From assembly GCA_007378955.1 (NCBI GenBank), contig VMGY01000005.1, positions 1 to 56,302 of the forward strand: a stretch of 56,302 nucleotides of DNA. Reading direction: 5' to 3'. Shown piece by piece: positions 1 through 56,302 of this stretch (its first letter is position 1; the number at the start of each line of letters is the position of its first letter). A program made the position numbers and the translations under genes. Under the pieces are notes generated by a model. That model was not told the DNA's origin. It did not search any database and saw only the letters and a program-made list of their open reading frames with translations. Source of the stretch: Parcubacteria group bacterium Athens0714_12 (GTDB taxonomy: Bacteria; Patescibacteriota; Patescibacteriia; UBA2591; VMGY01).

Positions 1-868
1 TTTAGGCGGGACTTTTGAAAGAATTGACGATTTAAACAAAGAAGGCGGGGGTTTAAGAGGATTATCCACCGGCTTTAATGATTTGGATAATATGCTGGCG
101 GGCTTTCAAAAGTCTGATTTGATTATTTTAGCCTCAAGGCCAAGCGCGGGAAAAACTTCTTTGGCGCTTAATTTCGCCCGCAATATCGCCGTAAAAAACA
201 AAAAAATAGTGGGTATTTTCAGCTTAGAAATGTCCAAAGAGCAATTAGTTGACCGATTAATCTGTTCTGAAGCGGGAATTGATTTATGGAAAATGAGGAC
301 TGGAAAATTATCGCACCGTGAAGACTCTAATGATTTTACTCATTTAGGCAAAGCTTTTGGCGTCTTGGGAGAAACATTAATCTATATTGACGACTCCCCT
401 TCAGCCACTATCTTGGAAATCAGCACCAAAGCTAGGCGCTTAAAATCAGAGCACGGCCTGGATTTTATTGTCATAGATTATCTTCAATTGATGCAGGGAA
501 GGGCATCAATAGAAAACAGAGTTTTAGAGGTGGCGGAAATCAGTCGCGGCTTAAAAGCGATTGCCCGTGAATTGGACATTCCTGTTTTAGCCCTTTCCCA
601 GCTTTCCCGCGCCGTAGAGTCGCGCCATCCGCCCATCCCGAAATTATCCGACCTTCGCGAAAGCGGAAGCATAGAACAGGATAGCGATGTGGTGATGTTT
701 ATTTACCGAGAAGCAATGTATAAAAAAGACACCCCCCGCCGCCACATCGCCGATATTCATATCGCCAAACACCGAAACGGCCCGACCGGCACAATAGAAT
801 TATATTTTGATGAAAACCAAGTTGCTTTTAAAAATTTGGAAAAGAAAGAAGACGAGATAGAATTTTAA
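1..868 (+). CDS. dnaB: Replicative DNA helicase DnaB, C-terminal RecA-like domain; the 5' end lies outside the window
   Basis: The frame is open from position 2 with no stop codons. It encodes ...GLSTGFNDLDNMLAG...DLIILASRPSAGKTSLALNF (Walker A) ...IVIDYLQLM... and ends at 868. Confidence 0.85.
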   Translation, partial: LGGTFERIDDLNKEGGGLRGLSTGFNDLDNMLAGFQKSDLIILASRPSAGKTSLALNFARNIAVKNKKIVGIFSLEMSKEQLVDRLICSEAGIDLWKMRTGKLSHREDSNDFTHLGKAFGVLGETLIYIDDSPSATILEISTKARRLKSEHGLDFIVIDYLQLMQGRASIENRVLEVAEISRGLKAIARELDIPVLALSQLSRAVESRHPPIPKLSDLRESGSIEQDSDVVMFIYREAMYKKDTPRRHIADIHIAKHRNGPTGTIELYFDENQVAFKNLEKKEDEIEF

Positions 869-877
869 AAAAATGGC

Positions 878-1477
878 ATGTACTCATCCCCTATTCAAAA
901 TTTAATTGATGAATTTAACAAGCTTCCCGGCATTGGCCCTAAAACCAGCGAACGGTTTGTTTTTTATTTATTAAAAAAACCAAAAGAAGAAGTGGAAAAA
1001 TTTATCTGGGCGATTAAATGCCTTCGAGAAAAAATTACTCTCTGTTCCCAATGTTTTAATTTCTCCGAAAAAAATCCTTGTTTCACCTGCGCCAATCCAA
1101 AAAGAAACCATTCGATGATTTGCGTCGTGGCCGAACCGCAGGATATCGCCGTCTTGGAAAAAACAAAAGAATACCAAGGCGTTTACTTTGTTTTAGGCGG
1201 ACTTTTAAATTCCATCAGAGGAATTACGCCGGAAAAATTAAGAATCAAACAATTAATAAAAAAAATTTCTTTGCGGCAACCGCCAGTCAAAGAAATCATT
1301 TTGGCTTTAAATCCAAATTTGGAAGGAGAAAGCACGGTTTTGTATTTAACCAAACTTTTAAAAACCCGCGAAATAAAAATAACCCGCTTAGCCCAAGGAT
1401 TGCCGATGGGCAGCGAGCTGGAATACGCCGACGAAGTAACTTTATCTAACGCTCTAAAAGGCAGAAGAGAAGTTTAA
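878..1477 (+). CDS. recR: Recombination protein RecR
   Basis: HhH motif LPGIGPKTSERFVFYLL; C4 zinc finger CSQCFNFSEKNPCFTC; Toprim motif ICVVAEPQDIAVLE. Confidence 0.85.
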   Translation: MYSSPIQNLIDEFNKLPGIGPKTSERFVFYLLKKPKEEVEKFIWAIKCLREKITLCSQCFNFSEKNPCFTCANPKRNHSMICVVAEPQDIAVLEKTKEYQGVYFVLGGLLNSIRGITPEKLRIKQLIKKISLRQPPVKEIILALNPNLEGESTVLYLTKLLKTREIKITRLAQGLPMGSELEYADEVTLSNALKGRREV

Positions 1478-1478
1478 T

Positions 1479-1499
1479 TATGGAGGTTGAACCTCCATA
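1479..1499. repeat. REP palindrome tatggaggttgaacctccata (5' REP of the REPtron)
   Basis: Perfect 21-nt palindrome immediately after the recR stop and 10 bp upstream of the RAYT start. Confidence 0.7.
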
Positions 1500-1508
1500 G
1501 ATTTATTT

Positions 1509-2192
1509 ATGAAAAAACCAATCTTTGCAAAAGACCAAATTTACCATATCTATAATAGAGGAGTGGAAAAAAGAAATATCTTTTTGGATAGTCAGGATTA
1601 TTTTCGTTTTATTCATAATCTTTTTGAATTTAACGATGAAAATCATTCTTTTAATTTCAACCATTATTTCAACTCTCAAACTATGGAGGTTGAACCTCAA
1701 TATTTGAAAAAACAAAAAAAACCACGGGAACTCTTAGTAGAAATTCTGATTTTTACTCTAATGCCAAACCATTTTCATCTACTTGTAAGACAAAAAAGAG
1801 AAAATGGTATCGTAAAATTTATGCAAAAGTTAGGAACTGGCTATGCTATGTATTTCAATCAAAAACACAATAGAGTTGGCGGGTTATTTCAGGGAAGGTT
1901 TAAAGCTGTAATTATAAAAGAAGATGCGCACTTCGCTCATCTTCCCTATTATATTCATGCAAATCCTTTAAAATTAATAATGCCTGATTGGAAAACAGAA
2001 GGCGTTAAAGACTATAAAAAAGCGATAAAATTTTTAGAAAATTATCGCTGGTCAAGTTTTTTAGATTATACCGGCAAAAAAAATTTTCCTTCAGTAACTC
2101 AAAGAGAGTTTTTTCTTGATATTTTTGAAGGATGTGAAAACTACAAAGAACAAACAAAAAAATGGCTGAAAGAAATGAGCCTGAAAAAATAA
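1509..2192 (+). CDS. IS200/IS605-like Y1 HUH transposase; a REP-associated tyrosine transposase (RAYT)
   Basis: HUH motif LMPNHFHLLV. Catalytic Tyr region GTGYAMYFNQKHNRVGGLFQGRFKA, typical of Transposase_17. It is flanked by inverted REP palindromes. A REP-like half site (ctatggaggttgaacctcaata, 1681-1702) lies inside its own coding sequence. Confidence 0.8.
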   Translation: MKKPIFAKDQIYHIYNRGVEKRNIFLDSQDYFRFIHNLFEFNDENHSFNFNHYFNSQTMEVEPQYLKKQKKPRELLVEILIFTLMPNHFHLLVRQKRENGIVKFMQKLGTGYAMYFNQKHNRVGGLFQGRFKAVIIKEDAHFAHLPYYIHANPLKLIMPDWKTEGVKDYKKAIKFLENYRWSSFLDYTGKKNFPSVTQREFFLDIFEGCENYKEQTKKWLKEMSLKK

Positions 2193-2212
2193 AAGATGTG
2201 GCTTTAGATTAA

Positions 2213-2235
2213 CTATGGAGGTTCAACCTCCATAG
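2213..2235. repeat. REP palindrome ctatggaggttcaacctccatag (3' REP, inverted relative to the 5' copy)
   Basis: Same palindrome with the centre flipped (ggttcaacc versus ggttgaacc); it lies 20 bp after the RAYT stop. Confidence 0.7.
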
Positions 2236-2257
2236 TTGAGATTTTCAACCTTTATTA

Positions 2258-5056
2258 TTATTCTTCCCAAATTTTCTCAAAAAATCCCAAAGGAATTAGT
2301 TTGATATTTTGATGGACTGGCTGGCCTTCAGCCACAAAAAATTCTTCAGATTTATAAATTTTATATCCTTTTGCTTTTGCTTCTAAATAATATTTGCCTT
2401 GTGGCGTTAAAAAAGAATATTGGCCTGTTTTATCCGTGATTTGCGGATTTTTTTGGTCATATTTTCCCGCTTGCCAAATTTCAAATTTTTCTGTTTGCGG
2501 ATTGAAAAAATAAATAGTGATTTCAGCCTGCGGAATCCTGGTTTCTTTATCTTTGACTTCCTCGCTAAAAACATATCCTTCCGGGTCAATTAAAATTTCT
2601 GTTTCTATTATTTTATCCTCGCCGTCCGCGTAATTAATCACTGTGGCAAGGGAAAATTGACCGGCAACGGGCGGCAATTGGATTTCCGCCTCATAAATTC
2701 CGTCTTTATCGGGGTCGCTGTAAATAAATTCGCCAATCAGCCATTCTTTCGCCTGCGCGGCGTCAAAAACCGCGTCAAAAATACCGGCTACTTCTTGGGC
2801 TTGCGCGAAGGGAATACTAAGTGTCATTGCGAGGAGCGAACGCAGGGATTTGCTTACATTGTCATTGCGAGGAGCGACTGAAGCGAAGCGGAAAGAGCGA
2901 CGAAGCAATCCCGTTGTCTGTTGCATTCCCATCGGGATTGCCGCGCTCAACTGCCTGCTGGCAGCCTCGCTCGCAATGACGTTATTATTAGCCCGCGCCG
3001 ACAAAGATTTAATAAAAATCAACTTTCCCTTAATCTCTTTTGCCGGTTTTATTGGTTTAATAAAAGACTTAAAATTACTGCCGGCTATTAAAACTGCTTG
3101 CTCTTTTCCCGCGCTCTTTATTTTAATATTGCCAAAAGACGAAACAAACAGCGGTTTTTCCTCTAAAATTTGTTCTGGCGCCAAAGACGACTCCTTAACA
3201 ATAATCGGCGGTTCTATTGGCTGAACTTCTGTCGGCGGACTTGGCGGCTGTTTTTTCTCGCGCGTCTTTACCTCGGGTTTCAAAACTAAAAATATTTTCT
3301 TGCCTGTCTTATTTAAAGCAATAGCCGTATTTTTAACTGCCGTGGCAATGCCGCGGACAATCTTTAAAGAAAAACTCTGAATATTTTGGCCGGTTCCTTT
3401 AATTATTCTAAAACTGGATTGAAAAATTCCGCGGACAATAATCACTCCGGATTTTCCCAAATCTTTGCCCGCTTCTTTAATTTCCAGAAATGGATTTTTA
3501 ATTACATCTTCAAAATCAGAGAAAGCCAATTCTTTGATTTCCTGATAACTATCTTTCAAATTCTGCCCAATCGCCTGCCAATTTTTTTTAATCTCTTGCC
3601 TAATAGAAATCTTTTCTTTGATTGGCGATTCCATTATTGGCTTTTCAATAATTGGCAATCCTTCTTTAGAAATAATTTCTTCAATCGGAGTGATTTTTTC
3701 CGGAATAATTTCTCCCGGGGGTTCTTTTGGAATAATCTTTTCCCATTCTTTAACCGGCCGCTCAATTTCTTCCCATTTTATTGGCAAAACCGCGGGAATC
3801 TCCGGCGTTGTTGTTATCTCTTTCTCTATTATTTCAAAATAAATAATTTCTTCGGGGCTGAAATTTCCCGCCGCGTCTTGAGATTTAATAATTAATTTAT
3901 GTTTGCCCAATTTTAACGGGGTAATAATTTTATATGACCACTTGCCTTGTAAATCCGTCAGTGTCTGATAAAAAACGAAATCATCAAGACTGATAAAAAT
4001 CTTACTGTCGGGTTCAGCCGTCCCGGAAATAATCGGCGTCTTTTCTAAAATTTGCTCGCCATCGGCGGGATAAACAATAATCAAACCATCCGGCGACAAA
4101 GTGTCTAAAATAATAGAATCTGAAATCACTTGCGAGGCAACGCCGCCCGGACTTCTGAATTTGGCGTAGACATTTTTCACGCCGTCGCCTATCTCCAAAT
4201 ACCAAATTCTATTCTCTTGATAATTTTCCCAGCTAATTCCCTCAAAACTTTCTTTATTGGAAACAGCCATTTGGCTGGCGTTTTCAGCCGACAAACTTAA
4301 AACAACTCTTCTGGAATAAGTATATAACGCGCCTTTATCAATCAGTAAAGAAGCTGGTTTCCGCTCTGTCGCCTGCTCCCCGGAAACCACTTGCGGCGGT
4401 GGCGGCAGGCCAGGTCCGCCACCTGCCGTCATACAAGCAGACGTATTAAAAGTACAATTAGAACTGCATCCTAATGTCCCAGCGGTAAAACCCCGGCTTA
4501 AACAAGTTGCTCCACCCAATAAAGAGCCGTCGCACTGCTCCCCTGTTTCTAAAAGTCCGTTGCCGCAAGTCAAAGTAACCCAATTTGTTTTTACTTTATA
4601 ATCCACGTCAACGCAAGAGCCGGTTTTAAGACAATTAAAAACAATCCAGCCGATGTTTTCACCCCAAGCGTATCCGTTAAAATTTCCCACTGAATCAATG
4701 GTTACGCCGCCGTAAGTTGGATTAAAATTTATCCAACCCGTATTCTCGCCCCAACCGTAGCCAGTCAAATTCCCGTTAACATCATTACTCACTCCGCCGT
4801 AGACAGGGCTTAAATCAATCCAGCCGGCATTTTCAGCCCAAACATAACCGGAAAGGCCGGTATCTGTTACTTGCACATTGCCTTCTGAACTGCCAAAATT
4901 AAGCCAGCCGATATTTTCACCCCAAGCGTATTTATAATTCGCGTCAATAGTTCCCGTAGTTTCCGCCGCAAACGCAAAATTAACAGTTATCAACTGCCCT
5001 ATTAAAGCAAAAAGTAATATGATAGTAATAAATTTATTTCGCCTCATTAATTTCAT
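2258..5056 (-). CDS. Large secreted or surface repeat protein. It has a signal peptide, four GYAWGENIGWINF-type repeats, a Myxococcus-type cysteine-rich repeat, a poly-Pro stretch, an Ig-like region, a PE-rich linker and a C-terminal prealbumin/CarboxypepD_reg-like domain.
   Basis: N-terminus MKLMRRNKFITIILLFALIGQLITVNFAFA (signal peptide). Repeats (GY[AV]W[GA]EN[IAT]GW[IL][NDV][FL]) occur four times. CGNGLLETGEQCDG...C matches the TIGR02232-like cysteine repeat. PGLPPPPQ follows. A MITE-like element (2825-2985) is carried in-frame. Confidence 0.6.
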   Translation of the reverse strand: MKLMRRNKFITIILLFALIGQLITVNFAFAAETTGTIDANYKYAWGENIGWLNFGSSEGNVQVTDTGLSGYVWAENAGWIDLSPVYGGVSNDVNGNLTGYGWGENTGWINFNPTYGGVTIDSVGNFNGYAWGENIGWIVFNCLKTGSCVDVDYKVKTNWVTLTCGNGLLETGEQCDGSLLGGATCLSRGFTAGTLGCSSNCTFNTSACMTAGGGPGLPPPPQVVSGEQATERKPASLLIDKGALYTYSRRVVLSLSAENASQMAVSNKESFEGISWENYQENRIWYLEIGDGVKNVYAKFRSPGGVASQVISDSIILDTLSPDGLIIVYPADGEQILEKTPIISGTAEPDSKIFISLDDFVFYQTLTDLQGKWSYKIITPLKLGKHKLIIKSQDAAGNFSPEEIIYFEIIEKEITTTPEIPAVLPIKWEEIERPVKEWEKIIPKEPPGEIIPEKITPIEEIISKEGLPIIEKPIMESPIKEKISIRQEIKKNWQAIGQNLKDSYQEIKELAFSDFEDVIKNPFLEIKEAGKDLGKSGVIIVRGIFQSSFRIIKGTGQNIQSFSLKIVRGIATAVKNTAIALNKTGKKIFLVLKPEVKTREKKQPPSPPTEVQPIEPPIIVKESSLAPEQILEEKPLFVSSFGNIKIKSAGKEQAVLIAGSNFKSFIKPIKPAKEIKGKLIFIKSLSARANNNVIASEAASRQLSAAIPMGMQQTTGLLRRSFRFASVAPRNDNVSKSLRSLLAMTLSIPFAQAQEVAGIFDAVFDAAQAKEWLIGEFIYSDPDKDGIYEAEIQLPPVAGQFSLATVINYADGEDKIIETEILIDPEGYVFSEEVKDKETRIPQAEITIYFFNPQTEKFEIWQAGKYDQKNPQITDKTGQYSFLTPQGKYYLEAKAKGYKIYKSEEFFVAEGQPVHQNIKLIPLGFFEKIWEE
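2825..2985. repeat. MITE-like palindromic element, family 1 (gtcattgcgagg...cctcgcaatgac), copy A, inside the surface-protein CDS
   Basis: One partial and one full unit: gtcattgcgaggagcga... then gtcattgcgaggagcgactgaagcgaagc...gcaatcccg...gggattgc...cctcgctcgcaatgac. The host ORF stays open across it. Confidence 0.7.
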
Positions 5057-5105
5057 TGAGATGGTTACAAAACTATTTCGCTACGCAACTTATTACGCAG
5101 TAGGT

Positions 5106-5789
5106 CTATTTCGCCTGTATAATAATCTTGTTCGCGATAGAAAAAATTTCTTTTTTAAAAAATTTTTTAACCTCCCGCCAGCCGGCTTTAAAATAAATTT
5201 CCGGCTCTGGATCGTCTTCGGCGTCTTCAAAATACGCCAAACTCTTTAAGATATGATGAAAATTATGAGCGACAGAGGGATATTGAGCGGGCAGTCTTTT
5301 GATTATATTCTCCAGAGATTCAATGTTTTTCGCGCACCAATACGCGTCAAAAAAATCTCTTTTTTTGCCTCGCTGGGATATGGCAATAATCTTCATCACG
5401 GCAATGTCAATCGGTTGAAGTATTTTGATTGAGCCATACCGAATAAATTCTTGTTTGGGAATAAAAAAGGGATAAGCGATAAAACTTGCCTTCGCGCCGA
5501 ATAATTCGCCATATATGGTATTATCTTCTTCAAAATTAATCTTCCAATTATCATTGCCAATGAAATGAGTTATAATCGCGCTTGATTTAAAATTAGCATT
5601 TTGATTAAAAAAATCTAAATCAACCGATTTGCGACAACCTGTTTGCAACGTTAATGCCGTGCCGCCGGCTAAATACCATTTAGATTTTAAAAGCCACTTT
5701 TGTTCAGACAAAAAAACAAACGCCTTTTTTGTTTCAGACGGCAAAATTTTTGAATTGATATCTATTTGTTTTTTAAAAGCAGTGTCCAC
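5106..5789 (-). CDS. Nucleotidyltransferase of the AbiEii/AbiGii (DUF1814) toxin family
   Basis: WYLAGGTALTLQTGCRKSVDLDFF matches the AbiEii NTase core (GG[TS]AL...R.S.D[IL]DF). Size is 227 aa. It overlaps the small upstream ORF by 28 bp. Confidence 0.6.
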   Translation of the reverse strand: MDTAFKKQIDINSKILPSETKKAFVFLSEQKWLLKSKWYLAGGTALTLQTGCRKSVDLDFFNQNANFKSSAIITHFIGNDNWKINFEEDNTIYGELFGAKASFIAYPFFIPKQEFIRYGSIKILQPIDIAVMKIIAISQRGKKRDFFDAYWCAKNIESLENIIKRLPAQYPSVAHNFHHILKSLAYFEDAEDDPEPEIYFKAGWREVKKFFKKEIFSIANKIIIQAK

Positions 5790-5989
5790 AAATTTTTAGT
5801 TCTAGGCCTTAATGACCTTGATTTTGCTACGACTTTTTTGAGTAGCGGCTTATCATAAAAATCATAAAGCCACTTAACTTCTTTGTCATTGCCAAAATCC
5901 AAAATACGCTCAATAACATATTGGGCATTTTTTTTCGCGTCTATTTTGCGCGGATTGACATCCCAGAATAATACTTGTCTAAATTTCAT
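5762..5989 (-). CDS. Small conserved partner protein upstream of the AbiEii-family NTase; putative antitoxin-like
   Basis: 75 aa (MKFRQVLFWDVNPRKID...YVIERILDFGNDKEVKWLYDFY). It is translationally coupled with and overlaps the NTase gene. The function is inferred from this arrangement only. Confidence 0.4.
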   Translation of the reverse strand: MKFRQVLFWDVNPRKIDAKKNAQYVIERILDFGNDKEVKWLYDFYDKPLLKKVVAKSRSLRPRTKNLWTLLLKNK

Positions 5990-6302
5990 ATGCTTATTTT
6001 ATCAAAATTTACCGCGACTTGCAATTTTTCAAATTGGTATATTATACATTGATAACATATAATATTTAACAAATATTTCAAAATATCCGTCTATGTAATT
6101 ATTATACTTTATCTTGCCCATTTTTGCCAACCGCCGATCATTCTGCCAATTTCGGCCATTTCTTTTTGGGCTATCGTAAATGCTGATTATACTGATTTTA
6201 TTATCAGTGATATCACGGATTAAACCTGCCTATGTTATAATAAAATATAATCGTTTTTCATTTCCTCTATGAATAATTATACCACAAAATCCGATATACC
6301 GC

Positions 6303-6340
6303 ATTACGAGAGAGAGAGAGAGAGAGAGAGAGTAAAACAC
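6303..6340. repeat. (GA)12.5 microsatellite inside a ~37-bp inverted repeat; left boundary of the DGR cassette
   Basis: cattacGAGAG...GAGtaaaac. It is the reverse complement of 9590-9630 (caatacGAG..GAGagtaaat). Both runs are exactly 25 nt. Confidence 0.8.
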
Positions 6341-7202
6341 ACGCTACCAATTTTTTCAACTTTCAAAATCTCCTCAAAGCGTATTATCAATGCCGAAAAC
6401 GGAAAAGAAAAACTGCCAATGCCGCTAAATTTGAATTAAATTTTGAAAAAGAACTTCTAAAACTGGAATGGGAACTGAAAAATCATACTTATCAGCCCGG
6501 CAGGTCAATCTGCTTTATTGTAACTGATCCCAAACCGCGCGAGGTTTTTGCCGCTGACTTCCGGGACAGGATTATCCACCATCTTTTAATAAATTTTTTG
6601 GAACCGATTTGGGAACCAAAATTTATCCATCATTCTTACTCCTGCCGCAAAAACAAATTCTGCAGCACATTAACAAGGGAATAAATTTCATCGGCTATAT
6701 TATCAAACCGCATTACACTCTTGTCAGAAGGCGGATTGTCAAAAATCTGAAAAGAAAATTATGGCAATTCAATCTTTCCTTGCGTTATTGCATTTTTCCC
6801 TGTCATTGCGAGCGAAGCGAAGCAATCCCGAGGCAAGACGCGACAAACCAACGGGATTGCCACAGTCGGTCGCCTGCTGGCGACCTCCTTCACAATGACA
6901 CTTCTAAGTTGTCATTGCGAGGAGCGACTGGAAGGAGCGACGAAGCAATCCCGTTCGCTAATCCTCGGGATTGCTTCGTCGCCTCTGCTGAGGCTCCTCG
7001 CAATGACAGCGATGAACAATTAAAACAAATCCTCTCTGTTATCAACTCTTATTACGGACAATTTAAGCATAGCAATACTTTTAATTTACGAAAACATCTT
7101 TATCAAAAACATTTTGGGATTTTAAAAAACTATCTTGAGCCGGCTGACCCCGTTAGATATGACTATTTCAAAATCAAAAATTTTAAAAAAATAAAAATCT
7201 AA
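6335..7202 (+). pseudogene. Remnant of a diversity-generating-retroelement reverse transcriptase. The N-terminus is cut by (GA)n, the catalytic domains 3-6 are deleted, there is a frameshift, and two MITE units are inserted.
   Basis: Frame 1 (6361-6681) reads NLLKAYYQCRKRKRKT...YQPGRSICFIVTDPKPREVFAADFRDRIIHHLLINFLEPIWEPKFIHHSYSCRKNK, which are RT domains 1-2 of DGR type. A stop follows. Frame 0 (6609-7202) reads GINFIGYIIKPHYTLVRRRIVKNLKRKL (thumb region) and ...SYYGQFKHSNTFNLRKHL (RT C-terminus). There is no YxDD region and no start codon. Confidence 0.75.
6801..7006. repeat. MITE-like element, family 1: two tandem units (6801-6900 and 6911-7006) inserted in the RT remnant
   Basis: Unit 2 is almost a perfect nested palindrome: gtcattgcgaggagc / gcgacgaagcaatcccg ... 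cgggattgcttcgtcgc / gctcctcgcaatgac. Confidence 0.75.
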
Positions 7203-7289
7203 CGGGGCTGATGAAAATTTCAGTCATTTTAAGAAACACGATATCCGCGATTCAAAAAAACTCAATGAAGCCAAAAGTTTTTTATGATT

Positions 7290-7436
7290 ATTGCCAAGAG
7301 AGCTAACGAACGCAACGCGAGTCATAAGTATTAGTCTTAAGATTGTTGTTCGTGTTGCCGTTGTTCAAGTTCACGTTCCACGCGTTGTGGGTATTGTTAG
7401 ATTTAGTAGTGGCTGACCAAAAGTTGTTACCGGCGT
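7290..7436 (-). repeat. DGR template repeat (TR); its sense is on the minus strand
   Basis: It is 147 bp with no indels relative to VR 8067-8213. Its AAC and AAT codons on the minus strand correspond to varied VR codons. The IMH*-like end is attgccaagagagctaacg. Confidence 0.8.
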
Positions 7437-7603
7437 AAATTTTTTTCCGCTATTTTTCCTTAACTGAATCAATCTTTGCCAAAGCAAAGTATAATTCAAT
7501 TGATACTTTATCCCGCAGTACTACGGGAAGCGGAATCGCAATAATTCTCAAACCCGCTTTTTGTTTGTCCTGCAGACGCGGGACTAAAACAAAAATTCTG
7601 GCT

Positions 7604-7969
7604 TCATTGAATTTTCCTTTTCAAATTATCAAAAAACCATTTTTCCCAACCAAATACCTGTTTAGAAATTTCCTCTAAAAAACGGCTTAAAAATTCTAAT
7701 TTTTTAACATTAATTACTTTCAAATCATAAGCCACTCTTAAATGAATTTTTAATCGTTCAATCCTCGCATTTATTTCCGAAAAATAAATCCCTTTATCTT
7801 CCTTGGAATTAGTTACAACAATCCAATCCAAAAGTTCGCCAACTATTTCTTTTAATTTTTGACCCAATGAATATTTATATTCTCTGGGAAAATTATGTGT
7901 CGTGCGATAAATTTCAAGATTTAAATCATATCCCTTTTGAAAAATTGGCAGATGAATATAACGCGACAT
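7604..7969 (-). CDS. avd: Four-helix-bundle protein (TIGR02436, the '23S rRNA IVS protein' family); Avd-like DGR accessory variability determinant
   Basis: LPIFQKGYDLNLEIYRTTHNFPREYKYSLGQKLKEIVGELL...RIERLKIHLRVAYDL fits the four-helix-bundle family. It lies between VR and TR, as in canonical DGRs. Confidence 0.65.
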   Translation of the reverse strand: MSRYIHLPIFQKGYDLNLEIYRTTHNFPREYKYSLGQKLKEIVGELLDWIVVTNSKEDKGIYFSEINARIERLKIHLRVAYDLKVINVKKLEFLSRFLEEISKQVFGWEKWFFDNLKRKIQ

Positions 7970-8066
7970 ATTCCTCCTTAAATATATACGCTAATAATGC
8001 CGAATCGATGTTTTATTAGTTTTATAAAAAAATAATTAAATTAAAAAAATCATAAAATTATAAAAT

Positions 8067-8213
8067 ATTGCCAAGGGGGCTAACGAACGCAACGCGAGTC
8101 ATAAGTATTAGTCTTAAGATTGGCGTTCGTGTAGCCGTGGTACAAGTACACGTCCCACGCGTTGTGGGTACCGTTAGATTTAGTAGTAGCCGACCAAAAG
8201 GAGTTACCGGCGT
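8067..8213 (-). repeat. DGR variable repeat (VR), covering the last 44 codons of the target gene plus 13 bp past its stop codon (the IMH-like end)
   Basis: It differs from TR at 12 TR-adenine positions: AAC>GCC, TAC x3, CAC, GAC, TCC; AAT>GGT; TCA>TCG. There is 1 silent non-A change and 2 changes in the GC-richer IMH end (ggggg versus gagag). Confidence 0.8.
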
Positions 8214-9540
8214 GGGGTATAACGGTTGAGGAGCTCCATGACCCGTCAATATACGCTTGCATCAATTCTTTTTGGTGGGGTAAACGCCAATTGCCATCTC
8301 CTAAGGCCTTACAACCGGTAATGTTCGGGGTGCTGGTTGCTGTAACACATCGGCAGGCATCATTACCGTCAGCAGTGCAGGTTCCTGGGTTTGCCCAACT
8401 TTCCGGCGCCCAGCAATTATTCGCCCACCACCAATTATGATCAGTTCCACTGTCTAAATAATCAGACCAAATTTGTCCTGTATTATTGTCTTGATAGCAA
8501 ACATCGCCCGCGCAAGCCGTAGAATCTCCTGTTTTGCAATAATTATTAGCCGCAGCGCATTGGGTCCAAGAAGCGGCAAAACTATCAGTCGGTCTTGCCC
8601 CGGCATCATTATAATCATCTACTCCGCCTAAGGCTTGAGTATAAAAAGCAAAATCTTCCACCGGACTGGTCGCCGAGCCATTTTTTATATTCACCACTGA
8701 AAACATATTTCTGTTATTCAAATATTCCAGCCGTTCTAAAATATTTCCGTCTATATTGGCGGAGATGGTGGTTGAACTATATCCGGACTTAGCGAGCGCG
8801 TCTAAATATTCGGCTCTGGTATAAGTCCAAGTGGTGGAGCTCGCCAAGGCGGTGGAAGCCGGCGCCGCATAATCATAGAGCGTTTTCTGCCAGCCGAAAA
8901 TATTAGCGGTGCTGGTGGCTGATGTGGAAGTGCCGATCGCGTCGTGCGTATACGCCTGCCCGGCGAATAAACTTGTTGAAGTGGCAGGGGTGGAAGTGTT
9001 CCAGCCGATTAAATAAGCGATACTGCCCCAAGCCCGAGTAGTTGAAGCGGTGGAGCTGGAAACAAGATATTTGAGGTCGGAATTGAGAAAATTTAAGTAT
9101 TCCGCTCGGCTGTTAGTCCATAAAGCAGTGGTTAACGCAGTGGAAGCCGGCGCGGTATAATCATAAAGAGTTTTCTGCCAGCCAAAAAGAGTTAAGGTGC
9201 TGGTGGCAACAGTGGAAGTGGCGATGGTGTCGCTAATCGCTTCCAAGCTGTCTGTGGTTCTGCTAAAAGTGTTATTGCTGTCTTTTGAAGCCATATCCAA
9301 TAAGGAATGCATGGTGGCGGCCGGGCTTGCCGAAGGCGTTAAACTGCCGGCGTAAGCGATCACCGTAATCACCAACACGGAAATAACCACAATCAACCCG
9401 TCAACAGCCAATTTATGGAGGTTCAACCTCCATATTGAGGTTGAACCTCCATATTCTTGTCCTTTTATCCTCTTGGATAATTTTTTTAGATAATCCTTTT
9501 TGTTTATTTGTTTCATAATTTTTCTCCAATAAAAAAACAC
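8080..9540 (-). CDS. DGR target (variable) protein. It has an N-terminal TM or signal segment, tandem ~85-aa Thr/Ser-rich repeats and a C-terminal DUF1566/C-type-lectin-like ligand-binding domain that holds the VR.
   Basis: C-terminus ...GDGNWRLPHQKELMQAYIDGS...FWSATTKSNGTHNAWDVYLYHGYTNANLKTNTYDSRCVR* (the DUF1566 hallmark ends in RCVR). The exact start is uncertain because a REP doublet (9412-9452) lies in-frame near the annotated N-terminus. Confidence 0.7.
   Translation of the reverse strand: MFFYWRKIMKQINKKDYLKKLSKRIKGQEYGGSTSIWRLNLHKLAVDGLIVVISVLVITVIAYAGSLTPSASPAATMHSLLDMASKDSNNTFSRTTDSLEAISDTIATSTVATSTLTLFGWQKTLYDYTAPASTALTTALWTNSRAEYLNFLNSDLKYLVSSSTASTTRAWGSIAYLIGWNTSTPATSTSLFAGQAYTHDAIGTSTSATSTANIFGWQKTLYDYAAPASTALASSTTWTYTRAEYLDALAKSGYSSTTISANIDGNILERLEYLNNRNMFSVVNIKNGSATSPVEDFAFYTQALGGVDDYNDAGARPTDSFAASWTQCAAANNYCKTGDSTACAGDVCYQDNNTGQIWSDYLDSGTDHNWWWANNCWAPESWANPGTCTADGNDACRCVTATSTPNITGCKALGDGNWRLPHQKELMQAYIDGSWSSSTVIPHAGNSFWSATTKSNGTHNAWDVYLYHGYTNANLKTNTYDSRCVR
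9412..9452. repeat. REP doublet: tatggaggttcaacctccata + ttg + aggttgaacctccatat (inverted pair)
   Basis: It has the same palindrome core as the RAYT-flanking REPs. It is translated in-frame (YGGSTSIWRLNLH) in the 5' extension of the DGR target ORF. Confidence 0.7.
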
Positions 9541-9589
9541 TATTAAAAACAGTGTTTTAAAAATATTTTAAAATTAAAAATTCGTAAGC

Positions 9590-9630
9590 GAAATTTACTC
9601 TCTCTCTCTCTCTCTCTCTCTCGTATTGGT
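9590..9630. repeat. (CT)12.5 microsatellite inside a ~37-bp inverted repeat; right boundary of the DGR cassette
   Basis: Reverse complement of 6303-6340. Confidence 0.8.
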
Positions 9631-9687
9631 TATTTTATTCCCTTTGCTCATATTTTAAATTCTACCACAAAATAAAAAGCAAAAAAA

Positions 9688-10092
9688 TTAACGAACAGTT
9701 GAGATAAATTCTTCAACATCTTTTAACCTATTTTGTAAAACATCATAGACAATATCATAATCTATTTTTTCGTAATCGTGAGCCATCACATTTCTAAAAC
9801 CTGTCATTCTCGCCATTTTTTCCGTCAATTCATTAGAAATCATTTTTTGTTCGTTTAAGATATAGAAACTTTCACTCATCGTGGATGGTTTGCGAAAATT
9901 TTTAGCGGAAACAATCGCCTCCGCCAAATCTATTACTGATTGGACGAGTAAATATAAGTATCTTTCCACCGCTCCTCTAATATTTATATCCCGCTCTATT
10001 TCTTTTCTTGAATAATTTTTATAATTCTCTAAAATTTTCAGGTATTTTTTAACAGCGCTGATTTTATTTTCAATGGCGGACAATTTTGTCAT
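9688..10092 (-). CDS. hepT: HepT-family toxin (HEPN domain; DUF86)
   Basis: R-x4-HxY HEPN motif FRNVMAHDY; 134 aa. It overlaps the upstream MNT gene in an ATGA overlap. Confidence 0.7.
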   Translation of the reverse strand: MTKLSAIENKISAVKKYLKILENYKNYSRKEIERDINIRGAVERYLYLLVQSVIDLAEAIVSAKNFRKPSTMSESFYILNEQKMISNELTEKMARMTGFRNVMAHDYEKIDYDIVYDVLQNRLKDVEEFISTVR

Positions 10093-10095
10093 ATT

Positions 10096-10500
10096 TTACG
10101 CTTTAGTTAAATTATGCCGCAAAAGCAAACTATGGAAATCAAAATATTCATTTAAAATTTTTGGCTCAATTAAAACCTTATACGGCTCCCGCTCAAAAAT
10201 TAATTTTCCTTCTTTAATTATATTGTATTTCAATTCAGGCCCTTCGGCAACATTCAAAACAACTAAATCCACTTTATCTGTCTTAAGCGTTCGGGATATT
10301 TTATCCATTAACTCGCACCTAAGATCAAAAATCTTTTTTTTATTTTTTTCGGCGAAATAAACGGCGAAATCGTAATCGCTCATTGGACCTTTTTTATTTT
10401 CCGCCGTTGAACCGAATAAATAAACCAAACCCACTTTTTTTAAAGAGCGAAAAACAGGAGATAAAATTTGAGAGATTTCTTTAATGCTTAAATCTTTCAT
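10096..10500 (-). CDS. mnt: MNT-family minimal nucleotidyltransferase antitoxin
   Basis: GS-x9-13-DxD motif LFGSTAENKKGPMSDYDFAV; 134 aa; it sits upstream of hepT. Confidence 0.7.
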   Translation of the reverse strand: MKDLSIKEISQILSPVFRSLKKVGLVYLFGSTAENKKGPMSDYDFAVYFAEKNKKKIFDLRCELMDKISRTLKTDKVDLVVLNVAEGPELKYNIIKEGKLIFEREPYKVLIEPKILNEYFDFHSLLLRHNLTKA

Positions 10501-10529
10501 TGCAAATTTTGAAAAAATGCCGAAAAAAT

Positions 10530-10546
10530 GTCAAGGTTGAACCTTG
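10530..10546. repeat. REP-related palindrome variant tcaaggttgaaccttga
   Basis: It has the same ggttgaacc core as the REPs but different outer arms. It lies between mnt and rplU. Confidence 0.5.
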
Positions 10547-10564
10547 ATATTTTCACCGAGTTGG

Positions 10565-10876
10565 TTAAATTTTTGTGATTTTGATTTTTGTATAAAGGGG
10601 ATGATAGCCTCTTTTTTTTCTATACCTGACTTTTGCTTTGAATTTAATGACCGTCACTTTTTCACTTCTTCCTTGTTCTAAAATTTCCGCTTCCACTTTC
10701 GCATTTTCCAAATAAGGCTGCCCTATTTTTACGCTTTCGTCATTTTCAGCCAATAATAAAACTTTATCAAAAACCGCCTTCTTTTGGTCGGAAGGTTCTA
10801 TTTTATCAATCTTAATAATATCTCCTTCTTTCACTTTATATTGTTTTCCTCCGGTTTCAATAACGGCAAAATTCAT
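10565..10876 (-). CDS. rplU: 50S ribosomal protein L21
   Basis: MNFAVIETGGKQYKVKEGDII... Confidence 0.85.
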   Translation of the reverse strand: MNFAVIETGGKQYKVKEGDIIKIDKIEPSDQKKAVFDKVLLLAENDESVKIGQPYLENAKVEAEILEQGRSEKVTVIKFKAKVRYRKKRGYHPLYTKIKITKI

Positions 10877-10928
10877 ATTTTTTAATTAATCTATTCAAAA
10901 ATTTAGTTTTTATGTTATTTTTTATATT

Positions 10929-12011
10929 CTACGCTTTATTTTTAATTTTGTAAACCCCCACCAAAAAAATAGCCAAAACAGCCATTAACCCCGATAAAAT
11001 CCCCATCGTGATTAACTTGCCTGAACTCTTAAGAAAAAAAGTTGATAAGCCGAAAATCAGAGATAAAAAATAAAGGAAAACCACTGCTTGGCGCGGTGAT
11101 AAGCCAATATCCAATAATCTGAAATGCAAATGTTTTTTATCGGCCAAAAAAGGAGAATGACGCTCCCAAAAAACGCGGCGGGCAATCACCCAAATCACAT
11201 CAATGACCGCGATGCCCATTACCAATAAAGTGGTGGCGAATTTTCCTCCGGAAATAATCGCTAAAACTCCCAGCATAAAACCGCAAAAAGTGCTCCCTCC
11301 TTCGCCTAAAAATATTTTAGCCGGATGCCAGTTGAAAATTAAAAAACCTAAACAAGCGCCGGCTAAAATTATCGCCAAAAGCCCGACTTCCGGCTGATAA
11401 AAAATAGTAAAAAGGCAAAGCCCGAAAATAATCAGGCCGCCGATGGCGGTGATACCGGAAACCAAGCCGTCCAAACCGTCTAAAAATTTAGTGGTGTAAA
11501 TCATTCCCAAAAGCCAAAAAAAAGTCAGTAAATCAGCTGGCCAAGAAAAATAATAAGGCGCTCCTTGAAAATTCAAAATAAAAAATTTATTTAATTCTAA
11601 ATTAATTATTCCGTTGAAAGGATTAGTGATGTATTTAACGCCGATGCCGCTGGCAATAATTGTCAAAACAGCCAGTAAAGGAAAAATAAATTGTTTCTTG
11701 GGCGGCAAATTATATTTATCATCCAAAAAACCCCCTGATATTAAAAACAAACCGGCGATAAAAATTCCTATCAATTGCTTTAAAGCGATTGACTTCCCTA
11801 AAATATAAGGCGTAAAAAAAGTGAAATAAGCCAAAACAATGAAAAAGCTTAAAAAAATAATTAAGCCGCCCAATAAAGGAATGGGGTGGCTGTGAATTTT
11901 TCGAGGGCTGGGATAATCAACGATTTTATTTTTTAAAGCAAATTTGCGGACAAAAGGAGTGAGAATCGCCGCCAATAAAAAAGTTGAAATAAAAGCTGAA
12001 AAATAATTCAT
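10929..12011 (-). CDS. Glycosyltransferase family 4 polyprenyl-phosphate sugar-1-phosphate transferase (MraY/WecA-like)
   Basis: Polytopic membrane protein. DYPSPRKIHSHPIPLLGG fits the D.P..RK.H..P.P..GG motif of the MraY/WecA family. Size is 360 aa. Confidence 0.6.
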   Translation of the reverse strand: MNYFSAFISTFLLAAILTPFVRKFALKNKIVDYPSPRKIHSHPIPLLGGLIIFLSFFIVLAYFTFFTPYILGKSIALKQLIGIFIAGLFLISGGFLDDKYNLPPKKQFIFPLLAVLTIIASGIGVKYITNPFNGIINLELNKFFILNFQGAPYYFSWPADLLTFFWLLGMIYTTKFLDGLDGLVSGITAIGGLIIFGLCLFTIFYQPEVGLLAIILAGACLGFLIFNWHPAKIFLGEGGSTFCGFMLGVLAIISGGKFATTLLVMGIAVIDVIWVIARRVFWERHSPFLADKKHLHFRLLDIGLSPRQAVVFLYFLSLIFGLSTFFLKSSGKLITMGILSGLMAVLAIFLVGVYKIKNKA

Positions 12012-12186
12012 ATATTGAGATGGTTACAAAACTCATTTCTGCTGCAATTTTATCTTTTCAGCTGCGACTTCGTCAGCCAGCGTAAAAAGATTTTCACCGT
12101 AGCTTTGCTACGTACCATCTCATTATACTTTAAAGAGGCTAAAACCTCTACTCCCATTTGTCATTCTCTTTTAGGGATTAAAGATT

Positions 12187-12570
12187 TTAGTCTCTTTCTA
12201 AATAACTCTCTAAAATAATCATTGCCGCTTTTTCATCTCTATTCTTGGCTGACAACTTATCCGCCATTTTGCTGGTTAATCTTTCATCTTCTTCAATAAT
12301 CGGTATCTCAAAATTTTCTTTTAATAATCCAGTAAATTCTCTCACTTCTTGAGTCTGGACAGTTTCTTGTGAATTTAAACTTAAAGGCAAGCCGATAATA
12401 ATTTTTTCAACCTTTTCTTTTTGGCAAATTTTTTTTAGATTTTTCAAAAAAAACTTATCATTAACTAAAGTAAGGTAAGGAAAAACTATTTTTTGTCTTT
12501 GGTCGGTAATCGCCAACCCGATTCTTTTTTCGCCGTAATCAATGGCTATAATTTTGGACATAAATATCAA
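12187..12570 (-). CDS. ruvX: RuvX/YqgF Holliday-junction-resolvase-like putative pre-16S rRNA nuclease
   Basis: IIAIDYGEKRIGLAITD (RNase H-like YqgF start) ...IIIGLPLSLNSQE. Confidence 0.7.
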   Translation of the reverse strand: MIFMSKIIAIDYGEKRIGLAITDQRQKIVFPYLTLVNDKFFLKNLKKICQKEKVEKIIIGLPLSLNSQETVQTQEVREFTGLLKENFEIPIIEEDERLTSKMADKLSAKNRDEKAAMIILESYLERD

Positions 12571-12744
12571 ACAAATTACAAATTCTAATGACCAAAATTT
12601 AAAACAAAATATTAAATGGTTTGGAGTTTATAATTTGGTCCTGAATTAAGTTCAGGATTGAATTTGTTTGTAACTTGGTGCTTGTAGTTTGTGATTTATT
12701 TTGTCAATATCTCGCATCCATTCTTAGTCACCGCGACCGTATGC

Positions 12745-13434
12745 TCAAAATGGGCGGATAAACTTCCGTCCGCGGTAGAAATTGTCCAGCCATTTTTTGA
12801 TATTATAATCTCCTTGATTAATCATCGGCTCTATGGCAAAAGTCATTCCTTGCCTTAAGATGATGCCGGTTTTTCCTGCGCCAAAATTAGGTATTAACGG
12901 ATCTTCATGCAGTTTTATGCCGATGCCATGGCCTGTTAAATCCCTCACCACCGAAAAGCCGTTCTTTTCCGCATAATTTTGAATAGCTGAAGAAATATCG
13001 CCTAAATAATTTCCATCTTTTACTTGCTGTAAACCTTTAATTAAAGCGTTTTTAGTTGATTTGATTAATTTTTTAGCTTGATTATTAATTTTTCCTATTC
13101 CCACGGTCACCGCCATATCCGAATAATACCCCCGATATTTTATGCCTAAATCCAAACCAATAATGTCGCCTGATTTTAAAATTTTTTTAGCCGAAGGAAA
13201 ACTATGCACCACCTCGTCATTCACCGAAGCGCAAAGAGCAAAAGGATAATTTCTATAATCTTTAAAAGCCGGCGCGGCTTTGAATTTTTTTATTTCTTCT
13301 TCGGCAATGCTATTCAATTCCAAAGTAGAAACTCCCGGCTTTGCCGCCTTAATAACTTTTTTTAAAATTAACGCCAAGATTTTCCCGCCTTGGCGCATTA
13401 TTTTTATTTCTTCTGAATTTTTGATTGTAACCAT
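12745..13434 (-). CDS. map: Methionine aminopeptidase type I
   Basis: ...[11 protein letters not shown]...GDIIGLDLG...[11 protein letters not shown]...FAIEPMI. The track ORF extends to 13497, but that extension is read-through into a MITE copy. The real start is probably MVTIKNSEE at 13434. Confidence 0.85.
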
Positions 13435-13452
13435 ATGCGCGTATTTAAAAAT

Positions 13453-13598
13453 ACGGGATTGCCGCGTCGCCCCGACTCGCGTCGAGACTCCTCGCAATGA
13501 CAGGGTAAAAGAGTGTCATTGCGAGGAGGCAGCAGGAAGATCCTTTCGCTTCACTCAGGACAGGCTCCGCAATCCCGTGGTTCCCCGCAATGATATTA
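13453..13598. repeat. MITE-like element, family 1, copy C (a half unit plus a full unit), intergenic between map and adk
   Basis: gggattgc...cctcgcaatgac, then gtcattgcgaggaggcagc...ccgcaatcccgtgg...ccccgcaatgat. Confidence 0.65.
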
Positions 13599-13599
13599 T

Positions 13600-14256
13600 T
13601 TAATTTTTAATATTCTTTAAAATATCCTCTTTTACTTTTTCAACACTCTGTTCGCCATTAATCTCAATTAATTGCTTTTTTTTCTTAAAATAATTAATAA
13701 CCGGCAAAGTCTCTTTTTTATAAATATTCAATCTCATCACAATCCTTTCCGGCGTATCGTCTTTTCTGACATAAAGCGGCCCACGACATAAAGGGCATTT
13801 TTTCTGTCCCTTTTTTACATTCTTGCCAATTATAAAAGGTTGGTTGCAGGCATTGCAAGTCATTCTAATCGCCAAACGTTTCAACGACTCTTTTTCATTT
13901 ATATTAACAATAAAAACATAATCAATCTTCCGACCCAAGTTATTCAACATTTTTTCCAGATTTTTCGCTTCCGGCAAACGTCTTGGGCTGCCGTCAAAAA
14001 TTATGCCTTGATTGGCGGAAAGCGATTGAACCCTCAATTTAAGCATTTTTATAATCCAGGCATAGGGCACTAATTTCCCTTGCTGATTGATGGTTTTATC
14101 CACTTTTTTAGAAAACTCGCTTGAACCGGCGGCAATTTCCCTTAACATATCGCCGATTTCAAAATGCTCTAAATTAAATTTTTCCGCCAGTAATCGAGCT
14201 TGAGTCCCTTTGCCCGACCCCTGCGGCCCTAAAATAATAATATTTAATCCTTTCAT
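13600..14256 (-). CDS. adk: Adenylate kinase with a Zn-binding lid
   Basis: P-loop ILGPQGSGKGTQ; lid CNACNQ...CPLCRG. Confidence 0.9.
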   Translation of the reverse strand: MKGLNIIILGPQGSGKGTQARLLAEKFNLEHFEIGDMLREIAAGSSEFSKKVDKTINQQGKLVPYAWIIKMLKLRVQSLSANQGIIFDGSPRRLPEAKNLEKMLNNLGRKIDYVFIVNINEKESLKRLAIRMTCNACNQPFIIGKNVKKGQKKCPLCRGPLYVRKDDTPERIVMRLNIYKKETLPVINYFKKKKQLIEINGEQSVEKVKEDILKNIKN

Positions 14257-14325
14257 ATTGCTTTTATCTTACTACATTAAACAAAAATAAAAAAGCTCCT
14301 TTAGGAAACTTTGCGAAATCTCCGT

Positions 14326-14443
14326 AAATTACGAAATTCAATTTTATAAACAAAATCTTATGGGTAGATTGGAGCCTCTGCTCCAATCATAATTGTAGCC
14401 CCGAGCAGAGGCTCGGAGCTACCCATTTCGTAATTCACGGAAC
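14326..14443. repeat. MITE-like element, family 2 variant (TIR aattacgaaat / atttcgtaatt with a different hairpin core)
   Basis: aaattacgaaattcaat...atgggtagattggagcctctgctc...gagcagaggctcggagctacccatttcgtaattcacgg; it lies between adk and secY. Confidence 0.5.
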
Positions 14444-14451
14444 AATCTATT

Positions 14452-15726
14452 CTACAACCCTTCATATTCCCGCATCGTCATCTGCGATTCAATCTGTTTG
14501 ATGGTTTCAATAACCACGCTGACAATAATAATTAAACTCGCGCCGCTAATGGCAATAGTAGTAATGCCTAAAATCGGCTGGATAATCAAAGGCAAAATCG
14601 CGATCGCGCCCAAAGAAAAAGCGCCGGCTAACATAATCCTGTTGCTGACATTAGTTAAATATTCTCCGGTGCTTTTGCCAGGGCGAATACCGGGAATAAA
14701 ACCGCCCTGCTTCTGCAGATTCTCGGCGATTTGTTGGGGATGAAAAACGATGGAAGTATAAAAATAAGTGAAAGCCACCACTAAAACAAAATAAATGCCC
14801 GCGTAAAAAACTTGGTTTTGAAATAATTGAATAATAAAATGGGCAAAATTTTGAATCCAAATGTATTTCACTCTGGTTAAAAATTGCGCCACCAAAGGCG
14901 GAAATAAAATAAACGAAATAGCGAAAATAATCGGAATCATTCCCACTTGATTAATCCTTAAAGGCAAATAAGTGTCTGTGCCGCCGTACATCCGCATTCC
15001 CCTGATTCTTTTGGCGTAAGAAACCGGAATATTTCTTTGCGCTTCGCCGACAAAAACAATCCCGATTACCGTGGCAATCATCAAAGCGATAAAAATAATC
15101 AAATTGATAATTTGCGAAGGGTCAAAAACCATAATTGTCCTTTGGACCATTGCCGGATAATCCACCACAATTCCCGCGAAAATCAATAAGGAAATTCCGT
15201 TGCCTACTTTTTTCTCGGAAATAAGCTCTCCCAGCCAAACTAAAAACATCGTGCCGGCAACCATTGTAATAATCATCGTGGCGATTCGGAAAAAATCCAA
15301 TGAAGGCAAGATTTGCTGTTGCGCCCGGGATAATAAAATTATCATCGCGTATCCTTGCAGTATCGCCAAGGGCACGGTCGCTATTCTGGTATATTGGTTT
15401 AATCTTTGCCGTCCGCTTTCCCCTTCTTTGGTAAGTTCTTCCAAAGCGGGAATAATCATCGTCAATAATTGAAAAATAATTGAAGCGGTAATATAGGGGC
15501 CGATTCCCAAAGCAACGACTGAAAATCTTTCCATCCCGCCGCCGGACAACATATTCAAAAGGCCCAAAATTTGATTAGACTGAAAAAATTCTTTCAAATT
15601 AGCGACATTTATTCCCGGCATGGGAATATGCGCGGCAATTCTAAAAATTACCAAAATAAACAAAACAAAAAAAATACTTTTTCTTAAGTCTTTGATTTTC
15701 CAAATTTTTAATAATCCTTCAAACAT
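14452..15726 (-). CDS. secY: Preprotein translocase SecY
   Basis: Polytopic membrane protein, 424 aa; ...GMGISLLIF-like motifs; it sits at the L15-secY-adk position. Confidence 0.9.
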   Translation of the reverse strand: MFEGLLKIWKIKDLRKSIFFVLFILVIFRIAAHIPMPGINVANLKEFFQSNQILGLLNMLSGGGMERFSVVALGIGPYITASIIFQLLTMIIPALEELTKEGESGRQRLNQYTRIATVPLAILQGYAMIILLSRAQQQILPSLDFFRIATMIITMVAGTMFLVWLGELISEKKVGNGISLLIFAGIVVDYPAMVQRTIMVFDPSQIINLIIFIALMIATVIGIVFVGEAQRNIPVSYAKRIRGMRMYGGTDTYLPLRINQVGMIPIIFAISFILFPPLVAQFLTRVKYIWIQNFAHFIIQLFQNQVFYAGIYFVLVVAFTYFYTSIVFHPQQIAENLQKQGGFIPGIRPGKSTGEYLTNVSNRIMLAGAFSLGAIAILPLIIQPILGITTIAISGASLIIIVSVVIETIKQIESQMTMREYEGL

Positions 15727-15728
15727 AA

Positions 15729-16178
15729 TTATATTTTTATCGCTTGTCCGCCTGCTTTTTCTATCGCTTCTTTCGCTGATTCAGAAAAATCATTTAATTT
15801 AACCGTCAACTTTTTAGTTAATTTTCCTTTTCCTAAAACTTTAATCTTCCTTTTGGAATTCATTATTAAACCTTTTTCCAGCAAGCTTTTCGCGTTAACT
15901 GTTTCATCGTCTTTAAATCTTTTTTCCAAATCAAGTAAATTAACAATCTGGGGTTTAGGATGAATGCTTCTAAACCCTTTAAGTTTAGGAATTCTATTAA
16001 GAGTGCTTTTAATTCCCAATAATTTCAACCCGCCTCTGCCGCCGCTCCTGGCTCTTTGCCCTTTCATGCCTCTGGTGGAATAATTTCCATGCCCGGAGCT
16101 ATTGCCTCTTCCCACTCGTTTCTTTCTTTTCTTTGACTTCGGAGTTGGTTTTAAATTATATAAAGATAATTCCATATT
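15729..16178 (-). CDS. rplO: 50S ribosomal protein L15
   Basis: KRVGRGNSSGHGNYSTRGMKGQ. The likely start is MELSLYNLKP; the track ORF has a 20-codon 5' extension to 16238. Confidence 0.85.
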   Translation of the reverse strand, partial: NMELSLYNLKPTPKSKKRKKRVGRGNSSGHGNYSTRGMKGQRARSGGRGGLKLLGIKSTLNRIPKLKGFRSIHPKPQIVNLLDLEKRFKDDETVNAKSLLEKGLIMNSKRKIKVLGKGKLTKKLTVKLNDFSESAKEAIEKAGGQAIKI

Positions 16179-16246
16179 ATTTATTGGACCCGCGGCGCAA
16201 AAATTTTTTCTATTGCAAGACAAAAAATTATTACGCAACGGATCTA

Positions 16247-16762
16247 TTAATTTTTAATTTTCTCGTCTTGTTTTTTGTTTTTATCGCTTTTTTTCTCTTT
16301 TTTCAACAAGCTTATTTTTTTTAAAGCATTGATCGTGGCCCTGACATTGCTAATCTTATTTCTTGACCCCAGCATCTTACTGACAACATTTTTTATTCCC
16401 GCTAATTCTAAAACTATTCTTATTGAACCGCCGGCTTTTACTCCGGTTCCCTTAGGCGCTGGTTTTAATAAAATTTCCGCGGCGCAGTATTTTTCTTTTA
16501 TCTGATAAGGAATAGTTTCTAAATCATCTAACGAAATTTTTATTAATTCTTTTTTCGCGTTGCGAGTGGCTTTTTCAATGGCAATCGCCACGTCCGCTCC
16601 TTTTTCCGTTCCCTCCCCTATTTTTCCTTTTCTATCGCCCATAACAATACAAGCTCTGAATGAGAGTTGTTTTCCTCCCTTAGTAACTCTGGTCACGCGC
16701 CTTAAATCTATTAATCGCGATTCTATTTCCTCTTTTGAATTATTTCTATTAAACCTTGGCAT
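16247..16762 (-). CDS. rpsE: 30S ribosomal protein S5 with a Lys-rich C-terminal extension
   Basis: RVTKGGKQLSFRACIVMGDRKGKIGEGTEKGADVAIAIEKA. Confidence 0.9.
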   Translation of the reverse strand: MPRFNRNNSKEEIESRLIDLRRVTRVTKGGKQLSFRACIVMGDRKGKIGEGTEKGADVAIAIEKATRNAKKELIKISLDDLETIPYQIKEKYCAAEILLKPAPKGTGVKAGGSIRIVLELAGIKNVVSKMLGSRNKISNVRATINALKKISLLKKEKKSDKNKKQDEKIKN

Positions 16763-16787
16763 AAATTAATTTATATATGAATAAAAA

Positions 16788-17153
16788 CTAAAATTTCAAG
16801 CCCCCTTCTCTGGCTCCTTCAGCTAAAGATTTTATTCTTCCGTGATATTTATAGCCGCCTTTATCAAAAACTACCTGGCTTATTTTCTTTTCTATCGCCT
16901 TTTTGGCTATTAACTTTCCCACTTCTTTGGAAATCTCCTCCTTTTTTTTCTTGCCTTTATCTTTTATATCATGATCGCTGGCTGCCGCCAAAGTTTCACC
17001 TTTTTCATCATTTATCAATTGGGCGTAAATATATTTTAAACTTCTAAATACTGAAAATCTTGGTTTTTCTTGAGTACCAAAAATCTTGGCTCTGATTCTT
17101 TTGCGCCTTTTATTCCTTTTATCTTGTTTTATTTTTTGTAAACTTTTTTTCAT
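16788..17153 (-). CDS. rplR: 50S ribosomal protein L18
   Basis: RKRIRAKIFGTQEKPRFSVFRSLKYIYAQLINDEKGETL. The start is taken at MKKSLQ; the track's 5' extension runs into a repeat. Confidence 0.85.
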   Translation of the reverse strand: MKKSLQKIKQDKRNKRRKRIRAKIFGTQEKPRFSVFRSLKYIYAQLINDEKGETLAAASDHDIKDKGKKKKEEISKEVGKLIAKKAIEKKISQVVFDKGGYKYHGRIKSLAEGAREGGLKF

Positions 17154-17164
17154 ATATTTCTTTG

Positions 17165-17275
17165 AATTAAAAAATAACGGTTTCAAGGGAGGTGGATATG
17201 TCTTTTTTGCAGACGCGGCGATTAGTCCGCAGCGCAAAAAAGATATGTCCACCTCCTGATTATTTATTTCATAAT
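17165..17275. repeat. MITE-like element, family 2, diverged copy, in the L18/L6 spacer
   Basis: ggaggtggatatgtcttttttgcagacgcggcgattagtccgcagcgcaaaaaagatatgtccacctcc: a stem of different sequence but the same structure as the other copies. Confidence 0.55.
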
Positions 17276-17309
17276 TCAGGGATATTTATAAAATTTTTAA
17301 GAAAGCCCT

Positions 17310-17861
17310 TTATTTCGCGCCGATCGCTTTAGCGGCCTTGCCCGCTTTTCTTCTAATCACTTCGTCGCTGTATTTTATTCCACTTCCCTTGTAAGGCTCC
17401 GGTTTTCTTAATTTCCTTATCCGCGCGGCGGTTTCTCCCACTAATTGTTTGTCTATGCCAAAAATACTGACAACATTTTTTTCCGCTTTAATCTCTATTC
17501 CTTGAGGAATTTTAAATTCAATGGAATGGGAAAATCCTATATTTAAAATTAATTCTTTATCTTTAACTTGGGCCTTAAAACCTACCCCTATAATTTCCAA
17601 CTTTTTTTCAAAACCATCTTTAACTCCTTTAAGCATATTGGTAATTAATCTATAAAAGGTTCCTTGCAAAGCTTTTTGTTTTTTTTCTTTTTTATCTTTT
17701 ATCTCAACCATCAAATTGTTCTTATCCTGCTTGACATCAACAAAAGGATGAATTTTTAGCTTTAATTCTCCTTTTGGCCCTTTAACGGATATTAATCCCT
17801 CTTCTATTTTTATATTTATATCTTCCGGAACAATAATTGGCTTTTTTGCTAATCTAGACAT
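17310..17861 (-). CDS. rplF: 50S ribosomal protein L6
   Basis: MSRLAKKPIIVPEDINIKIEEGLISVKGPKGEL... Confidence 0.9.
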   Translation of the reverse strand: MSRLAKKPIIVPEDINIKIEEGLISVKGPKGELKLKIHPFVDVKQDKNNLMVEIKDKKEKKQKALQGTFYRLITNMLKGVKDGFEKKLEIIGVGFKAQVKDKELILNIGFSHSIEFKIPQGIEIKAEKNVVSIFGIDKQLVGETAARIRKLRKPEPYKGSGIKYSDEVIRRKAGKAAKAIGAK

Positions 17862-17876
17862 ACAAAATTATTATAT

Positions 17877-18275
17877 TTATGAATATATCTTACAAACAAT
17901 TTCTCCCCCTAATTTTCTTTTTCGCGCGTCTTTTCCCGTCATCAAGCCGCGCGAAGTGGAAACTACCACTAAACCAGGCCCTTCCACTACTCTGGGAATT
18001 TCTTTTGTTCCTCTATAAATTCTTCTGCCTGATTTACTGATTCTTTTTAAGTCCTGAATAACTGATTTATGTTCTTTATCATACTTTAAAGATATTTTTA
18101 TTTGGCCGTAATTTTCTTCTTTTTTCTCTACTTTTCCGACAAAATTTTCTTTTTCTAAAATTTTAGCGATGGCAAATTTCGTTTTTGAAAAAGGAAAAAC
18201 CACTTCGCTTCTCTTTCGAGCGACCGCGTTTCTGATGATGGTTAACATCTCGGCGATTGGATCGGTTGTAGTCAT
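17877..18275 (-). CDS. rpsH: 30S ribosomal protein S8
   Basis: MTTTDPIAEMLTIIRNA...VVSTSRGLMTGKDARKRKLGGEIVCKIY. Confidence 0.9.
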   Translation of the reverse strand: MTTTDPIAEMLTIIRNAVARKRSEVVFPFSKTKFAIAKILEKENFVGKVEKKEENYGQIKISLKYDKEHKSVIQDLKRISKSGRRIYRGTKEIPRVVEGPGLVVVSTSRGLMTGKDARKRKLGGEIVCKIYS

Positions 18276-18296
18276 AAAATTATTAAAAATTCTTGA

Positions 18297-18416
18297 ATTA
18301 TTTTATATTAATTACTTTGAATTACGAAATAGGCTGAGTAGGAGGCGCGCTCATATCTTTTTTGCAGACGCCCGTCATTAGTCCAAAGGCTAAAAAAGAT
18401 AGGAGCGCGCCCTGAA
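18297..18416. repeat. MITE-like element, family 2, in the S8/S14 spacer
   Basis: TIRs ttgaattacgaaat / atttcgtaattcaa; core hairpin ggaggcgcgctcatatcttttttgcagacgcccgtcattagtccaaaggctaaaaaagataggagcgcgccc. Confidence 0.75.
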
Positions 18417-18452
18417 TAATGAATTTCGTAATTCAAGCTAATTATGAAATTT

Positions 18453-18656
18453 TTACCATGAGGCCTTTCTGACTCCAGGGATATCGCCTTTATCAGCCAA
18501 TTCTTTAAAGCAAATTCGACAAATTCCAAAATCGCGCATATAGGCGCGTTTTCTGCCGCAACGCCAACATCTTAAAACTATGCGTGATTTATATTTTGGT
18601 TTTTTTCTTGATTGCGCTTTTTGTGCTTCGGTAGCCATAAAATTATTATTCTCCAA
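18453..18656 (-). CDS. rpsZ: 30S ribosomal protein S14, zinc-binding type Z
   Basis: [38 protein letters not shown]. The start may be MATEAQ at 18638. Confidence 0.85.
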
Positions 18657-19194
18657 AAGGAAATCCTATTAATTTTAATAATCCGAAATTTTCTTCTTTA
18701 TTTTTGCCTTTTACCGTGATTACTATTCCCAAACCGCAAACTCTTTCTATTTCATTAATATTTACTTCCGGAAAAACAATATGTTCTTTAAAACCGATGC
18801 TTAAATTACCGCTCTTATCCAAACTTTTTTTATCCAAGCCTCTAAAATCTCTTACTCTGGGTAAAGTAATATTAATCAATTTTTCAATAAAATCATACAT
18901 TCTTTGGCCGCGTAAAGTAACCATTAAACCCACTAATTGGCCCTGTCTTAATTTAAAACCGGAAATTGATTTTTTGGCTATTCTTTTTGCCGGCTTTTGT
19001 CCCGTAATGCGAGTTAAAACATCTTCCGCCAATTCCTGTAATTTTGAATCCTTGCCTGCTTGGTTTATATTTAATCCAACATTAACTGTAACTTTTTGTA
19101 TCTTCGGCGCCGATAAATCATTTTTAAATCCAAACCTTTTCTTCATTTCCGGAATTATTTGTTTTATATATTTTTCTTTTAATCTCATCTTCAT
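18646..19194 (-). CDS. rplE: 50S ribosomal protein L5
   Basis: [41 protein letters not shown]... Confidence 0.9.
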
Positions 19195-19198
19195 ATAA

Positions 19199-19507
19199 TT
19201 AAATTACTTCTTCGCATTTCTTGCATATCCTTACTTTTTTGTCATTATTCAATTCTTTATATCCAAGTCTAACCAATTTCCCGCATTTAGGACAAACAAT
19301 CATTACATTGGAAATATTTAAAGAGGCGGGGAATTGCATTCTTTGCCCCTTTTCCCCTTCTTTTTTGGGCTTGGTGTTTTTTATTCTCAAATTCAAACCT
19401 TCAACTATTACTTTATTTTCTTTAGGCAATACTTTAAGGACTTTTCCTTTTTTTCCCGAATCTTTTCCGGTTATAATTTTTACATTGTCGCCTTTTTTTA
19501 TTTTCAT
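19199..19507 (-). CDS. rplX: 50S ribosomal protein L24 with a C-terminal CxxC...CxxC extension
   Basis: MKIKKGDNVKIITGKDSGKKGKVLKV... (KOW motif), then ...VCPKCGKLVRLGYKELNNDKKVRICKKCEEVI. Confidence 0.85.
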   Translation of the reverse strand: MKIKKGDNVKIITGKDSGKKGKVLKVLPKENKVIVEGLNLRIKNTKPKKEGEKGQRMQFPASLNISNVMIVCPKCGKLVRLGYKELNNDKKVRICKKCEEVI

Positions 19508-19550
19508 AAATTTTTATTCGTATATTCGCGCTAATTCGTAATTCGCAGAC

Positions 19551-19922
19551 CTAAAGCACTTCCGGCGCTAAAGAAATAATTTTATTAAAACCTTTTTCTT
19601 TTAATTCTCTGGCGATTGGCCCAAAAATTCTAGTGCCCCTTGGGTCTTTTGTTTTTGGGTCTATAATTACAGCGGCATTATCATCAAATCTGATATAAAT
19701 GCCATTTTTTCTTCTAACTTCTTTTCTTGTTCTTACGATAACTGCTTTCAAAACTTCGCTTTTTTTTACCATTCCGTGCGGCTCTGCTTTTTTAACTGAT
19801 ACAGTTATAATATCGCCTATCACGGCATATCTTTTTTTATAACCGCCAAGCACGCGGATGCACATTAGTCTTTTGGCTCCGGTATTATCGGCTAACTTTA
19901 AAATTGAACGATGCTGAATCAT
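19551..19922 (-). CDS. rplN: 50S ribosomal protein L14
   Basis: [27 protein letters not shown]... Confidence 0.9.
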
Positions 19923-19998
19923 AGTATTATATTGTTAAATTGTTATATTTGCTAAATTGTTAAATTGAAATTAATATAACAATGTAATAATTTAACAA

Positions 19999-20253
19999 TT
20001 AAATCTTGCTGATTGCTCGCCATCTCTTATCTTTACTCAATGGCCGGCATTCCTGAATGATTACTTTATCCCCTGTTTTGTATTCGTTTTTCTCATCATG
20101 CGCTTTATATCTTTTACTTATTTTGTATTGCTTTTCGTATTTTTTGTGCCATTTCAATCTATCCACTTTAACAATTATGGTTTTGTCCATCTTATCAGAA
20201 ACAACCGCGCCTTGTAAAGTCCTTTTATTTTTATTTTTATCTGGCTTTTCCAT
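19999..20253 (-). CDS. rpsQ: 30S ribosomal protein S17
   Basis: [31 protein letters not shown]... Confidence 0.85.
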
Positions 20254-20257
20254 AAAT

Positions 20258-20440
20258 TTATTTTTCTTTTAAAATAGTTAATATTTGGGCGATTGACTTT
20301 TTATTTTTTCTTATTTCCATAACATTTTTCAATTGCTTGGAAGCAATTCCAAATTTCAAATCTACGAGCTTTTCTTTACTTTCAGAAAGCATTTTTTTCA
20401 ATTCTTCTTTAGTTTTTTTTCTTAATTCTTTAGTTTTCAT
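20258..20440 (-). CDS. rpmC: 50S ribosomal protein L29
   Basis: [30 protein letters not shown]; it is at the L16-L29-S17 position. Confidence 0.8.
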
Positions 20441-20453
20441 AAATTCGCGATTG

Positions 20454-20858
20454 TCATTTTTTAATAAATCTTGTTTTTACGGGCAATTTATGAGAAGCCA
20501 GCCTTAAGGCTTCCTTGGCTACTTTTTCCTCCACGCCGTCTATTTCAAAAAGAACCATTCCCGGCTTCACTACAGCGACATAATGGTCTACCGCGCCTTT
20601 ACCTCCGCCCATTCCGGTTTCCGAGCCCTTCGTTGTAATCGGCTTATCGGGAAAAATTCTAATCCAAATCTTGCCTCCTTTTTGAAGATAATGAGTAATT
20701 GCTTTTCTCGCCGCTTCAATCTGTCTGGAGGTTACCCATAATCCTTCCATGCTTTTTAAAGCAAAACTTCCAAAACTTATATCTGTTTTGCGGGTGGCAA
20801 CATTAGACCCTCTTCCTTTATGCATTTTTTTATGTTTTGTCTTGGCTGGTGATAACAT
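20454..20858 (-). CDS. rplP: 50S ribosomal protein L16
   Basis: MLSPAKTKHKKMHKGRGSNVATRKTDISFGSFALKSMEGLWVTSRQIEAARKA... Confidence 0.9.
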   Translation of the reverse strand: MLSPAKTKHKKMHKGRGSNVATRKTDISFGSFALKSMEGLWVTSRQIEAARKAITHYLQKGGKIWIRIFPDKPITTKGSETGMGGGKGAVDHYVAVVKPGMVLFEIDGVEEKVAKEALRLASHKLPVKTRFIKK

Positions 20859-20867
20859 AATTTTAAA

Positions 20868-21500
20868 TTAAAATTTCAAACCCTTATAAATCCATACTTT
20901 AGCCCCGATTGTTCCGTAAGTAGTATGGGCTGTGCCTCTGGCGTAATCGATGTCCGCTCTTAAAGTGTGTAAAGGAATTTTTCCCCAAAATAAATTTTCT
21001 CTTCTGGCTATTTCCACCCCATCCAAACGGCCGGACAATATTACCTTTACTCCCTGCGCTCCCGCTTTTTTAACTTGTTCAATTGTCTGCTTCATGGTCT
21101 TTCTGTAAGGCATCCTCTTTTCAATATTTTCTATTAAATTTTGCAAAACTATCTGGCTGCAAAGATTTGGGTTCTTAATTTCTTGAATTGTTATTTCTAA
21201 TTTTAATTTTTTATCTAAAAACTTTTTTTGGAGCTTATTCTTTAATTCTTCCGCACCCTGGCCTCCTCTGCCGATAATCAAACCTGGTTTTGCCGCGTGA
21301 ATAATCAGCTTTATATTATCAACCAATCTTTCAATCTCAATTTTTCCCACAGAAGACTTTTTAAAATATTCAAATAAAAATTTTCTTATTCTTGCGTCTT
21401 GTTGTAAATATTCAGCAAAGTTTCTCTTGGAGAACCATTTTGAATTCCATTGCTGGGTGCCTAAAATGCGAAATATTTTTGGATGTACTTTTTTACCCAT
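20868..21500 (-). CDS. rpsC: 30S ribosomal protein S3
   Basis: MGKKVHPKIFRILGTQQWNSKWF...KH domain...GRLDGVEIAR. Confidence 0.9.
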   Translation of the reverse strand: MGKKVHPKIFRILGTQQWNSKWFSKRNFAEYLQQDARIRKFLFEYFKKSSVGKIEIERLVDNIKLIIHAAKPGLIIGRGGQGAEELKNKLQKKFLDKKLKLEITIQEIKNPNLCSQIVLQNLIENIEKRMPYRKTMKQTIEQVKKAGAQGVKVILSGRLDGVEIARRENLFWGKIPLHTLRADIDYARGTAHTTYGTIGAKVWIYKGLKF

Positions 21501-21508
21501 AAAATTTA

Positions 21509-22138
21509 TTAATTAACTTTTCTGTTAAAAAATTTTTTCAAAAATCCTTTTTCGTTTTTTCTTCTGATTATATTCGTATGATCCTTCTGCTTATACTTCC
21601 CTTCTCGGCTATCGTCAAAAACTTTTGCTTTATGCTCTCCTGTCGCTGAAGATAATTCTTCTTTTTTATCGCCTTTGGAAATCACTTGCTTTTCTTTCAT
21701 TTCTTCTTTAAGAATGATTGGTTTTTCTATCGCTTCTTTTTTAACTTTTTTTTCTTCCTGCTTGCTCTTAACCTTTTCATCCAGAACAATATTTATATGA
21801 GAACTTCTTTTTCTTATGACTGTCGCCCGGCCCAATGCTTTTGGCATCCATCTTTTTAAAGTCGGGCCTTCGTCAACGGTAATTTTTTTTATATATAAAT
21901 TATCTTTTTTAAAATTAAAATTATGCTCGGCATTAGCAATGGCTGAATTAAGAAGCTTTAAAGTATATTTAGAAGCTTTTTTAGGAATAAACTTTAATTG
22001 ATTTTGAGCTTCTTCCGCGGACATTCCCCTGACCAAATCCAAAACATACTTAACTTTTTTAGGTGAAATTTTTAAGTATTTTGCTTTGGCAAAAACTTCG
22101 CTTGATTTAGATTTTTTTTCTTCTTTTGGCATAATCAA
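21509..22138 (-). CDS. rplV: 50S ribosomal protein L22 with a ~90-aa Lys/Glu-rich C-terminal extension
   Basis: AKAKYLKISPKKVKYVLDLVRGMSAEEAQNQLKFIPKKASKYTLKLLNSAIANAEHN... plus a C-terminal tail. Confidence 0.85.
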   Translation of the reverse strand: MIMPKEEKKSKSSEVFAKAKYLKISPKKVKYVLDLVRGMSAEEAQNQLKFIPKKASKYTLKLLNSAIANAEHNFNFKKDNLYIKKITVDEGPTLKRWMPKALGRATVIRKRSSHINIVLDEKVKSKQEEKKVKKEAIEKPIILKEEMKEKQVISKGDKKEELSSATGEHKAKVFDDSREGKYKQKDHTNIIRRKNEKGFLKKFFNRKVN

Positions 22139-22147
22139 TCTTTAAAA

Positions 22148-22441
22148 TTATTTTTCTGCTTGTTTCTGTTCTATATCTCTCTGCATTTTTCCGCCATGTT
22201 TTACAAACTTTCTTGTCGGAGAAAATTCTCCCAAGCAATGGCCAACCATATTTTCTACTATAAATACCGGAACATGCGTTTTTCCGTTATGGACTCCAAT
22301 TGTAAGACCAACCATTTCCGGAGTGATCCGACTGCTTCTTGACCAGGTTTTTATAATGGTTTTATCGCCTTGCTTTAAATCGGAAACTTTCTTCAACAAT
22401 TTTGGATCCACAAAAGGGCCTTTTTTTAAACTTCTCGTCAT
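22148..22441 (-). CDS. rpsS: 30S ribosomal protein S19
   Basis: [19 protein letters not shown]...[32 protein letters not shown]. Confidence 0.9.
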
Positions 22442-22445
22442 ATAT

Positions 22446-23270
22446 TTATTTTCTTCTTTTAATTATAAATTTATTGCTCCATTTATTTTTCTTTCTTGTT
22501 TTTACTCCCAAAGCCGTCTTGCCCCATTTTGTTTTTGGATGCTTTAAGCCGATTGGGTTATGACCCTCTCCTCCTCCGTGAGGATGGTCAATGGGATTCA
22601 TCGCTTTTCCTCTGACGCTTGGTCTGATGCCCAATAAGCGCTTTCTTCCCGCTTTGCCATATCTGACTATTCTGTGTTCTATTTTACTGACCTGGCCGAT
22701 AGTAGCTAAACAATTAATAGGAACTATGCGTATTTCTTTAGAAGGAAGTTTTAATTGGGCGTATTTTCCCTCTACCGACATTAATGCCGCCTGGCCACCC
22801 GCTGACCTTACGATTTCTCCGCCTTTACCGATAGCCAATTCCACATTATGAACCATTGTTCCAATGGGAATATATTTTAAAGGCATGGTATTGCCAATTT
22901 TTAATTCCGCCTTATTTTTTGAAGAAATAATTTCATCGCCCGCCTTCAAACCATCAGGCGCGATTATATATCTCTTCTCATTATCAGAATATTTAACCAA
23001 AGCAATCAAAGCGCTTCGGTTCGGGTCATATTCAATCGCTTCTACTTTAGCCGGTAAATCAAATTTATCTCTCTTAAAATCAATTATTCTGTAATAACGT
23101 TTAACACCGCCGCCTTGATGGCGAACTGTTATCTTCCCCCTGCTTCTTCCCGCTTTTTGCTTCTTAATCCTGATTAATTTTTTTTCCGGCTCTTTCTTGG
23201 CAATATCAGATTTTACGACTGAAGCTTTTCTTAATCCGGGTGTAATTGGTTTGTAAAATTTTATTGGCAT
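22446..23270 (-). CDS. rplB: 50S ribosomal protein L2
   Basis: ...[16 protein letters not shown]... and [10 protein letters not shown] motifs. Confidence 0.9.
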
Positions 23271-23281
23271 AATTAATTTCT

Positions 23282-23401
23282 TTGAATTACGAAATAGGTT
23301 GAGTAGGGGGCGCGCTCATATCTTTTTTGCAGACGCCCGTCATTAGTCCAAAGGCTAAAAAAGATATGAGCGCACCCTGAATAATGAATTTCGTAATTCA
23401 A
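23282..23401. repeat. MITE-like element, family 2, in the L2/L23 spacer
   Basis: About 95% identical to 18297-18416, with the same TIRs and core hairpin. Confidence 0.75.
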
Positions 23402-23402
23402 G

Positions 23403-23810
23403 CTAATTTTTAAATATCTCTATTTTATCTTCTTTCTTTAAAGTAATAATTGCTTTTTTTAAATTTTTAGTTTTTCCCTGGACTTTGCCGTATCTTGTAT
23501 TTTTGCCCCTTGTCTTGATTATATTCATCTTGATCGGGCTAACATTATAAAGCCCTTCAATGGCTTTTTTAATTTCAATCTTATTCGCGTCTTTTGAAAC
23601 TTCAAAAACATATTTATTCTTTGCCGCTAAATCAGTTGTTTTTTCCGTAATCAAGGGTTTTATTAAAATTTTGGAAATTAACCCTTGATCTTTTTTAAAT
23701 ATTTTATTTTTATCTCGCGCAATCTTAACATTAGAAGGTTCTTTTTTGATTTCTTTTTTTACCTCTTTTTTTTCTGTTTCTTTCTTTTGTTTAAATCCAA
23801 ATAAAGCCAT
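23403..23810 (-). CDS. rplW: 50S ribosomal protein L23 with an N-terminal Lys-rich extension
   Basis: ...ILIKPLITEKTTDLAAKNKYVFEVSKDANKIEIKKAIEGLYNV... Confidence 0.85.
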   Translation of the reverse strand: MALFGFKQKKETEKKEVKKEIKKEPSNVKIARDKNKIFKKDQGLISKILIKPLITEKTTDLAAKNKYVFEVSKDANKIEIKKAIEGLYNVSPIKMNIIKTRGKNTRYGKVQGKTKNLKKAIITLKKEDKIEIFKN

Positions 23811-23823
23811 ATTATTTTTTAAC

Positions 23824-24459
23824 TTATTTCTTAGGCAAATAAGTTTTTTCTAATAATTCCAATCCTTTTAAGGGAAGTAAAACATATTTATAATTCAATA
23901 AATCCATGATATTTAAATTATTGGCAAAGACGGATTTTACGAATGGAATATTCTTGCTGGATTGAATGACATTTTTATTGTCTTTATTTAAAATAATCAG
24001 TGTTTTATTTTTTTTAGACGGCAATTTTTCTAAAATTTCCGCCATCTTTTTTGTTTTAATTTCTGGCAATTCCAATTTATCCACCAGAATCAATTTGTGA
24101 GTATTCACTTTATCAGATAAACACATCAGTAACGCTTGCTTTCTTACTTTTTTATTAACTTTTTGCTTATAATTTTTTTCTTTTCTCGGCCCAAAAATCG
24201 CGCCTCCCCCGCGCCAAAGCGGAGATCTGATTGAACCAGCTCTTGCTCGGCCTGTTCCTTTTTGCTTCCATGGTTTTTTTCCGCCGCCGCTTACTTCGCC
24301 TTTTGTCTTCACATGAGCCCATGGCTGCCTAAGATTGGCTAATTGCGCGACCATTGCCTGATGAATTAATTCCGATTTTACTTTTAAACCAAAAATATCA
24401 GGGTTTAATTCCTGTTCGCCCGTTTCTTTTCCTTCTTGATTGTAAATCTTTGCTTTCAT
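23824..24459 (-). CDS. rplD: 50S ribosomal protein L4
   Basis: ...GGGKKPWKQKGTGRARAGSIRSPLWRGGG... Confidence 0.9.
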   Translation of the reverse strand: MKAKIYNQEGKETGEQELNPDIFGLKVKSELIHQAMVAQLANLRQPWAHVKTKGEVSGGGKKPWKQKGTGRARAGSIRSPLWRGGGAIFGPRKEKNYKQKVNKKVRKQALLMCLSDKVNTHKLILVDKLELPEIKTKKMAEILEKLPSKKNKTLIILNKDNKNVIQSSKNIPFVKSVFANNLNIMDLLNYKYVLLPLKGLELLEKTYLPKK

Positions 24460-24529
24460 AATTTCTATTATTAATTGCTGATTGTTAATGGTGATTTATT
24501 TTTTTCTATTAACAATTGACAATTAGTAA

Positions 24530-25135
24530 TTATTTTATGCTTCTTATTTCCAATAATGAATTTCTTGCTCCTGGCACCGCGCCTTTGAGCAAGATTATAT
24601 TTTCTTCCGGCAGGACTTCAATAATTTCTAAATTTTTTATTGTCACCCTGTCTCCACCCATTCTGCCTCCCATTCTAACGCCCTTAAAAACTCTTTGCGG
24701 ACCAGTAGAACCTATTGAACCGGGCATTCTTAACTGGTCCTTATGGCCGTGAGTTTTAGGGCTTCCATGAAAACCATGCCTTTTCACCACGCCTTGGAAT
24801 CCTTTTCCCTTTGAAGTTCCCGAGACGATGACTTTATCGCCAGGCTGGAAAGTGGAAACATCTATCTTATCGCCTTTTTTAAATTCTGAATTATCAACTT
24901 CAAATTCTTTTAAATATTGAAAATTTCCCAAATCGCTCAAATGCCCTTTTAAAGCTTTGTTTATTTTTTTCTTTTCCCCAAAGCCAATTTGAACTGATTG
25001 GTAACCGTCTTTATCTTTAGTTTTGACTTGAACAATAACGCAAGGACCGGCTTTAACCAATGTTAAAGGGACCACTTCCCCGTTTTCCCTGAATCTCTGC
25101 GTCATTTCAATTTTTTTTCCTAAAATAAACTTCAT
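24530..25135 (-). CDS. rplC: 50S ribosomal protein L3
   Basis: MKFILGKKIEMTQRF...GTSKGKGFQGVVKRHGF... Confidence 0.9.
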   Translation of the reverse strand: MKFILGKKIEMTQRFRENGEVVPLTLVKAGPCVIVQVKTKDKDGYQSVQIGFGEKKKINKALKGHLSDLGNFQYLKEFEVDNSEFKKGDKIDVSTFQPGDKVIVSGTSKGKGFQGVVKRHGFHGSPKTHGHKDQLRMPGSIGSTGPQRVFKGVRMGGRMGGDRVTIKNLEIIEVLPEENIILLKGAVPGARNSLLEIRSIK

Positions 25136-25289
25136 AATAATATAATAAAAGCCGGATATTCTTTAGCCAAATTTCTCTGGCCTCAAATAATATCCGGCCT
25201 TAAATTTATATAAATCTGGCAAATTGTAAAAATTTATTCCATATTATTTATAATTGTCAATCAATTATGTAAAAATTTTAACGCCGGGC

Positions 25290-25640
25290 TTACATTTTTA
25301 TTTCTACATCTACCCCTGCCGGCAAACTCAAAGTAGTTAAACTTTCAATGGTTTTCGGGGTAGGTTCAAGAATGTCCAAAAGTCTTTTATGAACCCTTAT
25401 TTCATACTGATTACGGGTATCTTTCTTTACAAAAGTTGAACTAAGCACGGTATAAATTTTTTTTTCTATAGGTAAAGGCACTGGCCCTATTATTTTTACT
25501 CCCGTGTCTTGCACTACATCCATTATTTTTTTCGTCGCCTGATCAATAATCTTATGGTCGTACGCCTTAATCTTAATTCTAATTTTGGATTTAGTTTCCG
25601 CTTGTTCCGCTTCTTTAACTTTAACTTTTCTTTCTGGCAT
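25290..25640 (-). CDS. rpsJ: 30S ribosomal protein S10
   Basis: IRIKIKAYDHKIIDQATKKI...GPVPLP...LDILEPT. Confidence 0.9.
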   Translation of the reverse strand: MPERKVKVKEAEQAETKSKIRIKIKAYDHKIIDQATKKIMDVVQDTGVKIIGPVPLPIEKKIYTVLSSTFVKKDTRNQYEIRVHKRLLDILEPTPKTIESLTTLSLPAGVDVEIKM

Positions 25641-25709
25641 GGTTTTTTAATTTCTTATTCAAAGGGTCTATTGCCGAATACGTTAAATGGCAATCTCTCT
25701 AAAAACTTA

Positions 25710-26909
25710 TTAATTAATAATTTTTATCACCACGCCCGCTCCCACTGTATGGCTTCCTTCTCTAATAGCAAATCTTTGTTGTTCTTCTAAAGCTATCGGC
25801 GCGATTAACTTAACTTTTAATTTAACCGTGTCCCCCGGCATAACCATTTCCGTTCCTTCGGGCAGTTCCACATTGCCAGTTACATCAGTGGTTCTGATAT
25901 AAAATTGCGGTTTATATCCTTTAAAGAAAGGGGTGTGTCTTCCGCCTTCTTCTTTAGTTAAAACATAAATCTCGCCTTCAAATTCAGTATGAGGGGTGAC
26001 ACTGCCTGGCTTAACGATTACCTGGCCTCTTTCAATATCTTCCTTTTTCACGCTTCGCAATAAAATACCCGCGTTGTCTCCCGCTCTTCCTTCATCCAAG
26101 GATTTATTAAACATTTCAATTCCAGTAACGACGGTTTTAACTGTTGGCTTAATACCGACAATCTCAACTTCTTCATTGACTTTTATTAATCCTCTTTCAA
26201 TTCTGCCGGTAGCCACCGTGCCTCTGCCTGAAATAGAGAAAATATCTTCAACACCCATTAAAAATGGTTTATCAATTTCTCTTGCTGGTTCAGGAATATA
26301 TTCGTCAATCGTGCTGATTAATTTTAAAATCGGACCGCAGTGCGGGCAATCTTCTTTGCCGCAGCCGCAAGCTAAAGCTTTGGTGGCAGAACCCTGAATT
26401 ATCGGGGTTTCATCGCCGGGAAATTTATATTTCTTTAATAAATCCCTTATTTCTTCTTGAACCAAATCTACCAATTCCTTATCTTCAACCATATCAATTT
26501 TATTCAAGAAAACCACGATATGAGGAACGCCCACTTGGCGGGCCAATAAAATATGCTCCCTGGTTTGAGGCATCGGGCCGTCTGGAGCGGAAACAACTAA
26601 AATCGCGCCATCCATTTGAGCGGCGCCGGTAATCATATTTTTTACGTAATCGGCATGTCCCGGACAATCAATATGAGCATAATGTCTTTTTGCTGATTCA
26701 TATTCAACATGGGCAATAGCAATGGTAATGCCTCTCTCTTTTTCTTCAGGAGCGTTATCAATTTGGTCTACTCCTTTGGCCTGCGCTTTAAAACCAGCCG
26801 CGCCTAAACATTTTAAAATAGCGGCGGTTAAAGTGGTTTTACCATGATCAACATGGCCAATAGTTCCAATATTGATATGAGGTTTAGTTCTTTCAAATTT
26901 TTCTGCCAT
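25710..26909 (-). CDS. tuf: Elongation factor Tu
   Basis: [14 protein letters not shown]...[25 protein letters not shown]...NKID. An AAGGAG Shine-Dalgarno sequence lies upstream. Confidence 0.95.
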
Positions 26910-27057
26910 ATAATTTAACTCCTTTTGATATAATGCAAATCTACAAATTTATTCGAATGCTACGAATGAATTAAATAAATTTTCTTAATTCAATGTCATT
27001 CGTGGCATTCGGATACTTATTTATAGTATTCGAATTATATTTATATTTATTTTATTT

Positions 27058-27366
27058 TTATTTTATCGGCTCAATTTCATAATCTTGTCTTACTTCTTCT
27101 TTTTCTATTTCTTCTAAATTTTTAAAGTTGTTTGCTTCTATCTTTTTTTCTTCCTGCTCTTCTTTATAAAAAGCAATTTCTTTATTTATTTTATCTATTA
27201 ATTCTTCTTTTGTCAAGTCCTTGAAGCTATCTTTACTAAAAGCCAATTTTTCGTATTCTTTGAAGCCCATCATTACCAAACAAGGCTCGCCTTCATTTAC
27301 GACAATAATTTTATCCCCTGTTCTTTGAATTAACTTTATTATCTTATCCAAACTATTTTTATTCAT
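27058..27366 (-). CDS. Hypothetical acidic 102-aa protein inserted between fusA and tuf
   Basis: ORF only, with no recognisable motif. It has coding-like periodicity and sits in an otherwise conserved fusA-tuf junction. Confidence 0.35.
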   Translation of the reverse strand: MNKNSLDKIIKLIQRTGDKIIVVNEGEPCLVMMGFKEYEKLAFSKDSFKDLTKEELIDKINKEIAFYKEEQEEKKIEANNFKNLEEIEKEEVRQDYEIEPIK

Positions 27367-27415
27367 AAATTTTATAATATTATAAAACGCTCAAAAAAGC
27401 AAGATTCTATTACTT

Positions 27416-29488
27416 CTACTTCTTTTTCCCCTCGGCAATCTCTTTTTCTATATTTTTTGGCACTTCTTGATAATGGGCAAATTCCATGCTATAACTGCCT
27501 CTTCCTTGAGTCATTGACCTTAATTGAGTCGCGTAGCCAAACATTCCCGACAAAGGAACAAAAGCGTCAATAATTTTCATTTGTCCTCTTTCGCGAAATT
27601 CTTGAATTTGAGCTCTTTTGGATTGCAAGTCTCCCATTGTTTCGCCCATAAATTGCTCGGGTATAACCACTTCTATTTTCATCATCGGCTCTAAGAGAAT
27701 CGGCTTGGCATTTCTTGCCGCTTCTTGAAATGCTCTGTTAGCGGCAATTTTAAAAGCAAGCTCGGATGAATCCACGTCATGATAACTGCCATGGTAAACC
27801 GCTACTTTTATATCAATCATCGGGTAGCCGGCAATAACCCCATTATTCATTGATTCTTTTGCCCCTTTCATAATCGCGGAAATAAATTCTTGGGGGATGA
27901 TGCCTCCCTTGATCTCATTGACAAATTCAAAATTTTTCCCTCTTTCCAATGGTTCAAGTCTAAGCCAACAATCTCCATATTGCCCATGCCCGCCGCTCTG
28001 ATGGACATATTTTCCTTGAGCGCTGGCAGTGCCCTTAATTGTTTCTTTATAAGCCACTTGCGGCACGCCGACATTGGCTTCTACTTTAAATTCTCTTTTC
28101 ATTCTTTCCACTAATATTTCCAAATGCAATTCTCCCATTCCTGAAATAATAGTCTGTTGGGTTTCTTCATTGGTTTTTACTTTAAAAGTGGGGTCTTCAG
28201 CCATTAATTTACTTAAAGCCGTCCCCATTTTTTCTTGGTCGGCTTTAGTCTTTGGTTCAATAGCAACGGAAATAACCGGGTCGGGAAAATCAATGGACTC
28301 CAAAATAACCGGGTGTTCGGGATCGCATAAAGTGTGGCCGGTAAAAGTATTTTTTAATCCCACGGCGGCGGCGATTTCTCCGGCATAAACTTCCTTTACT
28401 TCTTCTCTTTTATTGGCGTGCATTCTTACTATTCTTCCTATTCTTTCCCTTTCGCCGGTTCTTGTGTTTAGAACATAACTGCCCGCGGACAATGCGCCTG
28501 AATAAGCTCTAAAATAACAAAGATTGCCGATAAAAGGGTCGGAAGCGATTTTAAAAGCTAAAGCGGCGAATGAATCTTCGTCATTTGTTTTTATAATTAT
28601 TTTTTCTTTAGTTTTAAAATCAAGCCCTTCCAAAGGAGGAACTTCTATAGGGGAAGGCAAATAATCACAAACAGAATCTAATAAATATTGGACTCCTTTA
28701 TTTTTTAAAGCAGAACCGCAAAGCACCGGCACTAATTTCGTTTCTATTGTCGCTTTTCTTAAAGCTCTTTTCAAATCTTCTACTTTTATTTCTTTTCCTT
28801 CTAAATATTGGTGCATTAATTCGTCATTGTGCTCTACAATCGCCTCAACTAACTTGTGGCGATATTCTTCCACTTGCTCTTTCATTTCTTCCGGAGGATC
28901 TTCTTCTCTTATTTCTTTGCCCATTTCGTCCAAATATATTCTTGCTTTTCTATTGAATAAATCTATGACTCCTTTGAAATTTTCTTCCTTGCCGATTGGC
29001 AATTGGACGGGAATGGCGTTTTTTGTCAGTCTCTCGTGAATCGCTTTTAGAGAATTATAAAAATCTGCCCCCAAACGGTCCATTTTATTTATAAAAGCAA
29101 TTAAAGGAACATGAAATTTTTCCGCTTGATGCCAAACAGTTTCACTTTGAGGCTCAACGCCAGCCACGCCGTCAAAAACCACCACGCCGCCATCTAAAAC
29201 CCTTAAGCTTCTTTGCACTTCAGCGGTAAAATCTATATGGCCGGGAGTATCAATAAGATTAATCCGGCAATCCTTCCAAAAACAAGTTGTCGCGGCTGCT
29301 GTAATGGTAATTCCTCTTTCCCTTTCTTGTTCCATCCAATCCATTTCCGCCGCGCCTTCATGAACTTCGCCGATTTTATGCTTTTTTCCGGTATAATACA
29401 AAATACGCTCGGAAACAGTAGTTTTTCCGGCGTCAATATGGGCGATAATGCCGATGTTTCTAATTTTTTCTAAAGCGTAATCTCTCAT
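27416..29488 (-). CDS. fusA: Elongation factor G
   Basis: [20 protein letters not shown]...[12 protein letters not shown]...; 690 aa. Confidence 0.95.
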
Positions 29489-29590
29489 AATAGTGTCATT
29501 GCGAGGAGCGACTGGAAGGAGCGACGCGGCAATCCCGTGGGATTAACACGGGATCCTTCGGTCGTCCGCCAGCTGGCAGACTCCTTCAGG
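29489..29590. repeat. MITE-like element, family 1, copy D, in the fusA/rpsG spacer
   Basis: gtcattgcgaggagcgactggaaggagcgacgcggcaatcccgtgggatt...cttcaggatgac. The left arm is identical to the unit at 6911. Confidence 0.65.
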
Positions 29591-29605
29591 ATGACAGCCT
29601 TACTG

Positions 29606-30073
29606 TCATCTGGCGAAATGGGCAAACGCGCGATTAGCTTGGGCCATTCGGTAAATATCCTCTTTCTTTTTAATAGCCGCTCCTTGTTTATTAAATGCTT
29701 CCATTAATTCTTCGGCTAATTTTTCTTTCATCGGTTTCCCTTTTTTTGACCTCGCCGCTTGAATAAGCCAACGGAAAGACAAAGCCAATCCTCTTTCTCT
29801 AAGAACAGGAAAAGGAATTTGATAATTAGCGCCGCCGATTCTTTTTGATTTAATTTCTACTTCCGGGGTAACATTTTTCAACGCTTGCTCAAAAACTTCC
29901 AAAGGGTCTTGCTTAGTTTTTTGCCTGATTATATCAAAAGCGCCATAAACTATTTTTTGCGCGATAGTTTTTTTGCCTCTTTCCATTATATGGTTAATTA
30001 ATTTAGCGATAACCAAACTATTAAATTTCGGATCGGCTAAAATTTTTCTTTTTGTCGCCTGTTTTCCTCTCAT
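29606..30073 (-). CDS. rpsG: 30S ribosomal protein S7
   Basis: MRGKQATKRKILADPKFNS... Confidence 0.9.
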   Translation of the reverse strand: MRGKQATKRKILADPKFNSLVIAKLINHIMERGKKTIAQKIVYGAFDIIRQKTKQDPLEVFEQALKNVTPEVEIKSKRIGGANYQIPFPVLRERGLALSFRWLIQAARSKKGKPMKEKLAEELMEAFNKQGAAIKKKEDIYRMAQANRAFAHFAR

Positions 30074-30156
30074 ACCAAATTTTTTTAAATTTTAGAAATA
30101 ATTTTGTCTAAATTTTCTTCGTTACTAAAGCAACTTTGAAAATTTAAACAAAATCG

Positions 30157-30573
30157 TTATTTTTCTTTCTTGGCTCCATAGATAGACCTGCCCTGTTTTC
30201 TATTCGCCACGCCGGCGCTATCATAAACTCCTCTAATGATGTGGTATTTCACGCCTGGCAAATCCTTAACCCTGCCGCCTCTTATTAAAACAATTGAATG
30301 CTCCTGAAGGTTATGGCCAATCCCGGGAATATAAGCAGTTACTTCTTCGCCGGAAGAAAGCCTGACCCTGGCAATCTTTCTTAAAGCGGAATTTGGTTTT
30401 TTGGGTGTGGTTGTCGTCACCTTTAAGCAAACGCCTCTTTTAAAAGGACTGCCTTTGGGAAGTTGATGTTTTCTTCTTTTTAAAACATTTAAAATCGGCT
30501 GCAATGCAGGCGACTTGGATTTCTTTTTTTTTGTCTTTCTTCCATTTCTAATTAATTGGTTGATTGTAGACAT
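30157..30573 (-). CDS. rpsL: 30S ribosomal protein S12
   Basis: [13 protein letters not shown]...[15 protein letters not shown]. Confidence 0.9.
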
Positions 30574-30677
30574 ATTTTATTAATATTAACCATTTTAAAA
30601 ATTAAGTCAAGAGTTTTATTCTCTATTTATCTTAAAAAACAACAAGCTTGTATAATTAAAAAGCATTTTGATTATTT

Positions 30678-30717
30678 TTTCAAAAAAAACCTGCGACTAC
30701 TTTTTCAGCGCGGGTTT
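30678..30717 (-). terminator. Putative Rho-independent terminator downstream of tRNA-Ala on the minus strand
   Basis: Minus-strand hairpin cccgcg-ctgaaaaagtagt-cgcagg followed by an eight-T run. Confidence 0.45.
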
Positions 30718-30895
30718 TAATAATTAAAGTAATTAAAATTTTAAATATCGCGAGTAAAGCTTGCCATTGCTTGCCATTAAAATTCCCGAAACAACAATTC
30801 TCAAATTCTCTTTCTTTTAATTTATTTAATTATTTTATTTAAATCTCAAAAAATAAAATTTATTATTTTTTGATTTATTTATTATTAATTGTATT

Positions 30896-30972
30896 TGGTG
30901 GACCCAGTGGGACTTGAACCCACGACCTTCTCGATGCCATCGAGACACTCTGGCCAACTGAGCTATGGGCCC
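30896..30972 (-). tRNA. tRNA-Ala (anticodon GGC)
   Basis: The minus-strand sequence gggcccatagctcagttggccagagtgtctcgatggcatcgagaaggtcgtgggttcaagtcccactgggtccacca folds as a cloverleaf. It has the G3:U70 Ala identity pair, a GGC anticodon in the loop aUGGCau, a GTTCAAGT T-loop and an encoded CCA. Confidence 0.85.
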
Positions 30973-31070
30973 TTTAACTATTTTTATTTTATTAAAAAAC
31001 AAACTTCATTGCAAATAAAAATAGTATGGTTTTTAAACCAATTTTATCAATAAACCTTTTAAAAAATGAT

Positions 31071-31232
31071 TTACTTTTTTGAAGGCAAAATTCTGAACAT
31101 TTTAGTGCCGCAATCAGGACAAACGCCGCTTAAGGCTCTTCCTTTTTTGCCGCCTTTTCTATTCATAACTACTTCTTTGGCATCCTTCATTTCTTTTTTA
31201 GCTTTGCATTTTACGCAGTAAGCTTCTGACAT
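31071..31232 (-). CDS. Small (53-aa) C4 zinc-ribbon protein
   Basis: MSEAYCVKCKAKKEMKDAKEVVMNRKGGKKGRALSGVCPDCGTKMFRILPSKK. It is below the 60-aa ORF-track cutoff. It has two CxxC pairs and is tightly packed between tRNA-Ala and ruvB. Confidence 0.45.
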   Translation of the reverse strand: MSEAYCVKCKAKKEMKDAKEVVMNRKGGKKGRALSGVCPDCGTKMFRILPSKK

Positions 31233-31259
31233 AATTTTTTTATTAATTTAATAAATTAT

Positions 31260-32279
31260 TTATAATAACGACTTTTGTAATTTTTTGGGATATTGGCAAT
31301 TAAAATGCTGATAAGCTGATTCTGTTGCTACTCTTCCTTTCGGGGTTCTGCTTAAAAAACCTATTTGAATTAAAAATGGTTCGCTTACTTCTTCAACCGT
31401 GTCCTGTTCCTCGGAAATTGCGGCGGCAATCGTGCTTAACCCCACCGGGCCTCCTTTAAATTTTTTTATCATTACTTCCATGACTTTTTTATCCAAATTA
31501 TCCAAACCGATTTCATCAATCTCTAATAAATTTAAAGTTTCCGCGATTAATTTTTTATTTATTATTTCTGATTTTTTAACTTGCGCGTAATCCCGAACTC
31601 TTTTTAAAAGCCGATTGGCCACTCGCGGCGTTCTTCTCGCTCTTTTCGCCAATTCCGCTATCGCCTCTTCTTCTATTTGAATGTCTAAAATTTTTGCCGA
31701 ACGTTCTATAATTTTTCCAATGTCTTCATTTTCATAAAAATTCAAACAATAAACCATTCCGAATCGGTCTCTTAACGGCGAAGAAATGCGGCTCACTCTT
31801 GTCGTCGCACCGATTAAAGTAAAGCGCGGCAAATTTATTCTCACGCTTTGCGCCATCGGCCCCTTGCCAATCACCAAATCTAAAACATATTCTTCCAAGG
31901 CCGGATAAAGAACTTCTTCAACCGCCTTATTCAAGCGATGCATTTCATCAATAAACAAAACATCTCCTTCTTGCAAATTAGTCAAAATAGCGGCTAAGTC
32001 GCCAGCTCTTTCTATCGCCGGGCCAGAGGTAACTTTAATTTTAACACCCATTTCCTGCGCGATAATGTAAGAAAGCGTTGTTTTGCCTAATCCGGGCGAA
32101 CCATGTAAAAGAACATGCTCTAAAGATTCTTTTCTTTCTAATGCCGCCTGCATAAAAATTTTCAAACTCTTTCTGATTTTTTCTTGGCCTATATACTCAG
32201 ATAAAACTCTCGGCCTAAGAGTCCTGTCTAAAAATTCATCTTCTGTTTTTTGTTGCTTAAAAGCAACTTTTTTTTCCAT
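31260..32279 (-). CDS. ruvB: Holliday junction branch-migration ATPase RuvB
   Basis: [19 protein letters not shown]...[18 protein letters not shown]...[11 protein letters not shown]. Confidence 0.9.
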
Positions 32280-32394
32280 ACCCGGTAGTACAACCCTGAG
32301 ATTAATATGCTAAATCCCAAAATTGTCAATTAAATATTAATTTTGTATTAGCCCTGACAACACAACTTTTTAATGTTGTACTACCGGGCGTATT

Positions 32395-33090
32395 TTAAAT
32401 TTTAATCCTGATTCCCGGACCCATGGTGGAGCAAATAGTAACTGATTTAATGAAAATTCCTTTAGCGGAACTTGGTTTTGATTTTCTGACTATTTCTAAA
32501 AAAGCTTGAAAATTTTCTTTTATTTTATCAGCTTCCCATGAAACTTTTCCTATCACTTGATGAAGATTTCCGGTGTCATCATTTTTAAAAATAATTTTTC
32601 CTTTTTGTAAAATATTAATTATGCCTTTTATGTCCGTACCCACTGTTTCATTTTTAGGAGAAGGCATTAGGCCGCGAGGGCCTAAAATTTTAGCGATTTG
32701 CGCTAATTTAGGCATCATTTTCGGTTCCGCGACCGCGATATCAAAATCCGCTTTTTTCGCTTCTTTGATTTGATTGATTAAATCTTCGCCGCCGCTCAAA
32801 AAAGCTCCGGCTTCTTTTGCTTCATTAATTTTTTCCGGACTAACAAAAGCGGCAATTCTTAATTTTTTTCCGACATTATGAGGAAAAATAATACTGCTCC
32901 TTGTTTGTTGTTCGGTTTTTTTAGGGTCAATGCCTAACTTGATGTGCGCTTCCACGCTTCCCTCAAATTTGGTATGAGAATTTTCTTTGACAAGCTTAAT
33001 CGCCTCATCTATGTCGTAGATTTTTGTTTTGTCTGTCTTTGATTTGATTGTCTGATTTTTTTTTGAATGTTTCATAATTTTTATTATCAA
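32395..33090 (-). CDS. rplA: 50S ribosomal protein L1
   Basis: ...FDIAVAEPKMMPKLAQIAKILGPRGLMPSPK... The start is probably MKHSKK at 33075. Confidence 0.85.
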   Translation of the reverse strand: MIIKIMKHSKKNQTIKSKTDKTKIYDIDEAIKLVKENSHTKFEGSVEAHIKLGIDPKKTEQQTRSSIIFPHNVGKKLRIAAFVSPEKINEAKEAGAFLSGGEDLINQIKEAKKADFDIAVAEPKMMPKLAQIAKILGPRGLMPSPKNETVGTDIKGIINILQKGKIIFKNDDTGNLHQVIGKVSWEADKIKENFQAFLEIVRKSKPSSAKGIFIKSVTICSTMGPGIRIKI

Positions 33091-33153
33091 GCGAGCGAGC
33101 GTAGATAATACAAGGTTAATATCTCATCAGCTTGCTCCGAGATTTAATACCCT

Positions 33154-33582
33154 TTATTTATCCGATATTTCTATCCCCATCTGCCTTGCCGTCCCTTCTA
33201 TTATTTTAATAGCCTGATTTATATCATCCGTATTTAAATCGGATATTTTTCTCTCGGCTATTTCTCTTAACTGGGCCTTAGTTACTTTGCCTACTTTTTG
33301 CTTAAGAGCATTGCCTGATCCTTTTTCAATGCTAGCCGCTTTTTTTAATAATACGGAAGCAGGAGGCGTTTTGCAAATAAAGGCATAAGTGCGATCTTCA
33401 AAGACCGTAATCTCTACCGGAATAGTATCATTTCCTTTTTCTTTGGTCGCTTCATTAAATTTAAGGCAAAATTCCTGAATATTTAAACCATGCTGCCCCA
33501 AAGCAGGGCCAACTGGCGGCGCTGGATTTGCTTTGCCGGCAGTAATTTGAAGCTTAATCATTGTTTTTATTTTTTTAGCCAT
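33154..33582 (-). CDS. rplK: 50S ribosomal protein L11
   Basis: [43 protein letters not shown]-like. Confidence 0.9.
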
Positions 33583-33687
33583 ATTTTTTTATTAGTATCA
33601 TTAGTATTCACTTTGTTAAATAATTTGCGAAGCAAATTAAAATTAAAAATTTTATTTAACAGGGTAAATTAGTATATTAGCATCGAT

Positions 33688-34233
33688 TTAAATTTTCTTT
33701 ACCTGTAAAAAGTCCAACTCTACCGGCGTTTCTCTGCCAAACATTGAAACTAAAATTTTTACTTTCCCTCTCGCTTCATCAATCTCGCTCACTTTGCCTT
33801 CAAAGGTCTTGAACGGACCATCGATAATTTTTACCGGCATGCCAAGATTAACGTTAATTTTATATTTTGGCTCTTCAACTCCCATTCTCTTTTGAATCGC
33901 TTTAATTTCTTCCTCTGAAATAGGGGTGGGGGTAATGCCGGAACCAATAAAACCGGTCACATTAGGCGTGTTCCTAACCACATACCATGAATCATCGGTC
34001 ACAATCATTTCCACTAAAACATATCCTGAAAAAATTTTCTCTTCCACTATTTTTCTTTTGCCATTTTTGATTTTAATTTTCTTTTCCGTGGGAATAAGAA
34101 CGTTAAAAATCTTATCCTGCATATCTATTGATTCAATCCTTTGATTCAAATTATGGACCACATTTTCTTCATAACCAGAATAAGTATGTATCGCGTACCA
34201 TCTTTTTCCTTGTTGTAAAACTTGCTTAGGCAT
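33688..34233 (-). CDS. nusG: Transcription termination/antitermination factor NusG
   Basis: KRWYAIHTYSGYEENV (NGN domain) ... C-terminal KOW motif GMPVKIIDGPFKTFEGKVSEID. Confidence 0.85.
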   Translation of the reverse strand: MPKQVLQQGKRWYAIHTYSGYEENVVHNLNQRIESIDMQDKIFNVLIPTEKKIKIKNGKRKIVEEKIFSGYVLVEMIVTDDSWYVVRNTPNVTGFIGSGITPTPISEEEIKAIQKRMGVEEPKYKINVNLGMPVKIIDGPFKTFEGKVSEIDEARGKVKILVSMFGRETPVELDFLQVKKI

Positions 34234-34251
34234 TTTTAATAATAAAAATTA

Positions 34252-34440
34252 TTATTTAATAATCGCTTTCTCTATTCCAAAAGTCAAGATAAAATCTATT
34301 AAACCCAAAAAAACGGCCATTGCCAAACTAACGCCTATCACCAATAAAGTATAGTTTGTGATTGTTTTTTTATTAGGCCAATTAACTTTCTTTAATTCTA
34401 TTTTTGAATTTTTTACGTAATTAATGATTTTATTAAACAT
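34252..34440 (-). CDS. secE: Preprotein translocase subunit SecE
   Basis: 62 aa with a single TM segment; ELKKVNWPNKKTITNYTLLVIGVSLAMAVFLGLIDFIL; it sits immediately upstream of nusG. Confidence 0.75.
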   Translation of the reverse strand: MFNKIINYVKNSKIELKKVNWPNKKTITNYTLLVIGVSLAMAVFLGLIDFILTFGIEKAIIK

Positions 34441-34602
34441 CTTGGTTTTTAAAAAGACCCTTAAGAGGCCTTATTCTTATGGTATATTTTATACTAAAAA
34501 AAGTCAAGATACCCCCACCTATCCCAAAGAACGATATTTTCAATTCTTTATTTTTATCGCGGAAACGCCTTCGGCTTTGTCTTATTTTAAATTACTGTCT
34601 TT

Positions 34603-37600
34603 TTAAATATCTAAATTTTTGACACTCTTGGCGTGCGTTTGGATGAATTTTTTTCTTGGCCCGACTTCCGAACCCATCAAGATTTCAAAGATTTCATCCG
34701 CTTTTTCAGCATCTTCAATGCCTACTTGCCTCATTGTTCTTGTTTCCGGATTCATGGTAGTCTCCCAAAGCTGGTCTGGGTTCATTTCTCCCAATCCTTT
34801 ATATCTTTGGATATTTGGCTGATCTTTCGTTTCTTTTAATATTTCGTCCTTCTCTTCATCCGAGTAAGCGTATTTTGATTTTTTATTTATTTGTATCTTG
34901 TAAAGAGGCGGCCGGGCGATATAAAGATAGCCATTTTTTATAATATCCGGAAAATATCTATAAAAAAGTGTTAAAAGCAAGGTTCTGATATGGGCGCCGT
35001 CAACATCAGCATCTGTCATTATAACAATCCGCTGATAACGCAATCCGCTGATATCAAATTGTTCGCCGATATTAGTGCCTAAAGCGACAATGAGCGCTTT
35101 TATTTCATTATTAGCCAGCATTTTATCCAGCCGCGCCTTTTCCACGTTTAAAATTTTTCCTCTTAAAGGAAGAATTGCTTGATTCCTTCTATCCCTTCCC
35201 TGTTTGCAACTATTATGAACAAAAACTCCCGAAGCTAACGCAAAATTGTGGGTATTCTCAACTTCTAAATCATAAACGTCTATTTTTTTATTTATTATTT
35301 CTAATTTTTTAATTTTGTGATTATAATTAAAAACTGCTTCTTTTAATTCTTTCTCATTGCCATTAAAGAAACGTTGACAAATTGTTTCATACCTTAAAAG
35401 ACTCTTGTCATTTTTTTGCAATCTTTCTTTTTGATATTTTTCCTTATTAAGTTCTCCATATTTTTCAAAAATCTCTTTCATTAATTTAAAAGATTTCTCT
35501 TGATAAGTCTGATTATAGGTTTCTCTTCTCTTGGCTCTAAATTTTGAAGTCCACTGCTCTTTCGTTTTTTGCCTCCGCCATCTTAAAAGCTCTTCATTCT
35601 GCCATTGCCTCTTTGCTTCTTCGGAAAGTTCCTTCTTTTTTTCAGGATGTTTGCAAAAATATTCCTTCACCCTTTCAGCTTGTTTTATTCTATTATTAGA
35701 ATTACTCCAATATCTTTTTTGACTTTCAAATAAAAGTTCATTGTTTTTTTCTTGATATTGCGGATTTTTTTTATAAAATTCAAGGGATTTTTGAATCATA
35801 TATTGCTTATACTCTTTATTCTCCCATTGTTTTTTTGCTCTCTCGCTCAACATCCTTCTCATTTTAGGAGTAGTCATAAATCTTCTTATCTTCTCCCTGT
35901 ATTCTTGCGATTGACGCGTCTTCCTGGATTTTTCCTTAACATCTTCCCGATGAAGACCAAATTTAATCATTTGACGATGGTATTCCCAATGATCTTCTTT
36001 TGGCATTCGCTTTATATTCTCTGGATTATTATTCAATTTATTAAAATCAATATGGTGTTTATCTGAATCGTTTATCTCTGAATAAATCCCGTTTTTGAGA
36101 TTATAATCATCAGCCAAAAGATGGGTGAAAATCCATTTTCTTTTTTCTGGATCAAAAATCATTTCATATCCTTCTATGGTAATCCTTCCTTCTTTTTTAG
36201 AATATTTTTTTCGCAAAGGCATTAAGGAATCTTTTACGGTTAAATCTTTCGCCATTTTATATGTCCCGTCTCTTAACATAAATTTGTGGTCTAAGGTACA
36301 TATTATTTCCTTATTATTATCAAGCGCCACTTTAATAACTTCAGTATCAATCTTTGTTCTCCTCGGATTCTCAATTAATCCGATTCCAATAGTTCCGTCA
36401 TTTCTGATTGTATAACAATAATTCTTTTTTCCTTCACCATATTCCTGAACTAATTGCTTAAAGGATAAATTTCGCCCGTCAGTTAAAGCTACTTCGGTAT
36501 CTTCTCCAAAACAGCCGCCGGCGCTGTCGCCTTCAACGATAAATAACTCGCTTTCCTCGGGACTTTTGGAACTGCAATCTGATAATTTGCCCGGCAAAGT
36601 CAAACCGTCCAAAACTCCTTTTCTTAAAACGGTTTCTCTGGCGGCTCTGGCCGCCTGCCTCGCCCGGGAAGCTAAAATCGCCTTGCCGATAATCGCCTCC
36701 CCTGTTTTCGGATTTTCTTCTAAAAAATTAGAAAAATATTCATTAAATAAAGTGTCAACTATTTGCCTGACTTCTGGATTGCCTAATTTAGTTTTTGTCT
36801 GGCCTTCAAATTGAGGGTCGCTTGCTTTAACGCTGATTACCGCGGTTAACCCCTCTCTGATGTCATCACCGCTCAAATTTTCGTCTTTTTCTTTTAAATA
36901 ACTTTTTTGGCGAGCATAACTGTTCAGCGCTCTTGTTAAAGCGGTCCTAAAACCGACTAAATGGGAGCCTCCTTCGTGCGTATTAATATTATTGGCGAAA
37001 CTGAAAACAGTTTCTTTGTATTCATTGGTATATTGCAAAGCAATTTCTACTTTTACGCCATTAAGTTCTCTTTCCAAATAAAAAATGTCTTCGTGCTTCG
37101 CCGAATTAGTTCTGTTTAAGTGGCGGACATAAGAGCTGATTCCGCCTTCAAAATAAAATTGATAAATATAATTGGATTCTTGGCGATTATCAATGATTGT
37201 AAATTTAACTCCTTTTGTCAAATATGCTTGTTGCCTCAAATGATTTATAACCAAATCCCAATTATACTCTATTTTAGGAAAAATTTCCGGGTCGGGCTGA
37301 AAAATAATTGTTGTTCCCCTTTCTTTTGTTTTGCCTATTGCTTTCACCTTTTTTAATGGGTCGCCCTGGCGATACTCCTGCGCATAAATATCGCCGTCTC
37401 TTTTTACTTCCGCTCTTAGATAAATAGATAAAGCGTTAACCACGCTCACGCCCACGCCATGCAAACCGCCGGAAACTTTATAAGCCTGATTTTCAAATTT
37501 GCCGCCAGCATGCAGTTTGGTTAATACCACTTCTAAAGCCGATTTGCCTGTTGGCTTATGGATATCAACCGGAATTCCTCTGCCATTATCAGAAACTCTG

Positions 37601-37872
37601 ACTATATTTTTCGGCAAAAGTTCAATCACGACTTCATTGCAAAAACCGGCCAACGCCTCATCAACCGCATTATCCAAACATTCCCAAATCAAATGATGCA
37701 ATCCTTGGCTGCCTGTATTGCCGATATACATCGCCGGCCTTTTTCTGACTGGCGCCAAACCTTCTAAAACAGTGATATGCTTCGCTTTATAATCATCAGA
37801 TGTTTTGCTCATTTTTTCTTTTAAGGTAGATTCATCTTCGCCTGAATTAGAATTTTTTATTTTATTTGCCAT
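34603..37872 (-). CDS. gyrB: DNA gyrase subunit B interrupted by a 434-aa intein
   Basis: GHKL ATPase N-terminus ([15 protein letters not shown]). Toprim EGDSAGG | intein | [24 protein letters not shown]. Without the intein the protein would be ~655 aa. Confidence 0.9.
   Translation of the reverse strand: [1089 protein letters not shown]
35212..36513 (-). mobile_element. Intein within gyrB (HINT domain with splicing blocks A, B, F and G; no LAGLIDADG or HNH endonuclease module)
   Basis: It begins [13 protein letters not shown] (Cys1), has block B ...CTLDHKF, and ends ...[22 protein letters not shown] followed by Ser+1. The ~300-aa central insert is a Lys/Glu/Gln-rich repeat ([12 protein letters not shown] / [12 protein letters not shown] / [12 protein letters not shown]). 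Confidence 0.8.
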
Positions 37873-38015
37873 ATTCTATATTTTACTAAAAAATTGGGAT
37901 TTGGTCAATAATAAAAAAAACGGGGTTGTTTTCCGCTGGTTTAAAATTTATCATTTATTATTCTTCCTATCTTATTTTCAATATTATTCTTGCTCTTCTT
38001 AATTTTTGTAAAAAA

Positions 38016-40817
38016 TCATCCTCTTAATTTTGCTTTAAACTCTTCATCTAAACTATTTAAAATTTTCTTGATTTCTTGCTCCGCTTCTTCGGCTTTTAAT
38101 GTCTTTTCCCGAGATTGAAAAACCAAATGAAAGGCCAGGCTTTTTTTATCTTTTCCCAATTTTTCGCTTTCAAAAATATCAAAAAGCTCTATTTCTTGAA
38201 TTAAGGGCGATTGCCTTTTTATTGTTTTTAAAACCTCTTGATAAGGAATATTTTTATCTAAAACAAAAGCCAAATCCCTGATTACGGATGGATAATGCGC
38301 TATTTTTTGATAAATCTTTTTTTCTTGGCTTAATTCAATTAATTTTTCAAAATCCAATTCAAAAACAGCGCTGTTTTGATTGATTTCCATGTCGCCGATT
38401 TTTTTCCCGCTTATTTTTATTTCTATCAATTTTTTATTTTTTTTACAATCCAAACTTTCTGCCGCGATGGATATTTTTTCCATTAAATTTTCCAAAACGC
38501 CTTTTAAATATCTGAATATTTTCTCCGGCGGAAAATTATTTTCCTTAAAAGCGATCGCAACGGCGATCTTTTTTCTTTCTTCCGGCAATTCTTTATTGCT
38601 TGGCAAAAAAATATTTCCGATTTCAAAAACTTTGACTTTTTTAAAAAATTTCAAATTTTTCTCTAAATTTTCTTTTATTCTCGCTTTCAAGCTGGTTCTT
38701 AAAAATTCTTGTTCGGGATTTAAAGGATTGATAATCCGCAAATGCTTTTCCATATTTTCAGAGTTTTTTAAGCCATAAAAAGAATAATTATAAACTTCAT
38801 CAAAGCCAAAAGCAACTAAACTGTCTTTTATTTTATTTTCCAAAGCCAAACGTTTCGGCAATACAGACGGTCTCAATTCCGCCTTTAAAAAAGTGGGGCT
38901 CATTTTGTTATAGCCATAAATTCTGCCTATTTCTTCCACTAAATCTTCTTTGATTTTTATATCCTCCCGCCAAGAAGGGATAACCGCTAAAAAATAATCA
39001 TCTTCAATCCCGATGATTCTTTTCGCGATAACCCATTTCCTTTCCTTTAAAAAATCATTTATTTTTTCTTCTACCACTTTGCCCTCTTTTTTGCCGGCAT
39101 AAATCACTTTATTTTTTCCCGCGCATAAAGCCACGTGGTCAAGTCCTTGGGGAAAATTAAAACTATAATGAACATTGCCCTTTCCTTTAACAAAAATTAA
39201 ATCGCATTTTTGCAAATCAGCTCTTTTTATTTCTTTGCCGATTTCAGCTTGAGCTTCCGAACAGCGAGGAATAATAATGCCTGTTTTTTTATAAAGATAT
39301 TGGACAAAAGAAGAGCAGTCAAAATATTTCGGCGCTTCATTTTCTTTGGCGCCCAATTTATACGGCCTGCCGATTAATTTTTTCGCCTCTTCCGTTATTT
39401 GCTCCTGAATTTCAAATTTTTCCTTATCTGCCTGATAATTATATTCGCCGACTTTCAAGCCCAATGACAAAAATATTTTTTTGATTTTTTCTTTGCTGAT
39501 TTCTACGCCCAATAAATTACTGATAAAATTCGATTTTATTTTAATCGTTTTTCTTAAATAGATTGGATTTTTTGTGATTCTGATTATTTCTTTAACTTCC
39601 TTGCCTTGAGCTAATTTTTTAATTAACTCTATCGCTCTTTCTAAAGCTATTTCCGTAATATTCCAATCAATTCCTCTTTCAAATCTGATTGAACTCTCGG
39701 AACGAAGGCCTAATTTTTTAGAAGTTCGGCGGATGGAAGCCGGATTAAATTGGGCTGATTCTAAAATAATTTCTGTCGTCTTATCAGAAATCTCGCTTTC
39801 TTTTCCGCCCATCACTCCCGCCACGGCAACCGGTTTTTCAGCATTGGCAATCACCAGCATTTCTTTGTCTAATTCTCTTTCTTTATCATCAATAGTGATA
39901 ATTTTTTCTTCCTTTTTAGCCGGTCTAATAATTATAATTTTTTTATTTGTATTATTTGTATTATTTGTATTAATTCGTATATTAGCATCGATTTTTCCAA
40001 AATCAAAAGCGTGAAGCGGCTGGCCTAATTCCAATAAAATATAATTGGTAATATCTACGATATTATTAATCGCCTTAATGCCGCTATTTCTCAATCGCGA
40101 TTTTATCCATTCCGGCGATTCTTTGACTTTTACCCCTTTTATTACCGCGGCCGTATATTTAGGGCATAATTTAAAATCTTTTACTTTCACTTCCAATTCT
40201 TCTATTTTAGAATTTAAAAAATTCTTATTTTCTTCTTTTAGTTGTAAGTTGTGAGTTGTAAGTTGTGAGTTATTCATCGCCGCCACTTCCCTCGCTAATC
40301 CTAAAACAGAAAGACAATCCCCTCGGTTGGGCGTAATATCAATGTTAAAAATTACATCGTCCAAACCCAAGATTTTTTTTATATCATCGGTAATTTTTGT
40401 TTCCGGATTTAAAATATAAATACCGGCATGGCCTTCGCCAATGCCTAATTCATCTTCAGCGCAAAGCATTCCTTCTGAAATCACTTCTCTGATTTTACTT
40501 TTTTTAATAATCATCCCATTGGGCAAAACCGCGCCCGCCAAAGCCAAAGGAACTTTCTGGCCTTTCTTAATATTATCCGCGCCGCAAACTACTTTTTTTA
40601 TTCCTTCTTTGGTCTTTACTTTAACTAATCGCAATCTATCGGCGTGGGGATGTTTTTCAATTTCTAAAATTTCGCCGATTAAAATATTATTTATTTTTTC
40701 GCCCATTTTTTCTATTTTTTCCACCTCAAAGCCGGCCAACGTTAATTTTTCCGCCAATTCCTCCGGCGAAATATTGATTTTTACAAATTCTCTCAACCAA
40801 TTAAAAGATAATTTCAT
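38016..40817 (-). CDS. pheT: Phenylalanine--tRNA ligase beta subunit carrying an inserted NlpC/P60-like domain
   Basis: N-terminal tRNA-binding domain (HPHADRLRLVKVK...VVCGA); B3/4 and B5 regions; C-terminal FDX-ACB. An insert of about residues 462-608 lies between ...LGLKVGEYNY and LAVIPSWREDI. Confidence 0.9.
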   Translation of the reverse strand: MKLSFNWLREFVKINISPEELAEKLTLAGFEVEKIEKMGEKINNILIGEILEIEKHPHADRLRLVKVKTKEGIKKVVCGADNIKKGQKVPLALAGAVLPNGMIIKKSKIREVISEGMLCAEDELGIGEGHAGIYILNPETKITDDIKKILGLDDVIFNIDITPNRGDCLSVLGLAREVAAMNNSQLTTHNLQLKEENKNFLNSKIEELEVKVKDFKLCPKYTAAVIKGVKVKESPEWIKSRLRNSGIKAINNIVDITNYILLELGQPLHAFDFGKIDANIRINTNNTNNTNKKIIIIRPAKKEEKIITIDDKERELDKEMLVIANAEKPVAVAGVMGGKESEISDKTTEIILESAQFNPASIRRTSKKLGLRSESSIRFERGIDWNITEIALERAIELIKKLAQGKEVKEIIRITKNPIYLRKTIKIKSNFISNLLGVEISKEKIKKIFLSLGLKVGEYNYQADKEKFEIQEQITEEAKKLIGRPYKLGAKENEAPKYFDCSSFVQYLYKKTGIIIPRCSEAQAEIGKEIKRADLQKCDLIFVKGKGNVHYSFNFPQGLDHVALCAGKNKVIYAGKKEGKVVEEKINDFLKERKWVIAKRIIGIEDDYFLAVIPSWREDIKIKEDLVEEIGRIYGYNKMSPTFLKAELRPSVLPKRLALENKIKDSLVAFGFDEVYNYSFYGLKNSENMEKHLRIINPLNPEQEFLRTSLKARIKENLEKNLKFFKKVKVFEIGNIFLPSNKELPEERKKIAVAIAFKENNFPPEKIFRYLKGVLENLMEKISIAAESLDCKKNKKLIEIKISGKKIGDMEINQNSAVFELDFEKLIELSQEKKIYQKIAHYPSVIRDLAFVLDKNIPYQEVLKTIKRQSPLIQEIELFDIFESEKLGKDKKSLAFHLVFQSREKTLKAEEAEQEIKKILNSLDEEFKAKLRG
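38994..39434 (-). other. NlpC/P60-like cysteine peptidase/amidase domain embedded in PheT
   Basis: GRPYKLGAKENEAPKYFDCSSFVQYLYKKTGIIIPRCSEAQ...DLIFV...LDHVALCAG matches the NlpC/P60 consensus (G.PY.wGG....FDCSG.V.Y......LPR.s..Q; catalytic Cys then His). Confidence 0.6.
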
Positions 40818-40836
40818 ATAAATTTAAACAAATAAA

Positions 40837-41919
40837 TCAAAACTGCTTAATAAATCTTAAATCGCCTGAATATGACAATCTAATATCATTAACTCCATAA
40901 TATAGCATCATTAATCTGTCCACGCCCATGCCAAAAGCAAAACCGGAATATTTATTCGGGTCAATTTTCATATTTTTTAAAACCGCGGGATGAACCATTC
41001 CCGCCCCCAAAGTTTCTATCCAGCCATCGCCGCCGCAAAAACCGCAACCCTTGCCGCAACATATCAAGCAGGTCATATCCACTTCAATGCTTGGCTCGGT
41101 AAAAGGAAAAAAATTTGGCCTGACTCTGATTTTAGCGCTTTCTCCAAAAATTGTTTTAACAAAATATTGTAAGGTACCGATTAAATCAGTCATTTTTATA
41201 TTTTCGCCGATAACCAATCCTTCTAATTGGTGAAAGGTTGTTTCATGGCCGGCGTCTGTCGCTTCATGCCTGAAAACTCTGCCCGGCATTATCAGCCTTA
41301 CCGGCGGCTTCCTTTTTTCCATTGCCCTTAATTGCACGGGCGATGTATGGGTTCTCAATAAAAGTTTATTTTTTGAATTTTGTTCCGAATCCCCTGACCC
41401 TAAATCAAGTTCAGGGGATTCAGGGCTATTGCCGGACTTTATATAAAATGTATCCCATAAATCGCGCGAGGGATGTTCTTTGGGAATATTTAACAAGTCA
41501 AAATTATATTCTTCGGTTTCTGCTTCCGGACCATCAACTATTTCAAATCCCATGGAAACAAAAACATCTGTTATTTTGCGCGTAAATTGAGTCAGGGGAT
41601 GCAAATGGCCGATTTCTATTTTCTCCCCCGGCAAAGTAATGTCAAAATTTTCTTCCAAGGCCTCTGCTTTTATTTTTAATTCCTGAATCTTTTTTTTTGC
41701 TTCTGATTCTATTCTTAATTTTACTTCATTGGCCAGCTTGCCGATTATTTTTTTTTCTTCCAATGATAAATTTTTTAAATTTTTTAAAATTTTGGTCAGC
41801 TCCCCTTCTTTCCTGCCTAAATATTTTTTCTGAATTTTTTCCAATAAATCAAAATTAGAAACATTTTTGATTTCTTCCATGGCTTTGTCTTTAATTTTAT
41901 TTAAAGAATCTTTAATCAT
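40837..41919 (-). CDS. pheS: Phenylalanine--tRNA ligase alpha subunit
   Basis: ...HPSRDLWDTFYI...LLRTHTSPVQLRAME...FRHEATDAGHETTFHQLEGLVIG...GWIETLGAGMVHP. Confidence 0.9.
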   Translation of the reverse strand: MIKDSLNKIKDKAMEEIKNVSNFDLLEKIQKKYLGRKEGELTKILKNLKNLSLEEKKIIGKLANEVKLRIESEAKKKIQELKIKAEALEENFDITLPGEKIEIGHLHPLTQFTRKITDVFVSMGFEIVDGPEAETEEYNFDLLNIPKEHPSRDLWDTFYIKSGNSPESPELDLGSGDSEQNSKNKLLLRTHTSPVQLRAMEKRKPPVRLIMPGRVFRHEATDAGHETTFHQLEGLVIGENIKMTDLIGTLQYFVKTIFGESAKIRVRPNFFPFTEPSIEVDMTCLICCGKGCGFCGGDGWIETLGAGMVHPAVLKNMKIDPNKYSGFAFGMGVDRLMMLYYGVNDIRLSYSGDLRFIKQF

Positions 41920-42317
41920 TTTTCATCCTCGTTCTTTTTTACTTTCTTCCTTCTTTCTATTAGAAAGAAAAATTCTAAAAAAGCTAAAAATAAAATAAAA
42001 AAAGTGATATTCCACCATCTAAGCAAGCGCAAGCTCTGCAAAACAAGGAAAAAAATAATTAAAGAAGAAAGCCAAATGGCTTGGCGAAAGCACACGATAA
42101 CTTGCTTAAAAATCAAATCTTTGGAAAAACGGGCTCTGATAATAAAACCGGCTAAAGATAAAATTCCCAATAAAGCAAGAAAAAAACCAAAATAAAACAA
42201 TAAAAATCCGTAAAAATTCGTTATTTCCGGGTCAAGGTTATAAATAATAACGCCAAAACAAACCCAGCAAACCAAAGTGATTAAACTAATTAAAGAAAGA
42301 TATTTTTTTAGAGTCAT
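41916..42317 (-). CDS. Hypothetical small membrane protein with 4 predicted TM segments
   Basis: Hydrophobic segments; it overlaps the pheS start by 4 nt. Confidence 0.4.
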   Translation of the reverse strand: MTLKKYLSLISLITLVCWVCFGVIIYNLDPEITNFYGFLLFYFGFFLALLGILSLAGFIIRARFSKDLIFKQVIVCFRQAIWLSSLIIFFLVLQSLRLLRWWNITFFILFLAFLEFFFLIERRKKVKKNEDEK

Positions 42318-42406
42318 TTTTATAATATTTTATTTCTATTTCATTATATCCAATGAACTTCTTTTTATCAACCTTATTTTCTATTTTACGGCTATTTGTC
42401 CTTATT

Positions 42407-45400
42407 CTACATCGCTCGATATTCGCAAATTTCTTTAAAATCGCAAAATTTGCATTTTTGAATATTCGGCGCCGCGTGAAAATCGCTTTTCTGGATTTCT
42501 TCTATTATTTTCATAATCTTATTTTTTATCTCTGCCAATTCCCCGCCAGTTCCCAGAAAAGAAAATGGCTTATTCGCTTCCAGATAATAAAAAGTTAATT
42601 TCCCCACTTTTTCCCTGAAAATTTCTTGCCCGGCCAATTGATAAATCAAAAGCTGCTCTTTATTTTCTAAAGTCAAATTTGTTTTAGGGGCGCTGCCGGT
42701 TTTATAATCAATAATTTCCAATTTATTATTTTCTATTTCATCAACTCTGTCCATCGCGCCTTTGATTGTATATTGCCCCAATTTAAAACTAAAAGGAATT
42801 TCCAAAAATCTTGGCTTGGGCATTTTTTTCTCCAGTTCCTTATAAAAATTTTTTAATATCTCTTTGCCTTTATTTTTATAATCCTCTTGATGTTTTTTAT
42901 TGTCATACCAATCATCTATCCAGCGCCTTTCATAAATTTCCAAAAGTTCCTTTAAGGAAGGTAATTTTATTTCATCGCCTTTTTTATTTAAAGGCGTGTC
43001 TTTGGCGAAAGAAGGCATCAGCTCCTGCTGGACGCCTTTGGTTAATAGCTTTTGGAAAAAATTTGACAAAGCGCTATGCATCGCCTTGCCAAAACTAAAA
43101 GTAAATCTGCCTTTCACGGGCACGCGTAAAATATGAGCGAATTTATATTGCAAAGGGCAGGTTTCAAAAGCTTTAATCTGGGTGAAGCTGAATCTTTTTG
43201 GCAAGGGATATTGGAAAGCAAAAGATATTTTATCTTTTGCCCTGAATTTTTCCGCGAAATCCAATGCTTTGGAATTTTTCTTATCTTCTGCCGCAAATCC
43301 CAATTCCTGCAAAAATCTGGAAATTTTCTTTTTTCTTAATCCTCCATAATCCTCGGCTGAAGTAAAAAATAATCCCTCCTTGGCTCTGGTCATCGCCACA
43401 TAAAACAACCTTCTCTCTTCTTGAAGATGGATGTCGCCGCTCGGCGCAATTTCTTTCACTAAAGCGTCAGGCAGTTCAATCACTTCTTTTCTTTCCGTGG
43501 TAGGAAATTTTCTATCCACTAAATTAACAATAAAAACATATTTGAATTCCAATCCTTTGGCGCTATGCACGGTCATTATTTTTATGCTTTCCGGGCCCGT
43601 TTCTTCAAAATCTTTCTGCAAGCTTCCCTGGTCCCCCATTTCCATCGCCAAGTCTAAACTCTCCCTGAAATCTTTAAGCGACTTGTCTTTATTCAGCCTT
43701 TCATATTCTTCAACTTTTTTAAAAAATTGATTTAAAAAATTAAGATTTTCTAAATTTTCCAAATCTTTTTTCCGTGAAATTATTTTTAAATATCCCGTAT
43801 CTTCCAAAAAAGCGAAAATTACATTAGTGATGTTTTTTTCTTTAGCCAACAGGGTATGTTTTTCAATCCAAAACAAAAGCTTATTAATCTCTTTCAGCGC
43901 CTCCGCTGAAATATCTTTTAAGGCGGAGGAATTCTTTAAAGTTTCATAAAGCGACCAGTTTTTGCGGTTTGCCCAATAATTTAAAAGGGAGATATTTTCT
44001 TGGTTTAAATTTAAAATGGGCGAATTTAAAATTCGGTATAAGGCGGAAGATTCGTGGTAATTATCCAATAATCTTAAATAAGCCGTAATATCTAAAATTA
44101 CCGGCTTGCCGTATAATCCACGCGAAGCTAAAAATTGGTAAGGAGCGCCGATTTTGTCCAAAACTTGGCAAAAAATATCAGCTTGATTATTGGCCCTAAC
44201 TAAAATAGCGAAATCATTCCAGCTCGCCGAAGAGCTGTCTTTCAACTCTTCTGGCAGTCTTTCTTTAACCGGCTTGGAGCCAATTTTTTTTACTCCTTGT
44301 TTTTTTAATTCTAAAATTTTTTCCGCTATCTTTCTGGCTTCTTCTTCCTGCGTTTGGCAATGCAGATGCGCGATCACGCCCACGCCTTTATTTTGGGCGT
44401 TTAACTTTTTTGTTACTTTGCCGGCCAATTGAACTTCCAAACGATTGGGATTATTGAGCTGGATAAATTTATAGCTCAAATCCAAAATATCCTGGAATGA
44501 GCGGTAATTTTTATTAATCACAATATCCTTGCTTTGAGGAAAGTCTTTTTTGAATTGCAAAACATTACTTACCGAAGCGCCCCTGAATTTATAAATGCTT
44601 TGGTCATCGTCAAAGCAGACGGCTAAATTATTTTTCGGACTGGCTAAAAGTTTAATTAATTCATACTGGGCGTAATTAGTGTCCTGAAATTCATCCACTA
44701 AAATATACTTGAATTGTTTTCTGAATTTTTCCAAAACCAAAGGCCTTTTTTTAAATAATTGCAAGGTGTAATTTATTAAATCGCCGAAATCCAAGGCGTT
44801 GTTTTCTAAAAGTATCTGCTGATAAGTATGATAAGCATTAGCGATTTCTTCTAATCGCCTTACTTCTTCATTGAGAAGCTCATCGCTTTGCTTGCTGTCC
44901 AAGTCAAGTTTCCTGCTCTTGGCGTAATTCAAATATTCTTCAGGAGAAATCACCTCATCTTTCGCGCGGCTGAAATGCTTGACTAAAGCTTGAATAAATT
45001 TATCGGGATTGCCTAATGGCCGATAATAATCCAAATTAAATTTTTCAAAATTCTCCCTAATTAATAATGACTGTTCGGTCTGGCTTAATAATTTAAAATC
45101 GCCGGGCAAACCGATTTCCAAAGCGTAATCTTTTAAAACTCTTTCACAAAAAGAATGGAAAGTGGAAATCCATAAATCCGCGTAGCCATAAGGCAAAAGC
45201 TGGTCTATCCTTATTTCCATTTCTTCAGCCGCCTTGTCGGTAAAAGTGACTGCCAAAATTTCTTCCGGCTTGGCCTTTTCGTTTAAAATCAGCCAAGCGA
45301 TTCTTCTGGTAATGACGGTTGTTTTTCCCGTGCCGGCGCCAGCGACAATTAAAAACGGCCCTTCGTCAAAACAAACCGCTTCTCTCTGCTCTTGATTCAA

Positions 45401-45457
45401 ATCTTTTAAAATTTCTTCTTTCACCCCATTATTAGAAATTTCCTGTTTTTGTTGCAT
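42407..45457 (-). CDS. UvrD/PcrA-family SF1 helicase fused to a C-terminal RecB/Cas4-like PD-(D/E)xK nuclease with a 4-Cys cluster
   Basis: N-terminus LNQEQREAVCFDEGPFLIVAGAGTGKTTVITRRIAWLI (UvrD motif I). C-terminus ...CPLQYKF...IIDYKTGS...LLIYQLA...CKFCDFKEIC. Confidence 0.7.
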   Translation of the reverse strand: MQQKQEISNNGVKEEILKDLNQEQREAVCFDEGPFLIVAGAGTGKTTVITRRIAWLILNEKAKPEEILAVTFTDKAAEEMEIRIDQLLPYGYADLWISTFHSFCERVLKDYALEIGLPGDFKLLSQTEQSLLIRENFEKFNLDYYRPLGNPDKFIQALVKHFSRAKDEVISPEEYLNYAKSRKLDLDSKQSDELLNEEVRRLEEIANAYHTYQQILLENNALDFGDLINYTLQLFKKRPLVLEKFRKQFKYILVDEFQDTNYAQYELIKLLASPKNNLAVCFDDDQSIYKFRGASVSNVLQFKKDFPQSKDIVINKNYRSFQDILDLSYKFIQLNNPNRLEVQLAGKVTKKLNAQNKGVGVIAHLHCQTQEEEARKIAEKILELKKQGVKKIGSKPVKERLPEELKDSSSASWNDFAILVRANNQADIFCQVLDKIGAPYQFLASRGLYGKPVILDITAYLRLLDNYHESSALYRILNSPILNLNQENISLLNYWANRKNWSLYETLKNSSALKDISAEALKEINKLLFWIEKHTLLAKEKNITNVIFAFLEDTGYLKIISRKKDLENLENLNFLNQFFKKVEEYERLNKDKSLKDFRESLDLAMEMGDQGSLQKDFEETGPESIKIMTVHSAKGLEFKYVFIVNLVDRKFPTTERKEVIELPDALVKEIAPSGDIHLQEERRLFYVAMTRAKEGLFFTSAEDYGGLRKKKISRFLQELGFAAEDKKNSKALDFAEKFRAKDKISFAFQYPLPKRFSFTQIKAFETCPLQYKFAHILRVPVKGRFTFSFGKAMHSALSNFFQKLLTKGVQQELMPSFAKDTPLNKKGDEIKLPSLKELLEIYERRWIDDWYDNKKHQEDYKNKGKEILKNFYKELEKKMPKPRFLEIPFSFKLGQYTIKGAMDRVDEIENNKLEIIDYKTGSAPKTNLTLENKEQLLIYQLAGQEIFREKVGKLTFYYLEANKPFSFLGTGGELAEIKNKIMKIIEEIQKSDFHAAPNIQKCKFCDFKEICEYRAM

Positions 45458-45612
45458 AATAATTAATTTTATTAATCCCGATAAAAATAATTTAATTTCT
45501 AACGGGGTTCATTTAAAATTATCTTAACACAAAAAAGGATGAGCTGAAAGATTGACAAAAAACGATAATTTTGTTATTCTTTGTATAAATTTAAATGATT
45601 GCTGTTTGAAAA

Positions 45613-46044
45613 ATGAAACCAAAAAAGGAGGGGGAAATGAGCCGAAGTGATACTCTTGATTTATTGAAAAAAGGAAAGATTTCAATGGACCGGCTTCTTG
45701 AAATCGGCGAACGAGACGACAGTGATTGCATAACTTGGGACGTAATTATTGGAAGATTAAAAACACGGCTCCATAAGCTTTCGCTTATCCAAGCGCTAAA
45801 AATCGTCGGCCGAGTTATAGACGCTGACGATTTAAGAATAGTCGTCTACCGGCTTTTGGAAATCGGCAGACGAATTAATGATTCTTGCGCTTGGCAAATA
45901 ATCAAGGGGGCAATAATCCCGCAACTTCCCAATGTTTCATCCGAGCAACTTTTTGAAATTATCGCCGAGCCGATTGATATTTGCGATGAAATTTTAGAAG
46001 AATTAACAAGGAGGAAAAAAAATAAAGAAAAAACGCGGAAATAA
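45613..46044 (+). CDS. Hypothetical protein (143 aa)
   Basis: ORF with an internal duplication (LLEIGERDD / LLEIGRRIND); it is followed by a clear terminator. Confidence 0.4.
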   Translation: MKPKKEGEMSRSDTLDLLKKGKISMDRLLEIGERDDSDCITWDVIIGRLKTRLHKLSLIQALKIVGRVIDADDLRIVVYRLLEIGRRINDSCAWQIIKGAIIPQLPNVSSEQLFEIIAEPIDICDEILEELTRRKKNKEKTRK

Positions 46045-46061
46045 TTCCGCGCTTTTTTATT
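46030..46061 (+). terminator. Rho-independent terminator
   Basis: gcggaaataattccgcgc hairpin followed by ttttttattttt. Confidence 0.65.
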
Positions 46062-46395
46062 TTTAATTCAATTCTAAAATTTAACTTTTGAATCATTAAA
46101 TTTCTTTGAATTACAAAATATAAATGAAGTATGGCAAAACACAAAGTATAGCTGGCGCTATCGGGTAGAAAAAGCGCAAATGCAAGCCAATGAGAGAAAA
46201 AAGAAAGATTTGTTTTAAATCCTTCTCACCCCCAGCCAACCACCTCGCGTTAATTTTTGAAAAAATAAAAAAGGCCTACTCATGCTAAAAAGCATTTTCG
46301 GCCTTGTAATTTTGGGCTGGCGGATAATATTTAATTATCCGCCAGCTTTTTTCTCTTTTTTAGAGGAGTCCTTTCCGGCTTGCCTCCAGAAAAAA

Positions 46396-48120
46396 CTATT
46401 TTTGTTTAACTGGATTCATAGACGGGAGGATATTCGAAATGTTGCTTGCGCCGAGAATAGCGGCCGCTCCTTCAAAACCGGCTGTTGAGCCTTGAACTAA
46501 AACGCTTGGAATCTTTACAATCTCGGGGTTTTTTGTTGCCGCCTCAAGAATTTCCTTGAGCATTGCCAATTGCATAACCCTGTCTTGCCCAAGAATAGCT
46601 GTCTGCGCTTTTTGTCCTTCGGCAATTTCCATTAAACGCAATTTTTCGCCTTCACCTAAAAGCTTAGCTGCGTCTTTCTGAAAATCAGCTGCCTGTTTCG
46701 CAATTTGAGCTGCGATAAGAGTTGGCTGTTGGTCGGCTTGCGCTCTTGCCTTTTCTGTCTCAATCCTCTGATCTTGAGCGTTTTTTTCTTCCTGGAATGT
46801 TTTTTTTAATTGCTGAGCGAGTTGCTCTCGTAATCTTGCGACCATAAGCTCTGGTGGATAAGCCGGTTCTCCAAAACGAATTTCTTTGATACTAATATAG
46901 GCCTTATCCCCTTCCGGTTTTACCAGCTCTTCAACCGCATTCTCCAAATCCGTTCTGTTGTAGATTAATTCAAGAGCTTTCCTATCTTGTGCTCCGCAAA
47001 CATTTCTTAGGATGCTTCTGTATGTTGGGGTAATGATATCATTTTCTACCTCTTCAATATTGCCTACAGAAGCAACAACATAAGGAGCTTTTTCGGGATC
47101 AACCTGGATAAGAATTCTGGAGTCAAGAGGAATTTCCCAGCCTTCCATTCTAACCGTTATAGCTCTATCAGCAGCACCGACAGGGACAGGAATTTGTTCT
47201 TGTCTCTCGGTCTGGGCTATACTCCCATTCTGGTCTACTTTTAAATCTATATATCTCCTTAAAAATCCCCCAGAATATTCCCATGTTTGCACTCTTGTGT
47301 CTATCGGGACAACCTTAAAGGCGTCGCTATTCAAGTAATACTGCCCGGGAGTTAGAACTTTTTCCCAAATACCCCTGCAACCTTCTGGAACAACTTGGGC
47401 TTTCAAGCCAAAAAGACTTAATACGACAACCTCCTTGCGGGTCTCCGTCTTGATTTGAACATTAGATTTGACTACTCCAACATAACCTTCTACTACAACT
47501 GTCGCGGGCATATTTTCATTAACATCAAAGAGGTATCTGTTGATTTTATACGTCCCGGGGTTCAAAACAGAAACTTGCGGCCCTTTTTGTCCCCCATGCG
47601 TAAGGAAATACTCCGCATCAAGCATCTTTTGGAATTCCTCATCTTGCCACTCGTCAGCAAAAGCCTCACCTTCACGAAGAGGCATGCCGTCTTTGGCAAT
47701 CAATTTCCCACAGAAACCTGCCAGAATTGTAATATCCTTTTTCATCTCAACTTTATTTAAAACTCTAATTAAAAAGCTGGGATGAAAACCAGGTGACAGT
47801 GTTTTAGCTTGAGACCCCTTCTCTCCTTCTAAGGCAACGATTTGGCCTGACTTCATTGGCTTCCCAAGGTAAATTCTATTGAGATGACCAAGTTCGTCTG
47901 GACCAACAATTACAAAAGATGTTGAGAGGAGCAAAAAAATTCCTACAAGTGTCAAGACAATTGAACCGACTATAAATGGTATGCCAAACATTCTACAAAA
48001 AGACACTTCTTCGCTCCGCTTACTTTCTGTTTCTCCGTTTTTTCCTTTGAGTCTCTGACTGACAACCCAAAGAACAATTGCGATCATAATAAAAATCACG
48101 CCGAAGATAAATCTAATCAT
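46396..48120 (-). CDS. SPFH/band-7 flotillin-like membrane protein (YqiK-like)
   Basis: Two N-terminal TM segments; a central SPFH-like region; C-terminal Ala/Glu/Gln-rich coiled coil (EKARAQADQQPTLIAAQIAKQAADFQKDAAKLLGEGEKLRLMEIAEGQKAQTAILGQD...); 574 aa. Confidence 0.5.
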   Translation of the reverse strand: MIRFIFGVIFIMIAIVLWVVSQRLKGKNGETESKRSEEVSFCRMFGIPFIVGSIVLTLVGIFLLLSTSFVIVGPDELGHLNRIYLGKPMKSGQIVALEGEKGSQAKTLSPGFHPSFLIRVLNKVEMKKDITILAGFCGKLIAKDGMPLREGEAFADEWQDEEFQKMLDAEYFLTHGGQKGPQVSVLNPGTYKINRYLFDVNENMPATVVVEGYVGVVKSNVQIKTETRKEVVVLSLFGLKAQVVPEGCRGIWEKVLTPGQYYLNSDAFKVVPIDTRVQTWEYSGGFLRRYIDLKVDQNGSIAQTERQEQIPVPVGAADRAITVRMEGWEIPLDSRILIQVDPEKAPYVVASVGNIEEVENDIITPTYRSILRNVCGAQDRKALELIYNRTDLENAVEELVKPEGDKAYISIKEIRFGEPAYPPELMVARLREQLAQQLKKTFQEEKNAQDQRIETEKARAQADQQPTLIAAQIAKQAADFQKDAAKLLGEGEKLRLMEIAEGQKAQTAILGQDRVMQLAMLKEILEAATKNPEIVKIPSVLVQGSTAGFEGAAAILGASNISNILPSMNPVKQK

Positions 48121-48490
48121 AAAACACCCCCCTTTTTTCTTCCTTTACCTTTTTAAACAATCTTTCCGCTTCTCTTTGTTCGCTTATTATTTACTAAGGC
48201 ATGGTATATCCATTTCCTCCCTTCCTTTTTGATTTGAATTTATTGTTAAAGTGCAAAATTACACCATTTCAAACAAGATTATTATTTCTGAATTTTGTAA
48301 AAAGTATAGCAAATAACAACATAAATGTCAATAGTTCAAGTTCAATAAACCAATGCAACAGCGGAAAATAATATACTATTGCTATGCTATGAATAACCCC
48401 TTTTTTAAAGGTGCCAGACACCTCAAAGAGGAGGATGGAAACCCTTAACGCTGTAAGAGCCGTGTTAGCTAAAGAGATAGAGGATTACAA

Positions 48491-48793
48491 ATGGAGCAGT
48501 CATTCCATTTATTGTCAAAAAATTATGATAGAGATTTAATAGACCGTGAAAGATTTTTGAAATTTGTAGGAGAGAATTTAGAAAAAACAAGAATTGATTA
48601 TTTAAAATTTGTGGAAGAAGGATTAAAAAAAGAGGAAACGCCTTCTTTCCCTCTTAATAATAAAATGTTTTGGATTAACTTTTTTATTGGATTAATTCTA
48701 GTCAAAATCGTGGTAAATTTTAAAAATCGTCGTTTTTACCTTTATGCACAAGGATTATTAGTCACTTCTTTTTGGTGCCTGGCACCGGTTTAA
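48491..48793 (+). CDS. Hypothetical protein with one TM segment
   Basis: ORF ending at a ggtgcctggcacc palindrome. Confidence 0.3.
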   Translation: MEQSFHLLSKNYDRDLIDRERFLKFVGENLEKTRIDYLKFVEEGLKKEETPSFPLNNKMFWINFFIGLILVKIVVNFKNRRFYLYAQGLLVTSFWCLAPV

Positions 48794-48930
48794 ATAACGG
48801 CTTGAAAATTGTTGATAAAAACGCCTTGCTGATAAACGGCTTGGAAATAAAAAAATGTTTAAGCTATTATTTTAACGAAAATATAATAAATGAGATTTAT
48901 AGTGGTTGCATTTTAAATCCACCTTTTGTC

Positions 48931-49014
48931 ATTTTAAGCCAGTAGGCGAAGAATCCCGTAGGGAATCAGTAAAAAAAGTGGGATTCTTCGGACTATCGTC
49001 CTCAGAATGACACC
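48931..49014. repeat. Degenerate MITE-like element, family 1, copy E
   Basis: gtcatt...gcgaagaatcccgtagggaat...gggattcttcg...cctcagaatgac. Confidence 0.5.
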
Positions 49015-49081
49015 ATTGATATTTGGCTGGATTTAAAATGCGAAATGACATATTATAGGCATTTCGTAATTCACGGTAATT

Positions 49082-49861
49082 TTAAATTTTTAGTTTAAAA
49101 AGATTAATCGCGTTTTTTTCCGTCTGCTCTTCTGTTTCAACAAAAGATAAATTTTTTATTTGCGCGATTTTCTCTATCACGAATTTGACATGCCATGACT
49201 CGCAACGTTCGCCGCGATAAAGCGCCGGCGCGAGATAAGGGCAATCAGTTTCCGTTAAAATTTTATCCGAAGGAAGTTCTTTTATTATTTCATCAAAGCC
49301 CTTGGCAAAGGTTATAACGCCCGTAAAACCGATATAAAATCCAAGTTCTAAAAAATTTTTGGCGATTTCCAAATCAGCGGAAAAACAATGAATTACCCCT
49401 TTTATTTCTTTTTCTTTTTTTAATATTTCCAACATTTTATAATAAGGTTTATATGGTTCTTGTTTGTTCCCTCGGCAATGCAGAATCAAGGGCAAATCCA
49501 ATTCCCGCGCCAATTTTATATGACTTAAAAAAACCTCTTTCTGTAAAACGATTAACTTCGGGTCGCTAACATGAAAATAATCCAGTCCGGTTTCGCCAAT
49601 GGCGACCGCTTTTTTATTGCCTGCCATTTTTTTATAAATTTCAAAATCAAAAACTTCTCTGCCTGTGTCAACCGGATGCAAACCAATCGCGGCGTATAAA
49701 TTTTCAAATTCATCAGCCAATTCAATCGCTCTTTTACTGGTTTCTAAATCAGAGCCGACATTAATTATCGCCTTGATGCCATTACTAAAACTGCGCCCTA
49801 TCACCTGAGCGCAATCTTTTTTAAAAGCGTTAAAATTCAAATGCGAATGAGTATCAATCAT
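49082..49861 (-). CDS. tatD: TatD-family metal-dependent deoxyribonuclease
   Basis: MIDTHSHLNF...GETGLDY...HCR... Confidence 0.85.
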   Translation of the reverse strand: MIDTHSHLNFNAFKKDCAQVIGRSFSNGIKAIINVGSDLETSKRAIELADEFENLYAAIGLHPVDTGREVFDFEIYKKMAGNKKAVAIGETGLDYFHVSDPKLIVLQKEVFLSHIKLARELDLPLILHCRGNKQEPYKPYYKMLEILKKEKEIKGVIHCFSADLEIAKNFLELGFYIGFTGVITFAKGFDEIIKELPSDKILTETDCPYLAPALYRGERCESWHVKFVIEKIAQIKNLSFVETEEQTEKNAINLFKLKI

Positions 49862-49865
49862 TGAA

Positions 49866-50411
49866 TTACCATGAAAAATTAAATTTAAATTTCAAAATTG
49901 TTTCCATTTGTTTTAAAACTTCGGGCAAAAGAGGCATCAAAACTTTGGCAAATTGGAGAAAATAAGGGACAATTTGCGATTGCGTGATTAAATCATTTAA
50001 GGGATTTAAGGGAGAAAAAAATGGATATTTGCCGTAAAAATAAAAAATCAAGCCCAAAACTATCATTCCCTCTATAAATCCTAAAAGCGCGCCCAATAAG
50101 CGGTTAATGCTTTTTAAGAAAGGAACGATTGAAATAAATTTAAATGTTTTATCCAATAAATAAAAAATAAAACTGATTAATTTGGAAACGATAATAAAAA
50201 TGACTAAAAAACAGAGAACTTTTGACAAATTGATATTGCCAAAAAAAACCGGCAAAGCTATTTCAGCCAATTCCGCGTAATATAATCCGCCCACCCAAGT
50301 GCCGATTATTATCCCCAAAACTGAACCAATGGTATAAATTAAGCCATAAAAAAATCCAAACCAAATAAAAGCGAATAAAATGAAGAGTAAAATGAGGTCA
50401 AAGACAATCAT
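49866..50411 (-). CDS. CvpA-family membrane protein
   Basis: Small polytopic membrane protein with the MIVFDLILLFILFAFIWFGFFYG N-terminus typical of the CvpA family. Confidence 0.4.
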   Translation of the reverse strand: MIVFDLILLFILFAFIWFGFFYGLIYTIGSVLGIIIGTWVGGLYYAELAEIALPVFFGNINLSKVLCFLVIFIIVSKLISFIFYLLDKTFKFISIVPFLKSINRLLGALLGFIEGMIVLGLIFYFYGKYPFFSPLNPLNDLITQSQIVPYFLQFAKVLMPLLPEVLKQMETILKFKFNFSW

Positions 50412-50430
50412 AAATTTTTATTTTATTAAA

Positions 50431-51894
50431 TTAAGAAATACGGGGAAATAATGGCGAAATTGATTTGATTTTGCGCCCTTCAAAAACTTCTTTAATTGAT
50501 TTTGCCGTTTCAGGCATAAAAGGCGTTAAAAACCAGGCAATGTCCAACAAATAATTTCTTAAATTGCTTAAAACTTTTTCCAATTTTTTCGGATTTTCTT
50601 TAACTAACAGCCATGGCTTATTTTCATTAATATAAATATCAGCCGAAGCGATTAATTGCCAAATTTCTTTTAACGCTTCGTCAAATTTTAATTCATCAAT
50701 TTTCTTTCCAATTTTGGAAATATTTTTTAAAGGTTTTTTTGATTCTTTTTTTGCTTTCGCGCTCTTTTTTAATTCTATATCCAACCAAGGCATTTGTCCA
50801 GAAAAATATTTATCAATCATTCCTATCGTCCTTTGGACTAAATTGCCCAAACCATTGGCCAAATCAGCGTTGTAGCGCGCTTCAAATTTTTCATAAGTAA
50901 AGTCGCCGTCTTCCACGGATGAAAATTCGCGCAAAAGAAAATATCTCACGGCGTCCACGCCATATTTTTTAACTAACTCGCGAGGGTCAATAACATTTCC
51001 CAAGCTCTTTGACATTTTCTGACCGCCGGCAGTTATAAATCCATGCGCGAATATTTTTTTTGGCAATGGCAGTTCCAATGACAATAAAAGGCTCACCCAA
51101 ATTACGGCGTGATGCCAAAGGATGTCCTTTCCGATTATATGGATATCCGCCGGCCAAAATTTTTTAAACTCTTTATGAGGATAATTAATCGTGCTTAAAT
51201 AATTTGTCAAAGCATCAACCCAAACGAAAAATGTAAACTTTTTATCTATCGGCAAAGGAATCCCCCATTCTACGGCTTCCCTGGAAATGCTCAAATCCTG
51301 CAATGGTTCTTTTAATCTGTTTAAAATTTCGTTTCTTCTGCCCTTTGGAACAATAAAATTTTCATTATTTTTTATATGCTTTAAAAGCTGTTTTTGATAT
51401 TTGCCCATTTTAAAAAAATACGTGTCTTCTTCCAGCGCTTTCACCGGCTGATGATGCACGGGACACAAATCGCCTTTCAAATCTTTTGCTAAATAGTAAG
51501 TTTCGCAATCCACGCAATATAATCCTTTGTATTTGCCTTTATAAATATCGCTCTTTTCGTATATTTTTTTAAAAACATTAATCACGGTTTTTTCATGCCT
51601 TTTTTCCGTTGTTCTGATAAAATCATCGTTTGAAATATTAAATATTTTCCATAAATCTTTAAAATACTTGCTCATTTCATCAACAAATTCTTGCGGGAGT
51701 TTTCCTTTTTCTTGGGCGCGTTTTTGTATTTTTAATCCATGCTCATCCGTCCCAATGCTAAAATGAACCTCAAATCTTTGAATCCTTTTATGTCTGGCCA
51801 AAACATCCGCTTGTATTTTTTCCAAAGCATGCCCTAAGTGCGGTTTTTCCGAAGGATAGTCAATGGCCGTGGAAATAAAAAAAGTTTTTTTCAT
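50431..51894 (-). CDS. metG: Methionine--tRNA ligase (short form)
   Basis: Class I HIGH-type motif PHLGHA; Zn knuckle CVDCETYY...CPVHH; KMSKS. Confidence 0.9.
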   Translation of the reverse strand: MKKTFFISTAIDYPSEKPHLGHALEKIQADVLARHKRIQRFEVHFSIGTDEHGLKIQKRAQEKGKLPQEFVDEMSKYFKDLWKIFNISNDDFIRTTEKRHEKTVINVFKKIYEKSDIYKGKYKGLYCVDCETYYLAKDLKGDLCPVHHQPVKALEEDTYFFKMGKYQKQLLKHIKNNENFIVPKGRRNEILNRLKEPLQDLSISREAVEWGIPLPIDKKFTFFVWVDALTNYLSTINYPHKEFKKFWPADIHIIGKDILWHHAVIWVSLLLSLELPLPKKIFAHGFITAGGQKMSKSLGNVIDPRELVKKYGVDAVRYFLLREFSSVEDGDFTYEKFEARYNADLANGLGNLVQRTIGMIDKYFSGQMPWLDIELKKSAKAKKESKKPLKNISKIGKKIDELKFDEALKEIWQLIASADIYINENKPWLLVKENPKKLEKVLSNLRNYLLDIAWFLTPFMPETAKSIKEVFEGRKIKSISPLFPRIS

Positions 51895-51923
51895 ATTTTT
51901 AGAAATAGTTTTATAACTATCTC

Positions 51924-52607
51924 TTAATCAATCTTATCTATAATCACCGCGAATTCCCCTTTTATTTTTTCGCCGGCGGACGGATTTTTTAATTTTTCTA
52001 TTATCTCCGAAACATTTCCCCGATAAATTGTTTCAAACTTTTTACTCAATTCGCGGCAAACCGCCAGCCGCCTTTCCGGCGACAACAAAATTTTTAATTC
52101 TTCCAAAGTTTTTAAAACGCGGTATGGGGATTCGTAAAAAATCACCGCGTATCTTGATTCAGAAATTTCTTTTAAAATTTTTTGCCGATGTTTTTTGCGC
52201 GGCAAAAACCCTAAAAATAAAAAACGCTCCATGGAAAAACCTGAAATTGAAGCGGCGGCAATTAAAGCTGCTGGCCCGGGAATGGGAATAATTTTTAAAT
52301 TTTCTATTTGATTAAGCGCTAAATCAATTAATTTTGAACCCGGGTCGGAAACGCAAGGAGTGCCCGCGTCGCTTACTAAAGCTAAACTCTTGTCTTGATT
52401 TAAAAGTTCGGCAATATAATTTATTCTGTTTAATTTTGAATGATGATGATAACTTAGGCAAGGAGTTTTAATCTGATAATGCTCCAGTAATTTTTTAGTT
52501 TGCCGCGTATCCTCGCAAAGAATTAAATCCGCTTCTTTCAAAACCTTCAACGCCCGCAAGGTAATATCTTTTAAATTCCCTATCGGCGTCGCCACGATGT
52601 ATAACAT
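51924..52607 (-). CDS. rsmI: 16S rRNA (cytidine1402-2'-O)-methyltransferase RsmI
   Basis: MLYIVATPIGNLKDITLRALKVLKEADLILCEDTR. Confidence 0.85.
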   Translation of the reverse strand: MLYIVATPIGNLKDITLRALKVLKEADLILCEDTRQTKKLLEHYQIKTPCLSYHHHSKLNRINYIAELLNQDKSLALVSDAGTPCVSDPGSKLIDLALNQIENLKIIPIPGPAALIAAASISGFSMERFLFLGFLPRKKHRQKILKEISESRYAVIFYESPYRVLKTLEELKILLSPERRLAVCRELSKKFETIYRGNVSEIIEKLKNPSAGEKIKGEFAVIIDKID

Positions 52608-52623
52608 AATTACTCTTCTATTT

Positions 52624-53643
52624 TTAATTTATTTTTTTAAATTCTATGTAATCTTTCACGATAACGCTTAAGATGCCCGCGACTGGGACCGCAATCAGCA
52701 TTCCCAAAATGCCACTAATTCTCCCCCCTACCCATAAACTGCAAATAATAATTATAGGATTTAAGCCAACCGCTTTGCTCATTACCCGCGGAACAATAAT
52801 AACATTTTCTAATTGCTGGACAAGCAGATAAAAAACCGCCACCACCAAAGCCTTAATCGGCGCTTGAAAAAAGGCAATCAAAACCGCGGGAACAGCGCCA
52901 ATCCAAGGCCCCAAATAAGGAATAATTTCCGTTAATCCGGCAAATAAACCCAAAACTAAGGCATATCTTACCCCTATAACCAACAAGCCTAAATAAGAAA
53001 CCAAACCGATAATAAATGAGAGCGTTAATTGTCCTTTAAACCATAGGCCGATTTTTTCTTGCGCTTTTTTAAGATAAGGGATGAAATAATTTTGATATTT
53101 TAACGGCGTAAGCGAATAAAAAAGATTTCTGATGCTTTTTTTATCCAAAACTAAATAAAAAGTAATAATTAAAATGAAAATAAAAGTTCCAAAACCGCCG
53201 AACAAATTAATAATATTAGAAAACACTCCAGCATTTTTTCCTATAAAAATATTATTCAAAGAATCCAAAAAACCTTGCAAATCTCCCTTCAGTTCCATTC
53301 CTTGGTTTGGCAAAGGTTCTGAAGCCTGCTGAAAATAAGGGGAAAAATTTTGAATTATTTCTTTAAACTGGTTGATAATTTCCGGCAAAAAACTGCTTAT
53401 GATCAAGGCTAAAATCAAAAAAAGAACGAGATATATCAAAACTAAAGAAAGCGCGCGCGAAACTCCTTTTTCTTCCCATTTGTTGACGATCGGACTCAAA
53501 GCGGCGGCAAAAACAAAAGAAACAAACAATATAATAATGAGGTCCTTTATTAAAAATAAAAAAAATAAAGCCAATAAAACAGCGACTACTTTAATTACTC
53601 CTATCGTAGTAATTTGAAAGTTAATTTCTTTTTGGATAGGCAT
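52624..53643 (-). CDS. AI-2E family transporter (PerM/YhhT, UPF0118)
   Basis: Eight-TM protein; the ...LIYLVLFLILALIISSFLPEIINQ... architecture is typical of AI-2E. Confidence 0.65.
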   Translation of the reverse strand: MPIQKEINFQITTIGVIKVVAVLLALFFLFLIKDLIIILFVSFVFAAALSPIVNKWEEKGVSRALSLVLIYLVLFLILALIISSFLPEIINQFKEIIQNFSPYFQQASEPLPNQGMELKGDLQGFLDSLNNIFIGKNAGVFSNIINLFGGFGTFIFILIITFYLVLDKKSIRNLFYSLTPLKYQNYFIPYLKKAQEKIGLWFKGQLTLSFIIGLVSYLGLLVIGVRYALVLGLFAGLTEIIPYLGPWIGAVPAVLIAFFQAPIKALVVAVFYLLVQQLENVIIVPRVMSKAVGLNPIIIICSLWVGGRISGILGMLIAVPVAGILSVIVKDYIEFKKIN

Positions 53644-53657
53644 AATTTAATTATACC

Positions 53658-54923
53658 TTATATTTTTAGAAGCTTCAAGAACGGCTTTTCATCTTTAAAC
53701 GGTCCGATTAAAGCTAAGTTCATTTTATTCTGGATAAAAAGTTTTTGGCTTAATTTTTGAATCTGTTCCGCCGTCACTTTCTCTATTTCTTTTATTTTTT
53801 CCTCCGGCGTTTTAATTTTTTTTTCAAAAAGCGCCTGTGTTCCAAACCACGATGACACCTCTTCAGTATCATCCATATCTAATAATAAATTCCCTTTTAA
53901 ATATTCTTTAGCTTTTTTTAATTCTTTTAAGCTCACTTTTTTTTCTTTCAGTTCTTTAAATTCTTTTATAATTAATTTTATCGCTTCTTCTATTTTTTCC
54001 GAATTTAATCCGGCATGGACATAAAAACAACCGATATCCATAAAATTATGTTCGTAAGCCCTGACATAATAAGCTAAACCCTTTTTCACCCTGATGTCTA
54101 TAAACAGACGCGAACTCATTCCTCCACTTAAAATCATATTAATCATATCAAGAACCGGTTTTTGTGGATCATATTTGGACAGAGCCTTAAAACCCAAAAT
54201 CAAATGACTCTGATTGGTATCTTTAAAATTTATTAAAACAGCCGGTTTATTTTGCTCGTCAATCACGCTTTGGTATTTTCTCGTCTCCCTTTTTTCAATT
54301 TTATCAAATCGTTTTTTTATTTCTTCCACTATTTTTGAATGCTTGATGTCGCCGGCGACGCTGATGGCTATATTTTGCGGCTGATACAAAGACTTTAAAT
54401 AAACCATAAAATCTTCTCTTTTCATCGCTGAAACACTTTTTTTTGTTCCTATAATATTTTGTCCTAAAGGCGTATTTTGAAAGATTAATTCATAAAAAAG
54501 GTCCACCACATGGCGCATCGGCGTATCTTTTCCCATATTTATCTCTTCCATAATCACGCCTTTTTCTTTTTCTATTTCCTTTTCTTTAAACAAAGAATTT
54601 AAAAATGTGTCTGAGACGACATCTATTCCCAAAGAAAAATATTTTTTAGGCACTTTATTCCAAAAGCAAGTATGGTCATGGGCGGTAAAAGCGTTCATAA
54701 TGCCGCCCACGCCGTCAATAATTTTAGAAATTTCCAAAGTTGAAGGGCGTTTTTTCGTACCCTTAAAAAACATATGCTCGGCAAAATGGGAAATGCCGCT
54801 TTCTTTTTTTGTTTCATACCTTGAGCCGGCGCCGACAAAAATATTCGTGGAAACGCCTGAAGTATGGGGCATTTCAGAAGTGATGATTTTTAAACCGTTT
54901 TTTAGAGTGGTGAGTTTGTGCAT
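53658..54923 (-). CDS. M16-family (insulinase-like) zinc peptidase
   Basis: Inverted zinc motif HFAEHMFFKGT (HxxEH). The start is probably MHKLTTLKNGL; the track ORF extends to 54992. Confidence 0.8.
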   Translation of the reverse strand: MHKLTTLKNGLKIITSEMPHTSGVSTNIFVGAGSRYETKKESGISHFAEHMFFKGTKKRPSTLEISKIIDGVGGIMNAFTAHDHTCFWNKVPKKYFSLGIDVVSDTFLNSLFKEKEIEKEKGVIMEEINMGKDTPMRHVVDLFYELIFQNTPLGQNIIGTKKSVSAMKREDFMVYLKSLYQPQNIAISVAGDIKHSKIVEEIKKRFDKIEKRETRKYQSVIDEQNKPAVLINFKDTNQSHLILGFKALSKYDPQKPVLDMINMILSGGMSSRLFIDIRVKKGLAYYVRAYEHNFMDIGCFYVHAGLNSEKIEEAIKLIIKEFKELKEKKVSLKELKKAKEYLKGNLLLDMDDTEEVSSWFGTQALFEKKIKTPEEKIKEIEKVTAEQIQKLSQKLFIQNKMNLALIGPFKDEKPFLKLLKI

Positions 54924-55039
54924 AAATGATGAAATTGTTAATTGCTGATTGTTAATTGTTAATTGCCCACATTTTTCATTTCTATCCAACAATTAATAAT
55001 TGACAATTAACAATTCATTTTAAATATTAAAATTTGGTA

Positions 55040-56302
55040 TTAAAAATTTTTAAATTTATCTTTCAAATAATCCTTTATCTCTTCCATCTTTATCCTCTCT
55101 TGCTTCATCGTGTCCCTGTCTCTGACAGTCACGGCTTTATCTTCCAAACTGTCAAAATCAACTGTCAAACAATAAGGCGTGCCGATTTCATCCTGCCTTC
55201 GGTAGCGGCGGCCGATACTTCCCTGTTCATCGTACTGGCACATAAAATACGGCTGCAAAGAATGGAAAATATTTTTAGCGATTTTAGTTAATTTATCTTT
55301 TTTAGCTAATGGCAGAATCGCTATTTTAATCGGCGCTAAATCTTTATGCAACCTTAAAACAATTTCCGTTTCTTTGTTTGACTCCGTAGTGGTTGTTCTC
55401 CCGCCCTTTACTTCATCATAAGCATCAGCCAAAAAAGCTAAAACCGAACGATCAACGCCCGCCGAAGGCTCAATCACATAAGGGATATATTTTTCTTTGG
55501 TTTCCTCGTCAAAATAATTCAAATCTTTTCCGGAAAATTGGCTGTGCTGTTTTAAATCATAATCCTGCCGATTGGCAATTCCTTCCAACTCGCTCCAGCC
55601 AATGGGAAAATTATATTCTATATCAGAGCAAGAAGCGGCATAATGGGCTAATTCATTCTGCTGGTGCTCTCTTAATCTTAAATTTTTTTTCTTAATGCCT
55701 AATTTTTTATACCAATTCAATCTTTCTTTCTGCCAAAAGTTATAAGCTTTTCCCGCTTCTTTCGGCCTGACAAAATATTCCATTTCCATCTGTTCAAATT
55801 CCCTTGTCCTGAAAGTAAAATTGCCCGGCGTGATTTCATTTCTGAACGCTTTGCCGATTTGGGCAATGCCAAAAGGAATTTTTTTTCTCATTGTTGAACG
55901 GACATTTTCATAATTGACAAAAATTCCCTGGGCGGTTTCAGGCCGCAAATAAATTGTCGCGCTTGTCTCTTCCACTGGCCCCATAAAAGTTTTAAACATT
56001 AAATTAAACTGGCGCGGCGGCGTAAGCTCGCTTTCGCATTCCGGACATTTTATTTTTTTTATCGCCTTATCCAAATCTTTCAATTCTTCTTCCGTGAAAA
56101 AGCCGTGTTCGTTTAATTTAGTTGAATCTTTTAATTTTTCTATCAAATGGTCGGCCCTGTATCTTTTATGACAATTTTTGCATTCCACCAAGGGGTCGGA
56201 AAAATTAGACAAGTGACCTGAAGCCTGCCAAACTTCCGGCCGCATTAGAATAGCCGCGTCAAGGCCGACGACATCGTCTCTTTTCTGGACCATCTCTTGC
56301 CA
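55040..56302 (-). CDS. glyQS: Glycine--tRNA ligase (class II, alpha2 type); the 5' end lies outside the window
   Basis: ...AILMRPEVWQASGHLSNFSDPLVECKNCHKRYRAD...RPETAQGIFVNYENV.... The frame stays open to the window edge. Confidence 0.85.
   Translation of the reverse strand, partial: WQEMVQKRDDVVGLDAAILMRPEVWQASGHLSNFSDPLVECKNCHKRYRADHLIEKLKDSTKLNEHGFFTEEELKDLDKAIKKIKCPECESELTPPRQFNLMFKTFMGPVEETSATIYLRPETAQGIFVNYENVRSTMRKKIPFGIAQIGKAFRNEITPGNFTFRTREFEQMEMEYFVRPKEAGKAYNFWQKERLNWYKKLGIKKKNLRLREHQQNELAHYAASCSDIEYNFPIGWSELEGIANRQDYDLKQHSQFSGKDLNYFDEETKEKYIPYVIEPSAGVDRSVLAFLADAYDEVKGGRTTTTESNKETEIVLRLHKDLAPIKIAILPLAKKDKLTKIAKNIFHSLQPYFMCQYDEQGSIGRRYRRQDEIGTPYCLTVDFDSLEDKAVTVRDRDTMKQERIKMEEIKDYLKDKFKNF

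Follow-up and report, generated by a model that had tools for sequence, protein, structure and literature searches.

Repeated elements in the ribosomal-protein cluster

The window examined here, i.e., positions 1–56,302 of contig VMGY01000005.1 from the groundwater genome of Parcubacteria group bacterium Athens0714_12, carries an S10/spc/alpha ribosomal-protein cluster on its minus strand, the spacers of which are host to four short repeated elements (A–D). As the genes lie on the minus strand, the operon mRNA is the reverse complement of the sequence quoted in the initial annotation of this DNA. The elements, which are miniature transposable elements of the MITE type with terminal inverted repeats (TIRs), a stub, and a lone TIR are located as follows; the boundaries of A–D are given on the plus strand and include the five outer TIR bases.

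17160–17281, minus strand: copy A (MITE), L6/L18 spacer, with degenerate TIRs CTTTGAATTAaaAAAT / ATTTCaTAATTCAGGG
18315–18438, minus strand: copy B (MITE), S14/S8 spacer, with perfect 16-bp TIRs
23280–23403, minus strand: copy C (MITE), L23/L2 spacer
14322–14440, minus strand: element D (MITE), secY/adk spacer, with TIRs CCGTAAATTACGAAAT / ATTTCGTAATTCACGG and a two-hairpin interior unrelated to that of A–C
49036–49076, no strand assigned: stub, an internally deleted remnant with the exact right TIR ATTTCGTAATTCACGG (49061–49076) and a partial left TIR, CGAAATG (49041–49047)
46104–46119, plus strand: lone left TIR with one mismatch, CTTTGAATTACaAAAT

Copies A–C are approximately 122–124 bp long, and all window copies (A–D) fall within 119–124 bp; B and C match at 120 of 124 positions, and A is 72–73% identical to both. 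The interior type of D recurs in metagenome contigs L006 and L014 (three-digit labels from L002 to L128 denote loci or contigs and are distinct from ribosomal proteins such as L2 and L23). The stub lies directly beyond the stop codon of a TatD-like gene, a search for the partner end of the lone TIR at 46104–46119 gave no convincing candidate, and a TIR-end-like remnant, TTCTTGAATTA, is found near copy B at 18291–18301. Open reading frames across the elements, in the window as well as in related copies, are spurious read-throughs only, and the elements have no coding capacity. The sequences described in the initial annotation are all present, and their placement in intergenic spacers of the operon is borne out; its coordinates for A, C, D, and the stub stand with adjusted ends, whereas those for B (18297–18416) lie about 20 nt too far left. 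Similarly, the TIRs exist but measure 16 bp instead of the 14 bp claimed, and the ends of the adk/secY element (14322–14440) and of the stub at ~49.06 kb, described as related, are the same as those of A–C.

Terminal inverted repeats and target-site duplications

The superfamily TIR is a 16-bp sequence, YYNTGAATTACGAAAT, such that paired ends read YYNTGAATTACGAAAT ... ATTTCGTAATTCANRR, and its base composition per position is equal at both ends across 128 copies. Copies A–C are each bordered by an exact 6-bp target-site duplication (TSD): ATATTT for A (17154–17159 and 17282–17287), the left copy of which adjoins the L18 start codon (17151–17153); TAATTA for B (18309–18314 and 18439–18444); and TAATTT for C (23274–23279 and 23404–23409). 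The L23 stop codon TAG (23403–23405) is thereby composed of the last base of C and two TSD bases, and the reconstructed pre-insertion site of C reads TAA-TT-ATG. The TSD of D is not clean. Among 118 non-redundant copies, 45 have an exact TSD at the same offset, compared with 1 of 118 when partners are shuffled; the length varies from 6 to 8 bp, and the target bias is symmetric, with an AT-rich, near-palindromic consensus of T-W-A-A-T-T-A.

The 13-mer TIR (≤2 mismatches) occurs 16 times in the window as opposed to 5.95 ± 2.4 times in shuffled sequences, and TIR pairs spaced 50–400 nt apart occur exactly four times, all in the ribosomal-protein cluster, as opposed to 0–2 times in shuffles. The folding z-scores of the elements range from −7.6 to −10.3. 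The TIR counts, the TIR-pair counts, and the folding z-scores thus go beyond chance.

Distribution in metagenomes and empty sites in relatives

The same paired TIRs are found in at least 120 public metagenome contigs, the hosts of which reach as far as Ca. Campbellbacteria. Related copies are ~100–280 bp long and mostly intergenic (99 of 111 evaluable copies), and their shared ends enclose at least 47 unrelated interior types, 37 of which (out of 47) are strongly hairpin-forming on their own. Filled and empty orthologous sites were recovered for two pairs of loci, L099 versus L118 and L128 versus L126, where the empty sites hold a single TAATTA and a single TAATTT, respectively; furthermore, a nested insertion was identified, in which a 110-bp MITE sits inside a ~280-bp element that shares its ends and has an 8-bp TSD. 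Such nesting and the filled and empty sites, together with 97%-identical copies and strain-level variants, show that the superfamily is active.

In five relatives with 71–80% L2 identity, the L23/L2 spacer is empty and only 6–17 nt long, the L6/L18 spacer measures 13–22 nt, and the S14/S8 spacer measures 30–82 nt without such an element (the 82-nt spacer of L126 contains an unrelated palindrome); the comparison of spacer lengths that had been proposed as a check thus returned spacers free of the element at all three sites. A sixth relative, L128, has MITEs with the same TIR at other spacers, along with a 5′-truncated copy of the loop family (the sub-family of A–C) at L22/S3. ENA and Logan assemblies of the strain, made independently, contain identical elements, and short assemblies of the same strain end inside an element, which fits a multi-copy repeat. 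Two patterns of the loop-family core gave no match in 185,579 species genomes, and neither a TIR pair nor similar DNA was found in viral contigs, plasmids, and phages. In size, TIRs, TSDs, and dispersed filled and empty sites, the elements agree with MITEs, and the view that they are mobile DNA with TIRs is thereby upheld by the TSDs, the empty orthologous sites, and the contigs with the same paired ends. A literature search on the TIR strings and on MITEs in CPR bacteria returned nothing relevant; the family and its superfamily are seemingly undescribed in these organisms.

The core hairpin and its exchanged stem

Copies A–C share a core hairpin with stems of 21 bp plus 16 bp, the arms of which are as quoted in the initial annotation, apart from one or two imperfections in each copy. 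Copy C has one G·U pair on the mRNA strand; copy B has a C×U mismatch that is absent from L002, another assembly of the same strain; and in copy A, two positions are mismatched on the mRNA strand but form G·U pairs on the other strand. All three copies keep the loop motifs gcagacgc and attagtcc, as had been observed before. In copy A, the outer stem is GGAGGTGGA/TCCACCTCC, while the inner stem and the loop are conserved; compared with the other copies, 7 of the 21 stem pairs differ on both sides, a number reached by none of 500 shuffles, and 95% of the cells in the comparison are paired. It is therefore correct that the third copy retains its pairing with a different stem.

The further claim, that such covariation implies selection on RNA structure, is not supported. 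The changed pairs lie side by side in the outer stem, as a single block, rather than being scattered compensatory substitutions, and the neighboring unpaired loop of 28 nt is almost the same in copy A and the L128 copy (only ~3 differences); for these two reasons, the stem change looks like a module swap and not like stepwise compensation. In addition, copy A has its wobble pairs on the antisense strand, as opposed to the sense strand in B and C; insertions of the largest sister family are split 17:17 relative to gene direction; and the folding stabilities of sense and antisense RNA are balanced (31:31 across 63 copies). The check by a covariance model of the loop hairpin, run over 677 kb, picked up the four loci on which the model had been trained and no further copies. 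For a 53-copy sister family, RNAalifold predicted the outer TIR stem alone, with no usable covariation in the interior.

Transcription and a possible role in RNA

The polycistronic mRNA most likely contains the elements as passengers, in view of their position inside the operon and of a terminator scan that gave no terminator-like tail after the hairpins of A–C. One weak terminator-like hairpin occurs inside element D. Several conventional functions were considered and rejected: an intrinsic terminator, as there is no U-tract; an autoregulatory leader of ribosomal proteins, as the elements are missing in relatives and have TSDs; and a promoter, as the match overlapping a TIR end places its second hexamer within the L2 coding sequence and was judged not meaningful. 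Over the window, the only Rfam 15 match above the gathering score is a tRNA, and in E-value mode, the best hit on the elements is to a model of a plant miRNA precursor, with 24.5 bits where the gathering score is 144.

Alternative explanations

It is conceivable, albeit unlikely, that the MITE has been co-opted and that the hairpins are now selected, cis-acting RNA elements, such as RNase III sites, 3′-end stabilizers, or structures tuning the translation of L2, S8, and L18, in which case the stem changes would stem from selection on RNA structure. The double-sided changes with their 95% pairing, the loop motifs conserved in A, B/C, and the L128 copy, and the retention of the elements in independent assemblies of the strain would accord with such a role, as would the stems of 21 bp plus 16 bp, which are long enough for RNase III given the stem length that its substrates need. 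As the genome has no Shine-Dalgarno sequences, folding close to a start codon might be relevant, and the four loop-family insertions (A, B, C, and L128) all lie in the sense orientation to operon transcription; with four members in the data searched, however, this 4/4 agreement is not significant (two-sided p = 0.125). The operon evidently works without the elements, since the same spacers are empty in five relatives, and the contiguous block of changed pairs next to an almost unchanged unpaired loop, the wobbles on opposite strands, the evenly split orientation of the largest sister family, the indistinguishable sense and antisense stabilities, and the absence of an Rfam match all weigh against selection at the RNA level. 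A bolder proposal, which is rather improbable, would have the loop hairpin GGACUAAU/GCGUCUGC co-opted as sense-oriented processing or stability punctuation of a Shine-Dalgarno-less ribosomal-protein mRNA, with a single YYNTGAATTACGAAAT-recognizing system spread through very divergent Patescibacteria and an interchangeable hairpin cargo that is exchanged or rebuilt in complementary blocks, possibly via REP/RAYT machinery or foldback synthesis.

A different mode of movement, by which REP/REPIN-type palindromes travel as single-stranded hairpins through the action of the window's own Y1 (HUH) transposase instead of DDE-type cutting or copying, is very improbable. The window does contain a RAYT-like gene (Y1/HUH tyrosine transposase) at 1509–2192, flanked by REP-like palindromes TATGGAGGTTSAACCTCCATA; the outer stem of copy A has GGAGGT...ACCTCC in common with this REP, where GGAGGT occurs only six times in the window; and hairpin modules appear to have been swapped or nested within MITE interiors, e.g., in L029 versus L052. 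However, Y1 transposition (IS200/IS605, RAYT) is not known to create a target-site duplication or to require TIRs, both of which are consistent features here, and the MITE ends bear no relation to the REP beside the RAYT-like gene; the REP/RAYT system may contribute, at most, to the reshuffling of interior hairpins. As for the notion that the repeats are chance palindromes of AT-rich spacers or assembly artefacts, the AT-rich genome (36% GC), in which short AT-rich inverted repeats are common, lends it a certain appeal, yet its probability is negligible in light of the folding z-scores, the recurrence of the paired ends on so many metagenome contigs, and the TSDs and empty sites; an artefact in particular was rejected because independent assemblies agree.

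Origin of the elements

The explanation preferred here, to which a probability of about 0.8 is assigned, is that A–D are non-autonomous MITEs of a Parcubacteria/CPR-wide superfamily (TIR YYNTGAATTACGAAAT, TSD of 6–8 bp) that ride as passengers in the operon mRNA, any RNA effect being a by-product and not selected. Copies A–C, as one sub-family, and D, as another, would have inserted after the lineage split from its sequenced relatives, presumably moved by a transposase acting in trans. The target carries TAA on both strands, leading to insertions at stop codons and in the very short, AT-rich gaps between the genes of compact operons, and this preference accounts for copies between L23/L2, S14/S8, L6/L18, and secY/adk. 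Long hairpins would be intrinsic to the superfamily as a whole, as most of the 47 interiors are palindromic; the different stems around the same loop would most plausibly reflect modules exchanged, or palindromes regenerated, at the DNA level; and if the elements influence how the RNA is processed, how stable it is, or how the downstream gene is translated, this would be incidental.

Neither an autonomous element nor a transposase bearing these ends turned up in ~0.9 Mb of loci. The orphan TIR pairs of L077 and L115 do not flank a transposase (the pair in L115 holds GlmS- and trigger-factor-like open reading frames), a looser scan for TIR pairs returned MITE-to-MITE pairs only, and all-against-all clustering of the 558 open reading frames of the loci gave housekeeping clusters and a divergent IS30-like cluster only; the ends of the IS30-like genes, present in four loci, differ from the MITE TIR. 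This outcome of the transposase search was counted against the MITE explanation, as were the variable TSD length, the unclean TSD of D, and the uniform orientation of the four loop-family insertions.

CPR/Patescibacteria are ultra-small bacteria with streamlined genomes of ~1 Mb, and here a dense MITE superfamily extends even to the cell's most conserved operon. The elements break short-read assemblies of ribosomal-protein marker operons and rewrite stop codons and start-codon contexts, to the point that the L23 stop is now partly element-derived. The shared TIR offers a handle for finding the transposase, and the combination of conserved ends with variable hairpins constitutes a natural data set on how palindromic DNA keeps its symmetry.

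Comparison with known systems

Bacterial MITEs, i.e., non-autonomous TIR elements, have reportedly been reviewed by Delihas. The elements described here resemble them in being small, non-coding, multi-copy, and mostly intergenic, with TIRs and TSDs, insertion polymorphism, and a hairpin spanning the whole element; they differ in combining one TIR with at least 47 mostly palindromic interiors, in their CPR/Parcubacteria hosts, and in that no parent IS was found in ~0.9 Mb. REP/REPIN sequences are likewise short, palindromic intergenic repeats, and a RAYT-like gene with REPs lies in the same window; REPINs, however, are without the TIR-plus-TSD architecture, both parts of which are present in A–C, and the palindromes of the elements are not identical to the RAYT-flanking REP.

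The ERIC/IRU sequences of enterobacteria and Yersinia are ~127-bp imperfect palindromes in transcribed intergenic regions, and their reported effects on mRNA stability depend on orientation; they are unrelated in sequence and form a single conserved family, and no orientation dependence is detectable in the elements here. The closest functional analogy to the RNA processing or stability role initially suggested is provided by the Correia/NEMIS elements of Neisseria, which are ~100–155-bp MITEs with TIRs, often co-transcribed with flanking genes as a hairpin RNA that is cleaved by RNase III. Correia elements are known only from Neisseria and combine 26-bp TIRs and an IHF site with an interior that does not vary and a duplicated TA target, whereas the elements in this Parcubacteria host have a 16-bp TIR of another sequence, a 6–8-bp TSD at TWAATTA, and variable interiors; A–D accordingly share neither the TIR, nor the TA duplication, nor the host of Correia/NEMIS. 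If the hairpins were nonetheless processed in the mRNA, they would represent a CPR counterpart of the Correia and ERIC elements.

Hairpin elements in the ribosomal-protein operon

The S10-spc-alpha ribosomal-protein cluster lies on the minus strand of the window (56,302 bp, 36% GC), from ~25.6 kb to 10.9 kb, and its intergenic spacers hold four elements that share terminal inverted repeats (TIRs). The following coordinates count the five outer TIR bases:

17160-17281, copy A, L6/L18 spacer
18315-18438, copy B, S14/S8 spacer
23280-23403, copy C, L23/L2 spacer
14322-14440, element D, secY/adk spacer, with the ends of A-C and an unrelated interior
49036-49076, deleted remnant
46104-46119, lone TIR end

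Every sequence quoted in the initial annotation was confirmed; the interval assigned to copy B lay ~20 nt too far left. Copies B and C agree at 120/124 positions, each is 72-73% identical to A, and the elements form very stable hairpins on either strand (folding z-scores -7.6 to -10.3). The window has exactly four TIR pairs spaced by 50-400 nt, each within the ribosomal-protein cluster, as against 0-2 in shuffled sequence. In another assembly of the same strain (L002:6714-6837), the counterpart of 18315-18438 has a perfect copy B stem, with A replacing the mismatched C, and a single TIR base substituted; such differences represent strain-level variation inside the element.

Evidence of insertion

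The proposal that these elements are mobile DNA is borne out by exact 6-bp direct repeats at A-C, by short spacers in relatives and by filled/empty site pairs. The repeats flanking A, B and C are ATATTT, TAATTA and TAATTT, respectively. At copy C the duplication takes in the end of the L23 gene, whose present stop codon TAG (23403-23405) consists of the last base of the element and two duplicated bases; removal of the element and one repeat gives ...AAT TAA TT ATG..., i.e., an L23/L2 spacer of 2 nt, and the insertion-free spacers of the operon are mostly 2-15 nt. Among six relatives retrieved via their L2 proteins (71-80% identity), the L23/L2 spacer measures 6-17 nt in five, the L6/L18 spacer 13-22 nt in the three where it was seen, and the S14/S8 spacer 30-82 nt in the four where it was seen, the 82-nt example (L126) containing an unrelated palindromic module and no copy B-type element. 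The sixth relative, L128 (GCA_017973895.1), carries same-end elements elsewhere in the operon, in the spacer preceding L2 and in that of L14/L24, together with a 5'-truncated copy of the A-C loop family in its L22/S3 spacer.

Three further spacers of the window are unusually long and contain additional kinds of inverted repeat or palindromic module, namely S10/L3 (154 nt, 25136-25289), S17/L14 (76 nt, 19923-19998) and adk/map (102 nt, 13498-13599); the operon is invaded by several repeat families. Its ribosomal-protein genes (12745-25640) lack Shine-Dalgarno-like motifs upstream, and A/T-only stretches precede the start codons.

A pattern scan of public metagenome contigs for AATTACGAAAT-N(75-105)-ATTTCGTAATT returned at least 120 contigs with paired ends, mostly from groundwater and sediment projects, and the anatomy of the element was computed on 118 non-redundant copies among the matches listed. 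The elements extend 5 nt past the searched core, which makes the TIR 16 bp long, YYNTGAATTACGAAAT. An exact 6-8-bp direct repeat lies precisely at the element boundary in 45/118 listed copies, compared with 1/118 when right flanks are shuffled among copies, and in the same 118 the duplicated target is biased toward T-W-A-A-T-T-A on both sides. This motif holds TAA on both strands, which accounts for elements landing at stop codons and within short spacers rich in A and T. The examined loci yielded two clean filled/empty pairs: L099:1330-1439 against L118, which has a single TAATTA, and L128:4177-4310 against L126, with a single TAATTT. L099 also has a 110-bp element nested in a same-end element of ~280 bp that has an 8-bp duplication, TATTTTAT. 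Insertions are intergenic in 99 of 111 evaluable copies, 70 of these 99 between co-directional genes. The hosts are divergent (locus orthologues share 51% identity with the window proteins for SecY, 70-72% for EF-Tu and 49% for S7), and one is Ca. Campbellbacteria RIFCSPLOWO2_02_35_12.

Constant ends and variable hairpins

The 137 TIR-paired copies examined enclose at least 47 types of interior that are unrelated to one another, and 53 copies belong to the largest. Strong hairpins form without the TIRs in 37/47 interiors (median z-score -4.7); palindromic cargo thus characterizes the superfamily in general, beyond the three operon copies. GTCAT...ATGAC modules occur in eight interior types, and the same kind of module is found without TIRs in the window. 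The GTCATTGCGAG...CTCGCAATGAC module type, seen in other genomes inside elements with the 16-bp TIR, is also present at 2822-2914 and 29494-29596 and in the adk/map spacer. Two such modules (6806-6900 and 6910-7009) are read through by a plus-strand ORF at 6609-7202 that resembles, by eye, the C-terminal part of a reverse transcriptase; the upstream part of this gene seems missing or degraded.

The initial annotation took the divergent stem of copy A as compensatory covariation and hence as a sign of selection on structure. Its description of a structure-preserving variant holds: when the 21-bp stems of A, B, the L002 variant of B, C and the L128 copy are aligned, 95% of cells are paired and seven pairs are changed on both sides, values that 0/500 shuffles reach, and L128 supplies a third stem from a third lineage, GGTAAACT/AGTTTACC. 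The proposed selection on RNA structure is not supported, because the doubly changed pairs are all confined to a single contiguous outer stretch of the stem, the 12 pairs inside it hardly vary, and the 28-nt unpaired loop is also nearly unchanged (~3 differences between A and the L128 copy). The pattern resembles the swapping of a stem module and not gradual compensatory substitution under purifying selection.

The outer stem of A shares GGAGGT...ACCTCC with a REP-like palindrome beside a RAYT-like gene, GGAGGT occurring only six times in the window, and other families present the converse case, in which a shared stem encloses differing inner hairpins (L029/L035 versus L052/L108). Both observations suggest a putative process in which hairpins are exchanged as modules. 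The gene is:

1509-2192, plus strand, Y1/HUH transposase-like gene of 227 aa (region 1478-2235)

Its product matches Pfam Y1_Tnp (7e-9) and, under the model's cut-off, the NCBIfam REP-associated tyrosine transposase (5e-11). The palindrome TATGGAGGTT(G/C)AACCTCCATA flanks the gene on both sides, with further repeats at 1681-1703, 9413-9454 and 10531-10548; this layout resembles a REP/RAYT ('REPtron') system, here in a CPR genome.

Tests for a possible strand-specific role of the RNA

The wobble pairs of A versus B/C favor no consistent strand: the two imperfect pairs of A can wobble as G.U on the plus strand, which is antisense, and become C x A in the mRNA; in B and C it is the mRNA strand that has the G.U imperfections. 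Loop-family insertions are sense-oriented in 4/4 cases, for which the two-sided p is only 0.125, and the 53-copy sister family, which has the same TIRs and an unambiguous orientation, counts 17 insertions in the direction of co-directional flanking genes and 17 against it. Of 63 non-redundant copies lying between co-directional genes, 31 fold more stably as sense RNA and 31 as antisense RNA, with mean folding energies of -46.5 and -46.7 kcal/mol, respectively. Rfam has no family matching the elements, and a covariance model of the loop hairpin recovered its four known members alone in 677 kb. The A-C hairpins lack a terminator-like U-tail, which makes transcriptional read-through plausible. 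Taken together, these tests are best explained by a hairpin that is a DNA-level feature and is co-transcribed passively. Possible by-products are candidate cleavage by RNase III within the 21-bp stem and candidate occlusion of the AT-rich, Shine-Dalgarno-less starts of L2 and L18, which lie 9 nt and 6 nt after an element.

Search for an autonomous partner

No autonomous partner was found in the ~0.9 Mb of loci examined, and orphan TIRs there enclose no transposase. ORF clustering of the element-bearing loci gave housekeeping genes and four IS30-like transposase genes with different ends, nothing else:

L043:1239-2270, IS30-like transposase gene, metagenome locus
L057:266-1300, IS30-like transposase gene, metagenome locus
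L072:57-1040, IS30-like transposase gene, metagenome locus
L061:1376-2128, IS30-like transposase gene, metagenome locus

These genes are divergent (28-33% identity to the L043 copy, which has an HTH_38 match) and are placed in IS30 on our reading; their ends are unlike the TIR. The core loop pattern had 0 matches in 185,579 species genomes, the TIR pair none in viral contigs, and DNA similar to the element was absent from the plasmid and phage collections. Neither the TIR strings nor MITEs in CPR bacteria appear in the searchable literature.

Other features of the window

A diversity-generating retroelement occupies 7289-9540:

7289-7436, template-like repeat
7604-7969, minus strand, bAvd gene
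8066-8213, variable-like repeat, C-terminus of a 486-aa Lcl_C-domain protein

At 12 of the 15 mismatches between the repeats, the template copy has adenine (gene strand). GyrB (34603-37872, minus strand, 1089 aa) contains an intein (Intein_splicing domain, aa 500-887), and the phenylalanyl-tRNA synthetase beta chain (38016-40817, minus strand) has an NlpC/P60 peptidase domain (aa 483-595) between B3_4 and B5.

Comparison with known elements

The elements show every structural and population feature of MITEs, except that no parent IS was found among the loci examined. Like Correia and ERIC, they are hairpin MITEs embedded in transcription units; they fall outside both families because TIR sequence, target-site duplication and host all differ, and they are not REPINs, since TIRs and target-site duplications are present. 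They constitute a new MITE family or superfamily, notable for its breadth across Parcubacteria, its conserved ends with variable palindromes and its invasion of a ribosomal-protein operon.

Follow-up and report, generated by a model that had tools for sequence, protein, structure and literature searches.

The window, by which we mean the whole 56,302-nucleotide stretch of DNA analyzed, carries pheT, the gene for the β subunit of phenylalanyl-tRNA synthetase (PheRS; 38016..40817 (-)), directly downstream of pheS for the α subunit (40837..41919 (-); Pfam Phe_tRNA-synt_N and tRNA-synt_2d) in the same operon. The pheT ORF encodes 933 amino acids, as the initial annotation had it, and its product can be assigned to the bacterial PheRS β subunits by the equivalog model TIGR00472 (pheT_bact; 733 bits against a cut-off of 402.65), by its pheS neighbor and by five PheT Pfam domains, namely tRNA_bind (aa 46-139), B3_4 (aa 218-403), B5 (split), CLM (aa 642-793) and FDX-ACB (aa 841-932). 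An AlphaFold2 (AF2) model of the whole protein has a pLDDT of 85.8. The gene order pheS-pheT, with the insert described below, recurs in two other loci (P0021 and L017). The gyrB gene in the same neighborhood carries an intein, as detected by Pfam.

The B3/4 editing domain of this protein (39609..40166 (-); Pfam B3_4, E = 8.1e-70) is intact. We take Asn-254, His-265, Gly-318, Glu-334, Thr-354 and Ala-356 of E. coli PheT to be the B3/4 editing-site residues. The equivalents of the first four do not vary among 25 PheTs, insert-bearing and insert-less alike, and those of Thr-354 and Ala-356 are serine in Patescibacteria PheTs, again whether the insert is present or absent. An insert that replaces a degenerate editing domain was therefore rejected as an explanation; with the B3/4 motifs intact, the insert is an addition to editing and not a replacement for it. 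The 933-aa ORF is predicted to be an otherwise normal, editing-competent PheRS β subunit.

An NlpC/P60 domain within the B5 domain of PheT

The B5 domain is divided into two parts. Its N-terminal half (aa 420-458; 39444..39560 (-)), delimited by the AF2 model, Pfam and alignment with E. coli PheT, consists of a strand, two helices and a strand ending in LKVGE (E422-428, H429-436, H442-451 and E455-461 in the AF2 secondary structure), and its C-terminal half (aa 607-640, DYFLAVIPSWREDIKIKEDLVEEIGRIYGYN; 38898..38999 (-)), delimited by Pfam B5 and AF2, contains E608-613 and H623-634. The Pfam B5 match is likewise split in two, with profile positions 35-67 resuming at aa 604-636. Between the halves lies an NlpC/P60 (C40) domain with its linkers (aa 459-606; 39000..39443 (-)), the limits of which follow from alignment with insert-less Patescibacteria PheTs and from the gap in E. 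coli PheT (3PCO_B): aa 1-458 align with E. coli residues 1-439 and aa 607-932 with residues 442-794, so that ∼148 residues stand where the E. coli protein has 2. The full-length AF2 model sets the insert between B5 strands 455-461 and 608-613 with high confidence at the junctions, and in this model it is nested in the solvent-exposed β-hairpin (the "wing") of the B5 winged-helix domain. The initial annotation had correctly put the insert inside PheT with LGLKVGE on its N-terminal side, but that flank is the N-terminal half of B5 itself, and the insert does not lie between B3/4 and B5. The interval then delimited, 38994..39434 (-), corresponds to aa 462-608 and translates as QADKEKFEIQEQITEEAKKLIGRPYKLGAKENEAPKYFDCSSFVQYLYKK...GLDHVALCAGKNKVIYAG...IIGIEDDY. 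In PheRS, the B5 domain contacts the catalytic core of the α subunit (bioRxiv 10.1101/067587).

The identity of the insert is established by profile, alignment and fold. The Pfam model NLPC_P60 (PF00877) matches a core at aa 483-595 (39033..39371 (-)) with an E-value of 3.5e-16 and 59.5 bits against a gathering score of 23, and the insert by itself, when compared with solved NlpC/P60 structures, matches 7CFL with an E-value of 1.3e-15. Its AF2 model (pLDDT 92.8) begins with a helix (H43-52 of the insert) followed by five strands and has the papain-like α+β arrangement in which the helix bearing the cysteine packs on an antiparallel sheet bearing the histidine. Searching the PDB with this model in Foldseek returned 7CFL_A as the best match (E = 7e-12, TM 0.76/0.88), and all of the top 50 matches were NlpC/P60 domains with a probability of 1.00. 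The canonical p60 motifs (PY.YG, FDCS, LPR.S..Q, GDL.F, HVG.Y,.IHA and ARR) are all retained. The insert is, far beyond chance, a complete NlpC/P60 domain, and its anatomy is certain. No NCBIfam model reaches its cut-off on the insert, which matches models of the NlpC/P60 clan only and has no homology to the known aminoacyl-tRNA editing or deacylase families (B3/4, YbaK/INS, AlaX, Dtd, Pth); faint matches to LRAT (PF04970) were seen in the profile searches. The NlpC/P60 assignment made from the sequence at the outset, for which a Pfam search had been proposed as a check, is thus confirmed, and the alternative that the insert is the ordinary B3/4 editing domain falls, with B3_4 separately intact at aa 218-403.

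The initial annotation had also pointed to a catalytic cysteine in FDCSS and a downstream histidine, and both can now be assigned. The predicted nucleophile is Cys-501 (codon TGC, 39315..39317 (-)), which aligns with the catalytic cysteine motif of 7CFL and MepS, and the predicted base is His-561 in LDHVAL (codon CAC, 39135..39137 (-)), which aligns with SHVGIY of 7CFL. Both positions are invariant in all 61 PheT-embedded domains and in all 113 free-standing relatives, and are kept among members down to ∼35% identity. The third, polar member of the suggested Cys/His/polar triad is less constant: at this position (His+12) the window copy has an atypical tyrosine, Tyr-573 (codon TAT, 39099..39101 (-)), aligned with the histidine of MIHA in 7CFL, whereas 39 of the 61 embedded homologues have histidine and another 16 a different polar residue (Asp 5, Glu 4, Gln 4, Asn 3), the rest having Tyr (2), Met (2), Ser (1) or Ala (1). 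The nearest relatives, P0002 and P0003, have histidine here. Tyr-573 may weaken catalysis in the window copy. The domain, with its Cys-His dyad intact, is apparently active as a hydrolase.

Distribution, relatives, and genomic context

Exhaustive HMM and full-length homologue searches recovered 61 PheTs, complete or fragmentary, with the insert at this same position among 169 sequences examined, all 61 from Patescibacteria where the source is named, which bears out the lineage specificity that had been proposed as a check. One of them, P0001 on an independent ENA contig, is identical to the window PheT. The insert occurs both in PheTs with the B2 domain and in PheTs without it, and its identity (59, 61, 43 and 52%) tracks that of the whole protein (63, 64, 51 and 53%, respectively). 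With the cysteine and histidine kept in all 61 and identity following the host protein, the insert is probably under selection. In a neighbor-joining tree of insert-stripped PheTs, sequences that carry the insert fall into pure clades of 15, 15, 9, 3, 3, 1, 1 and 1, and parsimony on this tree, which has no support values and biased sampling, requires 8 changes of state. Both one gain followed by losses and repeated gains, such as might arise by recombination with a stand-alone B5-NlpC gene, would fit this tree.

Within NlpC/P60, the insert groups with a Patescibacteria subfamily of ∼140-aa proteins without leader peptides, from which the PheT copies probably derive. Against the HMM of the insert, the free-standing proteins (133-165 aa) reach 122-169 bits, compared with at most 108 for repeat proteins of the wall-hydrolase type, and share with the insert a loop before the catalytic histidine that is ∼6 residues longer (G..HYSFNFPQG.DHV). 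Their domain starts a median of 6 residues from Met-1, and a hydrophobic N terminus was found in 1 of 113, against 59 of 74 multi-repeat NlpC/P60 proteins. Lacking leaders, the subfamily members would be cytoplasmic. For the insert itself, within cytoplasmic PheT, the means of reaching the cell wall (signal peptide, lipobox, wall-binding domains, holin context) were likewise absent.

Besides PheT, the domain appears to have been fused independently to SelA (NlpC-SelA, Pfam 1.7e-104), QueH (NlpC-QueH, Pfam 1.3e-60, a cluster of 18 members) and TYW3 (TYW3-NlpC, Pfam 2.1e-41). A stand-alone B5 domain with a nested NlpC domain was also detected, by profile-profile comparison of the concatenated flanks (hhalign, 96.2%, E = 2.3e-9), and HMMs of the half-domains of B5 gave a weak signal on ∼200-aa proteins (P0202, E = 8e-4).

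Loci were collected with a narrow alignment around the FDCSSFVQ motif, which also caught LytE-like genes of Firmicutes that served as controls. In 10 loci the NlpC gene lies between tRNA-Met and tRNA-Asp, all on one strand; other placements are between tRNA-Gly and tRNA-Cys and, for the NlpC-SelA fusion, next to tRNA-Gln. No such tRNA arrangements were present in the Firmicutes control loci. A same-strand tRNA gene within 300 nt was found for 9 of 34 clusters, compared with a background of 12.7% from the same loci that is inflated by the counting of overlapping ORFs in tRNA-rich loci; the enrichment is real, and the events are not independent. Of 25 de-duplicated loci, 10 have a gatA, gatB or gatC gene no more than 8 kb away, and GatA is the commonest neighboring Pfam family (9 of 27 loci). 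The neighborhoods do not represent independent events, and the tRNA-Met/NlpC/tRNA-Asp/gatCA block may be a single ancestral arrangement. Small genomes are rich in translation genes. Genes for PheST or a monomeric PheRS adjoin the free-standing gene divergently in L005, L031, L041 and L078, the stand-alone form is encoded beside an insert-less pheT in L009, L031, L078 and L148, and the fusion loci L173 and L174 have gatB or gatA nearby together with TYW2. Around the PheT-embedded copies no tRNA or gat genes were found nearby, and ∼60% of the free-standing loci have no tRNA or Gat neighbor. The neighbors of the free-standing genes are housekeeping genes, and the Patescibacteria loci include peptidoglycan genes such as murA, PBP, murG and YkuD.

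Proposed function and alternatives

Time and again the leaderless relatives are found fused to tRNA enzymes or located next to genes for such enzymes or for tRNAs, a pattern that argues for a tRNA-linked role. The reading that we favor, with a probability of roughly 0.45, is that the insert, nested in PheRS β, works in the cytoplasm as a thiol hydrolase on an acyl substrate linked to tRNA. Cys-501 would attack an acyl group borne by tRNA at its ester or amide carbonyl, with aminoacyl-, mis-aminoacyl- or N-blocked aminoacyl-tRNA as candidate substrates, and the thioester formed at Cys-501 would then be hydrolyzed to free the acyl group. Such a clean-up activity would be delivered in cis on PheRS, near the α catalytic core that B5 contacts. 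The suggestion in the initial annotation of a repurposed editing or hydrolytic module agrees with this in a circumstantial way, through the absence of leaders, the SelA, QueH and TYW3 fusions, and the proximity to tRNA clusters, gatCAB and pheST, but it is not proven. As a tentative and rather doubtful extension, the leaderless Patescibacteria subfamily as a whole, PheT copies included, might form an unrecognized tRNA-dependent family of thiol aminoacyl- or acyl-tRNA deacylases or aminoacyl transferases, which would work as a new trans- or cis-editing or recycling factor alongside PheRS and GatCAB in minimal genomes.

What speaks against a tRNA-linked substrate is, to begin with, that the sequence and structure neighbors of known function are all peptidoglycan DL- or DD-endopeptidases, and since the insert keeps their canonical p60 motifs a γ-D-glutamyl peptide substrate is plausible. 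Tyr-573 in the window copy, the lack of independence among the neighborhoods, the ∼60% of free-standing loci and the PheT-embedded loci with neither tRNA nor gat genes close by, and the general abundance of translation genes in small genomes also weigh against it. As the main alternative, the domain could be a cytoplasmic γ-glutamyl or muropeptide hydrolase, engaged in recycling or scavenging of peptidoglycan peptides without any tRNA substrate and captured from beside pheST into a permissive loop of PheT, where it would merely be carried along by an abundant housekeeping protein; we regard this as possible, if on the unlikely side. The capture route is easy to picture, as free-standing copies adjoin insert-less pheST in L031 and L078 and the B5 hairpin, a 2-residue turn in E. 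coli, tolerates an insert, and the peptidoglycan genes in the Patescibacteria loci fit as well. However, a muropeptide hydrolase leaves unexplained why all four fusion partners (PheT, SelA, QueH and TYW3) act on tRNA, why the gene is sited between co-oriented tRNA genes with recurrent linkage to gatCAB, and why an autonomous B5 protein carries the nested insert.

The tRNA linkage and cytoplasmic location could be squared with the peptidoglycan-type motifs if the domain were an aminoacyl transferase that forms a cysteine thioester from aminoacyl-tRNA and passes the aminoacyl group to an amine acceptor such as a peptidoglycan stem-peptide precursor, by analogy with Fem/MurM or the L/F-transferase. 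The LRAT/PLAAT acyltransferases of the NlpC/P60 superfamily use the same cysteine acyl-enzyme chemistry, and the faint LRAT matches in Pfam point the same way. Yet this proposal is purely inferential, no feature that would bind an acceptor was identified, and the target of QueH and TYW3 is the anticodon loop rather than the acylated end of tRNA, so that we consider it improbable. The variability of the third triad residue (Tyr, Met, Ala or Ser in some copies) would suit a non-catalytic module, structural, docking or regulatory, that binds peptide or protein as a pseudo-enzyme, and inactive NlpC/P60 binders are known, among them RipD (4JXB, one of the Foldseek matches). RipD-type proteins have, however, lost their catalytic cysteine and histidine, whereas both are invariant in the 61 embedded and 113 free-standing domains even at ∼35% identity, and the chance that the insert is such a binder seems slim.

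An artifact or selfish element (mis-assembly, frameshift fusion, intein-like mobile insertion or prophage endolysin remnant) is effectively refuted: the neighboring gyrB does hold an intein, NlpC/P60 and CHAP enzymes without leaders are characteristic of phage endolysins, and tRNA genes are used as integration sites, but dozens of independent assemblies share the architecture, the GC content is unremarkable (0.34-0.35 against ∼0.30), PheT has no Hint or intein match in Pfam and no Cys/Ser...HN|Cys/Ser/Thr splice motifs at its junctions (...GEYNYQ and ...IEDDYF|LAV), and the free-standing genes have housekeeping genes and no phage genes around them. A prophage endolysin integrated at a tRNA gene was further rejected because the gene fits closely between two tRNA genes of like orientation, because its conservation extends to proteins that share less than 70% identity, and because the fusions cannot arise in this way.

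Full-text literature searches on NlpC/P60 together with PheRS, aminoacyl-tRNA synthetases, tRNA or GatCAB, on B5 insertions, and on D-aminoacyl-tRNA deacylase in CPR turned up no account of this architecture or of the subfamily. The editing and deacylase modules of aminoacyl-tRNA synthetases comprise a handful of known folds, to which a papain-like cysteine hydrolase in PheRS would, if our favored tRNA-linked reading holds, add a new one. A domain universally annotated as a cell-wall hydrolase would then have a cytoplasmic, translation-linked role across the Patescibacteria/CPR, which make up a very large share of bacterial diversity. This proposal can be put to a direct test, as the comparative-genomic pattern (tRNA operons, gatCAB and pheST neighbors, SelA, QueH and TYW3 fusions) names candidate substrates and partners. 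Should the muropeptide or γ-glutamyl alternative prove correct, the locus would still be a clear case of an essential synthetase that houses an intact enzyme domain in one of its loops, and would caution against an autolysin annotation for the hundreds of small CPR genes of the "C40 family peptidase" kind.

Comparison with known systems

The window PheT has the domain order of canonical PheRS β (3PCO_B; 1PYS/2IY5_B from Thermus thermophilus), namely B1/B2, B3/4, B5, B6-7 (CLM) and B8 (FDX-ACB), together with the pheS-pheT operon and the editing-site motif residues, and differs in that a 148-aa enzyme domain replaces the 2-residue turn of the B5 hairpin. PheRS β subunits without B2 are already known from CPR (PMC5370408), and related clades also lack B2. 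The intein of the neighboring gyrB is likewise a large in-frame insertion in an essential housekeeping protein of the same genome, but the PheT insert has no Hint fold, splice-junction residues or homing endonuclease and is expected to stay in the mature protein.

The insert shares its fold (TM 0.71-0.76) with the p60-type C40 peptidoglycan endopeptidases Acd24020 of Clostridioides difficile (7CFL), MepS/Spr of E. coli (2K1G, 7V6S), LytE and CwlO of Bacillus subtilis, and SagA of Enterococcus faecium. In both, the cysteine lies in a DCS motif at a helix N terminus and the histidine on the β-sheet, and the PY.YG, LPR.S..Q, GDL.F and ARR motifs are common to them. Unlike these enzymes, the insert lacks a signal peptide and any wall-binding module, lies inside a cytoplasmic synthetase, has ∼6 more residues in the loop before the catalytic histidine and a tyrosine at the third triad position, and its subfamily occurs in a tRNA-linked rather than a cell-wall-linked context. 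The LRAT/PLAAT (H-RAS-like) branch offers a precedent for a cytoplasmic NlpC/P60 fold that uses a cysteine acyl-enzyme on substrates other than peptidoglycan, although it is a separate sequence family (PF04970) of eukaryotes and viruses with lipid substrates. The editing domains of aminoacyl-tRNA synthetases and their paralogues (ProRS INS/YbaK/ProX, AlaRS/AlaX, ThrRS N2 and Dtd) have an unrelated fold, not the papain-like thiol hydrolase fold of the insert, and PheRS already possesses the B3/4 editing site; nevertheless, they share with the insert an evolutionary pattern in which a hydrolase domain is found nested in a synthetase and also, in related genomes, as a small stand-alone protein.

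An NlpC/P60 domain nested in the B5 hairpin of PheT

The 933-aa ORF at 38016..40817 (minus strand; ORF call, TIGR00472 and Pfam) encodes a genuine bacterial PheRS beta subunit, which scores 733 bits against TIGR00472 (cut-off 402.65), has pheS directly upstream (40837..41919, minus strand) and matches the Pfam families tRNA_bind (46-139), B3_4 (218-403, E 8e-70), B5, CLM (642-793) and FDX-ACB (841-932). The initial annotation had placed an NlpC/P60-like insert in this protein, and the interval it gave, 38994..39434, translates to exactly the peptide it quoted. The insert is present, at aa 459-606 (nt 39000..39443, minus strand), where it opens a gap in the alignment with E. coli PheT (3PCO_B), but it lies within the B5 hairpin rather than between B3/4 and B5. 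Because residues 1-458 and 607-932 align with 1-439 and 442-794 of 3PCO_B, the insert replaces a two-residue turn. The Pfam B5 match is split, with profile positions 35-67 restarting at aa 604, and in the full-length AF2 model (pLDDT 85.8, both insert junctions high-confidence) the B5 elements E422-428, H429-436, H442-451 and E455-461 precede the insert and E608-613 and H623-634 follow it; this puts the insert inside the B5 "wing", its beta-hairpin.

Pfam confirms the family, matching NLPC_P60 to aa 483-595 (59.5 bits, gathering score 23; E 3.5e-16). Searched alone against solved structures, the insert finds 7CFL first (E 1.3e-15), the catalytic domain of a C. difficile autolysin; next come the diffocin hub hydrolase, MepS/Spr, LytE and Rip proteins. 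An AF2 model of the insert, made from 20 homologous inserts (pLDDT 92.8), retrieves NlpC/P60 domains exclusively from the PDB with Foldseek, 7CFL at E 7e-12 and TM 0.76/0.88. The Cys in FDCSS and the downstream His first proposed as catalytic do align with the catalytic pair, as Cys501 (codon 39315..39317, minus strand) and His561 (in DHVAL; 39135..39137, minus strand). In contrast to 7CFL, where the third triad residue (His+12) is His, the window insert has Tyr573 (39099..39101, minus strand), and the loop before its catalytic His is ∼6 residues longer (HYSFNFPQG). P0002 and P0003, the closest relatives of the window PheT, have His at the third position, and the tyrosine may lower the activity of the window copy. 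We regard it as secure that B5 of an otherwise complete PheRS beta contains, as a nested domain, a predicted NlpC/P60 thiol hydrolase that is intact.

Two other ORFs of the window were noted. A strongly hydrophobic 133-aa ORF (41916..42317, minus strand) overlaps the pheS start by 4 nt and has no Pfam match, and on the P0021 contig the corresponding place upstream of pheS is taken by a 123-aa ORF, also without a Pfam match; the pair points to a small, conserved membrane protein of the pheST operon. A 932-aa ORF (2258..5056, minus strand) with weak Big_13 (Ig-like) and CarboxypepD_reg matches is probably a large surface protein with no bearing on the PheT insert.

Distribution and history of the insert

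A protein identical to the window PheT is encoded on an independent ENA contig. When related PheTs were aligned, as had been proposed at the outset, 20 of the best 120 matches among 5.8 billion proteins (36-63% identity) carried PF00877 at the same site, and the insert was absent from the others, labelled Patescibacteria or Parcubacteria PheT. An insert-profile HMM run exhaustively against 1.84 billion cluster representatives gave 165 matches below 1e-30; pooled with the full-length search these made 169 sequences, 61 of them insert-bearing PheTs, full-length or fragments. Two architectures occur, one of ∼910-1050 aa with the B2 OB domain and one of ∼777-853 aa without B2, a loss already known in CPR PheRS beta (PMC5370408). 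Public records, for example KKQ52823.1 of Parcubacteria GW2011_GWD2_38_12, include insert-bearing proteins under the plain label PheT.

Of the triad, Cys and His are kept in all 61 embedded domains; the third position is His in 39, Asp in 5, Glu and Gln in 4 each, Asn in 3, Tyr (as in the window) and Met in 2 each, and Ser and Ala in 1 each. Identity to the window protein is 59, 61, 43 and 52% for the insert versus 63, 64, 51 and 53% for the whole protein, so that insert and essential host protein diverge at about the same rate. The insert does not stand out in GC content. Judged by these sequence comparisons, the insert is real, old and under selection, and its conservation over a broad Patescibacteria radiation is secure.

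A neighbor-joining tree of PheT with the insert removed, which carries no support values, splits the insert-bearing sequences into several pure clades scattered among insert-less ones; by parsimony, insert state changes eight times on this tree. Four proteins of ∼200 aa (P0202, P0228, P0243 and P0257) are stand-alone B5-like domains with NlpC/P60 nested at the same hairpin; their flanks, concatenated after removal of NlpC/P60, align with PheT B5 in register over 64 columns (hhalign 96.2%, E 2.3e-9). All four stand as genes of their own among housekeeping genes. Autonomous proteins of this size, each a B5-like winged helix with nested NlpC/P60, are encoded at L169:6001-6618 and L171:6001-6606 (both plus strand), after secDF or rnc and away from pheST. 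Such genes could have donated the insert by recombination, which would explain why its distribution is patchy.

A leaderless subfamily, its tRNA-enzyme fusions and its gene neighbors

On single-domain scores from the insert HMM, the proteins at or above 122 bits are PheT-embedded domains and small single-domain proteins (122-220 aa) sharing the extended loop signature G..G.Y...FP.GIGHV, while no classical secreted NlpC/P60 protein with multiple repeats exceeds 108 bits per domain. The exceptions, P0242 and P0256, are extended secreted-type proteins with LysM and coiled coil partners and cluster with the secreted group, outside the subfamily. A further search found 1137 small free-standing-type proteins at E ≤ 1e-10, and the best 120 of these are all small (132-180 aa). 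The small proteins come from Yanofsky-, Colwell-, Jorgensen- and Giovannonibacteria and Paceibacterota and are labelled "C40 family peptidase" or "LytE"; no NCBIfam model matches the free-standing relatives at cut-off. Their domain starts a median of 6 residues after Met1 (n = 113), a hydrophobic N-terminus occurs in 1 of 113 versus 59 of 74 repeat-type proteins, and Cys and His are kept in all 113. That the insert stems from this leaderless NlpC/P60 subfamily is secure.

Four fusion partners of the subfamily domain were found. Besides PheT, these are QueH (P0184, 334 aa, L173:6001-7005, plus strand; Pfam QueH 1.3e-60), TYW3/Taw3 (P0403, 318 aa, L174:6001-6957, plus strand; TYW3 2.1e-41) and SelA (MBI2027804.1, 554 aa, L012:266-1930, plus strand; SelA 1.7e-104), with NlpC/P60 preceding QueH and SelA and following TYW3. 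The 90%-identity cluster of P0184 has 18 members from many assemblies, MCD6412213.1 among them. QueH is epoxyqueuosine reductase, SelA is Ser-tRNASec selenium transferase and TYW3/Taw3 is a methyltransferase of the tRNAPhe wybutosine pathway. Every partner acts on tRNA or aminoacyl-tRNA, PheT and TYW3 specifically on tRNAPhe.

Using the motif FDCSSFVQ we retrieved 160 loci from GTDB genomes and JGI metagenomes, called ORFs and tRNAs, and de-duplicated the free-standing Patescibacteria-type genes at 70% identity. For loci of at least 8 kb, gatA, gatB or gatC was present in 10 of 25 de-duplicated clusters and PheRS genes in 4 of 25. A Pfam census of the 148 ORFs within 3 kb in 27 representative loci was headed by GatA (Amidase; 9 loci), followed by PheS, FDX-ACB and tRNA_anti-codon OB (3 loci each) and B3_4 and MiaA (2 each). 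The NlpC-QueH gene has gatB 1.5 kb downstream, and gatB, an AspRS-like gene, gatA and TYW2/Trm5 lie upstream of TYW3-NlpC. Free-standing genes divergently adjoin an insert-less pheS-pheT (L031, L078) or a monomeric mitochondrial-type PheRS-like gene of tRNA-synt_2d and FDX-ACB, lacking both a beta subunit and an editing domain (383 aa, L005:4621-5772, minus strand, Jorgensenbacteria contig; 396 aa, L041:5803-6993, minus strand, unclassified "bacterium" MAG).

NlpC/P60 genes are also flanked by co-oriented tRNA genes, often with gaps below 100 nt. The order tRNA-Met(CAT), NlpC, tRNA-Asp(GTC) occurs in L005, L009, L018, L024, L031, L078, L121, L123, L148 and L162, where tRNA-Met is named by anticodon and could be initiator, elongator or tRNA-Ile2; tRNA-Gly, NlpC, tRNA-Cys occurs in L011 and L107, and tRNA-Gln, NlpC-SelA in L012. 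The Met/Asp block spans ∼100-900 nt around NlpC/P60 and in most cases has another tRNA-Met(CAT) and gatCA close by. These recurring arrangements are partly one conserved block and not independent events; ∼60% of loci have none of these tRNA or Gat neighbors, and no tRNA genes were found in the Firmicutes control loci. Elsewhere, a free-standing gene between PP2C-like (5') and NUDIX (3') genes (L003:1442-1801; L147:3418-3777) sits among six tRNA-Ser and tRNA-Arg genes clustered with tmRNA and smpB. ARAGORN calls a four-base-anticodon tRNA (cgaa; L114:3543-3616, plus strand), implying an 8-nt anticodon loop, 650 nt downstream of another free-standing gene.

Putative role and relation to known systems

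The alpha subunit's catalytic core is in contact with B5 (bioRxiv 10.1101/067587), and the NlpC/P60 module is therefore putatively held near the site of Phe-tRNA synthesis. Given that the subfamily is cytoplasmic, is fused to four tRNA enzymes, lies in tRNA operons and is linked to gatCAB and PheRS, a cell-wall role is untenable and a tRNA-linked role is the best-supported inference. The most economical chemistry would be hydrolysis, by the Cys, of an acyl or aminoacyl group carried by tRNA, and we put the probability that the insert acts in this way at roughly 45%; that the subfamily forms a new class of tRNA-dependent enzyme is doubtful. The main rival, in which the domain is a gamma-glutamyl or muropeptide hydrolase of the cytoplasm, captured from a neighboring gene, would account for p60 motifs that are fully canonical and for characterized relatives that are all peptidoglycan endopeptidases; we consider it rather unlikely, the fusions and gene linkages pointing to tRNA.

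Replacement of PheRS editing by the insert is ruled out, the B3/4 editing-site residues being kept. The counterparts of E. coli beta-N254, H265, G318 and E334, which together with T354 and A356 we take to be the editing residues, are invariant in 25 PheTs, insert-bearing and insert-less, and at the positions of T354 and A356 Patescibacteria PheTs have Ser, with or without the insert. Nor is the insert the ordinary B3/4 domain, which is separately present at 218-403. That domain contains an Asn/Thr-rich low-complexity insertion, NTNNTNNTNKK (aa 279-289; 39951..39983, minus strand), its sole stretch with AF2 pLDDT below 50 and a gap in E. coli PheT. An intein is rejected, as PheT has no intein signature, whereas the adjacent gyrB (1089 aa; 34603..37872, minus strand) carries one at about 35212..36513 (Pfam Intein_splicing 1.5e-18). 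The gyrB intein occupies aa 454-887 in the Toprim region, with junctions GG/CFGED and VHN/SCKQG and a long Lys-rich segment in the middle, where a homing endonuclease might be expected.

Full-text literature searches on NlpC/P60 with PheRS, aaRS, tRNA or GatCAB, on B5 insertions and on D-aminoacyl-tRNA deacylase in CPR returned no description of this architecture or subfamily. The parts themselves, PheRS beta and NlpC/P60, are already known, and the databases label these proteins plain PheT or C40 peptidase.
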